Shown: in pieces, positions 1 to 64,000 of the stretch
Numbering within the stretch: position 1 is the first letter of the stretch
How the letters are laid out: each line of letters begins with the position of its first letter
From: Podarcis vaucheri
Taxonomy: Eukaryota
Length of the DNA stretch: 64,000 nucleotides
Strand: one strand, 5' to 3'
Assembly: GCA_965113315.1 (NCBI GenBank)
Contig: OZ220367.1
Notes under the pieces: model-generated
What the model was told of the DNA's origin: nothing
The model's input: the letters and a program-made list of their open reading frames with translations, nothing else
The model's database searches: none
Translations under genes and position numbers: made by a program

Positions 1-707
1 AGGTTTTTTTTGGCAAACCATAGTTTGTTGTTACACCAGAACCAGAAACTATTGTTTGTGTCTGCCTTGTTAAGCTTGTTTGTGCACTTGCATTAAATCC
101 TGGCCATTGTCACTGACAGTTGGGTCTCCTTCTGCCTTTAATGCAGAGATGGGGAACTTCCCCCCCCCCCTTCTGGGCAACATTCCAGAGCTCACAAGCC
201 AGAGGCAAAAGTAACCAAAGTGGCAAATACAAATTTTACCTTTGTGCCAGTTGTCTGCTTTCAGCATACAATCATACACCCGTCTTTATCCTTTAGCTAG
301 TCTGATAAAAACACTCAAGAATAGTATGTATGCTAGTCTGATTAAGGTTGTGGTTGAGGTTTGTGTGTGGCTTGGAAGAGGCCTTAGAGTCAGATAGAGA
401 GGCCTGGAGGGCTGACATTCCCCAGACTTGCTCTAGTGCTTATGTGAGCTGAAGAATTATGGATAGGAACTGGAAATCTGGCAAAGCAAAGCAAATTAAA
501 CTTCTTAAACTTCTAGTTCCTTAACCTTTAGATGTGGCAGTATGCAAGTGAACCAGAAAGCAGATAGGTAGGGTGAGAATTTGGTCTGTGCCAGACTGAC
601 AAGAAGTCTTTATTGGACTAGGCAGAATCCTTGCGTCACCTGATTGCCTCAAATCTACAAGCTGTTGCACAGAATGAAGCAAGCTAGCAGTTCCATTCTC
701 TGGAAAG

Positions 708-869
708 CATGGGCATAGCCAGGATTTGTTTTAAGGGGGGCAGGCATTGTATTAGGGGGGCAGAACCGAGTTATTTGTGATGCAGTTGGTCAGTTAAGTA
801 TTTTTATTTATTTACTTGATTGAGGGGGGGCAGCTTCTCTCCCACCCCCACCCCCGGGCTACACTCATG
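708..869. mobile_element. hAT-type MITE
   Basis: TIRs catgggcatagcc / ggctacactcatg; 8-bp TSD ctggaaag / ctggtaag (7/8). Confidence 0.75.
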
Positions 870-2014
870 CTGGTAAGCTACCAGCAGTAGCAGATAGTAT
901 GGCACGTCACCACCTCTCACCTGACAGTCCTTCAGTCTGGCACATCACTGCTGCTTACTGGTGAGCAGAGGGGAAAGGTGGTAGCAAGCTCAGCATGGTA
1001 CAAATCCACTGGCTGAGCCAATCCAGCACTGTGCCAACATCAACACTGATTCATGCCACAGAAACAAAGGTTACTTGAGTACCACCGTTTGGAGTCCTAA
1101 AATGAGACCTCTTGTGCCTTACATCTCCAGCATGCTTGTTTATTTATTTAGCAAGATTTATACACTGCTTAATCAAAATAACAAGAATCTATGAGCTGCT
1201 TACAAAACTGAGGCAAAAAAGAACCTTTCCCAGACCGTCATTGTTTTTCAGCCTGAGTCATTCTTCTGAGGGCTCATAAAATGAACTCTTTTTATTCCTC
1301 TGCCAAGGCCGAAGTAACCTACATCCAGAAGGAAGTGTCCAGCTGGTTAGATGGAAAATATAAGTGGTGTAGTAAAACTTTTAAGTTAGGAATGCCAGCA
1401 AGAATCTTCCTACCCTTACTTCAACTTTTTTTTAACCATGTCCTTATCTCAGAATACTATGTATTCATGAATTCCTTGAATATTTTAGGCTTAAAATGGT
1501 TTTTGGAAAGTGGCAGGGAGTTACAATAACAAAAATATTGCTTCCATCCTTTCTTATAATTAGTGTCTTTGGTGCTGGAGATGGGAATGGAGTAAAAACT
1601 CTAAGTTGCTGGAATTATGGTTCAGAGTTCCCCACTTCATTTTCTTAATGTAACTCCCTGTCAGTGGTATTTGCCTTAACCCCCCACTCACCCCAAACAA
1701 GCAAACAACTCTGCCCAGTTGCCTTTTAAAGTATTAATGTAACAAGCTGAAGGCTTTTCAGGACTGCAGGAATAGGGCAGGAATTCTGGGAGATACTTTC
1801 CTTGCTTCCCCTCCCCTTCATGTGAAAGCTATCAGACTTAACAGGGCCATCTAGGCCCTGCTTCTAAGCCACCTGCACCCCTGATTGGCTCTCCCACAGC
1901 TGCAGTAATTTTCTTGCTCTAGGGCTGGTGCGTTGCCGATCATATCTCCTCTGCAAAGGGCTGCAAAGGGTAGGTTGTTGTGCTACTTGCATGATGAATA
2001 ATTCCTCCCTCATA

Positions 2015-2451
2015 CTGTGGAACCTTGGTTCTCAAACACCTTGGTACTCAAACAACTTGGAACCCAAACACTGGAATACCCGGAAGTAAGTGTTCTGGTC
2101 TGCAAACTTTTTTTGGAAGCTGAACAGTGAGTGTTACACTGAGGTCTGTCTGTTTTTGCTATTTATTTTGTGTTTTTGTTTTTGTGGCCCTTTTTTCTGT
2201 GTGACTGTGTGGAACTCGGTTCAGCTACTGATTGATTGTGTGGGTGCAGTACATTGTTTATTGCTTTCATTTTATGGACCCATGATCTCATTAGATAGTA
2301 AAATTCATGTTAAATTGCTGTTTTAGGGGTTGTTTTTAATAGTCTGGAACAGATTGATCCATTTTGCATGACTTTCTATGGGAAAGCGCGCCTGGGTTTT
2401 GGAACACTTTGGTTTTGGAATGGATTAAGTTTGAGAACCAAGGTACCACTG
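2015..2451. mobile_element. Tc1/mariner (Tigger-like) MITE
   Basis: TIRs ctgtggaaccttggttctcaaac / gtttgagaaccaaggtaccactg, TA flanks. Confidence 0.85.
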
Positions 2452-3169
2452 TATATTTAGGGCATAGGGAAAATAGCTTAGTATGCATGTTACCTATCTA
2501 AAAACATATTTGCTTGCCCTGGAAAACTTCACACCGAACCTTCTTCAGCTTCCAGCACAGGGCGGCTGCTATAGACAGTATACATAAATCAATAGAAATC
2601 ACTAGCACATTTCCCCACTAACATAGGCTATCAACATTAGTGGCTTAAAACACAGTGCTGCATTTCTTGTATTTGCATGCTTCTGTACACACCAGAGAAG
2701 GGAACAGGATGTCTTCACCTGTATAGTTTCCCTGTGCCCGTAGACTCTTCAACTCGTATTAATGAATCTGTCGTCTGCGCATGTGCCACAGCTGCCTCGA
2801 GTGTGCACACCTCAGCGTAATTTCAAAGTGAGTGTGGCTTGTTTTCCAAACCACGTGGAAGTTGTTTTGAGGGGACATGCATCTATCGGCAGTATTTCTG
2901 ATAGTAGTTAATGCCATGTGCTTCAAACACCAGGGTTGGGGAGTGCTTTGGAGCCAGAGTAAATGGTAATGTGTACACAACCATAGATTATTCTGCCCCT
3001 TGTGACCAAAAAAGATTTCTCTAGGTTTGGATGCAATACCACTGCAAAGTTGCCTGGACGTCACTCCCATCTTTCCATCGGGCCCATGGTTGCATACAAG
3101 CAGTCTGGGAAGTACTTATGGTCAAAAAGTGACTAATACCATTTCTTGTTAGTTTGTGCAGAGCCTTAA

Positions 3170-3671
3170 AACCTGGAGTACCATGTCCAGTTCTGGGCAC
3201 CACATATTGACAAGCTGGAATATGTGTAGAAGAGGGCAACCAAGATGATAAAAGGGTCTTGAAACCAAGCCTTATGAGGAACGGCTGAGGGAACTGAGCA
3301 TGCTTAGCCTGGTAAAGAGGTGACTGAGAAGAGGTATGGTAGCCATCTCTAAAGATCTGAAGGGCTGTCACATGGAGGTTGAAGGAAGCTTGTTTTCTCC
3401 GGCTCTCGAGGCTAGAACTGGAACCAATGGCTTCAAGTTACAAGAAAAGGAGATTCCAACTAAACATCAAGAAGAATTTTCTGACAGTAAGAGCTGTTTC
3501 AGAGTGAAACAGACTCTCACGAGAGGTGGTGGACTCTCCTTCCTTGGAGGTTTTCAAGCAGAGGTTGGATGGCCGTCTGTCATGTATGATCTAGTTGAGA
3601 TTCCTGCACTGCAAGAAGTTAGTTAGACTAGATGACTCTTGGAATCCCTTCCAACTCTACAATTCTATGAT
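3170..3671 (+). mobile_element. CR1 LINE 3' fragment
   Basis: ctggagtac...gtccagttctgggcacca, tatgaggaacggctgagggaactg and ccttccaactctacaattctatga tail typical of CR1. Confidence 0.88.
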
Positions 3672-4974
3672 AATGGATTGTTCTTATGGATCTCAGTTCT
3701 AATTTTACTAACACATAATAGGTTTTGAAGTGTTTATTATATCCCACCTTTTAAAAAAAAATGAAAAAACCGATTTGTAAAATCTTGGGGCTACCAGTCA
3801 TGCACTCGGATCCGCACTCACTTAGCTTCAACAATGCTTCAGTATAATTCCTCAAAGTTTTTTTTAAGAAACCTTAGTCTCTATTACTGTAGAAGGTTTG
3901 TACTCCAATATGCCTTTGTATGTTGCGGCTCCTGACACTGTATCCCTTCAAGTGCAGATTTATTTATGTAGCAAAATTTATATACTGTTTGATTGTAGGA
4001 AAACCTCTAAGTGGTTTACAAAAGATATCCTGTATCTTTACAGACTAGCCATTTAAGAAGTGTTTGATTGCATGTTCCCAAATTTTTCATCCTTTATTTA
4101 TTGCAGCTAATGGATCACTGCAGACCACCTTTTTTTCTTACACTTTGGCTGCAGTCCTTTGCACATTTACCTGATATTTAGACCCATTGAGCTCAATGGA
4201 CTTACTTCTGAGTAAACATGTATAGGGTTGCTGTATTAACTCTAAGCTTACATATGATTAATAGGGTCATTGTTAAGTAATTAAAAGACTGGGAGCATAC
4301 TACCATGTCACAAATTTATATAAGATTTGCCTCTACTAATGTATATGTATAGATGCTTCTGGCAAATTAAGGTGGCGGCTGGGTGGGATCTCAATAGCTT
4401 GGTGCTTTGCAGTGCTCCCAGCTGCCCTAGAATAAACAAAGGTTTATTTAAGTTTTAAAAGAGGAGAAGGGGGCAGGAGGCCCAGAACCCACCACAAAAG
4501 AGCCATAGCTTAGCCCCCCCCCCCGGTCAATCCCCACCCTCACCCCCAAACAATGCCTGACATTTATTGGATACCATTCAAAAGGCTTATCTGTGCTACT
4601 TTTCTCTGGAACTCTACTTGGTTTCTTTTGTTACAAGCAGCAGTTATTACTCATGCATATCAGTCTCTCTCTTAGTCATTCCGCTGTAACTGCAAGGTCA
4701 GTTTTAATGAAGTAGCTTCATATTGCTAAATATTTTGGAACAGGGTTGCAGTCTAGATTTCTCTCATGGGGTAAAAAAAGTGACGTTGGTTGAAAAAGCA
4801 AAGGAAGATAACATCATAAAGGTGAACTTGTGCAATTCTTGTGTCCTCTGGATTATGGACTGATGAGTGAGGTTGTTCATATCTCTCTGCCTAAACAGAA
4901 ACCCTGAATGTGCAGTGTTGTGTGTTAAGCAGAGTCCCACTTCCCTGTCTGACCTGCCCAAATTCATGTCCATC

Positions 4975-5103
4975 TGGCTGTTAAACCAGATGGTTGGTGG
5001 TTCAAGTCCACCTAGGGGTGGCTGTGGACAGGATTCCTGCATTGCAGGGGGTTAGACTAGATGACCCCCTGGGTTCCTTCCTTCTTGTAATTCTATGATT
5101 CTA
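4975..5103 (+). mobile_element. SINE fragment with tRNA-like B box and CR1-type tail (Squam2-like)
   Basis: ggttcaagtcc B box then ttcctgcattgcagggggttagactagatgacc...attctatgattcta, shared with the CR1 3' end at ~3600-3670. Confidence 0.65.
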
Positions 5104-5545
5104 GACTGTCATGGGCCTTGGAGGGTCACTGCCTTTTGCCACGATTCTTCACATTGCTTGTGCTGAGGAAGTTTGTCCTCAGAAGTAGGCAGAAGTATCA
5201 CTATATTTTTAGGATTTGGGGAACTTGGGCATTGGGAATAGCCTCCACTGTTTTATTTTAAACCTTTACTTCCCTTGAGGACACCTAAAAACATATCAGT
5301 TATAGGTCTTGTAAACTATTACTAGTTAAAATAACTCAATGAGATCAAGTATTAAGTCTCTTGAGAAGATTGTGCTTTGCAGGAATTCATGCTATACTAT
5401 AATTGTATCTGAATTGGCATTTTCAGTTTTATTTTTAAAAATTATTCAATTTGCAAAAATTAAAATAGCACCAGATATGCAAGGTCCAGAAATGTCTCAG
5501 CAAGTGACATGATCCAGATTTTCTTTCTCTGTGTGGCTCTTACAG

Positions 5546-5855
5546 GTTTGTTTGTGGGTGTGTTTTTTTTAAAAATGGGACTGTTGAGAAAGTAGGAACT
5601 GAAGAGGTGAAGCAGCAGCATGTGAAATTCAGCAAAAGGATTAGATTTGGCGCTACACATTAGTTTCTGTACAGGCTCTTAGACATAGCCTCTTGAGACG
5701 AGAGCAGACTGTCATCCTGTATAGCTGAATACAGTTGGCTTGTTTGGGCTGCTTGGCGTGTGTGTGTTTGCTCTTGCATTCCATATCCAATGTAGCTTTT
5801 GCTTCAAGTGGATGTGATTTGGTTCAGCAGACTGTGGATACTTAGACTGCAGAAG
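5546..5855 (+). other. PLCE1: Candidate alternative, apparently non-coding PLCE1 exon homologous to the mammalian PLC-epsilon-1b N-terminal exon
   Basis: Acceptor ttttctttctctgtgtggctcttacag|G and donor AAG|gtatgg; frame from 5595 reads GTEEVKQQHVKFSKRIRF, resembling the recalled human isoform-1b GMEEVRQLHVRFCKGIKIW; in-frame stops at 5661, 5694, 5793. Confidence 0.6.
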
Positions 5856-7795
5856 GTATGGTTCATTCATTGTAACCAAAGGTTTTGTTTCATAGTACGA
5901 ATTACAGAACTGCCTTTAAAGAGCAGAAGAGTGTGTTTTCTAAGACCTTTTGCAGTAATAAGCAGGATGCTGTTTTCATTGAAACATGCTTTGTGTTTAT
6001 ATCAAGATTTATTAATGTGTGCAAAAGTAATAAACAGCTCTTTCTTAAAGAAGGTTCTTCCTTTCTAACTAATTGCTAAACTCTGTACACAGAAATGCTT
6101 TTATTGTTTCCTAGTTCATTGCTGGCCTTAAAGCCAGTTTGTGTTTGAGTTTATATTATCTTTATGTCGTTTGTTGCCAATTTTAAATATGTTTGCTGCA
6201 AGTATCTGGTTACTGGTTCTCATTCTGGCTGTATAATCATAGTACAATTGCAGAATTAAACTTCTTGCATTAGAAACCTTTTTAATGAGGCATGGTTTTA
6301 AAATGCTAGCAATTTGAACAACCAATCTATTCATTAAAATTTAATATTAAGTAAGCTGCATGTAATAATAGACTTGTGTTTACTTGGAGGATAAAATGGA
6401 TTTCTGCTGTGAGTCTAACATGATAGCTGAAAATCTGTGTATGATTTTGAGGTTTCATACTGCAGTTGTATTGAAACATTTTTACAGAATCAGATTTAGA
6501 TTACTTTTGAAAGATTTTGTTCATGTTTCCTCATCAAACATTTGTGTATTCCATATAAAATGTCTAGGTACTTTCTGTTATATATATGATAGAAATCCTA
6601 ATAAAGTTATTTGCTTACTTTATGTTGCATACTGTTGTAGTTAAAATAGCTCAGTTTGATTTTTTTTAATGGTTATGTCAGTGTACTTTACTGGAACTTA
6701 CAATATGTACTGTATTTTAGGAATTTAAGCAATCAAGACTACATGACTAACATAGTAACTTACCCATTCTGATAAATTGAACTGTTTACTATCTTAAACA
6801 TTATGGCAGTTCTGAAAAATTACAGTAACTGTGACAAGTTGTCCTATTCTAAGTAGCGAAAGCAAAGTTCTTACACTGTGACTTAAACTTGAATGACAGC
6901 TTTACTGAATCTGCTCACTTCAGAGTTGATAGAAAACTAAGCCTCAATGCATTAATGACTTAATTGGATGGTTTGATAATATACTCTCTCTCTATCCCTG
7001 TTCTCTACCATATAAGCATGAAGGCAAGTGTATCCCTAAAGGAGCATTTTGCTATATTTCTACATTTATTTTTATCACTTTATATAATTAAAAATATTTT
7101 TTTACTATTACATTGCAAAGGATTTCCAGACTCTAACTTAACTTGTATTGTTGAAGATATGCATGGAAGAGACTGTTTACGTTGCTATGGTTTCACAGAC
7201 TGATATTTATGATATGAATTAAGAACAGGTAAACTTATTGAAAAATATCACCCTAAACTGGTAATAATATAATATTTCTGTACTTTTTCATCGGTGACTA
7301 TTTTATGTTGCCTCGAAAAGAGGGGGAGGGGGAATCTTAAAGATGGTGATAAGGAGCTAATACAATAGTATGGGAGTTTCTAAACATCTGCCTTTATTGT
7401 GTGTGTTTTTGTGTGTGTTCTGTAAACTATTTGGCTGTTACAGCACTAGACTGAATGAGACCCGTTCTTCACACAGAGGCTTGAAGGTCCCTAATTGGTG
7501 GGATTCTGCCAGTTTTCCTCACTCCCCAGTACTTGGGACTGTATGAATCTTTATATGTTAAGAAGGAGGATCAGAGATGAACTGTACTGTTTTAGTATTG
7601 GGCATAAGCTGTTGCTCTAGTAAGAGAAGAAAAGGCAGAGACGATTAATGTCGGTACCCAGCACTAATACTGAATTTCTCCTCCTCCTCTGTAAATATTG
7701 ATTTCATACACTCACCCTAACAGTCCTCTTCAACTATCAAATCTGATATATTGTTGAGGTGATTAATATGTACTGCTTCAGACTGCAGGTTCAAG

Positions 7796-7796
<1 letters not shown>

Positions 7797-7826
<30 letters not shown>

Positions 7827-7836
7827 CTGATTGATT
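7797..7836. repeat. (GATT)n microsatellite
   Basis: Direct reading. Confidence 0.95.
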
Positions 7837-10110
7837 AAATAAATACTCTTTCATGCAAACACATCTGCACATAGAGAACTAGTATGTAAGGAGAAAAGCT
7901 TCTCTCTGACATGCTCGTTTTCTGTATGCAATTGTCTCTTTGTAAAAGATCCAGTCATGTGAGCTCCCAGTCTGAAATTGTACAGCTGAGACGCAGATTT
8001 ACCACCCCCGTACAAATAACAAAACATGCTTGAAATATTTAGTTTTCTTTTGTGCTTTTGTCCATTTGAAATGAGGAAAGTAAAAAAAAAATTGCCTCTG
8101 ATTGGAAGTCCCAGATTAGTAAATATTGGTGATCTGTCGGCTTAAACACTGGGAGTTGTCTCTCTGGGGACTATAGGTGGTGGTGTCCATGTGGTGTCCT
8201 ACGTGATGGGAAATAGTAAGAAGTGCCAACATTAGGGGAACAGTTAAAGCACTCAACAGCAATTTGGGGTTTATTTTGTGGTTCATTGTGCTCCTCGGGC
8301 TCCAGCACTCAGAAAAACAATTTGCCTTGTCTACTTGGGTTGCACAGATAATATTTGGCAGCACTATATAAATATTTGGCAGTAATATATAAAGCAGGGT
8401 GCCAAACTCAAATGTGTTGGAGGACTGAATTGTGGGCCCAGTGGAGGCACAAGGGGCAACGCCCAGAATCTCTAACTGAATCACCAGTTTTGCTTCCCTA
8501 CATCATTCGAATTCAGTTTGCAGCCTGTCTGCATCTTGCTTGCCAACATTCTTTTAGCATGCGGGTGGGGGGACACTGGTGGCCCCCTCCAGAGGTTGCT
8601 GGACTATGATTTCCACCATCCTAGACTGTTGGCCACGCTGGCTGGGGCCGGATGTAAATTCAACAACATACGGAGTGCTACTGGATCCCTGTCATTGTTT
8701 TAGCAGCAGCGCCATCCCACTTTCCTGCTCCCTCCTTCTGCCCACCATCTTAGACATTCTTTGCCTTGCCCTTAAAAATCTACTCTCATGCTAAAGCAGA
8801 GGTCACTAACATGGTTATCAGCTACAGCTCTCATCAGCCCCAGCCAGTATGGCCTGTGATCAGGATGGATGAATCTTGTACTCCACAATATGCAGAAGAC
8901 ACCACCTTAGCTAACACGGCAATAAAGCAACTGGTATTGCCCATCCTGCTAATTTAAATAGAAGAAGCTGATGCTAAGGCATTCAGTGGCCATCCTTGAT
9001 AGATCATCTCCTTTTCCCTACTAAGTATGTTGGCTTTATAGTCCTGCAAATGTTTTAGGGACAATTTATGTGGGTGTAGTGGTAGATTGAGGTGAGCTGT
9101 AGTTATGGGTCTGTGCAAGCCACCAGACTTCGTTTGCTCATTCAGATGTATAATATAAGGCAGTCAACCAGTTTTTATCACGTAATTAATTCTAAAGAAA
9201 GCTTAAACCCTTCTCTTGTATCTCATGGCAGTTCAACTCAATCACTTCATATTTTTGAGGAGTTATCATAGTAGTGGCATATACCACTGACCATAACATT
9301 ACAAATTAAAGGAGCATAACTGCACATCAATTTTTGCAAGCAAGTTGTAATATACAAAGAATTTCAGTTGAAACTAACACATATATAACAAAATAAATCT
9401 AATGGATGCCTGAACTACAGTTCCTGTCTCTGTGTTAGTCTCCAGAGGATAAGAGAAGTTAATATAAAGTATTTTTGTTTTTCTGGTCCTAAGCCAAATG
9501 TTTTCAATTCAGATGTCTCGTGTGACATTGAACTCCAGCAGGAAAAGACAGAAAAGCTTTATCCTAGACCTTTAATATATTACTGGCTTAAGTATACTTT
9601 TACACAGTGACCGTGTTCTCACATCATCCTAAACCATGGTTTAGTGCTACGTGGATGAGCTGAACAAGCCAGGAGCAGGACTTTGACTGAGTTTTGTTTG
9701 GCTTTTAAAGAAACCTTGTTTTCCATCAATAGATTTCATAACAAGCCAATTTAAAATGGTGGGTTATGCACCTGGCTTCTTAAACCAATATCCCTGGTTC
9801 AAACATAATGCTAAGGCAGCAGGACTCTTTAAAAAGTGAAACTAAAATCTCCCAGTTGCACTGGAAGAGGAGTGGGGAATGTGTGAACCCAATACTTTGT
9901 TCGGTCAAATCCAGACGTGCCCATGTAGTACTGAACTATAGTTTACTGTTACTTGTGAAAATGATCTTCCTTTACTGACTCTTACTTGGCCTGGTTTGAG
10001 TTATAGATTTATCCACTAGATGGGCAAGATTAGTTGGCTTCTTCTTCCCATTCTTCCCCTCCCCCGTGCAAAATAAATTCAATCCGGGCTGATTAAACTT
10101 CACATTTTAA

Positions 10111-10200
10111 GGCTGCAATCTTAGATCTACTTACCTGGGAGTAAGTACCATTGAGCTCAATGGAATTTCCTCCTGAGTAGATGTATATAGGATTGTGCCC
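10111..10200. repeat. ~90-bp palindromic interspersed repeat (other copies ~4147-4232, 21211-21302, 21360-21448, 38528-38613, 46525-46602, 50533-50625)
   Basis: gctgcaatcc...acttacctgggagtaag..ccattgagctcaatgg...ctgagtag..atgtataggattg consensus. Confidence 0.75.
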
Positions 10201-10236
10201 ATATGTAGCTTTCCTATCTAGTACTTTAAAGGTACA

Positions 10237-10602
10237 GTGGGACGCGGGTGGCGCTGTGGGTTAAAGCCTCAGCGCCTAGGGCTTGCCGATCGAAAGGTCG
10301 GCAGTTCGAATCCCCGCGGCGGGGTGCGCTCCCGCTGCTCGGTCCCAGCGCCTGCCAACCTAGCAGTTCGAAAGCATCCCTGGGTGCAAGTAGATAAATA
10401 GGTACCGCTTACCAGCGGGAAGGTAAACGGCGTTCCGTGTGCTGCGCTGGCTCGCCAGATGCAGCTTGTCACGCTGGCCACGTGACCCGGAAGTGTCTCC
10501 GGACAGCGCTGGCCCCCGGCCTCTTGAGTGAGATGGGCGCACAAACCCCAGAGTCTGTCAAGACTGGCCCGTTCGGGCAGGGGTACCTTTACCTTTACCT
10601 TT
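10237..10602 (+). mobile_element. Sauria SINE (Squam1), full length, young
   Basis: tRNA-like head gggacgcgggtggcgctgtggg with B-box gttcgaatcc, (accttt)n tail, 15-bp TSD tactttaaaggtaca (10222-10236, 10603-10617), CpG-rich. Confidence 0.92.
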
Positions 10603-12073
10603 TACTTTAAAGGTACATGCAACTGTTTCACAAATCCTTTTTACCACCTCCCAGTGTTGTAAAATTAAAGATTATGGAAACTATCTAGCATATAAGGAAA
10701 ACATACTGCAATATATATTTGTGCTAGAATTCTTTTCACAGCTTTCGGGGTAAGACAATGACTTCATTTTTCAAGTCATTTTTGTACATTTTCAAAGTCT
10801 GCATGTGAGCCATAGAACGCTTTGAGGAGAGAGGACAGCTTTGCTTGGATTTACTGCTCATTGGACAAAAAGTATGTCTTGAAGTTCTGACACACTTCGT
10901 AGGGAGAGAATATTCTTGTTTGTGTGAGATGAGAGTTTCCAGAACATACCTGTGTGTCATTCAGAAACAAGACTTGCTGTTTTCAAGTGTTATGACGAAT
11001 ACAGGGTGCTCCCAGGACAATGGATTTTATTATCTCACGTTTTTGCTTATTACACATGTAGAAACTCAACCTTTGCTCCATAAAAATTATTCCAAAATCC
11101 ATTTTTGGGCAATACCTTTGTGAGCCTAACTAAAATATCACAAAATAGTGTGCATGCTTTTGAGTTCTGCAGAACTCTTTGTCAGGCTAGATGGTAAGCG
11201 AAGGTTGGGAAGGGGGAAATTGCCTGTGAGTCTACATCTGATCACACACAGTCTCAAAATGTAAAGTGAGAAGATGTAGCAGGCATTTAAATAGGCTGTG
11301 TTAAGTGCTATGTAGGTTTTGGGTTCCATCAAATGGCTGCTGGGAAGAAGGAACATGACATGATTCTCTGAGAACAAAAAAACCCAGCTGTTATTCAGTC
11401 TGTCTATGTCTTCAGGTGAAACACACAGGTTCCTTCATAGGAGGAAAACAGTAATAAAAAGGAACCAGGCAGGTTTCATATTATTGCATATAATATAATA
11501 TAATATATAATATAATATAATATAATTATGGTTCCTATCTGCATATTGGCACAGTATGAGAAAAAAATCTGCTTTCCATTGCAGTGTTTATGCTGTTAGT
11601 TTTTAAGGTATTATAATGCCAAACTACTTTTGACAACTCAGGAAGCGTTTTAATCTTTACACCTGAAAAAGGGTTTCAGTACGGTAATTAAATTTTCAGG
11701 ACCATTCTGTTTCCAACCACCATAGTTCAGTCAGAACACTGAAACCTCCATTGTATAATTGTTACATAAAGGTTTTGTTCTGAGTTGTATATATATGTGT
11801 GTGTGATTTGCAACACCTTCTTGAGTTATGGCCTGTTTATATAGAGTTACAGGCCAGCTATATCTCCAGTCTTGTTCTTCCACAAGTTATTTATGATTGT
11901 TTACCTTTTACAACTGAGATAGTTTACAGATCCAAGAATGGCTTGTCCATTGTCTTGAGTGTGTCATCTTTGAAACCTATCACTGCAGAACATTTGACAG
12001 TAAATAATTACTGTGATACTGCTGAAATTGTATGGATAAAAATTAGTTTCAAACCACCCCAATTTCTGAACTG

Positions 12074-13378
12074 TGTGAGGTTCCAGGGGTTCCAGATGCT
12101 CATCCAGGGTCTGTGTTTTGGGAATGAGGCACAGCGGAGACTGTGGTTTCTTTACGATGTATGGTTTATTTACACATATATACAACCCGATTCTATGATG
12201 GAGGCGTTCATAGCATTAACACCCCAAGAGGGTCTAGTTTCTCCCATCACCGCAGCCTTAGATTCAACCAGAAACCAACCATTCAGCTTGCTGTCTATAC
12301 CAGCCTGCAACCTTTTTCCAGTCTAGGTCACATCAAAGCCAACTATAAACACTAAACTCTGGCTTTGTCCTCTAAGAGCTGAAAGAGGAGCCCCATCCAT
12401 TTGCTGCCTTGCACAGAACCCCTTTTCCTTAGCTTTCTTAGTAGGCCAGCACATTTCTTAATGGCTCATCATCTCGGCAATTATCTCATCAGGAAACTAG
12501 CCTGGCTTATATTCTTTTTAAAATAGTTTTTATTGAGTTTTACAATTTTATATTCAACACAGCAACATCATCTCAAATAAAAAGCTCCCCCCCCCCCGAC
12601 TTCCCTCAACTTCCTCTTCTGGTTTTTTACATATTAACTTCTCCTGCATATTTTATTATACCTTAAAATTGCATTCTTTAAATTGAATATTGTTATGTTC
12701 TTATCGTTTTAACACCATATTTGTTTTCAATTTACGTCTTATACTCTGTTATTTTCCAATTACTATATCTTAATCTCTATGTTTATTTTGTTAATTGTGT
12801 GTTTACACAAACCCTGCTAATGAGTCCACTTCTTTATAATGTTTCTGTAGGTACAACATAAACGGTTCCCAGTCTTTTTAAAAGTCTCTATTGTCCTTGT
12901 CTCTAAGTCTTTCAGTTAACTTCACCATTTCTGCATATTCCATCCATTTTTATTGCCATTTTTCTTTAGTTGGTATCTCGTCATCCTTCCATTTTTGGGC
13001 TAGCAATATCCTAGCCGCTGTTGTAGCATACATAAAAAGTTTCCTCTCCTGTTTTGGCAGATCTTGACCTGTAATGCCTAGCAAAAAGGCTTCTGGTCTT
13101 TTAACAAAGGTTGTCTTAAACATTCATTTCATTTCATTATAAATCATTTCCCAATGATTTTTAATTATTTTACAATTCCGCCCCATATGAAAAAATGTGC
13201 CTTCTTTTTCTTTACACTTCCAACACTTACAGCAGCCAGCCTGGCTTATATTCTAACACTTGCTAAATCCATAGGTTCAGTGTCTGGCACCCTGCTTAAT
13301 ACTCCAAACCTTAATTAAATTCTAACACTTACTGGACCCAGGAATTTAGGGGAATCTGGCACCCACAAACCTATAACA
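12074..13378 (-). mobile_element. Possible solo LTR interrupted by the 12516-13237 L1
   Basis: Minus-strand TGTTATAG...CCTCACA termini, AATAAA on minus at 12165-12170, repeated tctaacactt...tctggcaccc blocks; no TSD found. Confidence 0.35.
12516..13237 (-). mobile_element. L1 3' fragment (second subfamily)
   Basis: 17-bp TSD agcctggcttatattct (12499-12515, 13238-13254), TTCT/AA site; minus strand encodes KCWKCKEKEGTFFH...WEMIYNEMK*MFKTTFVKRPEAFLLGI. Confidence 0.9.
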
Positions 13379-15278
13379 ATATTTTCATTTGCAATACCTT
13401 ATAAGAAAGGTTTTTTATTTTGTTTTGTTTAAAGATGAAATAAAGTTCCTTAAGAATAATGACATTCAGGTTGACTTAAATAGAGCCTAACAAACTACAT
13501 GTTGCATGTGAATGCATGTAGTTAAATCCATTGTCCCTCTTTTATTCCAGGAAAACCTTTAATGGGGCCGAGCAATTTGAAGATAAGCAGCAATAGTGAT
13601 AATGGGGACTTGATGCTATTCCTTTTCCAAATCCGCTCCAACCTACTTTCATCCTGCATGGGGTTCAAAACATATGGGAGAGGAAGGAATTTGATGAAAT
13701 GTCTTGAAGCAAGGAGAGGATGATTATTATTTTTTGCTGTTGTTTTGTTAGATAATCCCATCTGAAAGTGTGTTTTTGTGGTGAAGGTGGGTTTCATTTT
13801 GTTTAAACATGTCTGCATGAAATGTGCAGCTAGATCTCTGGAGAATATATCCTTATTCTATATCTTTTGCTCCCTAGCCAGATACTGTATGGAAAGATTT
13901 TGTATTTTTCTCTCTAATGAAACTAGCCCCCTTGCCCATCGTTTGCAATTCCTTCCAGAATTCTAGCATTAACTCTCATCTGGTGACTCTTATCTTTATT
14001 CTTGGCATTTATGTAGCACTTTAGATTCTTGGCTCATAGCTGACACTGTCAACCACTATTCTGTCCCAGTTCCTTATAGTTTTTCTTACAGTAACGGAGA
14101 GTGATGTCTGCATGTGTGCTGAAGTTGGACTGGAAACATGCCAGGCAACAGTTTATTGAAATATATATATAATCTCTCCTCTGAAATTCACAGGGCTATA
14201 TGGTTAAACATTGTCAAGTAAAATATACCGGTACTTTTCTTTCTTTACTTACACTTGCCAATTTCTTTGAACATCAGGTTCCAGAAGAGCATATGTTTCA
14301 TTTACCTGTCTCTAACCTACATCTCTGCATATAATTGAGCAGAGTTCTTGTACACTGCAGAAAACCAGACACTATTTTGAAAACAGTTGGTGAAATGCGC
14401 ATTTTTTGGAGACAGTTAAGTGCCCCAATGTCTCCTTCCATGCACTAGAGATTAACATTATTATTCTTTATATCATCTTTGCAGCAAGCCACTGTCGCCT
14501 CTCTCTACAAACAAAAGGTTTCTTTGTTTTAGCAGTTAAGAAAAACTTGAATGCAGCGTAAGCAACTGATATCAACTTCATTAAAAGGTTTTGGAAAGCA
14601 ACTACCGCGGTTAGAATTTATTTTTGCTAGCCAAATACTTTCAGAGAAAAGAAGACTTCTTATGCAAGTAACAGAGGTGTACTAGGGATGACTGACTGAA
14701 TGTAAATACAGCAAAAAGGATGGTGAGATGAAGACTGCTGCATAGTTAAATGCTGGGGCATTTTGCATACTTTCACCACTGTTTGCCATTGTGCAGCTTA
14801 GTTACTAATAATGGGAAAGATACCATCCCCCCCATGCATTTCAGATTTTTTAAAAACGTACTTGTCAGCTTTACTGCTGCTGCTTTCTGAGCATAATCTG
14901 GAGTACTGGTATTTTTCTTTGTTTTTTACTCGTAGGAACCTTGGTGCCTTTTCCTGACACGTATTAAGATCTTCCTCTGCCTTCTATACCCCTGAAAGTG
15001 AGGTGGAATGTGACTGGATTTAGTGCTCTCCTCTTTTTTTTGGTAGTGGCACACCAGCTTTGGAATGCCCTTCCCAGGATGGCTTTCCTGGTCCTGAATC
15101 TGTTGTCTTTTCAACCCCAGCTGAACTACACACTTTTATTTCTCTGGGTCTTTTGTTTTATTGAGGTGTTTAGTTTGGTTCTGATTTTATTTCCATGGTT
15201 TTACCCTTTAAAATGATGATTTTATGATTTGTTCTATTTTCTTTTAAAACCATATGCCACATTGAGCATTTAGATTGG

Positions 15279-15493
15279 TTGGCATCTGTCTGTCTTGGGA
15301 GACAATGGAGTGCACCTTTGGGGGTGAAGTCAAACTGTTGGAAGCTTGCAGCGCCAGCTGTGGCTGTGGAGACCGATATGGGAGAGACATTTTTTGTTGC
15401 AGCTGGGGCAGATGAAGGCGTCCAGTCATGCTGTTCCAGATACACCATGGCATTTCTTCTCTCTGTGCTCCTCCCAACAGTCATTCCTCCTCA
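15279..15493 (-). mobile_element. RTE-clade LINE 3' end
   Basis: Minus strand FICPSCNKKCLSHIGLHSHSWRC and 3' end attgtctcccaagacagacagatgccaa. Confidence 0.75.
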
Positions 15494-18013
15494 TTTGAAT
15501 GGGGCTGGGACAAGAGCAAGAGCTAGATCAGAAGGGAGGAATTGAATACAGTCAATGGGCTGGATCTTTCCCTCTATCCACAGGTCATTGTGGGGTCACT
15601 ATGTTGTCATATGTGACCCTGTTTTCTTTTGCCCACATGGTTTCAAACTATAGTGGGAAAGGCTCAGCATTTTTCAGGCACCACCAACAAGAATGTCATA
15701 CTTGCAAAGCCAAGACCCTTTGCAAGTGCTGCTGTGGTCATCAATGCTTGCAAAGGCATGGGTTTGGAAGCACCAACAGTCACAGCACAGGGCTTGTCGC
15801 AAGTCACAGAGATTTGCAAGAGCCACCTATCAGCTGACTGGCAGGCCCTGCAAACACTGTAGGAGCTGCGTCACACCTGATGTCACAATGCTTGCAGGGA
15901 TGGAGGACCAATTGCTATGGTCTGCCCTTAAAGGCTGATGAATCCAGAAGGTTCCCTGAGGTCTCTAGGGACTTTTTCTACAGGTTTAGCTGGCCATTTT
16001 GTGGAAGCTTTAGTCACAGTCAGGGATAGGCTTAGTTTGTTGGTGCAATCCTCCTGAAACATCTTCGACCCAATTGTAAAGTCAGCTGCCTGATATTCTG
16101 GAAAGCTGATGACAACTGGGCTACAGTGCAGGGAGTGGAAAGGGAATAGGGAAAACTTGTAATGAGTGCTACCAGAGACAAATAAAAAACAATTATAGCG
16201 ATTCCGTGGTGATCGTGGCAATGAAAAATAAACTTACTTCCCTGCCAGCAGAACACTTCTGAGCAATGAAGAACTTTTTGTATAAAGGTCTAGAGATAAC
16301 CAAGTGTTAAGAGTCCTCAGAGGATCACTGCGACCAGTTTTCATTGCATTTTGCAGATAAATCACTCATATTGGCTCCAACTTGGATGCCACAGTTTTGG
16401 CAGAGTCAGAGATGGATGTAGGCATGGGTGTAGTTTGTGCAGCCTTACGATGTGGACAAGCTGCTTGGAGCCTTCAGCTTGTTCTCTTAATTCTTTTTCT
16501 TATACCTGTATGGCTGTGCTATATTAAAAAGAAGTAAGTGAAATATAAGTGTTTAGAACTACTTTTCTTAGTATTGTGATTACTTTGTATGTAGTTCTAA
16601 ATTATTTAAAATGTTGGAAGCCACCATGGGAAAATATTGTTGACTTACAGAACAAAATTAAATATTATGAAAATACAGTAGTGTAAATTTTAGAAAGTAG
16701 ATGAGTTCTGATGTGGCTTTTCAGCATTCTGTTATTCAAAGGTTTCCAAATCCATGTGGCAAGTCCACCCCTATATATTATCTTGTAGTAATTAAGAATA
16801 TGATTAATTCTGCTGGTTGACCAGAGACCTTACTTTCTGCTCTGCAGAAAAAAGATAATCTTTAAAGGTCAGGTTGTCTCAGCCTTATGTGTCACAAATG
16901 CTGTCTTCCGGCTTACTAAATAACAGTATCTAGGGATGACTTTGCAAATACATTCTGAATTATTTATTTTATAAAGAATGAAGGGTCTTGTGGCTCCTTG
17001 AAGACTAAAAATATATACGGTATACTGTGGGCTTTAGTGGGCCACAGCCCATTTAAACAAAATACACAAAATGCCATCCTTAGTTGGCAAATCAATTCTG
17101 TCCGTCAGACAATGGAAGGAAGCAGAACTTACAGAAATTGTTGACTTTATACATTAACAAATGCACTAATTATCAGTTCTTGAAATATACCATAAATGAT
17201 ATTTTATATAAACCAGTATGTTGAAATGCACAATTTAAAGGAATAGCACTCCTCTGTTGTGAAACCCTTCTATCGGAAGTGATTTAGGATTTTAGGTTTT
17301 GTTTTTTAAGCCTAGGGTTTTTGAGACACTAGGAGGAGTTCAGGCCTCTAGATTCAACAAGAGCATGATGTGTCATTTTAGAGACTACACCCATAAAAAC
17401 GCCCAGTGCCATTAAGTCCCATGACAGCTAGCTGTGTTAAAAAGGACAAAACAAGTGGCCATTCATTCAAGTCCCCAGAATCCTGTCGCTAAAATCATTT
17501 ACCTGGCTTGTTACTTAGTCAATGTGAAGCCCTTCCTCAGATCCCTGCACAGGTTTCCTGTTCCCTCCTGCACTCTTCCAAACTCCTTGTAGCTACTTTC
17601 AGAAGTCTCCACAGGTCTGTCACATCCTGTTTTTCTGTTCTTACCTCTTGTAACCTCTGCTCCTCCTACTCAACTCTTCTCAGCATCTCACAGGTATGTT
17701 CAGAGAGACTACTTCCTCAAACAACTCGTATCTGTTCTCTCCTGATGTTTGTTTATGCTGGGATTTTTTCCTTCCGCCGCCTCTCCCTTTCTTCAAATCC
17801 TCCTTTAAAACCCACCATTTGCTACAGAGAGACCACTTCAGTCTATTGTTTCTGCAACAGTTCTTTTCATTTAATTTCATTTACAGCTGTGATCAGATAA
17901 CCTTTGATTCAAATAATGTTTTAGTGCAATACATAAGATCAGCATTTTAATAGATTATTTGTTCTTCTACCAAGTGTTAAATTAATTTCTCTCTCTCTTT
18001 TTGTGTTTCACAG

Positions 18014-18296
18014 ATCTTCAAGTCAGCAAAAGGAACAGAAGACTCTTCAGAATATTTTTGCTACCCTTTGAGGGAACCACTAACACCTCAACACCATGCA
18101 GATTGCTGCTGCAGAGGCAACTGCCCTTGCGTAACACCATGTTTTCAAAGAGCTCCTGAATACCGTGCTACTTTACGCAGGACTTCCCTTTCCAATTTTA
18201 TCACTGGAGCTCTACTAGAAGCAACCACGTCACTGGGAGCTAGAAGTGGTACTCTAAATATTTTAGGAGGATCAACTGGAAAGACCATGCTAAAAG
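18014..18296 (+). CDS. PLCE1: PLCE1 coding exon (human exon 3 equivalent), 283 nt, phase 0 to 1
   Basis: tttcacag|ATC acceptor, AAAG|gtaatt donor; translates IFKSAKG...[31 protein letters not shown]...[10 protein letters not shown], matching the PLC-epsilon motif [31 protein letters not shown]. Confidence 0.95.
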
Positions 18297-20112
18297 GTAA
18301 TTAAAGGAGGTTAAATCATCTTTGACAGTGTGGCAATGGGGGGCTCCTACGGCCTCAAATTCTTCTCCAAATTGGAGATGATAAACGTATTGGATTGATT
18401 GTATGCTATCCCCAAGTTCTAAGAATTCAAAATAACATTGTATATATTTAAATAAATCCATGTGTGTTAAATCAGTGGGTCAGATCCGGACTTAGTCATG
18501 CTTAGAGTAATCCCATTGATTTCAATGAGTCTACTCTTAATCAGTAGATCCAAAGTTTTTATTTCGCTTACATGGGAGCCAAAGGCTTTCACATTCCAGA
18601 ATTAAGATTGTATAATTCTCTGCTTACAAAGATTCTACTTTTTTTGTAGTTTTATTTTATTTTAATTGGATACTTGAAGTGGGGTTTTTTTTTGGGGGGG
18701 GGACAAGAAATGCTCAGAACACTAGCATAAGCATTGCATGCAAAGGCTGAGTTGACATAATCAGATAATGTCCATTGATTACCGTTTAGCAGGCAGCTTG
18801 ATTTTGGTTTTTTGCTTTTATGCTCTGCAGTCAGTTCCTTAATGACCCCAAACGTATTGCACATGCATTAAGCTAAAAGTCCATGGGTGAACTATCCTGG
18901 TTTCTATATAGGGCAAGTCATGCCATTGCATTGTTGAGTAGGTTAGAAGTGCATAGATGCACATCTAGAATTTCTTGCTTTTAAAGGATTGTAAAACACT
19001 TTAGATTATAATGTCAACACACCACTATATAAAGATACTGTGTTTCAAATATGCTTACATTAGGTGAAGTAGTGGGGTTAGAGCAGGCCTTAATGAGTTT
19101 GGAGTTAAAGAACAGAGCAGGTCATAACTGTTTTGGATACACTCAAAATATATTTCTGTCTCTGTATCAAATAGCCAAGATTGTTTATGTTCCTGAATGT
19201 TAACGGGTCTTTTGTCAAAAGATTTATAAAAACAGGGATCAAATAAATACATTTTCCATTTTTAGTGCATAGATTGTTAACAGGAAGCTGTGATGGATAA
19301 ATATTGTTATATTTAAGTACCTCTGTTGTAGATGGCTGAATGCATTGATGTGCAAAATGACCTAGATATACTTTGCTCTTCACCCTTTGTTTTGTGGAAG
19401 AAATATGTAGCTTACTAAGGCCTGAACTACACATTACATGGCTAAGCTATGTTTCCATACCTTGACTGCAGCTTTTGCACTGCAAAGGAGGTTGTAAGGA
19501 GGCAATCTGTGGGGAAAACTGCACCTTCTCTCCCCCGCCCTCCTGCCCTGATTTTGCAGGTCTAGAACCCTGGAAGTGCAAGAGAGGCAGGGGAATTGTT
19601 AAGCCATCCTTTCCTGCTGTTTATTGCACACAAATTGCCCCCCTTCTGACAGAATTTTTGCGGCAGATAAGCAGGATCTGGGCTCTGGCAACATTGACTG
19701 TCATCTGTTTCTGAGCTTCTATCTGCCCTTCCGTTTCACTTTCCATACTCAAATCTCCTTTCTTAATATTGGCTCTACAAATCTATGATTCTGCAACCTC
19801 AAACATCTATTATGCACTTGTTAAGCATATTAAAAATTGAAGATATAACTTAATAAATATTTCTTATGTAGTGATATGCTTGTTTGCTGTTTCCTAACCT
19901 TATGATCAAAGGAGGTGATTATCTCTTTCTAGATATGGGGATAATCTGATAAGGAGGGAAATCAGGCTCCAAACTGCTGGATTCAGGGCAGCATATCATT
20001 TATTTCAGTATTTTGGGGTGGCTGGCTTCAATCACCACTTTCTGTTACTTCCATTTTAATGGCTACTAATTCCTCGGTGTTCTCATTTGTTTTCCAGCCA
20101 TGCTCATAACTA

Positions 20113-20372
20113 CCATATTTTTCACTCTATAAGATGCAGCAGACCACAAGACGCACCCAGTTTTTGGAGGAGTAAAACAAGAAAAAAAAATATTCTGAAT
20201 CTCAGAAGCCAGAACAGCAAGAGGGATCGCTGTGCAGTGAAAGCAGCAATCCCTCTTGCTGTTCTGGCTTCTGGGATAGCTGCGCAGCCTGCATTCACTC
20301 CATAAGACGCACACACATTTCCCCTTACTTTTTAGGAGGGAAAAAGTGAGTCTTATAGAGCAAAAAATACGG
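20113..20372. mobile_element. pogo/Tc2-type MITE
   Basis: TIRs ccatatttttcactctataaga / tcttatagagcaaaaaatacgg, TA TSD, long internal palindrome. Confidence 0.85.
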
Positions 20373-20846
20373 TATTTCCGGTGTGCTCCTGAATGGAGGA
20401 ATGGATATATGCACACAAGTATTTGCATGAATGCCCTGTCAGTACTTAATTGGTGTAATAGAATCAACAAATTAGAAAGGGAACACCTACTAGTATGAAT
20501 GGAAAAGACTGAAGTTGCTTCTTATATACAGATTCAAATATGTGCAGATGTGCACTCCTCTGGTCTAATTCAAAAGGGGGGTGGGAATGCATTAACAGTT
20601 AAATAATATCCTATGTGGACAAGCCCTAAAATTAATGATGTATTGTGTGAACCTCTGCAACTCTCCTTTATGAGACTTTATGTTCATCTTCATATGTTTT
20701 TAAAGCTTTTTTTCATAAACCAATAATGGAATACTTGATAAAACAACTCTGCACTCATGGAAAATAGCTGCCTTTTTTCAAACACAGAAATAACATTATG
20801 AATGCTGATTTAAACCAATTTACCAGTATGTATTAGATGTGAAGTA

Positions 20847-21016
20847 CCGTATTTTTCGCTCTATAACACGCACCCGACCATAACACGCACATAGTTTTTA
20901 AAGGAGGAAAATCCGTAGGCATGCCACCCGTAGGCATTCCCTCCATAACACACACAGACATTTCCCCTTACTTTTTAGGAGGAAAAAAGTGAGTGTTATG
21001 GTGCAAAAAAATACGG
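20847..21016. mobile_element. pogo/Tc2-type MITE (short derivative)
   Basis: ccgtatttttcgctctataacac ... gtgttatggtgcaaaaaaatacgg, TA TSD. Confidence 0.85.
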
Positions 21017-22279
21017 TAATTATTTTGACTGAGGGTTGGATAAGCTGTGTCCAGTGGTGAACAGCCAGAGATGGTGGAAGCTGTAATTAAGCAACATATT
21101 GAGGTCTACAGGTTAGGATACCCCCAGCTTAAAAAAATTATATTACCTGTATGTTAAGATCAATTTAGTATTATTGATTACAAGGTGTGCACTTCCAAGA
21201 CATGCTCTGGAGCACAATCCTATACATGTTTACTCAGAAGTATGTCCCATTCAATTCAGTGACTTACTCCCAGGTAAGTGGATACTCTATAAGATGCAGC
21301 CTAAGTCCCATTGATTTCCATGAGATGTCAGTGTTCTTATTTTGTGTGTGTGACTAAGACTCTAATCTGACACACACTTACTTGGGAGTAGCCTCATTCT
21401 AGTAACTGGAGCATGCTTCTGATTGGGCATGTATATACAATCGTACTGTCAAACAGGTTTACAAATACTTTGACTTGGATTTCTTGTAGATTGGATTGCT
21501 ACTCTTAGTAGGAATGTCTACCTGTCCTTAAATGTAAAATACCTCCCGTTGGATTCTTAGCGTTTCAGTTTTTATCTGGGAAGTGAGTAACCTGACCTTT
21601 CCGCATGTCTTCTTTGTGGCTTAAACAAAGCATGCTAGTTGTGCATTTTGACAGTTCGTAGTTTCAGACTGAGCAGCTGTTCCTGACAGCTAGGACAAAC
21701 AAGTGCAGTGTGTGATATTCTTCTGCTTTTGAAAGTATCGGTCCTTCTGGAATTTTAGAAGGAAATCAAAAGAGCAACTCTGTTTACTGGTAAGCTTAAT
21801 GTTCCTATGGCCTATAAGCCGCTGACTTTTAAATTTAAAATGAAAAAAATTAATGTTTCTGAGATGGAGATAAGAAGAGTTTGTTTTTACTGTCATGTAC
21901 AGGTTTCCATTACTAACCATGGAAAGGAACACCTGATATATAGATACAGTATTTGCTTTTTCTTAGTTGTCTATTAGCGAATTCATGGTTTTCTGATCAC
22001 AGCCTTTATGCTTAAACAACAAGCAAACCTGTGACACTTGCACCTAATATAGGTAAACATTGACATGCATGAGCCTAAACATTCCTCTACTGTAAGTGCA
22101 ATGTTGTTTAGCCATTTTCTACGGGTGTCGCTAACTCTCATTGGATGTTTCGTTCAGAAAATCAAGTTAACTGATAAAACATGTTCTCTCTGCTAACAAA
22201 CAAATGTTATTTGGAATAATTTGCAAGTATTTAATCCCAGGGGCTGACTTGTACAGTTGCAGTTGACTTCAAAACTAGG

Positions 22280-22680
22280 GAAGGGTGATTTTGTCAATTT
22301 CAGTTTGTTTTTCTGATCTGAACTTCAGTTCTCCATGTTTCCATATCAATTTGCAAATTCTTTTTCTAAGAAGTTCTCATATAAATCCTTCACCATTTTA
22401 GCATGAATTTCTCCTAATATGCACATTTTTTTCCTGTGCAGTTTTGGCCTAGCATATACATTTGCAAGCAATTTTCTCTAATATAATGCATTTTATGCAC
22501 ACTTTACTTTGTATATGCATTTTGGTACATATTGCTTGGTTGGAGAACAACATTGCAATATTCAGAGAACTGCAAATTTGAAAGCTTCAGTTTCAGTCCA
22601 CATATGGTTTCAGGAAGTGAGAATTGGATATATTTGCCTTAAGTATGAACTGAATCAAATTTCTCTCTATTTCACACTGC
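22280..22680. repeat. Old interspersed repeat; inverted relative at ~48650-49410 (host of the 49022 SINE)
   Basis: Reverse-complement similarity, e.g. gttctccatgtttccatatcaatttgca vs tgcaaactgatgcagaaatatggagaa. Confidence 0.55.
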
Positions 22681-22942
22681 TGCAATTCTTAGTGACACAT
22701 TTCCACTCCCTTAATATCTTGTTTGTTGCGGTGTGGGCACAAATGTTAACATTTGTGAGTAATGCAAGCCTTAAGAATAATGGGTTTAGATATCACTTGA
22801 AGCATTCCTTCTGTTACAATCGCTGCCCAGTTCAGATGTTTCCAGTCCTTCAAGTCATGTTTCAAGGTAGTCTCATGGAGCCACGAATTCTCCCACATGC
22901 CGGATAATTTCTGATTGGCTCTAACCATAATTTGCTCCATTT

Positions 22943-23382
22943 GTCAAAATAAAAAAAAATCCTTCCAGTAGACTGGAAAGAGAAGCTGCTGAATTGCAAC
23001 TCATTACCAAACCTAAAACCATGGAAAGACCTGGTTTGAACAAAGACATTGGATTCTTATCCCATTATACATGACTAAGCCATTTCTCACCTTCTCACCC
23101 CTTGCCTTTTCCTGTAAGACCTATTACAGTCGTTAAGAGTCGTCAACAGGCTCATCTCAGCTATCTGCCATTCTCCCATTCCCACCACCCTTCTGAGTAA
23201 TACCCCTCCCCACCTTCTCACTATATAGAAGGATCTGGCAACTTCTGTTTCAGTGTTTCTGAAGAAGTGTGCATGCACACGAAAGCTCATAACAAGAACT
23301 AACTTAGTTGGTCTTTAAGGTGCTACTGGAAGGATTTTTTTTTATTTTGACTATGGCAGACCAACACGGCTACCTATCTAAC
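22943..23382 (+). mobile_element. Penelope-like element 3' fragment with inverted 5' segment
   Basis: TSD ttgctccattt(g) at 22932-22943 and 23383-23394; 29-bp perfect inverted repeat 22943-22971 vs 23323-23351; GIY-YIG C-terminus-like LEREAAELQLITKPKTMERPGLNKDIGFLSHYT*. Confidence 0.85.
23255..23293 (+). ncRNA. Minimal type-I hammerhead ribozyme motif in Penelope pLTR
   Basis: CTGAAGA(A) 23259-23266, stem II GTGTGC-AT-GCACAC, GAAA 23281-23284, palindromic AGCT then C (UC cleavage site); stem I imperfect in this copy. Confidence 0.7.
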
Positions 23383-25256
23383 TTGCTCCATTTGGACATC
23401 ATTGGTTATGTAAGCTGTGGAAGGGGGAAGGGAAGGGAAGCAGGAGTGAATGGGGGAAGATGTGATCCTGAAGCATGTTCTTGAACATCCAAACCATGCC
23501 CTGGAGGATCAGGATCAAGATGACTGTATTGAGTCGCTAAGCTCAATTACATAGCTGTTGTATTACAGAATTACTGGCACTGTCTTTGGGATTCCAGAAA
23601 GATGGCTAATAATAGCTGTCCGGTTTTAATACTTGAATGGCATGATATAATACTTATATAATATCACAAACAGATGTCATTGTGATAGGAGATCAAAAAA
23701 GTTAGGCTAATTTTAATTGCCCTATGGTTTGTGATAGTTTTTCACATTTGTGTGCACAGGAAACATCATCTTAAATGGGAAGGCTAAATGCTATTTATTA
23801 TTTTCTTTTCGCTAGTGCAATAATAATCTTAGTAGTAACCTACTTCCATTAGAAACATTTGAAAACATTTTATTGTATGTTTACTCTATTTAAACTTTGT
23901 GAATTGCCCTGATAATTTTATATTGGAAGGCAGTATAAAAATCTGATAAATAAAACAAAACTAAAGCATTTTGTTTTCCAGTAAAATAGTCCCCACATCA
24001 TTTGAAATGCCAATATAATATTCCACTTTACTCAGCGGGGCAAGCTCACATTGCGTATTACATTGCTTGTAATGGTGCCCCAACATTTTTCTTAAAGTAA
24101 AATAACATTATGAGAAGAGGATGTACAGGAGAAATGTGGTAGAGGAGTCTGTCCAAACCCACTGTTTCTCTGCTTCAAGTGCCGCATGCAACAAGCATTT
24201 ATTTACCCTTGCAGGATTCAGAATGAGTAGCAGTCAAACTTCTTCAGTATAAAAGTTTTGATTCCATTCAAGGAATAGACCTAAATCAGCAGTGAACAGA
24301 TCTGAGGAAGCAGGAACAAAACAAGGAAGAGCTTGTGGGCCCGCAGCCGTTTAAATGTGACTAAACCATGCCCCTCACCCAGCCGGATTGGCTGGCTTGG
24401 GGGGCATGATGGGGGCCCAGGACTCCAGTGACACAGGGGGCCTGGCCATGCCCCCCCTGTGAGCGTGGGAAGCGATTCCCGCTCACAATCCTTCCCCTCT
24501 GGGAAGAGGAGAGGCTCTGTAAACAGAAGCACTGCTGAATTAATAAGGAAGTTGTAACTCTCCCTTCCCACCCATTCCGTTTTGTGGAACACCTTGCAAA
24601 TGACAGAAAATCACCAACTATTGAAAATTACCTTTGTTTTGGCACTGATGAAGTCAGTAAAATTAACAAAAGGAAGCTACACTGTTTGGTTTCTGTACAA
24701 CAGCCTCTTAAAATACACCATGCACATGCAGAGCAGGTACACGTTTGTGGTTGCTCCAAATTGGTGCCATGACAAAGGAAATAGGTGGTGGAGAAGAGAC
24801 AACATAAGTTAGTAGAAAAAGCTAGTGGAAATAGGTTTTTGCGAAGGGAGACTTCAATTCCTAAATTTGTTTTGTATGTTCAAAGACTTGAAGCAGGTAG
24901 AACACACCTTCGTCTAGTTAGTTCTTTTTGAGTGATATATATTGACTGGCTGTGGGACCAGATCTTGAATTCTAGCCCTGGTGAGCCCCTGGACTGATGT
25001 ACTCTCCACATCCTGTTAGGAGATGAACAAAAATTCAGGATATAAGGATGAAGTTGCTGGAGGGTGGGGTGTTCAGCTTTCTGCATCCTAGAGCCCTATA
25101 GAAACAGAGACACTGTTGAAACAGATACACAATTATTATTAACATTAATTTTTGGTGAGGTAAGTTGTTGCAGCACCTTTCAGAACACCTTATAAATCAG
25201 AGTTGACTAATCTCCAGTTTAGGGGCCATAACCGTAAGCCAATGCCAAGTGACCTT

Positions 25257-25716
25257 TTTTTTTTTTTTGCAAGTAAATTTTTATTCAGAATTTGTAAAAG
25301 AAAAAGAAAGAAAAGAAAAAAGGGCAAACAGATACAAAAATAAACATTTTAACATAAATTATTCATCCTATTTTCATGCTATACAAAAAGTAAGCGTACA
25401 ATCATACAAAAAGATAATATAAACATTAAGCTCTACTTAGCCTTTGACTTCCCTTCACCCTTTTGGTAAGTATCAAATAAATCCCGGATTGCGTAATTAG
25501 TTTATTAAAGTTTATAATTATTAGCTGATAAAGTTTTTCTAATACCGCCAGTTCCTCCTATATATCCATTCCAATATATTTCCAAAATTTACTCCAGTTT
25601 TTTTGAAATTTCTGGTTGTCTTGGTCTCGTATTCTGCCTGTTAATCTATCTAGCTCGGCATATCATTTTGACCTGCCAGTCACTTACGTTAGGTATAGTT
25701 TCTGTTTTCCAATTTT
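25257..25716 (-). mobile_element. L1 3' fragment (third subfamily)
   Basis: 8-bp TSD gtgacctt (25249-25256, 25717-25724), poly-T tail on +; minus strand encodes QNWKTETIPNVSDWQVK...GRIRDQDNQKFQKNWSKF, homologous to the ORF2 C-terminus. Confidence 0.85.
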
Positions 25717-26502
25717 GTGACCTTCAAAGAAAGTGCAGGATTGCCTTTCCAGCTTTGTATTATATCACTAAGTTTTCCCAAGATGTTTTGTTCATATAAT
25801 AGGCACTATATCACATCATTTATAAAATGGGGTCACAAAACAATTTAGCAAAGCAATTTTCAACTCTGCAGGAAGAGCCTGACTTTTACCATTACTTGTT
25901 TTTTTAGAGTGCGATTGCTATTACCACACTGCTGTGCCTCATTATCTCTGACTGTTATATTGAGCAATTTTTAAATAATTGAAAAATGTTAAATCGGGGT
26001 CACAATTCTACAAGCTTCATCTGCACTGCTTTGGTTTAAAATTAGAAGCAATTATGTTGAGAACATCTAGGTTAGAGTTATTATAGCAGGCAACAATGCT
26101 GAAACCAAAGTTCCGGTTAAATATACTAGCTTTCTGAAAATGCTATTACAATTTCTTGAAATGTCCAACTCTCATGATCTGAAACGTGTGACCAATTTAC
26201 TTCACTAAATACAATGGTAACACATGGTGATGTGTTCAGGGTAAAAAGAAAAGAAAAAACAACCATTGATGTACTAGATTTTTTAATGTAAAGATTGTAA
26301 GAAATAGTGAATTCCTCTGTTGATATATAGGGCAGCCTTTGCCAATCTGGCTGGTGTTCATCAATGCCAGCCAGCAACTGGAGGCCACCAGCCAAGTTTA
26401 TGAAGACTAATGTATAGGAATAAGTAAAACCCTGATATGCAGTCATTATTAGCAAACACAGACATGAAGTAGGAGGGGAAATGACAGAACAGAGATGCAG
26501 TA

Positions 26503-26847
26503 CAGTGGTGCCCCGCAAGATGAATGCCTCGCAAGACAAAAAACTCGCTAGACGAAAGGGTTTTGCGGTTTTTGAGCTGCTTCGCAAGACGAATTTCCCT
26601 ATGGGCTTGCTTCGCAAGACGAAAACGTCTTGCAAGTTTGTTTCCTTTTTCTTAACACCGTTAATACAGTTGCGACTTGACTTCAAGGAGCAACTCATAG
26701 AACACGGTGTGGTAGCCTTTTTTGAGGTTTTTGGTGATTTTTGAAGCTTTTCCAAAACTTTTCCGACACCGTGCTTCGCAAGACGAAAAATTCGCTAGAC
26801 GAAAAAACTCGCGGAACGAATTAATTTCGTCTTGCGAGGCACCACTG
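26503..26847. mobile_element. Tc1/mariner MITE with internal cgcaagacgaa repeats
   Basis: TIRs cagtggtgccccgcaaga / tcttgcgaggcaccactg, TA TSD, CpG-rich (young). Confidence 0.88.
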
Positions 26848-27857
26848 TATTGAGAACCTAGCTTACAATAAAAAAGACAAGAAAAATGAAAAAAAAGATC
26901 TTGGCTCGCACTCCCTTGTGTGTTTTTAAAAAAATTCCCAGGCTTTCATACAGAGGGAAACATATAAATTACATACAAATTCTCCAGCCACAAAAATGAC
27001 AAGAGAGCTGGACTAAAGAATGAGGCCAGCCAAAAAAGGGTTTTTTTTAATCCCCCATTGTGCCTTTTTTTTGGGGGGGGGTAACTAGCAATTATAAGCC
27101 AGAGACACATTCATCCTATGGGATTTCTCAGATAACATGATAATGTGTAAGTTATGTGGGTACTTTAAAAAGGCAAGGACATTAAACCATTGCTTTCTGA
27201 CTGAGGGTTAGGCAAGCATGGACTAATTGCAACTTGCTGGCCGACTGATTCAGAACAGTTCAAGCGACAACTTATCTGAGGTACATTTTCTTTGTTTTTA
27301 GATGGCATGATTAGACCTAAGAGTTAGTTATGAGAGCAAATATCCCTCCCTCCCTACAGTCCTCACTTGAGAGAAGTTATTTTATAGTGTATCAGACTGG
27401 AACAACCTGTTTGTCCCCAGTATGCCTATGCAGACTTGACTAACATTAAAAACAAGCAAAATCCTGGCTTTCTTAATACAAAACATCAGGCTGTTCTTGG
27501 AGAGATTACTTTCTTATGCATTTCATTCAGAATTAGTCTTTTTTAATCTTCGCACAGCCTGCAAAGCAGAAGTAATTTTTTTTAAAAAAATTGCAGTAGC
27601 ATCTTGAAGAACATAACTTTAAAGCATGAAAACGAAAGGTGGTGTACCCTCAGTTCTGCTGGCATGCCAGGACTTCCATGTCCTCTCCTCTGGCAACCGT
27701 GGAACTGATTTGGAGGGCATGTTGTGGGTTGGAGGAGATGAGAGTCTATAGCATGCACAGAAGTCCATTGTACCAGCAGAGCTATAGCACAGCCTGCAAA
27801 GCAGAAGTAATTTTTTTTAAAAAAAATTGCAGTAGCATCTTGAAGAACATAACTTTT

Positions 27858-30107
27858 ATTTTTTTTTTTTTATAATAATTTTTATTACATTTTTTACAGA
27901 AATAACAAAGAGATCAAAAAGTAAGAAGAAAAAAAAAAGACCAGAAAAAAAGGAAAAAGAAAAACACGACCATTTCGATAACTCATTTCAAATTTCCATT
28001 GGACTTCCCCCATCCCTCGCAGAATGCATTTCTTAACAATAAATTTATCAGCAAATTATATCCTTATTTCATATGTTTCTTTCTATTTTCAATTACAGTT
28101 TAAATTTAAATCTCTTGATCAATATATACTCTGAGCAATATACCATAATATCGTTTTTACCCATTTAAACCTTAATTCTTTCATAAATCTTGTCAAATTT
28201 CATAAATGATTAAGTTTTGTTACTGGGGCTAGATTCCCAATCACACGACATCTTATGTTTCATATAACTTATAATACTTTTGCAAATAGTCTTTAAATTT
28301 TTTCCAGTCCTCCTCCATTGCTTCTTCTCCCAAGTCTCGAATCCTTGCAGTCATCTCGGCTAATTCCATGTAGTTCATCAGTTGCGTGTGCCAGTCCTCC
28401 AGTGTGGGCAAATCTTGGGTCTTCCAATGCTTAGCGATAAGAATTCTTGCTGCTGTTGTAGCGTACATAAAAAAAGTTCTATCCTTTTTAGACACCTTCT
28501 GGCCGACAATGCCCAGAAGGAAGGCCTCTGGTTTCTTGGGAAAAGTGTACTTAAACACCTTTTTTAACTCATTATAGATCATTTCCCAGAAGGCCTTCAG
28601 TCTTGGGCAGGTCCACCAGAGGTGAAAGAATGTTCCCTCAGCTTCCTTACATTTCCAACATTTGTTATCGGACAAATGGTAAATCTTAGCTAGCTTAACC
28701 GGGGTCATGTACCACCTGTATACCATTTTCATAATGTTTTCTTTCAAAGCATTACATGCAGTAAACTTCATACCGGTGGTCCATAACCTTTCCCAGTCAT
28801 CAGACATAATATTATAACCAATGTCCTGAGCCCATTTTATCATTGCTGATTTAACTGTCTCATCTTGAGTGTTCCATTTAAGCAGCAAGTTATACATTCT
28901 CGATAATAACTTGGTCTTTGGTTCAAGCAACTCTGTCTCAAGTTTCGATTTTTCCACCTGGAAACCTGTTTTTTTGTCTAGCTTAAAAACCTCATTAATT
29001 TGGGCATAATGCAGCCAATTTTGCACCTTATCCTTTAGTTTTTCAAAGCTCTGCAATCTCCAGTTACCTTCAATATTTTCTATTATTTCCCAATATTTCG
29101 GCCAATAAGCCTCCATATTGGTTGTTTTCCGAGCTTTGGCCTCTATTGGTGAGATCCACCTCGGAGTTTTGCTTTCCAATAAGTCTTTGTATTTTTTCCA
29201 GACCATATATATTGCTTTTCTAACAATATGGTTTTTAAACATTCCATATGATTTACCCTTGTCATACCACAAATACGCATGCCAACCTAACGAATTGTTG
29301 AAGCCTTCCAGATCTAGGACATCAGTGTTTTCTAATAGAATCCAATCTTTCATCCAGCAGAAGGCTGCCGCTTCATAGTATAGCCTTAGGTCCGGCAGGG
29401 CAAACCCCCCTCTCTCTTTTGCATCAGTTAATATCTTAAACTTTATTCGGGGCTTTTTGCCCTGCCAGACAAACCTAGAAATGTCCTTCTGCCACTTTCC
29501 AAAGCATTCCACTCTGTCCACAATCTGCAAGGCTTGAAACAAAAACAACATCTTTGGCAAAACGTTCATCTTTATAGCTGCAATTCGGCCTAACAAGGAT
29601 AATTTCAGTCTTGACCAAATTTCTAAATCTTTTTTGACTTCTAACCAACATTTCTCATAATTATCTTTAAATAGATTCAAATTCTTGGAAGACAGATTGA
29701 CCCCCAGGTATTTCACTTTCTTAACAATATTTAGTTCTGTCTCTTTCTGAAACCCTTCTGTTTCCATGGCCGTCAAGTTTTTCCCTAAGACTTTAGTTTT
29801 TTGCTTGTTCAACTTAAAACCCGCCACCCGACCAAATTTCTGGATCAGTTCTAAAACTCTTTTTGTACTGGGTTCTGGCTCCTGTAGTGTTAAAACCAGG
29901 TCATCTGCAAATGCTTTCAGTTTATATTGTTTCGCTCCGACCCGTATTCCTTGTACCTGCCGATCCTCCCTTATCATGTTCAGCAAAACCTCCAGGACTG
30001 AAATAAACAATAAGGGGGATAGGGGGCACCCCTGTCGTGTTCCTTTTTCAATATGAAGTTCTTCTGTCACCACATTGTGGTACACCACATTGTTCTTTTA
30101 TGTTTAA
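27858..30107 (-). mobile_element. Young 5'-truncated L1-clade LINE (RT C-terminal half, 3'UTR, A-rich tail)
   Basis: Uninterrupted 611-codon ORF; 15-bp TSD aagaacataactttt at 27843-27857 and 30108-30122; TTTT/AA endonuclease site; poly-T on + strand. Confidence 0.95.
28253..30078 (-). CDS. L1 ORF2p fragment: reverse transcriptase and C-terminal CCHC region (no endonuclease, 5' truncated)
   Basis: Motifs GTRQGCPLSPLLF, FADD, KYLG, GGFALPDL, CWKC-x8-H-x4-C; the predicted ORF start lies in junction filler DNA, not a real start. Confidence 0.9.
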
Positions 30108-31863
30108 AAGAACATAACTTTTAAAGCATGAAAACGAAAGGTGGTGTACCCTCAGTTCTGCTGGCATGCCAGGACTTCCATGTCCTCTCCTCTGGCAACC
30201 GTGGAACTGATTTCGAGGGCATGTTGTGGGTTGGAGGAGATGAGAGTCTATAGCATGCACAGAAGTCCATTGTACCAGCAGAGCTATAGCACTGGGTTCC
30301 AGCAACAAAGCTTGCTTTTCTCATATTTTCAACAGATTAATACAGTGTCTTGTTAATGATAAACATTGCAGATTGTGAGAAGTATAAAGGAAGATCTTAC
30401 TGGAAGATTTAGGCAGACAAATCAGATGTGGCATAGAACAATTCAGGGAAGAATAGTGTTACAGGGCCATGAACCCATATCTTACAGGTATATCACTAGT
30501 ATTAGGATCTTTACTGGACAGTTTTGTAAAATAGACTATATTGCAGTGAACCAAATTGCCTTATTGGTGTTGCGGAATTCAGCAATGACCCAGAAAGGTC
30601 AATATGAGTGTGCTTGGTCTGGAGAATTAACAAAAGTCACACAGTTTGTATAAGTTGAATGCTTATTTATAAAATTAGCTTAAAAGAAAAATGAAGGGCT
30701 TTGCAGCTTGACATGCAAATATGAAAGTATGTAATGCAAAAAATATGAGCAGTGTCAAGAGGCAAGTGAGATTTGAAAAATAAGAGAGGCAGAAAAAGTC
30801 ATAGCAGCTAAAGAGCACAGAAATTGTAGCTAGCCTTTATCAAAACCAACCAAGATTTCACAAAGTTGGGAGCAAGATGTTGAGCAACAATGTAGAAAAA
30901 GCTATGGATGATGTGGTTGCCAAAATGGAGTGCAGAATTAATTCGTTATGAAAATGTCATTAGATTAGCCCCTCTAGATACCCTAAATACAGGTGTTTTT
31001 TTGGGAGGGGTATCATTTAAGCATGGTAATGGTTTCTCAGTGACTGTGAGCATTTATCTTGACCCCGTGGCACAAGTGGTGCCGGTTAGTTGTATGGGTA
31101 CCACTTTGGTGAAGGACATCGGTTGCCTCCAATTTAGTTTTTCAACCAGAAATGTTCCTATTGTAAAAGCAAACACTAATCCTTTAAATGGAAGCAGCCA
31201 TAATACAGATTAAAAGGCCTATTATAAAATAAAAGCCTAGGGGGAACAAACTGGTGTTCTAGGTCTGTCTAGTGGTCTAGATGAGGGCAGAGGATTCTAG
31301 TGAAGTTCAGGTGTGGCCTGACACCAATACTGTAGAGCCCTTTAGCTTGCTTCTGTGAGCTGCTGTGCAAGCTCTTGTCTAAACTTGCAATGAGACAGGC
31401 ATATAACCACTTCCAATGTTATGATTTTCATCACAGGAATGAATTGAAGGTGCAGTCGTGTGAGGACAAGGAGTACCATTTGGAGACCAAGATAAAAGCT
31501 TTGTTTTCAAAGATCTTCAGAATTCTTTGGCCTGTTTGTTCTCAAACTGTAGAGTTTTGATTTTGTCCTCACAACGTGTGAGGTAAGAGAGGCTGAGAGA
31601 GAGAGAGAGAGTGATTTGCTCAGGAGGAAGGATTTCAATAGGTTTGTTACTGAGGAAGACTTTGGAACAAGCTAAACCTGTGCGAAAGGAATAGGCTGCA
31701 CTTGAATCGAATGGAATTAATTGAAAGCAAGCAGAAAAGGGAAAGTTAGGAGTGTTGAATCTACACCAGCCTGCAAGATATCATTTTCAGAGGCCCTCCT
31801 TTGGGTTGAGAAGGTGGATAATCTTGCAATAATCAAACATGAATGTGAGTGAGCTGTGCTGCA

Positions 31864-31903
<40 letters not shown>
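31864..31903. repeat. (GCTT)n microsatellite
   Basis: Direct reading. Confidence 0.95.
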
Positions 31904-31905
<2 letters not shown>

Positions 31906-32747
31906 TTACCAGGCAAGCCAGTTAGCATACCTGTGCTAGTGACCTTGATCAACACCGATATATTTTTTAAGTACTGGCAACATAAACGGTAGTACTCTTT
32001 TTGAACACAATACTTATTTGACAGTGATTTCCTATTTGGAGTTTCCATTACATCAGATGTGCTGAGTTGTGTATTCCATTGAACTCTGTCTTATTGAGAT
32101 GATGATGGTAGCCATTAAAATTCATTGTTATGTTTCCTATTTTGTCTCCCTACCTATATTGCTTTCCATTGCATGATTCTGTGCATCTGGGAGTGGGGGT
32201 ATGTCTTATTGTAGTATGTTTCATGGTAGTAACTTTATAAGTACACAAGCAAATAAATTGTAAAAGGAAGAATGATTGACTTAGCTTCTCAGAGCCACAG
32301 TCTCATACACTGCTGTACAAAAATTCTGTTAGTTTCACTATGCAGATTTACTAAGGAAAAATTCAGCCAGCTCAGTTCACCAAGCCTATTTTTTTGGTTG
32401 AGCACACAGAACCCCAGCTATTTACTTTGTGTTCTTCACTGTAGTTTCCTGTTCACTTTGGAATAACTTTACTCACATTCCCCTATTATTCTGATGATGT
32501 CATATTGTGGTGTGTTTGTGAGCTTCCTTGACAAAGAAGTGGGGGAATCTTCACTTGGTGCTTCAGAGTGACTGAGTAAATATCAATTATTTATGCCACT
32601 TGAGAGTTATCCTAGAGCAAAACAAAAACAAAAAACCTTCCATTTCTGAAGCAGATACAATTATTTTACTGCCCATCTGAAAGTAAGTTCATATTGCTGT
32701 TGCAGACATTATAGTTGAACTTACTGTTTGACATCCTTCATATATGA

Positions 32748-32885
32748 CAGGCATAGGCAAACTCCGGCTCTCCAGATGTTTTGGGACCACAATTCCCATC
32801 ATCCCTGACCACTGGTCCTGTTAGCTAGGGATGATGGGAGTTGTAGTCCCAAAACATGTGGAGGGCCAGAGTTTGCCTATGCCTG
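32748..32885. mobile_element. hAT MITE, palindromic
   Basis: TIR caggcataggcaaactc / gagtttgcctatgcctg; perfect 8-bp TSD atatatga. Confidence 0.92.
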
Positions 32886-33220
32886 ATATATGAAATTGCT
32901 GGCAACAGCCATCAATTGGTGAGCTGCCATGATTGCTACATTAGCAGGTGATAAAGTGGTTCATCATCCATAGACTGATGCTGTCTACTTGAAAGTGTAA
33001 TTTGCCTGTGTTACAGGAAATTTTATGGAGCTGTATTGGAGGACAATGATGTACAGATACTGAAAACGGAACTTCGGGTGCTATCCACTTACAATAATAG
33101 AATATTTAATATTTTAAAAACCCCCACAAAATATGTCATGCATTTATTGTGAAATTCTGGTTAATAGGTGGAAAGAGGAAATCTACCTCTTTTAAAATTT
33201 TGTATTTTCTTTATTTTTAG

Positions 33221-33537
33221 AACGACAATTGAGTTCATCTATGGCTGGATCAAATGCCCTTGCTTCCACTGTAGCTGGTGTCAGTAAAGAACTTGTAGAA
33301 CTTCAGCAACTCATTCAGTTTCCAGAGGAGGTTGCTAGTATTCTGACTGAGCAGGAGCAGGATCTCTACAGAAAAGTACTGCCAATCGACTACCTCTGCT
33401 TCTTAACCAGAGATTTGGGGAATGCTGAATGCCAGAGCAAACTATCAACTCTTAAGGCTTCTATTTCTGCAACTCTTCTTTCTGCCCCAAATGAGGAACA
33501 CAATGCTGTTGAAGATTTGGTGACAAGATTCAATGAG
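33221..33537 (+). CDS. PLCE1: PLCE1 coding exon (exon 4 equivalent), start of CDC25/RasGEF domain, 317 nt
   Basis: tttttag|AA acceptor, GAG|gtaggg donor; (E)RQLSS...[37 protein letters not shown]...EDLVTRFNE. Confidence 0.97.
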
Positions 33538-35609
33538 GTAGGGTGAGGATTTTTATTACATACGCACATGTTTGGTTTTCTTTTATGTTGTTTGTGGAGT
33601 GGGTAAAGGGTACATTTTTTCAGTATTCGAGAGGAACCAGGGCATAGGGCCTACTGATGGGGCCCTTAACCTTTGACAAGAACTGGCAGGTTTACTAGCT
33701 GGTGGTAGCAGATGGCAGCAGTGACTGGGTTTAGCAGCGATTTCAATTTCCTCCTAATGTATTGCGCTCCTAATGTATTGTGGCAACGCTCCTAATGTAT
33801 TGTGGCACTGAGGGTGCCATTTTGTTTTCCACAGTGCCCTACAGCAACACTATGTGATGGGCATTAGGAGCAATTTAAATGTTGGCTAGATCCGGCTGCC
33901 AGCTCCGCTCTGAGTGCTGATCTAGAACTAGGGACCTGTCATCTGCCTGAGCATGTTGGGTGCTGCCATCAGGGCCTAGTGGTTTTAATAAATTAGTTTA
34001 TTTGGTTTCTTATAAACTCATGCTCTTGTGGAAAGCAGCCATGTTGCTTAATTCTCTGAACTGTTTTGTTGCAGGCTAAACATGATCTTCTTAGTGGTCT
34101 GCATGAGGCATTATGAAACGGGGGGTATCTAGATTACATTAACAGCTCACATGTATTTATCCATAATCCGCAGAAAACTAATTAAGCACTTTCATATGCT
34201 GTGATTGTTCTTCAAGAAGCTGCGCTGTTTTTCTAAGTAGTTTTCTGGTGCAGCAAACCTTAGCCCAGTTTCTTTTTCTCAATTATTTTTCAAGGAGATG
34301 CTTAATTGCTTTGAGTGTGACAGAGGGCCTCCTGTACCACTGCAGTGGTATAACTTAACTGTGTTGAGCAGGTGTTCTGAACTGACTCAAGGTGGCGTTC
34401 TGTTGCGACAGAGACTCTTTGCTTTGCTAAGTCAACAGTAGCGAGCGCTGCTGTACTAAAGTTTTGTGAATAACAGATATCTTAATCATTGATTTGTTAT
34501 TTGGTAGCCACTTTCCCCAGTTTTAATGAGAAAAGCTTAGAGTGAGAAAGAGATGAGGGTAGAACACAAAACCCTTGAAGGATCATAACTCACCTTCAGA
34601 CACTGCAGGAGTTTCCATCATTTGTATGTGTGAGTCATCTGCATTTCCAGCTGGCAATATTCTTTTGAATAGTGTCTAAAAGGGATACCTGCATGGGAGA
34701 CATGTTCAGTGTCCTTTTGTATGCATGACCTCTTTTTTTTTGCTGAGACATTTATGTTACCTCTCATCCACCACAGCAGCTACTGTAACTTTCCATGAGA
34801 AGATTAAGCAAAGCAAAATAAGAAGGGGCAAAGCATCAAAACGACATGGGGAGGGAAATGAAATTTAATACTGTAGCAATAGCAACACTGTAGTAAAATG
34901 CCCAAAGTAGTTCTTTAAAGACTTTTGAGGGCACAAAAATACACCTTTCCTAGCAAGGCAGCATTTTTCCTTATAAGGCAACTTGGGAGAGATGTTGCTT
35001 TACTGGGAAATCCTGAAGAAAGTCTTTATTGAAATGCATTTGGCATTTTACCATTTGATTAAATTTCATATTTTTCCTGTATATTTTTGAGGCTTTGCCT
35101 CTTTTTTCTTCCTCCCCCCTCCACCCCCTGCTTGTTCCTTCTGTTTTGTGATCTCCCCCATTTTTCTCTTATGTTGCTTCCACAATCAAAGGCAATCTCA
35201 TACCACTGTCTCCGGTTTGTTCAAAGGAGTACAACATTCCCGTTGCTCTAAATATCAGTTTGGAGATGATCCATTCATCACAAAAACCACTCGGTCAATT
35301 ATACGAGGGGAACATGTTAAAACCATAAAATCAGAAACACTATAGATCTTTTCTTTGAAGTCTTTGTTTTTAGTTTTTATTTTGTTTTTATTTTTGCTTT
35401 GGTAGCCTTGTACTCTGAAGTGAAAGATACGTGCTAATGTGTTCAGAGTTCAGTAGAGCTTTGGGTACTATTCTGAAATAAGGCATTCCTTTTCTTCTTA
35501 ACAACTTCTGATTCGTTTAAAATATGGGACACTTGCCAACTTGGGAGAAAGGTGGGATATAAATATATTAAATAGTAGTAGCAGCAGCAGCAGCAGCAGC
35601 AATGCTGTA

Positions 35610-35842
35610 CAGTGGTACCTCGGGTTAAGTACTTAATTCATTCCGGAGGTCTGTTCTTAACCTGAAACTGTTCTTAACCTGAAGCACCACTTTAGCTAAT
35701 GGGGCCTGCTGTGCTGCTGCTGCACAATTTCTGTTCTCATCCTGAAGCAAAGTTCTTAACCTGAGGCAATATTTCTGGGTTAGCGGAGTCTGTAACCTGA
35801 AGCGTATGTAACCTGAAGCGTATGTAACCCGAGGTACCACTG
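35610..35842. mobile_element. Tc1/mariner MITE
   Basis: TIRs cagtggtacctcgggtta / taacccgaggtaccactg, TA TSD; near-identical to 58625-58850. Confidence 0.9.
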
Positions 35843-36440
35843 TATATATATTCGCAAATGTTGACTTGAAAATTCTACCGCTTTTAACAGTTCATAGGAG
35901 CGTAGAAATTTGATTTTAAAGGTTCTGCTATATTAAGGCCTTTGTTTTCACATATTACTTTTAAGATAAAGTAATTTTCATAGGAAAAAAAAGGAAGGTG
36001 CCTTTTACAAAGTCAGACCATTTATCTCAGTATTGTTTAGACTGTGTACTGAATAGCAGCTGCTCTCGAAGACTGGGGAAATTGTTGGTCCTACTTGGAG
36101 AGGCCAGCAATTGAACCATCAACGTTCTTCAAGAAAAGCAGGTCCTCTGCCACTGACCTGTGGTCCTTTCTTACTGAGCTATGGACTTCCCCTATATGGT
36201 TTGCAATATCTAAGGGTTGTCCATTCATATAGTGAAACTTCCCCTCTGTCTTCTCTCCTCATGCATCTGGATCCTCTGGATCAGATTTGGGGGTGTTGTG
36301 AGAGACATGTTGAGGGGGAGAGGAGGCAAATTCCTGTTGCTCTGACAGAAGTTATTCCACTCACGCAATGACTTAGTTGGATTCAACCCTAAGAACCCTG
36401 GAAATGGTACTCATTTGTTGCTTCACACAATACTTAGCTA

Positions 36441-36637
36441 AGGCAAGGCTAGGACTCGAACCAATGGCTTCAAGTTACAAGAAAGGACATTTCGACTAAA
36501 CGTGTGGAAAGAAATTCTGACAGTAAGAGCTGTTTGTCAGCGGAACGGTCTCCCTCAGGAATTTGTGCTCTCCTTCCCTGGAGGTTTTTAAGCAGTGTTT
36601 AGATGGCCGTCTGTCATGGATGCTTTAGCTGAGATTC
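36441..36637 (+). mobile_element. CR1 fragment
   Basis: Colinear with 3410-3600 (gaaccaatggcttcaagttacaagaaa...ctgacagtaagagctgttt). Confidence 0.8.
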
Positions 36638-37857
36638 TAAGCTTATTGCATTGAGACTTCAGTTAATGCAGTAGAAACTTTTTATTTCTATTTATATACT
36701 AGATAGTGAAATGTGCTTTTGCTAAATGTAATTTACAATTTTGGTGGAAATTTGATATATCAATTCTTTACATTATTTACAATATTAGCTGCATGTTCAA
36801 TATGTTTGTCATACATACTCCGTTAGCAACAGGGATTTTCTGTCCATCGCTGTTTATCTATTTGAAAGAAAATTCCTACAGAAAGAGTCATGCTTTGGTT
36901 GGCGAAAACCAGTAACTGCTTGCTGACTTCTGGCATTGCCTGCAAAAATAATTCACTATATTTATATTGTGGGAGCCAGAATGAATTTTTAGATGACAGA
37001 CTCTTGATACTTAATGGGAGACAACTATTTCATACCATTGTCCTTTTTTTCCACTGCGCAATTATTGCATGCAAATGGCATATCATGTAACACTGCTTTT
37101 TCATAAATTTTTGATAAATGCTAGTGCTAATTGATATTACTTAATAGTTTTTGCTTCCTGACAAAGGCATTTCATGTTTAATGTAGTTACCCATTCATTT
37201 CAGAGGGTTGTCCCTTGGGGTAGAATTTTTAACCAAATTAGTCAGTATAATGCTCTAAACCTCAATTATGGCTGACCAAAAATTCAGAAAGAAAATACTG
37301 CATGGCATTTTTTTATATCCTGTGCAGCTGTCTTACAAATTGTATCCTTTTGTACAGAAAAAAAGGATAACTGGTTATCTCCAGGAGCAAATGGCATACA
37401 TTTCTTTCCAGTTTTTACTGATAGCTTCATATATTTAACTACTAGAAACCTGAAGGCTAACCATTCTGTCAGTACACGTTACCAATTTTAGACTATTTAA
37501 AATACATTTTAGCTCTCAGCTGACAGATAAGGTTCAATGCTGTCCAACAGCACTGTAAAAATTATACTTTTTGTGTTGGCCTTCCATTATTCCATGTAGT
37601 CCTCAGTTGAGAATTGTTTATAATGTTTTAGCTCTCCCCACATCAATTTAGTGAAAAATCGGTGCTTTTTCTCTTAGCAGCTTGTAAGTTCAATTCTATC
37701 CTTATCTGAATGACCGAGAAAACCGGGGGGGGGGGGGTGTGCATTAAAAATGCTAAGAATTAAAGAAAAACCTTTCTTTTTCTTGTAATTTGAACATGTT
37801 GGTTTGGTTCCTATTCTTTGAAACAGTAGAAAACAAATTTGGACCACCAGCTATGTA

Positions 37858-38365
37858 CCGTATTTTTCGCTCCATAAGACGCACTAGACCATAAGACGTA
37901 CCTAATTTTGGGAGGAGGGAAACAAGAAAAAAAATATTCTGAATCCCAGAAGCCAGAACAGCAAGAGGGAACTTCTGGGATAGCCTCTTGCTGTTCTGGC
38001 TTATGGGATAGCCACGTACAGCCTCTCCCAGGCAGCAGGATGAAGGCTCCCCCTTCCCGGGAGAGGCTGCGGGATCCCGCTTGCTGTCCCGGCTTCTGGC
38101 CTAGCCGTGTGCAGCCTCTCCCAGGCAGTGGGAGGAAGGCTCTCCCAAGAGCCGCGCACCCTTTAAAAAGCTTGCGGAGCGTGTGTGTGGCTCTTGGGGA
38201 CTTTTCCCCTAGGAGGGAGAAGGGCAGTCCTTTTCCCTCCTTGGGGAAAAGCCCCCATGCTCCACGCGGCTCTTTAAAGGGAGCGCTGAGCAGCGCCTCC
38301 TGCCTAGATTCGCTCCATAAGATGCACACACATTCCCCCTTACTTTTTTAGAGCGAAAAATATGG
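37858..38365. mobile_element. pogo/Tc2-type MITE (long derivative)
   Basis: ccgtatttttcgctccataagacgca ... gagcgaaaaatatgg, TA TSD; explains spurious ORFs 37811-38400. Confidence 0.85.
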
Positions 38366-38369
38366 TAAT

Positions 38370-38520
38370 TCCTTTTCAGATATTTGAAGGTGGCTTTCAT
38401 ATCACCTCTTAATCATCTCTTCCCCAGGCTAAGCACACACAACTCCTTCAGCCATTTCTCTTGGTGCTTGGCCTCCACCCCCTCCCACCCCCCAATCTTT
38501 GTTGCTTTCCATCTGGGTAT
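38370..38520 (-). mobile_element. CR1 fragment, antisense
   Basis: Reverse complement similarity to 3240-3370 (ttcagatatttgaag...ccaggctaagca...ctccttcagcc). Confidence 0.65.
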
Positions 38521-41500
38521 GTTCCATAGGTTGCAGTTCTGTACCCCCTTAACTGGGAATTAGACCCAGTCAGCTCAATGGGACTTACTTCTGAGTAGAC
38601 TGGTATAGCATTGCCACTTTAGTCTTTTAAAAGAAAATAGAGATGTCTTAAAACTATCATTGTGCTTCAGCAGTGGGTGGAATGTAAATAAATATTTCTC
38701 TCTGCTAGTTCAGGATTTTTAGAATGCCTAGCTGGCTTTGCAGAAACCTTTTGAAAAGATTATGTTTGTACAAGTATCAAACTGTTTCCAGTCCTTCTTT
38801 GGAACAGTACATTTAAAGTGGTGTATAATCATATTAAAATGGCCAAGGTTCTTTGTTAGGATATTCCTTTCCTCCCGAGCAAATTAGCCAGTCAATCTTA
38901 ATCTAGTACAGGGACAATTACAGCTCTGACAAAAATCCATGTATCAAAATGTTGTAATATTCCTAGTTAGTGTTTGTACTGGATACGTGTCCTAGATAAT
39001 CTTGGCAAAATAATCTTCATTCACTACAGCATTGTATCAAACTCACAATATGTAGCAACAGCATGAAAGCATTACCTAGGGTTGTATGAGGAAACTGCAG
39101 GAGAGCTGTAATAAGGAATAGTCAAATCCATTAGGGAATATTCAGGCTAGGACTAAAAGCAATGGTGCAGGATATTCCCAAGCAATAGATGGCTGTGTTC
39201 ATGGTTCACCAATGACAGGAGCGGAGAATCTTTTTACACCCGAGTGCTGTGTTGACTTTCACTATCCCCCCCCTCCGCCCATAGCTTTTGTAGTGTTCAT
39301 ATACCCAGGAATGTCCTATATAATTTTATATGTAGAAGCATTACCTCTGTTTCAGCATGAGATGTGTCATTAGGGTAACCTTTTTTGGCCCGAAGGCCGC
39401 ATTGTCTTCTAGACAACCATTTGAGGGCCACTTGCCCGTGGTGGGCAGGGCCAGAAGCAAAAGGGACAGGGCAACTACTGGACATTTTGCCTTAGGCCAG
39501 TTTTTGGCTGTACTAACCCATCTCAAGGACATGTTCCAGCTAGGGGAAAAAAGGGGGGGGCAAAGCAGGACTAGTGAGGGAGGTGGCCTGGGGAGACTTC
39601 AGAGGGTTAGATGGGGAAGACTGGCAAGCTGTGCTTGGGCTCTAGGCTTGAGGTCCCATCTCTGACCTATGGCCAAAATCATGCAGAGAGCAGGGGACCA
39701 GCTTTACAAATACACAGATGTACCTGGGAACTGACCTACTTAGGCTTTGGAAGGGGGGCAATGTCTTCAGCAACAGTCTAACTACCCCCGGTGTAAATGA
39801 TTGAACCAGGTGCTGTTGGACTCCAACTCTCATCAGATCTCCAGCCAGCATGGGAGTTGTAGTTCAGGAACACCTGTAGGGGAATCATATTGTCTACCCC
39901 TAGTGTATACAACTGGGATTTAACCTTTGGGATTACAAGAGCAAATCTAGGTCTTTGGTTTTAAGTATCAAACCGTCCTTCTAGTGTTTTTAGTTCTTTC
40001 TTTGAAATGGCTTTTCTTTCCTGGCTCCACTGCATTCAGCCAGATGTGTTTTACTTACAGAATCATATCCACTGTTCATCTCTGTAGACTGAGTGACAAT
40101 AAAAGCATGAATATGTGATCTGATCTTATTCAGGAATGTTAAAGAAACAGCTGATGAAAATGTTTACTAGGAACCAAGGTACAGCTCATATAGCAGCCTT
40201 TAGCTAAGCTACGTACCTTATGTGCTAATTTTTGCTTAAGTAGAGATATTTTTATGTGATTATCTCAGAAGAGGAACAGGCTATGTCCTATTGACGTCTT
40301 GTTCACATTCAAATTGGTCAGAGCATATTATTCCCTACCCAGCTGATATAGAATAATATATTTGAACCAGAGATACAATGACTTTATTTATATATTGTTT
40401 ATAAAATATTTATGTTTGGGCCTGAGTTTTGAAGATTAAGACCTAGGTCCCATGACAGAGCTGAATGGGGTTTGGAATAGGTGCAAGTCTCTCCTCGCCC
40501 TGCCCCGCCACTCCCCTGGAATGTGGTTCATTACAGCATCTTCACTTTTGAAATTTGCTTTTGTATTATAGGTAGAAAAGGTGTATATAAGTAAGTGAAT
40601 CAGTTGACAGAATGCCATGGTTTGTATTCATTGTAGCACTGAAGTAAATGTTCCATCAGTGCAAAGATTTCTCCTGTGTGTCTCCTAGATTTGATCTGCA
40701 GTTTCTCCCAGTCCTCCAGAGCAGATTTGGGGACAATGCAGAGGGAGAAGAGGGGAAAATCTGTACTACCAATAATTATTGCCCTAGCCCAAAAGATTAG
40801 CATAAGGGATCCTCAGGTTTTCTCTCTTGAACCACATTTATTTCTACTTGTAATAGGTGTTGTTGTTGTTTTTGTCTAGGACATGTTGCTTCACTTTTCA
40901 AAGGCTTTGTTTGCATTCCAGTCCAGTTTTATATTTATCTGTTTACATTGTAAGGTTTAGAAATATATGTACTTTTTGCTGTACTAGTCTCTGCGGATCC
41001 CTAATCTCATCCACAGTTTACAGCTATATTTCTCTGTCTTCATGGCTCTGTAAAGAATTTTTCCTCCTGCTTGTGCCAGATCTTTTCTCAGATTAAAAAA
41101 AAGTTTTCTTTTACTGATGTGTCTACTCACTTCACAAACAGCAGCTTTAAAATTCTGTCTAGTAATTGAAAAAACAATTACTTGTTCCAATATGCTCATA
41201 ATGATATTCATAATTAATTAGAAACAAATGCATAATTTTAGAGCACTCAAGTTATTTCACTGTAATCCTTCAAAGCAAGTTTCCTGCCTAAGATATAAAT
41301 TAAAAGATGTAACACTTTGATCCACTAGATAACATCATTGGGCTTAATGTGACTTTATAAAAGCTGTTACAGCTTAAGCTTGGGGTTTGACTGCACGTTT
41401 GCCATTGCTCTGTAAAAGCTTGGCTTTACTAATGTGCATGCAGTTGTTGTTATGCTTGTTCAAGTCTGTCCAGCTTATTATTTTCACCCCCCATGTTGTA

Positions 41501-42015
41501 GCATGTTATTGACCAAAGGTGTAAGGAGGGAACTGTTCTCAGCAGCTGTTCTACAAACACTGTATGGCCTGCTGTTGTTGGCTTGTCACTCGGTGTCCTC
41601 AGCACTGGTTACAACTATATTCTTTTGTTGAGTCTTTGTAAATTATTAAGTGTATTTGAACAAGGTGATATCCAGAGCAATGGTCAAGCTTCTCCAGAGC
41701 AAAGTGGTCAAGGGCAGATAACTCTGTCTTGGCCTTACTTGCCTCGCAGTGCCTTTATAGGGTGACAAAATCTAACTTGCCCATTAGGGCCAGCCCAGGA
41801 CATTTTGCAGCTTCAGGCAAAACAGAGAATGCTGCCTGCCCCAACTCTGCTGCACAGACTGGCATGGAGGCAGCCACAGAGGGAGGCAGGCATGGCAATG
41901 GCTCTGGTGCCCCCCACCTTGTAGAGCACATTTAGTGGAAAGACAGAGTAACCTAGAACCATTGGTGAAAGCTGTGTTGTGCTTAGTGAAAAGTTTAAAG
42001 GGGGCTCTGTGAATA

Positions 42016-42236
42016 CAGTGGATCCGCTGGATACAAATTAAATTCGTTCCGGGGGTCTGTACTTAACCTGCAAAGTCCGTAACTGGAGGCGCCACTTCTG
42101 TGCACGTGCGCGGTGCAATAGAGCGCTTCTGCACATGTGTGCGTGGCGAAACCTGGAAGTATACACTTACGGGTTTGCTGCGTTTGCAACCCAAAAGTTA
42201 TGTATCCAGGGTGGTACGTAACTCGAGGGTTCACTG
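42016..42236. mobile_element. Tc1/mariner MITE
   Basis: cagtgga...ttcactg termini, TA flanks, related to the 35610 family. Confidence 0.75.
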
Positions 42237-45200
42237 TAGTTCCAGTTAGGGTTGTGCATTTTTTCCTCTCATATGAGGAAAAATGTGACAGTGCTTCTCT
42301 CATGAGCATGTTAGTTCTGGATTAGAGGGGAGAGTTGAAATGGTTTTTTCTCCTTGTTCCACTGAAATAAGTCTTTCTGTTCACCTGAGGGACACTGTTG
42401 GCTACAACCCAAGCTCTTTCATAATAATCACAAGTACTTAAAATGTTTTGAGGGGGAGATTCTGTAGTCTTACAATTCATTCTTTTTATTTTATTTTTGT
42501 CTAATGGAGATGCTCCTCCAAATGCACCTCTGAATATTGCCTACTGCTTTAGATGTGAAAGTATGAAACATTTGTATTGCCAAGCTGTTTACAGGTTAAA
42601 TAGTTAAGCAGTAGCACTTCTAAAGAAATCTGAAACCCTTTTTATAGTTCCATATTCTCTTTTGTGCTTGAGGCTTTCCAACCTTCTGTTTACATTACCA
42701 GGACAACTGGCCAAAGCTATGCTGTGCTTAGTGTAGAGTTTAAAGGAGGCTCTATGAATAATTCCAACTGGAGCTATGTATTCTTTCTGCTAGGGGTAAA
42801 TGTGATCTAGTTCTAGGTTATGCAGTTATCCATCTTACTTTGTTCACTTGCAACAAGTGTAATATAATAAGTAAACAGTCTGAAAGGTCTATTAATTTCC
42901 TGATTCACTTATCAACCAGTTTGCTTGTCTTGTTTTTCCTTTGTGGGTTATTCATAGGGCATATGCATAACAGCACAGTCCTATGCCAGTCTGCACAAAA
43001 GTAAATCTTACTGTGTCCAATGGAGCTTGCTCCTCTGAAAATGAGCATAGGATAGCAGCCTATGTGTGATTTATTTACTTGAGATTCTGAAAGCATAGTA
43101 GTTAATTGGGTGATTCGCTAGCCTTGCAAGTGTCCCTTTTTTTGTTCTGAAATGTTTCTCTGTTTGAGACAAAGAGAACTTTGCAGCTTACATCCTCAGC
43201 AGTGTTGTGCACAGCTGAAACGGTGAATAAGATACACATGTTTTTGGATTTTCCCAAAGCATTTAATGGACTAGCATAAGGGAAATTGTTTATTAGCCAT
43301 TAGCATTTTCCTTTGTATGTTAAGATTAAGGGCCAGATACATATCCTCAAAAATAAAAATAAGAGCATGCTAGCAACACCCCTATACTCAAATATTATTG
43401 CCTAACCTTCACCTCCAAACCATTTGCCTGAAGGACACAACCACAAGTTTGAGTGCATACATAATGCTAAGCCTAACCTTGGCTTTCCCCTGGCTAGCAT
43501 GACAGCAGCAGGAGCAGAGGAGGGACACTGCAACATGATCTTTTTTCTGGAAACTTGCACATTTTCTCCTCCTTGCTCACCCACTGCTTGACTTTGTGCT
43601 ACATGTGAACTGTCTCATTATGCTCTACTCAAGGCTCTGCTGTGTATATGTTGCGCTCGTTTTGTTCCACCGATTTAAAAACCAAGGAAGTGCTGGCTCA
43701 TTTACATAAATATACGGTATTATAAAATATAACGGTGCAATAGTATTTTATCAGTGCTTAAAGTATAGTTCAGCATTGGCATTGATAAGATGGCCATAGT
43801 ACTGGGCAGAGCAATCTTTACCTAGGAAGCAGAAAGGTGGAGCAGTAGGACAGTCACGGCCTCCAAACCCTAGCTGGCTTGCATCAGCCAGGATAGGAAG
43901 TGAGGAAGCTTATTTCTTGATGCAAAGATTGGTACAACTCAGGGACTCGAAGAATAGAGATCTGGGGGGCTTTAGACTTCCTGCACCTCCATCACATGTG
44001 GAAAAACAATTATCCGCATCATGGCATATCCAACATTTTTTGCATCCCCTCCCATTTATCATTTTATTATTCAGTGAGTTCCATTGCCACTGTACTGCTG
44101 TTTTTATGCAGTTATCCTTGTAACTCATTGCTACTGGAAAATGTGAACCCTTTTAAGAATTCTGATAGCTGCTTTGTAATTGTCACTGTGCCATTGATTT
44201 TTATGGTGATATTTTGAAGTAGGGTTTGATTGAACTGTGGATTGCTTTTATTGTTGGCCTCTTTGCACCTCCCCCCCCCCCCGAAAAATTATATTATTTT
44301 AAAGAAATAATTAAAGTTGTGGGGTTGCCTATGCTGGATTAAATTGAAGCTCTGAGTAAAAGCAGATAAAATTGCCTCTCTCTTGGACTTTGCTGTACAG
44401 TATTTGATTTGTTGTTCTATCAGTCAACAATCAGATGGTCAGGAGATGTTATCTAAATTACCGTAAAATAATATACTGTATAATCCATCCGTTTTTTTGT
44501 AGATAATTTTAAATTAGTGCAACACATTCTTGTGGTTGACTTTACAAGGTTGGTTTGTGTCTTTAAATTTAGCTGTCAGTAGAAGATGAAATGGTTTTCT
44601 GTCTTTGAAGGGAAATGCGTTTTTATCTGTTATGTGAAGCTCTCATCACTGAAGATATCTCTGCAAACATAAATTACAAATCCTTCAGGACTCAAGAAGG
44701 AAACTAAATGTAGGAAAAAAATATCACATTTTTATCTCATGTTGATAAGTGTTTACACAATGGGGGAAAAACAAACCCTAGGGAATTTAGTTGTAAAATA
44801 GTCCAGTTGGTTTGAATTAGATTTCCATGTGAAATATAGCTTTTACTTACTTACTTTTTTTTTCTTTAATAAAAGTTGTGGGAAAGTAAATGGAACGTTT
44901 TCTGAGTGATAAATAGTAGCCATCTATATGTGATCAGGGTTTGAACACACACAAATCTATATATGAAGATGATTGTTCTCACTGAGCCTAATGAAATATG
45001 AGAATTGCAAGTACAGTCACAGTGGGAAAATGGGATTTTAGATCAAACTGAAGCTGGGGTTTTTTTGCATGTTAATATTAGTATAGCTCTGAGAACTCAA
45101 CCTGTAGTCAAAATCTATTTATTCTAAATTATTTTTTGATATTGAACAAGATTTTTTATTTTTTTATTTTTAGTGAAGTACTATGTATATCAAAAAGCTA

Positions 45201-45999
45201 TAGATGGAGGAGCATCATTATACATTTTTACAAGTGACATGATTTTAAATTTCCTTTTGAAAAGAATGTTGCTCAAAAACAAGGGGGTTTGTTAATTTTT
45301 CTTTACAGTTATTGCATCCTCAGGACAGTGTTATGGAGAAGATCCCATTATAAAATATTTTTTGATGAATGCTGAGCTGTGCTACTGGGGTTTTCCAACC
45401 CCCAAACCATGTAGACCAGGGTTGGTCAATGTGCCTTTTAGATGCTGTTGGCTTCCACTTCTCATCAGCCCCAGCCAGTATGGCCAGTCATCAAGGTTAA
45501 TGGGAGCTAGAGTTTGTTTGTGTGGTAGGCATATTACACACTCCTCGCCCGGGCCAAAATGAGGGTGCACAATCGATTGGACATGAGTGTGGGTTGGAAC
45601 AGACCACATATTTATTGGCTGTAGTGCAGTAAGTGAGCTTGGTATGGCATTGGAGCCAAGATCTGTTTGCCCAATAAGACTTCTGATATGAAGTTCAATA
45701 CACCATTCTAGCACACCCACTGGGGAATTCTGTGGGAGTTAATGAGCATAATGGACCCAGCGCAGCAGAGGTTTCCAATGCAGGTGGAAACCCACTGTCA
45801 ACCAGAGGTGAGTGGCACCATGCCTGGCCACCTGAGCTCAGGCCAGGAGCTGGTGCATCCTCTCAAAAACCCAGTGCCATCCCTGCCTAATTTGTGACAG
45901 GTAAATAGGTTAAATAAATGCTACCGACTGAGAAAAAGGCAAAAGCCTCTTAACCCCAGGGCCAACTGTGATGGAAATTAAAAATTTTTCCTGACTCTA

Positions 46000-46249
46000 C
46001 AATCGTACCTTGGACCCCGAACGCCTTGTGACTCAAACATTTTGCCTCCCGAATGCCGCAAACCCGGAAGTGAGTGTTCCGGTTTGTGAACGTTCTTTGG
46101 AACCTGAATGTCCGACGTGGCTTCCTTGGCTTCCGATTGGCTGCAGGAGCTTCCTGCAGCCAATCAGAAGCTGCGCTTTGGTTTCCGAACGTTTTGGAAG
46201 TCGAATGGACTTCCGGAACAGATTCCATTCAACTTCTGGGGTACCACTG
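46000..46249. mobile_element. Tc1/mariner MITE with internal palindrome
   Basis: Degenerate TIRs, TA flanks, gattggctgcagga-gct-tcctgcagccaatc hairpin. Confidence 0.75.
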
Positions 46250-46685
46250 TAGTATAAAAGGAGGGAGGGGTGGGAAATCTGGCCATTGGAGAAGGAGGCT
46301 GTACTGGCAGGTGACCTGGCATTTTAAGGCGTCTGATGCCACACTCCCTTCTCAAAGATGCCACAGGACCATGTGAGATTGCGAGGCCCTGCAAGATCTC
46401 AGGGAAGATCTGCCCTTCACTTCACTATTTAGAAGCACCAAATCATGTGCAATATCTGGAGGATACCGTTGGCTCTGCCTGATGTGGACTTAAAGTGATT
46501 TACGTTTGCAGGAGTTCAGTTTCATCCTGCCCATGTTTACTCTAAAGAAAGTCCTATTGATTTGAGAGGTACTTCCAAGTAAGTTTGCTTAGTCATGCAG
46601 CCCTTTCAAGTCAGTTGCTTGAAAACTGAGATAACTTATTTAATAGGTTATTTAATAGGTTATAAAGAATAGGATACAAATATGA

Positions 46686-46955
<270 letters not shown>

Positions 46956-47490
46956 TAAAAAAATAAACAGTGGACTACACGCCATCAGTCACACTGCTAA
47001 ATAGTGTTCTGTTGCTAAGTTGCTTCGTTTATCTTGTCCAGGGAGTTTATGACAGGCTGTTTTGGGAAAATTCACTAAGATGGATGACGGAGGTTAAAAT
47101 TGGTGAAAGACAGGTCTTTTCTCACAATTCTCCAGAGACCACATCATTTATCTTTCTAAACAATAAACATGGAAACTTTAAAATAAAATAAAAACACCAG
47201 CTTTCTAAGAGCATAGATAACAGAAAAAGGCATTCTAGAGATTAAAAGGAAGACCACAAAACTTTTGATGGGAATTGTTTCTTACCCAACTCAAAAATGT
47301 TTAAAACCCTTCTTACTCCATTTTTCATTAGCATTTTATTGATGTTATTGAAAATCAAAAGTGCATAAATACAAAGCAAGAATTAAAGGTAATGATAAGT
47401 CTCTTCCCTAGCATCCTGGAAATGCCAACTGCTGGTGCAGGTCTTAATACACGGTGGCCACTGTGAGAACAGGGGCTAGGCTAGATTAGC

Positions 47491-47738
47491 CAGGGGTCAG
47501 CAAACTTTTTCAGCAGAGGGCCAGTGCACTGTCCCTCAGACCTTGTGGGGGGCTGGACTATATTTTGGGGGGGGGAATGAACGAATTCCTGTGCCCCACA
47601 AATAACCCAGAGATGCATTTTAAATAAAAGGGCACATTCTACTCATGTAAAAATACGCTGATTCCCGGACTGTCCGCTGGCCGGATTTAGAAGGTGATTG
47701 GGCCGGATCCGGCCCCCGGACCTTAGTTTGCCTACCCA
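47491..47738. mobile_element. hAT non-autonomous element
   Basis: caggggtcagcaaact ... agtttgcctaccca termini with gggccggat subterminal motifs; right end clipped. Confidence 0.75.
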
Positions 47739-47815
47739 GACCTTTGGCCTGATCAAACAAGCTCTTATTATATTCTTATGAATAAATTGTTAAGCTATAG
47801 CAAAAAAGGCCTCTG

Positions 47816-47817
<2 letters not shown>

Positions 47818-47850
<33 letters not shown>
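47818..47850. repeat. (GT)n microsatellite
   Basis: Direct reading. Confidence 0.95.
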
Positions 47851-47853
<3 letters not shown>

Positions 47854-48282
47854 GAAACTGTGCAAGTAACCAAGGCTTTATTTGGATTTTTCAGTACAGC
47901 CGCAGTTCTTGCAGCCAACAGGCAAGCCACTCCTCTGCTTTCAAAGCAGCTTGTCTCACTGACAATTTAAAAGACCATCACACAAAATCAGTGATACTTT
48001 TTATTATTAACTACATTGCTTAGCATTTGATAATCTCAAATCCTGTGGTTACAAGAGGTGTGTAGCTTTTTTATACAAATTGTCCCAGTTAGGAATTTTA
48101 AAGGAACCCTGCTTTTTTATCCATTTTTGCATACATAAGTAACATAAGTAGATGTGAGTTTCATTTTTCAAAAAAACAGCAACAGTGTAAATGAACTATG
48201 AACAAAAGCTTTTTAGCATGCAGCAGTCTGATTTGAATTAATAAACTTCAGAATATGATTTGCTTGCTTTTTTCTCAAATAG

Positions 48283-48541
48283 GTCAAGAAAAGTTTTAAA
48301 AATGTGGCAATTCATGGACCAGTCTGATATTGAAACAATGAGAAGTTTGAAAGATGCAATGGCACAACACGAATCATCATCCGAATATAGAAAAGTTGTC
48401 AACAGAGCTCTGAATATCCCAGGCTGTAAAGTCGTTCCTTTCTGTGGTGTATTTTTAAAAGAACTCTGTGAAGTTTTGGATGGGACTGCAAGCCTCATCA
48501 GACTTTGTCCTCAGTATAACTCTCAGGATGAAACACTGGAG
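48283..48541 (+). CDS. PLCE1: PLCE1 coding exon (exon 6 equivalent), RasGEF domain, 259 nt
   Basis: aaatag|G acceptor, GAG|gtaaac donor; [39 protein letters not shown]...[18 protein letters not shown]...ETLE. Confidence 0.97.
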
Positions 48542-49021
48542 GTAAACTAATGAGAGCATTAATTGCTAAAAGACCAGCAATAATTCCTGCTTTTATTAAT
48601 AATTGTCCACATATGAAAATGTACATGCATCCATGCAATCCTACAGGAAAGATAGGGGTGGTTTTTGGATAGGTTTTAATTTTAGTGCCTTATCTAATTT
48701 GCACTTCCTGAAACTATATGCAGACCAGGGGGAAACATAGCTATTTTTTCAAAATCCACACTCCTCTTAATTTTGCAATGCAGTTCTCTAACCAAAAGAA
48801 GTCTGGAGAAATTTATATATTAGGGGAAAGTGCACAAAGATGCATATACTGGTGAAAAGAATGTATAGGAAAAAAATCTTTCAAAATTTGTGTATTAGGC
48901 AAAACTGCATGCATTACGAGAAATGAACATTAAAATTCTGGTGATTTTTCATTAAATCATCAGAATTTCATTAAAAAATGCAAACTGATGCAGAAATATG
49001 GAGAATTTATGATTGGAAAAA

Positions 49022-49377
49022 GGGACGCGGGTGGTGCTGTGGGTTAAAACACAGAGCCTAGGACTTGTCGATCAGAAGATTGGCGGTTCAAATCCCCGTG
49101 ACAGGGTGAGCTCCCGTTGCTCGTTCCCTGCTCCTGCCCACCTAGCAGTTCAAAAGCACGTCAAAGTGCAAGTAGATAAATAGGTACCCTTCCACAGGAA
49201 GGTAAACGGCATTTCCGTGCGCTGCTCTGGTTTGCCAGAAGCGGCTTAGTCATGCTGGCCACATGACCCAGAAGCTTTATGCCGGCTCCCTCGACCAGTA
49301 AAGTGAGATGAGCGCCGCAACTCCAGAGTCGGTCACGACTGGACCTAATGGTCAGGGGTCCCTTTACCTTTACCAAG
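49022..49377 (+). mobile_element. Sauria SINE (Squam1), full length
   Basis: Same head and (accttt) tail; 11-bp TSD gattggaaaaa (49011-49021, 49378-49388). Confidence 0.9.
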
Positions 49378-50778
49378 GATTGGAAAAACCAGAAAGTGAA
49401 ATTGGACCTTCCAGGTCTACAGTTCTATGGTTCTGTGACAGAGCCTTCTGTCCCTTTTCTAAAGTAAATGGATGTATAACGTAAAAGCACAACACGAATC
49501 ATCATCTGAGTATAGAAAAGTCTTCCAATAGCTTTCTCTTGTCTAGCAGCTGAATTGGACTATTCTGGATTAGTTGATGAGAGAATTATAGATCCCCACT
49601 TTATAGTGCTGTTTGCTGCCTTTTTCCTTCGCAAAGTTTGTAAATTCCCAATGCCAAATTACAATTAATTAATAAGATTACTACTGTTAATCATAATCTT
49701 GTTATCTAACAGTAGTATGTATGTGTTCAGTGTTGGAAATCTAGACTATGATCCAAAAGGTCTTCAAGAGGCTTGTGACCTGTTGTTGTTGTTACTCTTA
49801 TTCTTTGAAAAGCTGGCACCTGGGATGGGAGTGGGGAGAGACAAAGGACAAAGCTCCCTAAGGCTCATGGAACTAAGTCTATCATTCTTTGGATCTTGTC
49901 TGGGGATTTTGAATCAATAAGAATGTTGTAAATTAATTTCCAATATTGCCTCTGTTAAATATTCTGGTTTTACATCTTCAGATTCACATATTACACAGTA
50001 ATTTCATTGTTAACATAAAGCAAAATTAATGTTTGACACTGTAAGCATGCAGGCTGATTTTGGTCATAAATGGCATGCAATATGTACCTATGAAATAATG
50101 TGCAGCTTGCGGCTTAAATGAAATACTCTAAAAGCCTCAGCTTTTATCTTAAATATCAAGGTAGACGCTTGTTATCGTAACGTTAATTTGGAAATGATGT
50201 GGGCCTTGGGCATGTAATTGGAACGAGCCCTTGTTTTGGTTAATTAAACTTACTTCCAAATTCGTGTGTTCATAACTACTGCCTAAAATATATATAAAAT
50301 TATGGTATGAGATATTCAGTGTCACTGTCTTGTAAAACAATCAGTTGGGTATTGTGCCAGCAAATATGTGCATAGAATTGGAGGCAATAAATTCAGTCAT
50401 TCCAGGGCAAAATTCTTGAGAGAGAGACAGAGACCGAGACCGAGGAATTCAGAGTTCCTACTATGTGTGCTATGCAAACAGCGCTTTGGTCACATAGAGC
50501 CAGCATCTGTCTTAAAACGTGGGAGTAATTAAGGTTGCAATCCTATATCCGTTTTCCTGAGAGCAAACCCTATGCAACTCAATGAGACTTGCTGGTCAGC
50601 AGGCATGTGTAGACTTCTATTGTATGTAAGTAGATCTAACAGGATTCCAGCTGGCAGGGCACTACAGAATCACCTCCCACATAAAAGATGATGTTGCTGT
50701 TATCTTTTGGATTGAAATGCCCATCTGAAGTAATTATGTTTACCGAAACATTGTTGATTTGCATGGATTGTCTTTTAG

Positions 50779-50993
50779 TTTGTTGCAGAATACAATGGGC
50801 AAGACAACTATTTACAACGGATAGGTCCAGATGGCTTACATAATACAGAAAAAGAATCAACAGCTAACTACATCTTTCAAACCATTCGGAGTTGTAATCG
50901 TAGCTTGGAATCTGAAGATGGAGAAGATAATTTCATCGACTATGAAAATGGAAATTCCAGAAAAAATTCTTTGAAGGACAGAAACCGCTATCA
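50779..50993 (+). CDS. PLCE1: PLCE1 coding exon (exon 7 equivalent), 215 nt; absent from the ORF track
   Basis: cttttag|TTT acceptor, CA|gtaagg donor; [44 protein letters not shown]...[11 protein letters not shown](Q); phases fit neighbouring exons. Confidence 0.95.
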
Positions 50994-52878
50994 GTAAGGC
51001 TTTATGGTTTGGGTTTGTTGCTGTTGTTGTTTACATTTTTTTATTAATTTTGTTTTGCTAAACAAAACAAAAAACCATTTACAGTATTCTGTATATAACA
51101 CATCCACTAAAAATTCAAATAACAATATTTAGAAGGGAACAGTCTAATCAAATTGCCTATTGTAATAAATTAAAAGGCTTTTTGCATCTAACCATGCATT
51201 TTCCGTACTTCTTAAATGTTACTGTGTTTGCAAAATTGCTTCATAAACTATGATCTGAAGTTGACTTTCCCCCCACTAATCTCATAGTTAAAAGTGACTG
51301 CAGTTTGTTGGAGGTGAGATGACATTGTAAACTGGGGTTGATCTTAAATGAAAGCAGAAGCTTCTGAACTCCTCCTCACAACCAGTCCAGAGAAGGACAA
51401 GTGTGGCGTGTAATCCCAAGACTATGTGTAAACCACCCCACCGTGTCAGTTTTATATGTGTTTTCCTATTTTAATGTGCTTGCTATATAAAAATAATTAA
51501 TTTTGGAAATAAGTCATTTTAATGCAGCCTTGCCCGACCTGGTGTTCCCTAGATGTTTCGAGCTCTTCATTCCTGGTTATTGACCATGCTCTCTGGCAGT
51601 CATGGAAGCTGAGGGTCCAAACCATCTAATGGGCACCAGGTTGGGGAATGCTGCTTTAAAGTACATATCTGCTATATTGGACTGCTTCCAGTTCCAGATA
51701 TTTCTCAGAGTTATGGTTGGAATCATGTCACTCAGACGCTTAGAATCCTTCTCATTAAATTTTATGTTCCCTCATGATGTAATTACTTCTAGTCAAAGCT
51801 GTTTCATCTTGTGCATGCAGCTTTTAGAAAGCTACAGATGCAACTAGGGCTTGTTCAGTGATGCCAGGAATAGCACGATGGCATCTCTGTTGATCTTAGC
51901 TCAGAACATTATATCCTGTTGGAACAGCATTCTGACCCAGTCAAAATAAAGGTTATTTATTATTGTTCCTAATCCCACTACTTTTAAGGGCAAGTTATCT
52001 GAGGCTCATAAATAATCTTGGGGAAAGCTTATCAGACTAATAAACTCTTTGAATATTCACAATAGAGTGCAGCCATTCAGCACAGGTGTTGTTTTAATTA
52101 TGAAAGCTCATGTTCTCTGACCTCAGATCCCCGATTTCTCTCTGTGTTGTGAGAAAACCACTTAAAAGTCCAGAACACGGTGCACTTAAATGCAAATTAT
52201 ATAAGAGCAGTGGAGACTTTATTGGACAATGCTTGAAAGATTTTATTAGATCTGTACTCGCAAGAAGAATTATAATATCTGTTTGTGGTTCTTCATGAAG
52301 GATACTTCTTAAAGGTCGGCAGCTGTGATGTATAATGAATAGCATTTTGCAGTTGGCCACACAAGAAGTCCCAGGTCCAAAATCTTGCTCATCTGTAAAG
52401 TTCAGTGGGTGGTCCTGGGGAAGGTCACCGTTTCTCAGTCTAGGCTTTTTGAGAAGGTGTTATAATTTGGTTTGGATATATTGCCATCTTCGCTAAGAAG
52501 GAAATAAATATTAAATTAATTTTGCTTTCTTGCCCAGTATACATTAAATTCAGGTAGTAAATCTGTTCTGGTTACATGGAACATAGCAATTAATTATCTT
52601 AATAGAGGCTATTGGGTCTAAATTATACATTATACTGCAGCTATATGTAGCATAGCTCCTTCTCTGTTGTAAAACCCACTTGGAGCAGAAAGTTGAAAGA
52701 GTAGGGAGTGCTTTCCATGCTAGATACTTTCCCCTGGATAATTCATCTCTTCCCGGCATATGGATCCATGTTTGCAGGGTAAACTTGGTTCTGCAACACT
52801 GGAGAGAATAAAAATTGTTAGGGACAGGAGCAGCTGACAGGAGAAGGATTAAGTATACTCATGAACTTGCTCCTAAAT

Positions 52879-53014
52879 CAGGCATAGGCAAACTCGGCCC
52901 TCCAAGTGTTTTCAGACTACAATTCCCATCATCCCTAGTAACAGGACCAGTGGTCAGGGATGATGGGAATTGCAGTCTCAAAAACATCTGGATGGCCGAG
53001 TTTGCCTATGCCTG
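52879..53014. mobile_element. hAT MITE, palindromic (same family as 32748)
   Basis: Same TIRs; perfect 8-bp TSD tcctaaat. Confidence 0.92.
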
Positions 53015-53902
53015 TCCTAAATCATTGCAAAACACCATCCCAAGGAGGCAGGAGCTGCAATGTAATGAGTACTTTGGCCCTTAGACTTCACATTGCTGAA
53101 AGAATCACAGTTGTTCAATTATGTATCATGACTTTTCTTAACAGTCTGATCCTAAGACTTACTGAACCACTAAGACCACACGTCCAGTAAATGCCTTTTT
53201 CTGCACGTAGCACCAGCAACATGTTCTAAATGTCCTTATTTCCTTAATATGTGCATGAAGTCATCTTTGCTTCCTGACAAAATAGTTTCTAATAGAATTA
53301 TTATCATCTGGCAATATTTCTTTCTGGGCAGTTGAGCAACATCTGACGCTGAGCGAGCCTTTCAATTCACCTTTTGACATCTGAAAAGTATTTAGAAAGC
53401 CTCATTATACCATTATTTTAATAGTTCATATCTTTTCATTTCTTTTCTTCAATGTTTAATTTCTTTTTTAAAATTCAGATCCTAAAGTTTAAACATTTCC
53501 TCTATAATATAATATGTGAATGAGTATAAATCTTCCATTTGTTAGTAGAACAGAAAAGCAGGGCTAATATGCAACCGAATACCAAAGGAAGATTGTTGCC
53601 TTTGTGACTTGTTGTGACCTTTCCAAAGGTATCTGACTGACCAATATCAGAAGCAGACTGCTGAAGCAAAGTTTTTAGTTTATAGTTTCATCTCTCAAAT
53701 CACCACCTTTTAAAAAAAAAAAACCCAATGAGAGTGCTGGTTTGCTTGATTATTTGACAAGTAATAAGAGTAATAAGAAATAAGAGGCGGCTTCTCGCCC
53801 CCTCCTTTAGGAGATCACTTGGGTAAAGGAAGGCTAGTCCTAAAGAATCCTTAGAAGTTTTTGAAACTGATTGTGTTTTTGGTTACGTTCTGTGCTCCCA
53901 TA

Positions 53903-54119
53903 CAGGCAATCCTTGTTTTGCGCAGAGGTTATGTTCCAGTCTCCCATGTAGGTGGAGCATGTGTAAGCTCCACCCACGCTCCTGTTCTACCCTGCCCATT
54001 CTGCCCCATTGCAACTCTTTTTGTGACGTCATTATGATGTTTTGGGGCTACTTTGAGGTTCAGCGTCATGTTTGTGTGTGGGCAATCGCATTTAGATGCG
54101 CCTAAATCGGTCTGGCCTG
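53903..54119. mobile_element. Diverged TA-flanked MITE
   Basis: ta|caggc...gcctg|ta termini. Confidence 0.55.
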
Positions 54120-54271
54120 TACTATATCTTGCTGTTACGTAAATATTGCTGTTTTAAAGTAAACTTAAGCTTTTATTTATCTCAAGTAATGTGATTCATA
54201 TTTAATGATTATACTATACCCCTTAGGGCCCAAATGAAACACAGGGGTACTTTTTTAATGGATAATCTCAC

Positions 54272-54441
54272 ACGTATTTACTTGAGTCTAATGCGCCATT
54301 GAATCTAATGCACACCTCAATTTTCAGAACCTTGAAACCTTGCTGGCGAATGTAAATGGGCCATCGAATCTAATGTGCACCTTAATTTTCACAAAGTAAT
54401 TTAGCCAAAAAAGATGATTCATTAGATTCAAGTAAATACGG
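54272..54441. mobile_element. pogo/Tc2-type MITE, diverged
   Basis: cgtatttacttgagtctaatg / cattagattcaagtaaatacgg TIRs. Confidence 0.7.
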
Positions 54442-55800
54442 TAGTTAACACAAGTAACTTAAGAGTTTGCTTAGCTATGGGGTTGTGCGAACTGATCTGA
54501 AAGGAGCATTCAGTGACAGCTGCCTTCTGCATAGTGAGCAGTGGGGGTGGGGAGAGACACCACTCATATATCTTGGCCTTTGCAATAAGTTCCTGAAGAA
54601 TATACTGACAATTGATTGTGCCAAGGAACTATTATCTATAAACTGCCTATAGTTCATTCTTTAGTGATAGTAATACCCTTTTATGGTAAATGAAACTTCT
54701 CTAATATGACAGTGGGGAGTTTCAGTGACATAATGTTTTCCATGTCATGTTTTTCCCCTCAAGCTAAATTTCACATTCTTTCACTTTTGATCAGAGCTTT
54801 TCATCAAGCAACTTGATTTGTACGATAGCATTTTTGGGGGATAGCTTTAACACTTGGAAGAATTTATGCTGTTTCATTCCAAAGAAGCTTGCAGTATTTT
54901 TTTGTACTTGCCGCTGATAAGGGACTAGACCTCTGTGAAGCCACTCTTTTTCCTTAACAGACTTGCATCTAGACATATATAGAGAGTGTGCTGATAATTA
55001 TTGTGTGTGTGGATGTATAAAGTGAGTGATATCAGCAGAAGAATAGGACTACATTCTTTGTTCTTATTTGATTGTTGAAAAACCGAATTACAGATTGGTA
55101 TATTGCTACACTGTAATTTTGGTTTAGGAATGCACTGAACAATTTGTAATGTGCATGCAGTTATTGTCTAGATTAGCAACTGGGTACAGATCGTTGTCAA
55201 ACCTTTTCAGTCTGCCCATTCTGGAAGCTGTCACAGGGGCTACCTCTCTCCTCTTGCTTTTGCATACCCACCTTTTGTGCTTTCATTTTTTATCCTTTCC
55301 CCGCCCTTCATGGGCCAACTTGGGGGAAGACCACCATCATGACATCAGGTGATAATTTCAAAGAGTCTGGCTCCGAGAGCTCACTTTTGAGAGGATTGCT
55401 TTCTGATTGGTGTAGAGAGCCCTCTCCTCTGAGATCCCTTTGTAAGCAATTTGAATACAAACCACCCACAAAAAAAAGAATTCACAGGGCTGGCTCTCTG
55501 TACCCATCAGCTGATAGGCAAGGAAGGCCATCCCCTCTGAAATCCTTTTGTCCAAACCACTTGAAAACTCAGATCACAGGGCTGGTTTCCTGCATTAATT
55601 AGCAGGAAGAGCCATCCTCTCTGGAGCATGTTTGTAAATGCCAGCAGAGTTCAAAGAGCTGGCTTTCCGTGCTGATCAGTTGATGGGTGCAGAGAGCTGG
55701 CCGTTTAAAGTCTGCTTGCCAGTGACCATTAACAAACAGTCCCACCAGGAACTCCCTAACGTAGCTAATCCCCCAGTGGAGCTCCCCATTAACACTTAGG

Positions 55801-55917
55801 CACCGTTTCTCAAACTTGGGTCTCCAGCTGCTGTTGGACTACCATTCCCATCATCCCTGACCAGTGGTCCTGCTGTAGTCCAACAACAGCTGGAGATCGA
55901 AGTTTGAGGAAATACTG
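55801..55917. mobile_element. Diverged hAT-type MITE
   Basis: Palindromic body sharing ttcccatcatccctgacc core with the 32748 family. Confidence 0.65.
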
Positions 55918-56447
55918 ATAGAGGAGGCCCTACTTGGAAAGGAACAATGTAAGGAACAATAACCTAGGACATCAGGTGTGGGTAAAGAGGGTGTAGCTGG
56001 ACGGAAATAGCCTCAGGGGCCAAATTAGGACCCCTGCTGTGACTAATTGGGCTCACAGGCTGGGAGTTTGCCAGCCCTATTTTGGAAACTTAGAGGGAGA
56101 CCAGTAGGGCATAAGCAGGCTAGAGGAAGCGAGACCTCCATAGTCTTGGGCATGAATGTGTTATTGGAGCTGCTTTGCCTCCATGGATATAATATTCACT
56201 TGTCTGAAATAAGGGTAACTTATGTCATTTATGCCAATACTGTCCACCTGTGTGGCATGTTTGCTCCAGTCCTTCCTCCTTCTGACAGAATAAAGTCATT
56301 CTTGAGATTCAGGTTAGGAATGGTTTAGTTTTATTCACAAATAAGAAAGAATGCAGTTGTATGCTCACAGAAATTTCATGATGAAATGGCTTGTTCTGTG
56401 ATCACATATGCTAAAGAAAGACTTGTTGTATCTTTGCTTTTATGCAG

Positions 56448-57123
56448 GTTTCTAACAGGAGATCTGTCAGATTCTGAAAGTGACATATTTGAGCAATTCA
56501 AAGAATGGACTACCCAGGCAGCTGAAGAGCAGCAGCAAGCTTTTAGTCATGGGATAGAACTTATTCCCTGGTATGTGCTGTCAATCAGAGCTGACATCCA
56601 CCAGTTCATGCTGCAAGGCGCAACAGTCATACATTATGACCAGGAGACACACATTTCAGCACGGTGCTTCCTTCAGCTTCAGCCTGACAGTAGTACGTTG
56701 ACGTGGGTGAAACCCACCACTGCTTGCACTGCAAATTCTAAAGTGAAACTGAGCATGCTGGGTAGCACGGCTGACCTTGGGAAGTTTCAGTTTCTTGGCA
56801 ATACTGGATTAAATGGACTTGTGGAGGGTTGCTTAGACTTGTTCTCCGCAAAGGCTGTGTATATGGGGCATTCTGGCATTGATATGCATGCTGTGTGTGT
56901 TCAGAACAAACTTTGCAACATGTCCCTTAAAGAAAACGGTGTGACGCTATTATACGGTCTTCAAACTACTGAAAATAAGTTGTTGCACTTCGTTGCTCCA
57001 AAATATACTGCTAAAATGCTCTTTGATGGATTGATGGAATTAATGAATGCTATCAGAAAGATGAAGAGATTTCCTGATCAGAGATTGCAGTGGCTGCGGA
57101 AACAATATGTCAGCCTCTACCAG
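56448..57123 (+). CDS. PLCE1: PLCE1 coding exon (exon 8 equivalent), PH-domain region, 676 nt
   Basis: tatgcag|G acceptor, CAG|gtaaac donor; [10 protein letters not shown]...[28 protein letters not shown]...[18 protein letters not shown]. Confidence 0.97.
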
Positions 57124-57388
57124 GTAAACGGTTGATTTTCCCTGTTCCCTAGCAGGCAGAACACATGCCATAATTTGCCCACTGAACCCCTAGAGCAATC
57201 TCTTTTCCATTCTCCTCACTCCTCACTCCATAATTCTATTAACTACTCATGTTAGTCCCTTGGGGCCCTAATCCAGCCTACTCAATGTTCTTCTGCTCCT
57301 GTGCAGGTAAAAAAAACCACCACACCATTATATTTCTTTTTAAATTCCATATCTTGTGCACTTTAATAAAGCTGAGGACTTTTATTAG

Positions 57389-57571
57389 GAGGACGGTCGA
57401 TATGAAGGCCCAACGTTGGCTCAAGCCGTTGAATTGTTTGGAGGGAGGCGCTGGAGTACAAGAAATACAAGCCCAGGAAGCCTGACCAAAAATGTAGAGA
57501 AGCCAGGCGTGCAGAGAAACAACACACTAGGAATCAGCACAGCTAAGAAAAAGAAGAAAGTACTCATGAGG
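57389..57571 (+). CDS. PLCE1: PLCE1 coding exon (exon 9 equivalent), 183 nt
   Basis: ttattag|GAG acceptor, AGG|gtagga donor; [23 protein letters not shown]...[20 protein letters not shown]. Confidence 0.96.
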
Positions 57572-58624
57572 GTAGGACGTTTGTTATTTAATGTTGTTGG
57601 AGGCATGATTGAAGCTTCATTGTCCAGGGCTTTCTCCCTTCCTTCCCCCCACATGCCCCCCAAATTGGCTTGCAGAGGGGGGGGGAGTCAGGAGAACCTC
57701 CAGAACAGAAAGTGGGGTAGGGGACCGTCCCTCTATTTCAACTTGTTTGCATATCATTTACTTCAAAACAGTGGGTTTCTTTGTTGCATAATAATACAGA
57801 GGTTTGCCTATGTTTAAACTGAAATAGAATATTCTGGGTGGTATCTTTTTTACTTCTGAGTAGAGACTTTTTCTTATGGAAAGCAAAGAGAAGGGAAGTA
57901 TCATGCATCTGAAGCATACATAGTATTTTTGCCTATCCAGAAAGTATAACTCAATGAGAAAAGCACTTGCAGGAAAGGCAAAATCAAGTCAAGTTAAACT
58001 TCCGGACCTGCCAATGAACATTCTGTACTGGAGTTGCAAAAAGGAAGGTTGAAACAGGAGGCAGTGGAAGAATCTTAAGTTCAAAAGCGTCTTCTTAATA
58101 GATAGTAACACTTGGAGGACAAACACAGGAAGTTCCTTCGGGGAGCCCTGGTGCACCCAGACTCCATGCTATGCAGGATCAGCCCCTCAGCAAGGAGCTC
58201 TTTGGCACACTAAACAGGATTGCTCTCCTTTTGCATCAGCCAATGGGCAGCTGGGTCCCACTTAGTGTTGGACTCAGGGGGCTGGAGCGCTCTTGTGCAC
58301 CCAAACTCTTGTGCACTAAGTAGGATTGTTCTCCCTTTACATTGGCTGTTGGTGAAGAGAGAGCGTTCATGCTTAGTGCTGGGTTCCTGCTTAGCACAGG
58401 GCTTCCAAGACTCCCAAAAACCAGCTGGTTAACCATAGGGTCAAACTCCATCCTCACCTGTATGCTGTCACGTGTAGGGCAGGTGAGTGTGGCTTGTCCC
58501 AAATGGCCCACTGGCCAGAGGTTTCCCAGCCTTGAATGCCTCCAGTGGAGGACAGAGGAACATACAAGCCCAGGAGAAGGCTTGGTTCATTCATATAGAA
58601 CTAAGCCACGGTTATTTAGCATTA

Positions 58625-58850
58625 CAGTGGTACCTTGGGTTAAGTACTTAATTCGTTCCGGAGGTCCGTACGTAACCTGAAACTGTTCTTAACCTGAAGC
58701 ACCACTTTAGCTAATGGGGCCTCCTGCTGCCGCCGCACCACCGGAGCACGATTTCTGTTCTCATCCTGAAGCAAAGTTCTTAACCTGAAGCAATATTTCT
58801 GGGTTAGCAGAGTCTTTAACCTGAAGCATATGTAACCCGAGGTACCACTG
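58625..58850. mobile_element. Tc1/mariner MITE (same family as 35610-35842)
   Basis: Same TIRs and ttcttaacctgaa repeats, TA TSD. Confidence 0.9.
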
Positions 58851-59056
58851 TACATCTGAACATGGCTAATATGTAGAAAATTTGGTTTCTTAAGTTTTTG
58901 CAAGACTCTTAATCAAGGCTTGAACCTGTGGGCAAAGAGTAAGATTTAGTCAAATGTACCTTTATCAATTTGATAGCCTATTCAGCTGGTTTATGACAAT
59001 GGCATAGGACCAAGCCAGCCAGCTGAAGGGCTTCATAAAATGGTCCGTTTCTGTAT

Positions 59057-59058
59057 AA

Positions 59059-59093
<35 letters not shown>

Positions 59094-59445
59094 AGTTATT
59101 TATACCTCGCCCGGTATATTTATACCGGTTATTTATACCATCTGGCCAGGCCTCCCCAGCCACTCTGGGCGGCTTCCAACAAAATACTAAAATACAGTAA
59201 TCCATCAAACATTAAAAGCTTCCCTAAACAGGGCTGCTTGCAGATGTCTTCTAAAAGTCTGGTAGTTGTTTTTCTCTTTGACATCTGGTGGGAGGGCGTT
59301 CTGCAGGGCGGGTGCCACCACCGATAAGGCCCTCTGCCTGGTTCCCTGTAACTTGGCTTCTCACAGTGAGGGAACCACCAGAAGGCCCTCAGCACTGGAC
59401 CTCAGTGTCCAGGTAGAATGATGGGGGTGGAGACACTCCTTCAGG
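59057..59445 (-). mobile_element. L2-clade LINE 3' fragment with (TTTA)n tail
   Basis: Minus strand encodes RALSVVAPALQNALPPDVK...FRRHLQAALFREAF; terminal gaagccgcccagagtggctgg...ggtataaata. Confidence 0.85.
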
Positions 59446-60064
59446 GGCATTGCCTGTGGGTTTGCTTGTTTGTGTTTTAAAATGGTCATTAGCAAATATG
59501 GAGCCCTTCATTTTGAATCAAGACTGTGGCATTTTTGCAGGGAGGGGAGGCTTTTAAAAAACAACTTTCCCCATCCCCCCCCTTCCTTAGGGAGAAGCCC
59601 TCCCAAACTACACTTTGCCCTGTAAGGCTGAGGAAGAATGTACAGGTATCAAATTGGTACCTGTCTGTTTTGCTCCGAGAGGCAAACAGCAGCTTTGGGA
59701 AGGACTAATTTCCCTGGCAAAGTGCACAGAGGAAAGGCTTAATCTCCCCATCCCACAAGTATCGCATCTCCAGTTTGGATCATTGCCCTTCCCTCCTTAG
59801 GGTTACATTTTTAAACCCCATGGGCTCTCATCCATGGATCTCTGGATGGTTTCATCCATGGATGAAACACCTTGATTGGACCTCAAATGAATACCTAATG
59901 ATCATTTTCTTTGATGTGCTACCTGCATCCCTTTTGTCTCAGCAAACCGATTATAGCTTGCTTGAATACATGTTCCACATACAGCTTTGCAACTTACAAA
60001 ATGGATGTTGGTTTTAATATGCAGTGTTTCTAAAGATGTTCATTATGAAGGTCACTGTTTTAAG

Positions 60065-60182
60065 GGTGAAAGTGGAGATGGCACTGATGATGAAATGGCA
60101 ACCCGAAAAGCAAGACCTTTTAAGGAAAATCGGAGTAGAAGTGGTTCAGACCCTCAGGATATTGATGAGCAGGAAGAAGCAG
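60065..60182 (+). CDS. PLCE1: PLCE1 coding exon (exon 10 equivalent), 118 nt
   Basis: ttttaag|GGT acceptor, G|gtacgt donor; [39 protein letters not shown]. Confidence 0.95.
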
Positions 60183-60194
60183 GTACGTGCTTTC

Positions 60195-60195
<1 letters not shown>

Positions 60196-60231
<36 letters not shown>
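60196..60231. repeat. (GT)n microsatellite just after the exon-10 donor
   Basis: Direct reading. Confidence 0.95.
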
Positions 60232-60234
<3 letters not shown>

Positions 60235-60694
60235 GCAAAGGACCTCAAATAATCATTTGGGGATCTCCAAGCAGTGAGTTATCCCTTATTTATTGCTTGA
60301 TTGTGCTTCTCGAGCTGCTTCCAATGTTTAGGAGCAGCTTTGGGGGCAATGTAGGAGACTACAGTATTTGGAGGGCGGGTCCAAAGCATTGATGTGTGTG
60401 TATAGCTATCTTTCTAGGAAGACTATAATTTTGCTTTTTTAAAAAGAAAAGAAAAGAAAGCTCAGTCTGGAGTCCTGCTGGCTGCTGGGCAGCAACATCA
60501 CTATCCTCTGTACCCAGCCCTGGGTGAAAGCGTAGGAGTTGCAAAGAAAATAAATTAAAAAATCAGTTGCCTTCTCCTTCAGTTTTTCCTGTCTGACAAA
60601 TGGCTTTGTGCAACATGAAAACTTGGCCACATTTTCATAATCTGGTGATAATTGTAGTAAAATATATTCATTTAGCTATATTTTACACCACTAC

Positions 60695-60941
60695 AGCCAG
60701 TGTGGTGTAGTGGTTAAGAGCGGTAGACTCGTAATCTGGTGAACCGGGTTCGCGTCTCTGCTCCTCCACATGCAGCTGTTGGGTGACCTTGAGCTAGTCA
60801 CACTTCTTTGAAGTCTCTCAGCCTCACTCACTTCACAGAGTATTTGTTGTGAGGGAGGGAGGGAAAGGAGATTGTTAGCCGCTTTGAGACTCCTTAGGGT
60901 AGTGACAAAGCGGGATATCAAATCCAAACTCCTCTTCTTCT
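60695..60941 (+). mobile_element. tRNA-derived squamate SINE (Squam3-like)
   Basis: A box tggtgtagtgg, B box ggttcgcgtc, L2-like 3' end gttagccgctttgag...gcgggatat and (ttc) tail. Confidence 0.8.
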
Positions 60942-61050
60942 AATTTCTTGTGAGTTTCATTTTTGCTGCTCTAACAGGGCTCTTTTTCCCCTTCTTTTTT
61001 TGAAAGGGGGTATTATAAATGCTATGATACAAATTTGCTTTTCTTCTTAG

Positions 61051-61213
61051 AACCAACTCTTCTGGTTACTTTTCCTGCTACCAACACTCTGCCTTCCAGA
61101 AGAACACAATCCCTGATTACCTCAGTGCCACCTAATGTAACACCTGGGGTCTCGTCACCTGTCAGGCCGGTGTCTTCTCCTGTGATGTCATCATCAATAA
61201 AAGGTCAATCCAG
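61051..61213 (+). CDS. PLCE1: PLCE1 coding exon (exon 11 equivalent), 163 nt
   Basis: ttcttag|AA acceptor, AG|gtaaga donor; (E)[21 protein letters not shown]...[20 protein letters not shown]. Confidence 0.93.
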
Positions 61214-61489
61214 GTAAGAGAAAGCATCACTGAACATGTGTGTTTCTGTGTGTCCTGAAATTCTAAAACCTATACTGAGTTCACTCCTTAGTCCATGTTG
61301 AGTGTTGGGATTGAGGTGTTTGAAATCTACAGATGCCTCTGGAATTCCTTTATAGTTTTTCCCATTAGCAGTCGATAAGTGGCTTACTTTTAGCTGGCAA
61401 ACTAATGGACTGCTTTTTTAGTTTTGTGTGTGTGTGTGTGTGTGTGCAGACACAGTGATAGTTTCCATTACATACCTTTATTTTTTTAG

Positions 61490-61612
61490 CACATGGAGCA
61501 GCAGCAGCTGGCATGGAAGAGGAAAAGGGGGGCTGAAGGGCTTCCAAACCTGTATGGTTTCCGATAGCAACATGAGCTTTGTTGAGTTTGTGGAGCTCTT
61601 CAAGTCTTTCAG
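61490..61612 (+). CDS. PLCE1: PLCE1 coding exon (exon 12 equivalent), 123 nt
   Basis: tttttag|C acceptor, AG|gtaaaa donor; (S)[40 protein letters not shown]. Confidence 0.96.
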
Positions 61613-61705
61613 GTAAAATCTCTTTTATTGATTATTACCTGAGAGTTTTTTAAAAAACCAATGTTTTAACAAGAATTGATAATAAAATGCATCATATATG
61701 AACAG

Positions 61706-61842
61706 CGTTCGAAGCCGCAAGGATCTGAAGGAGCTTTTCGACATATACGCCGTGCCCTGCAATCGACTGGGTTCTGATTCCGTTCCACTGTATACCTCTC
61801 TGAAGATTGATGAGAACACAAATGGACTTCAGCCAGATTTAG
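61706..61842 (+). CDS. PLCE1: PLCE1 coding exon (exon 13 equivalent), EF-hand region, 137 nt; absent from the ORF track
   Basis: aacag|C acceptor, G|gtaaga donor; (S)[45 protein letters not shown]. Confidence 0.95.
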
Positions 61843-62056
61843 GTAAGATAAATTAATTTGACTTGGTCGTGTGTTGGAGTTGAGCCTGGGAGCTAAGTGT
61901 TTGGTGCTGGTCACGTCACCTTCTCTCTCAATTCCATTTCTGTAAGATATGGACAGTGGCATGCCTCACTGAACAGTTGTTGAAAGAAAAATATTTTAAA
62001 GTTTTATAAAGCGCTTCACAGATTTAAAAATGTTCTACAAATAATGAATAAATAAA

Positions 62057-62391
62057 AAGGTGAAGGACCCCCTGGATGGTTAAGTCCAGTCGAATTTGAC
62101 TGTGGGATGCGGCGCTCATTTCACTTTCAGGCTGAGAGAGCCAGCGATTGACCACAGACAGCTTTCTGGGTCATGTGGCCAGCATGACTAAACCGCTTCT
62201 GGCACAACAGAACACCATGATTAGTGTCAGAGTGCACAGAAACAGTTTACCTTCCCACCGCAGCAGTACCTATTTATCAATTTGCGCTGGTATGCTTTTG
62301 AACTGCTAGGTTGGCAGGAGCTGGGACAGAGCAACAGGAGCTCACCCCATCGCATGGATTCAAACTGCCAACCTTACAATTGGCAAGCGCC
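62057..62391 (-). mobile_element. Sauria SINE, diverged, antisense
   Basis: Reverse complement of the SINE body (gggtcatgtggccagcatgactaa, tacctatttat, gaactgctaggttggcaggagctgggac). Confidence 0.85.
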
Positions 62392-62402
62392 ACACACATC
62401 TC

Positions 62403-62406
<4 letters not shown>

Positions 62407-62444
<38 letters not shown>
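62407..62444. repeat. (AG)n microsatellite
   Basis: Direct reading. Confidence 0.95.
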
Positions 62445-62449
<5 letters not shown>

Positions 62450-62557
62450 TCTGCAGTTGTGTTCCTTCAAAGTTCCTTGACCATTTAGGACTTAAAAGTT
62501 AAAACTAGTAGTTTGACCATCGTATAAAGTATTTATGTTCATATTTTTATCTTTCAG

Positions 62558-62796
62558 ATTTACTGACTAGGAACATATCTGATTTGGGCTTGTTCATTAA
62601 GAGCAGACAGCAGCTATCAGACAACCAGAGACAAATTTCTGACGCTATTGCTGCCGCAAGCATTGTTACTAATGGCACTGGAGTGGAGAGCACATCTCTG
62701 GGAATATTTGGAGTGGGCATCCAGCAACTCAATGACTTCTTAGTAAATTGCCAAGGAGAACACTACACATATGATGAAATCCTCAGTATTATTCAG
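62558..62796 (+). CDS. PLCE1: PLCE1 coding exon (exon 14 equivalent), 239 nt; gene continues beyond the window
   Basis: ctttcag|AT acceptor, CAG|gtgtgt donor; (D)[41 protein letters not shown]...[24 protein letters not shown]. Confidence 0.96.
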
Positions 62797-64000
62797 GTGT
62801 GTAATGCTAAGCTATTGGAATTCTAATCACAGGGCTTCTCAATTCCTCTCTTAGAACCAGGAGCAACCACCATATTTAAATTGGTGTGGCAGCATCAGTA
62901 ACATAGAGAACATGGAACACATGCAGCTGCCTTGTACTGAGGACGATTTATTGGCCCATCAGTATTGTTGACTCTGGCTGGCAGTGACATTCCAGGGTTT
63001 CAGAATGGGACATTCCCAGCTGTACCCTGAGATATGGAGAGTGAACTATGGCCCTTCCCCAGTCCAATTAAAGTTCAGTGTTTTTAAATCCCATTGTTTT
63101 CAGCAATAAAAAGTTGGGCACGTAGCTGAATCATGGCCAAAATTCATACTGGGCACAGAAATAAAAAGCTGCAAGCAAGCCTGTTAGGAAGGGAAGAACT
63201 GGTGGACATCTCACCAGTGTACCAATTTAACATAACCTCTTCAGTCAGCTAGCTCCAGGAGGATGCAGACATCACACAGATGTTGGTCTTAAAGACATCT
63301 AAGCTGAATTTGGAGTTTTTACTAAGGGATCCCTATAAGCATTAATGGGAGACATGCAATAAATTTGTGAAGTGTTTCTGCACAAGTCAATGTTTGCAAG
63401 CTTCTTTCAGAAGCTGACCTTTCCCCACCACTGGCTAGCAGAGAGAAGCTAGCTCGCCCCTGCTGGCAGATTGGCCGATAAACCTCCTGGGCTTGACTTA
63501 TGGAGGGGTTGGGGCTATGTATTTGTTCCTGGACCGATGTGGGTAGCGTCTCCCCCACCAATATTAGCTGTGGCTTGCTGTATCTTCCTTTCTCATGTGA
63601 GAGTGGTCTTTGCCTAGTTATAAACTGGCAGCCAGGAGAGAGCAGGGCAGAGGCATTGCCATAGTTCTGGGAGTTATGGTGTGAGAAGTGGGGCAGGCCA
63701 GGTAAGGGGCATGTGGCATGAATAATTAGTGACCGTGTTGTGTGCTGGTTGCCTCTCTGACAGTCGCTTTTGTCTGGGCAAATGGAAGAAAGTTTCAGTA
63801 TTCTGTCCTGTCTACCATTTGTCATTTCCCCCTGGTCCATGCCTTGCTTTGCAGGTGTTGGGCATGACCTGCATTTGAAGACCTGAATTTGACACCGTCA
63901 TGCCTAATTCTGCCCCCAGTAATGCATTAGCTGGATACAAATAAATTATGTTGCCAAAACTGTGTATAACATCTAAACGCATTTGTCAGGGGTTTAGGAG

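Follow-up and report, generated by a model that had tools for sequence, protein, structure and literature searches.

The window, i.e. the whole analysed stretch of 64,000 nucleotides (G000:C19:65968001-66032000), carries PLCE1, the exons of which are closest to lacertid proteins (91-93%, against 78-86% in seven other lizards). The exon coding for the 1a N-terminus lies upstream of the window, with 11.5 kb from its end to the first window position; exon 3 begins at 18014, and the studied segment, 5546-5855, is found 58% along the 29.5-kb intron separating them. This location supports the initial annotation, the corresponding human position being deduced from the protein junction. The segment has a single match in the genome. 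Exon 3 also matches the genome only once, so that a retrocopy of PLCE1 is unlikely. The positions of the features are collected in Table 1.

Table 1. Features of the PLCE1 locus in window numbering (negative positions lie upstream of the window)
Feature	Position	Strand	Remarks
PLCE1 1a coding exon	-12404 to -11451		long, 318 codons; upstream of the window
Acceptor-like site	5523-5546	+	rank 16 of 1897 AG sites; read through by contigs 5410-5651 and 5479-5689
Four upstream AUGs	within 5575-5817	+	5575 (6 codons); start-stop pairs at 5620, 5790 and 5812
Conserved core	5592-5715	+	mammalian 1b residues 13-54; non-triplet indels near 5643, 5661 and 5684
Proximal donor site GAG/GTGAAG	5604-5612	+	exon would end at 5606; rank 88 of 1673 GT sites
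3' part of spliced exon	5716-5855	+	colinear with mammalian residues 55-94, similarity not significant
Distal donor AAG/GTATGG	5853-5861	+	rank 34 of 1673 GT sites; joined to exon 3 in a close relative
PLCE1 exon 3	18014-18296	+	two short ORFs out of frame (18096, 18139); the AUG at 18287 is the first one in frame

Several observations concern the surroundings of the segment. A repeat present in many copies is situated at about 4956-5080, approximately 450 nt before the conserved element; its head weakly resembles a tRNA, and it is probably a SINE. No repeats were seen across 5581-6820. The lizard 1a frame opens with MTDSRK (window -12404). Squamate 1a N-termini comprise about 300-330 residues versus about 400 in turtles, birds, crocodilians and mammals, and, judging by these proteins, squamates seem to have lost approximately the first 85 residues. 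The first half of exon 3 (18014-18160) is far more divergent from mammals than the second half. Other short N-termini, which join exon 4, exist in Anolis, Pogona and bird models (P0184, P0198, P0338); two of them, P0184 and P0198, were searched for in the intron 18297-33220 and gave no convincing match. The entry P0210 bears no relation to PLCE1.

All the sequence signals listed in the initial annotation are present. AG precedes 5546 and GT follows 5855; the frame contains stops at 5661, 5694 and 5793 and would be joined to exon 3 (18014) in phase 0. Splice sites were ranked with a crude matrix made from PLCE1's own sites (11 donors and 10 acceptors, picked automatically and some of them possibly misplaced). 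By this matrix the 29.5-kb intron contains five equally strong pseudo-exons, the studied segment included, and for this reason splice signals by themselves prove nothing. No TATA box was found in 4800-5606, and 5000-5606 holds a single CpG. The RNA structure of 5590-5720 gave a z of 0.49, and two sub-threshold Rfam matches were not accepted. The open frame 5508-5660 matched one unrelated repeat protein.

The human 1b N-terminus given in the initial annotation agrees with RefSeq NP_001159451.1 (P0123). When compared by tBLASTn with the 64-kb window, the human isoform 2 N-terminus has its best match at 5595-5681 (14 of 29 residues identical, E 0.003), and the Fukomys 1b N-terminus finds the same best match with an E of 1.9e-4. 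An HMM of six placental 1b N-termini, with significance values that refer to 84 kb, matches best at 5592-5720 (18.4 bits, E 1.2e-4), the next match reaching 5.8 bits (E 1.0). A back-translated DNA profile aligns 5592-5816 with a score of 63.5, against a mean of 17.4 and a maximum of 28.5 in 332 control tiles. By these alignments, 5592-5715 is the lizard counterpart of the core of the mammalian PLCE1 1b exon.

The core, about 125 nt long, is alignable through three frame-breaking indels. Residues 14-29 are in frame without gaps (33.7), residues 30-34 align at offset -1 (9.1 versus -5.0 in frame), residues 35-42 return to offset 0, residues 43-54 align at offset -2 (12.3 versus -19.8 in frame), and no block beyond residue 54 scores above 2.8. 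Since the homology is carried through three frame-breaking indels, the constraint looks as if exerted at the DNA level. The frame containing the stops at 5694 and 5793 is out of register with the mammalian 1b frame. Homology had been claimed for the whole of 5546-5855; it is above chance at 5592-5715 but not over the entire interval, and the DNA leaves the mammalian frame after residue 29. At 5546-5591, corresponding to 1b residues 1-14, no homology was detected (286 of 335 control tiles score as well), and 1b residues 43-94 alone score 19.6, which 18 of 335 control tiles equal or exceed. The distance of the distal donor fits mammalian 1b, yet the sequence similarity there is not significant. 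A published 1B primer aligned with the upstream sequence no better than expected by chance (53 of 336 controls). In the core block 30 of 41 columns are invariant in mammals, versus 16 of 40 downstream (Fisher p 0.0035, with species that are not independent). The amino-acid spectrum of 1b residues 18-94 looks neutral (mean BLOSUM -0.52 versus -0.70, P 0.25), and the same test applied to the known coding 1a N-terminus in another species set gives P 0.65, so that it does not separate the two.

The exon model of the initial annotation omitted the proximal donor at 5606 and the off-frame conservation after residue 29. The conserved core in fact consists of this donor and about 110 nt 3' of it. A total of 345 PLCE1 proteins were retrieved from the best 120 of 548 matches with no more than 15 members per cluster, and counts made on them depend on annotation. 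A short 1b N-terminus ending at 'MEE' and followed by exon 3 occurs in 8 of these models (the RefSeq models being human X11 (XP_047281259), macaque X6, horse X7/X8, donkey X4, dog X7 and rabbit X12/X13) and a long one in 9; MEE is present in 17 of 17 mammalian 1b-type models. These short proteins suggest an internal mammalian donor at the E/V point, and this exit aligns to the lizard GAG/GTGAAG at 5606. The Met codon of 'MEE' corresponds to ACT in the lizard (5598-5600; site 5597-5600, plus strand).

Transcription was assessed in 8 of 23 listed runs, all from a closely related lizard (best share 0.81 of sampled words), comprising five contig sets and three raw-read runs; the RNA status of X4 and X5 is given by the splice junction itself and not by run records. 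In two of the five contig sets, X4 and X5, which belong to two studies, the 5855 donor is joined to exon 3 at 18014. After 5855 the contigs (depth 10.9 and 2.5, respectively) run on into the opening 29 nt of exon 3, with one mismatch, and this 29-mer is unique in 84 kb. The initial annotation had named a lack of alignment to 1b and of reads using the 5855 donor as evidence against the exon; an alignment and contigs spliced at 5855 were both obtained. One contig crosses 5855 unspliced (X2, depth 2.3). In X1 and X2 exon 3 is placed inside depth-40 contigs whose upstream part falls outside the window, which is consistent with a dominant 1a form. In the raw runs X14 and X15 the depth is 0 over 5581-6200 and hardly higher over exon 3, and in X12 no reads were placed. 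The relative differs from the window by an A run at 5570 which is longer by 3 nt (X3) and by a 1-nt deletion at 5737 in X5 (depth 2.5; possible error).

The 5' boundary proposed at 5546 fared worse. Two contigs, X1 (5410-5651) and X3 (5479-5689), cross both 5546 and 5606, and at these low depths neither is spliced at either site; no homology reaches 5546 either, as described above. The depth of the two contigs (2.2 and 2.6) is comparable to that of other intronic contigs (3.9 and 5.4), and because of this resemblance they may represent unspliced 1a pre-mRNA. No junction from the exon 2 side or from elsewhere upstream into the segment was seen in these low-depth contigs, and the bin depth at 5581-6200 is fully explained by the two contigs, so no spliced contig is hidden there. 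The initial annotation had offered a poison cassette as one option, in which inclusion between exons 2 and 3 through the 5546 acceptor would send 1a transcripts to nonsense-mediated decay. The high rank of the acceptor speaks for it, and in silico inclusion to either donor introduces a stop as codon 327, the ninth codon of the included exon. On the other hand, neither crossing contig is spliced at 5546, there is no loose contig end before it, and the interval 5546-5591 lacks homology; the absence of spliced contigs is in turn a weak argument, as depth is low and such RNA would be depleted by decay. The 5546 boundary, and with it this option, lacks support at these depths, and the poison cassette is regarded as improbable.

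Coverage by the spliced contigs starts at 5704 and 5723. The transcript start could thus be close behind the conserved core, or contig coverage simply ended there. In X4 (window 5820-5855) a second path seems to join at 5824, with a depth of 5.5 upstream and 10.9 downstream; either an allele was dropped here or the weak AG at 5826-5827 acts as an acceptor. If the latter, the exon would be internal and reached through another acceptor, for example as a 28-nt exon 5828-5855 joined to a putative further exon upstream. The X4 junction contig indeed starts at 5824 with double the depth of the upstream contig, and 5824-5827 reads TCAG; however, only 9 of the 20 positions before the AG are pyrimidines, an allele dropped at 5823 accounts for the pattern equally well, and X5 forms one unbranched contig from 5704. 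This arrangement is very improbable.

With respect to coding, the earlier statement that the segment has no such capacity is borne out, as no AUG in it reaches exon 3 in frame. The accompanying claim of no usable in-frame ATG needs one qualification: an in-frame ATG exists at 5790, with a TAG immediately after it. Behind this TAG there are 20 open codons up to the donor (window 5790-5855), and no difference at the stop is listed in the X4 and X5 contigs of the relative. An alternative N-terminus read from an AUG within the exon, the mark of 1b, is accordingly not provided by the lizard segment. A short coding exon might be imagined in which translation starts at a non-AUG codon among the 20 open ones next to the donor (5796-5855), given that the frame is open into exon 3 and contains CTG at 5832 and 5847 and GTG at 5808 and 5814; however, this part has no significant conservation, 20 open codons are frequent by chance and no such protein is found among the 145 sauropsid ones retrieved, so that such a start is scarcely to be expected. 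Mammalian 1b models, by comparison, have their own Met and join exon 3 directly.

A downstream start is available in exon 3. The AUG at 18287 followed by exon 4 gives first residues identical to those of the Podarcis lilfordi model CAI5774743.1, in which all six Pfam domains are present (RasGEF at 40-228). Among the 345 proteins, 11 have their first residue encoded by the end of exon 3 or immediately behind it, and five of these are squamate (Podarcis lilfordi, Anolis and three from Pogona). The number of upstream AUGs preceding 18287 is four if the transcript starts near 5704 and nine if it starts at 5410.

Taking these results together, it is fairly probable that the segment is a lizard 1b exon counterpart, spliced from 5855 to exon 3, and likely a non-coding internal first exon giving rise to a truncated PLC-epsilon from AUG 18287. 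The homology of 5592-5715, the 5855-18014 junction in the close relative and the loss of the frame are established. Transcription would begin in or just upstream of the segment, from an internal promoter, skipping the 318-codon 1a exon; ribosomes would then have to get past four to nine upstream AUGs and initiate at 18287, and the predicted product would keep the RasGEF, EF-hand, X, Y, C2 and RA domains. Such an internal start would drop the variable N-terminal 400 residues, while the leader may damp output. The internal first exon is favoured by the junction in two of five sets, read-through at 5546 in two of two contigs, the direct joining of mammalian 1b models with their own Met to exon 3, the off-frame similarity, the concentration of invariant mammalian columns in the core block, the squamate short models and the confinement of 1b-type proteins to placentals among those retrieved. 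Against it, the read-through contigs are at intronic depth and the RNA comes from a relative and not from the organism of the window. The putative promoter has neither a TATA box nor more than one CpG in the intervals given above, and predicted translation from 18287 is opposed by the two short ORFs which precede it in exon 3, each with A at -3.

Selection probably acts on DNA or RNA around the proximal donor, the 94-residue placental peptide being possibly a frame laid over that element. What has been kept since the mammal-reptile split is likely not the human peptide but an internal start of the gene. This reading is opposed by the long 1b frames, which are uninterrupted in members of several placental orders, namely primates, cattle, a rodent, a mole-rat and an elephant shrew, and would also fit peptide selection. 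Two long-1b models are labelled 'LOW QUALITY'; they contain no X residues, and the label could not be linked to the 1b region and was given no weight.

The direction of change is a separate matter. A non-coding ancestor is somewhat favoured by conservation at the DNA level, by annotation counts (1b-type proteins in 17 of 193 placental, 0 of 145 sauropsid, 0 of 5 marsupial and 0 of 2 other proteins retrieved) and by the fact that mammals use the proximal donor. The open long frames and the gap-free in-frame residues 14-29 lean towards a coding one, in which case the 1b exon of the amniote ancestor coded, the lizard line lost this capacity, and the remaining transcription and splicing are a relic or serve a leader role. 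Loss of coding would likewise leave off-frame similarity behind. Nevertheless, three indels and several stops within 125 nt argue against a recent loss, neutral DNA is normally not alignable between mammals and reptiles, the donor at 5855 is still in use in the close relative, and 1b-type proteins are absent from the retrieved sauropsid and marsupial ones; a decayed coding exon is thus considered unlikely. Because there is one sauropsid sequence only, the change cannot be polarised; a pattern scan of metagenomes for the 1b region of other amniotes yielded 271 matches, of which none was confirmed. It may be proposed, tentatively and with more doubt than confidence, that the exon has been a non-coding internal first exon for an N-terminally truncated enzyme since the amniote ancestor and that placentals gained coding stepwise, first an AUG ahead of the proximal donor giving 'MEE' and then a 94-residue read-on as far as the distal donor. 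The 1b peptide would then be a frame formed de novo over a regulatory element, and of the mammalian 1b forms the short one, which uses the proximal donor, may be conserved best.

If the conserved feature is an internal start, studies of 1b should compare the loss of the 1a N-terminus and promoter control; they should also cover the short proximal-donor form, possibly missed by 1b cDNA work. PLCE1 is described in the literature as a kidney-disease and cancer-risk gene, so that regulatory variants might be sought in such a deeply conserved stretch of 125 nt. If the above is true, the gain or loss of coding could also be dated on a single exon. The 5' end of the 1b exon may already be described by Sorli et al. 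2005.

Human isoform 2, or PLC-epsilon-1b, is attributed to Sorli et al. 2005 in PMC13022664, PMC5381159 and PMC12627389, the first of which gives a tissue pattern restricted to placenta, lung and spleen. Mammalian 1a and 1b, their tissue patterns and their unresolved functional differences are treated in PMC13022664, PMC5381159, PMC12627389, PMC6413391 and PMC5017709. According to reviews (PMC12627389, PMC5381159, PMC13022664) it is still unknown what the two splice forms and the N-terminus do; PMC4687464 and PMC13015409 added nothing further on 1b. A literature search covering mostly titles and abstracts, with subscription papers and supplements outside it, returned no report of a reptile 1b exon or of the proximal donor, and public browser alignments may already display the element as conserved. 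A spliced non-coding lizard counterpart of a known alternative exon is real, and it concerns one gene and a known class of event. In contrast to human 1b (NP_001159451.1, 1994 aa), the lizard exon has no in-frame start codon, its frame is broken by three indels and stops, and residues 1-12 and 55-94 find no significant match in it. What the two have in common is the homologous core of residues 13-54 and a comparable distance from the proximal to the distal donor (249 nt in the lizard versus 231 nt, or 77 codons, in human). The squamate isoforms CAI5774743.1 (Podarcis lilfordi), Anolis X5 and Pogona X4/X6 start at the equivalent of AUG 18287, the predicted product of the lizard transcript, and we infer their link to the lizard 1b-like exon. 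The human 1b exon replaces the 1a N-terminus and joins exon 3 in phase 0, and the lizard exon makes the same phase-0 join.
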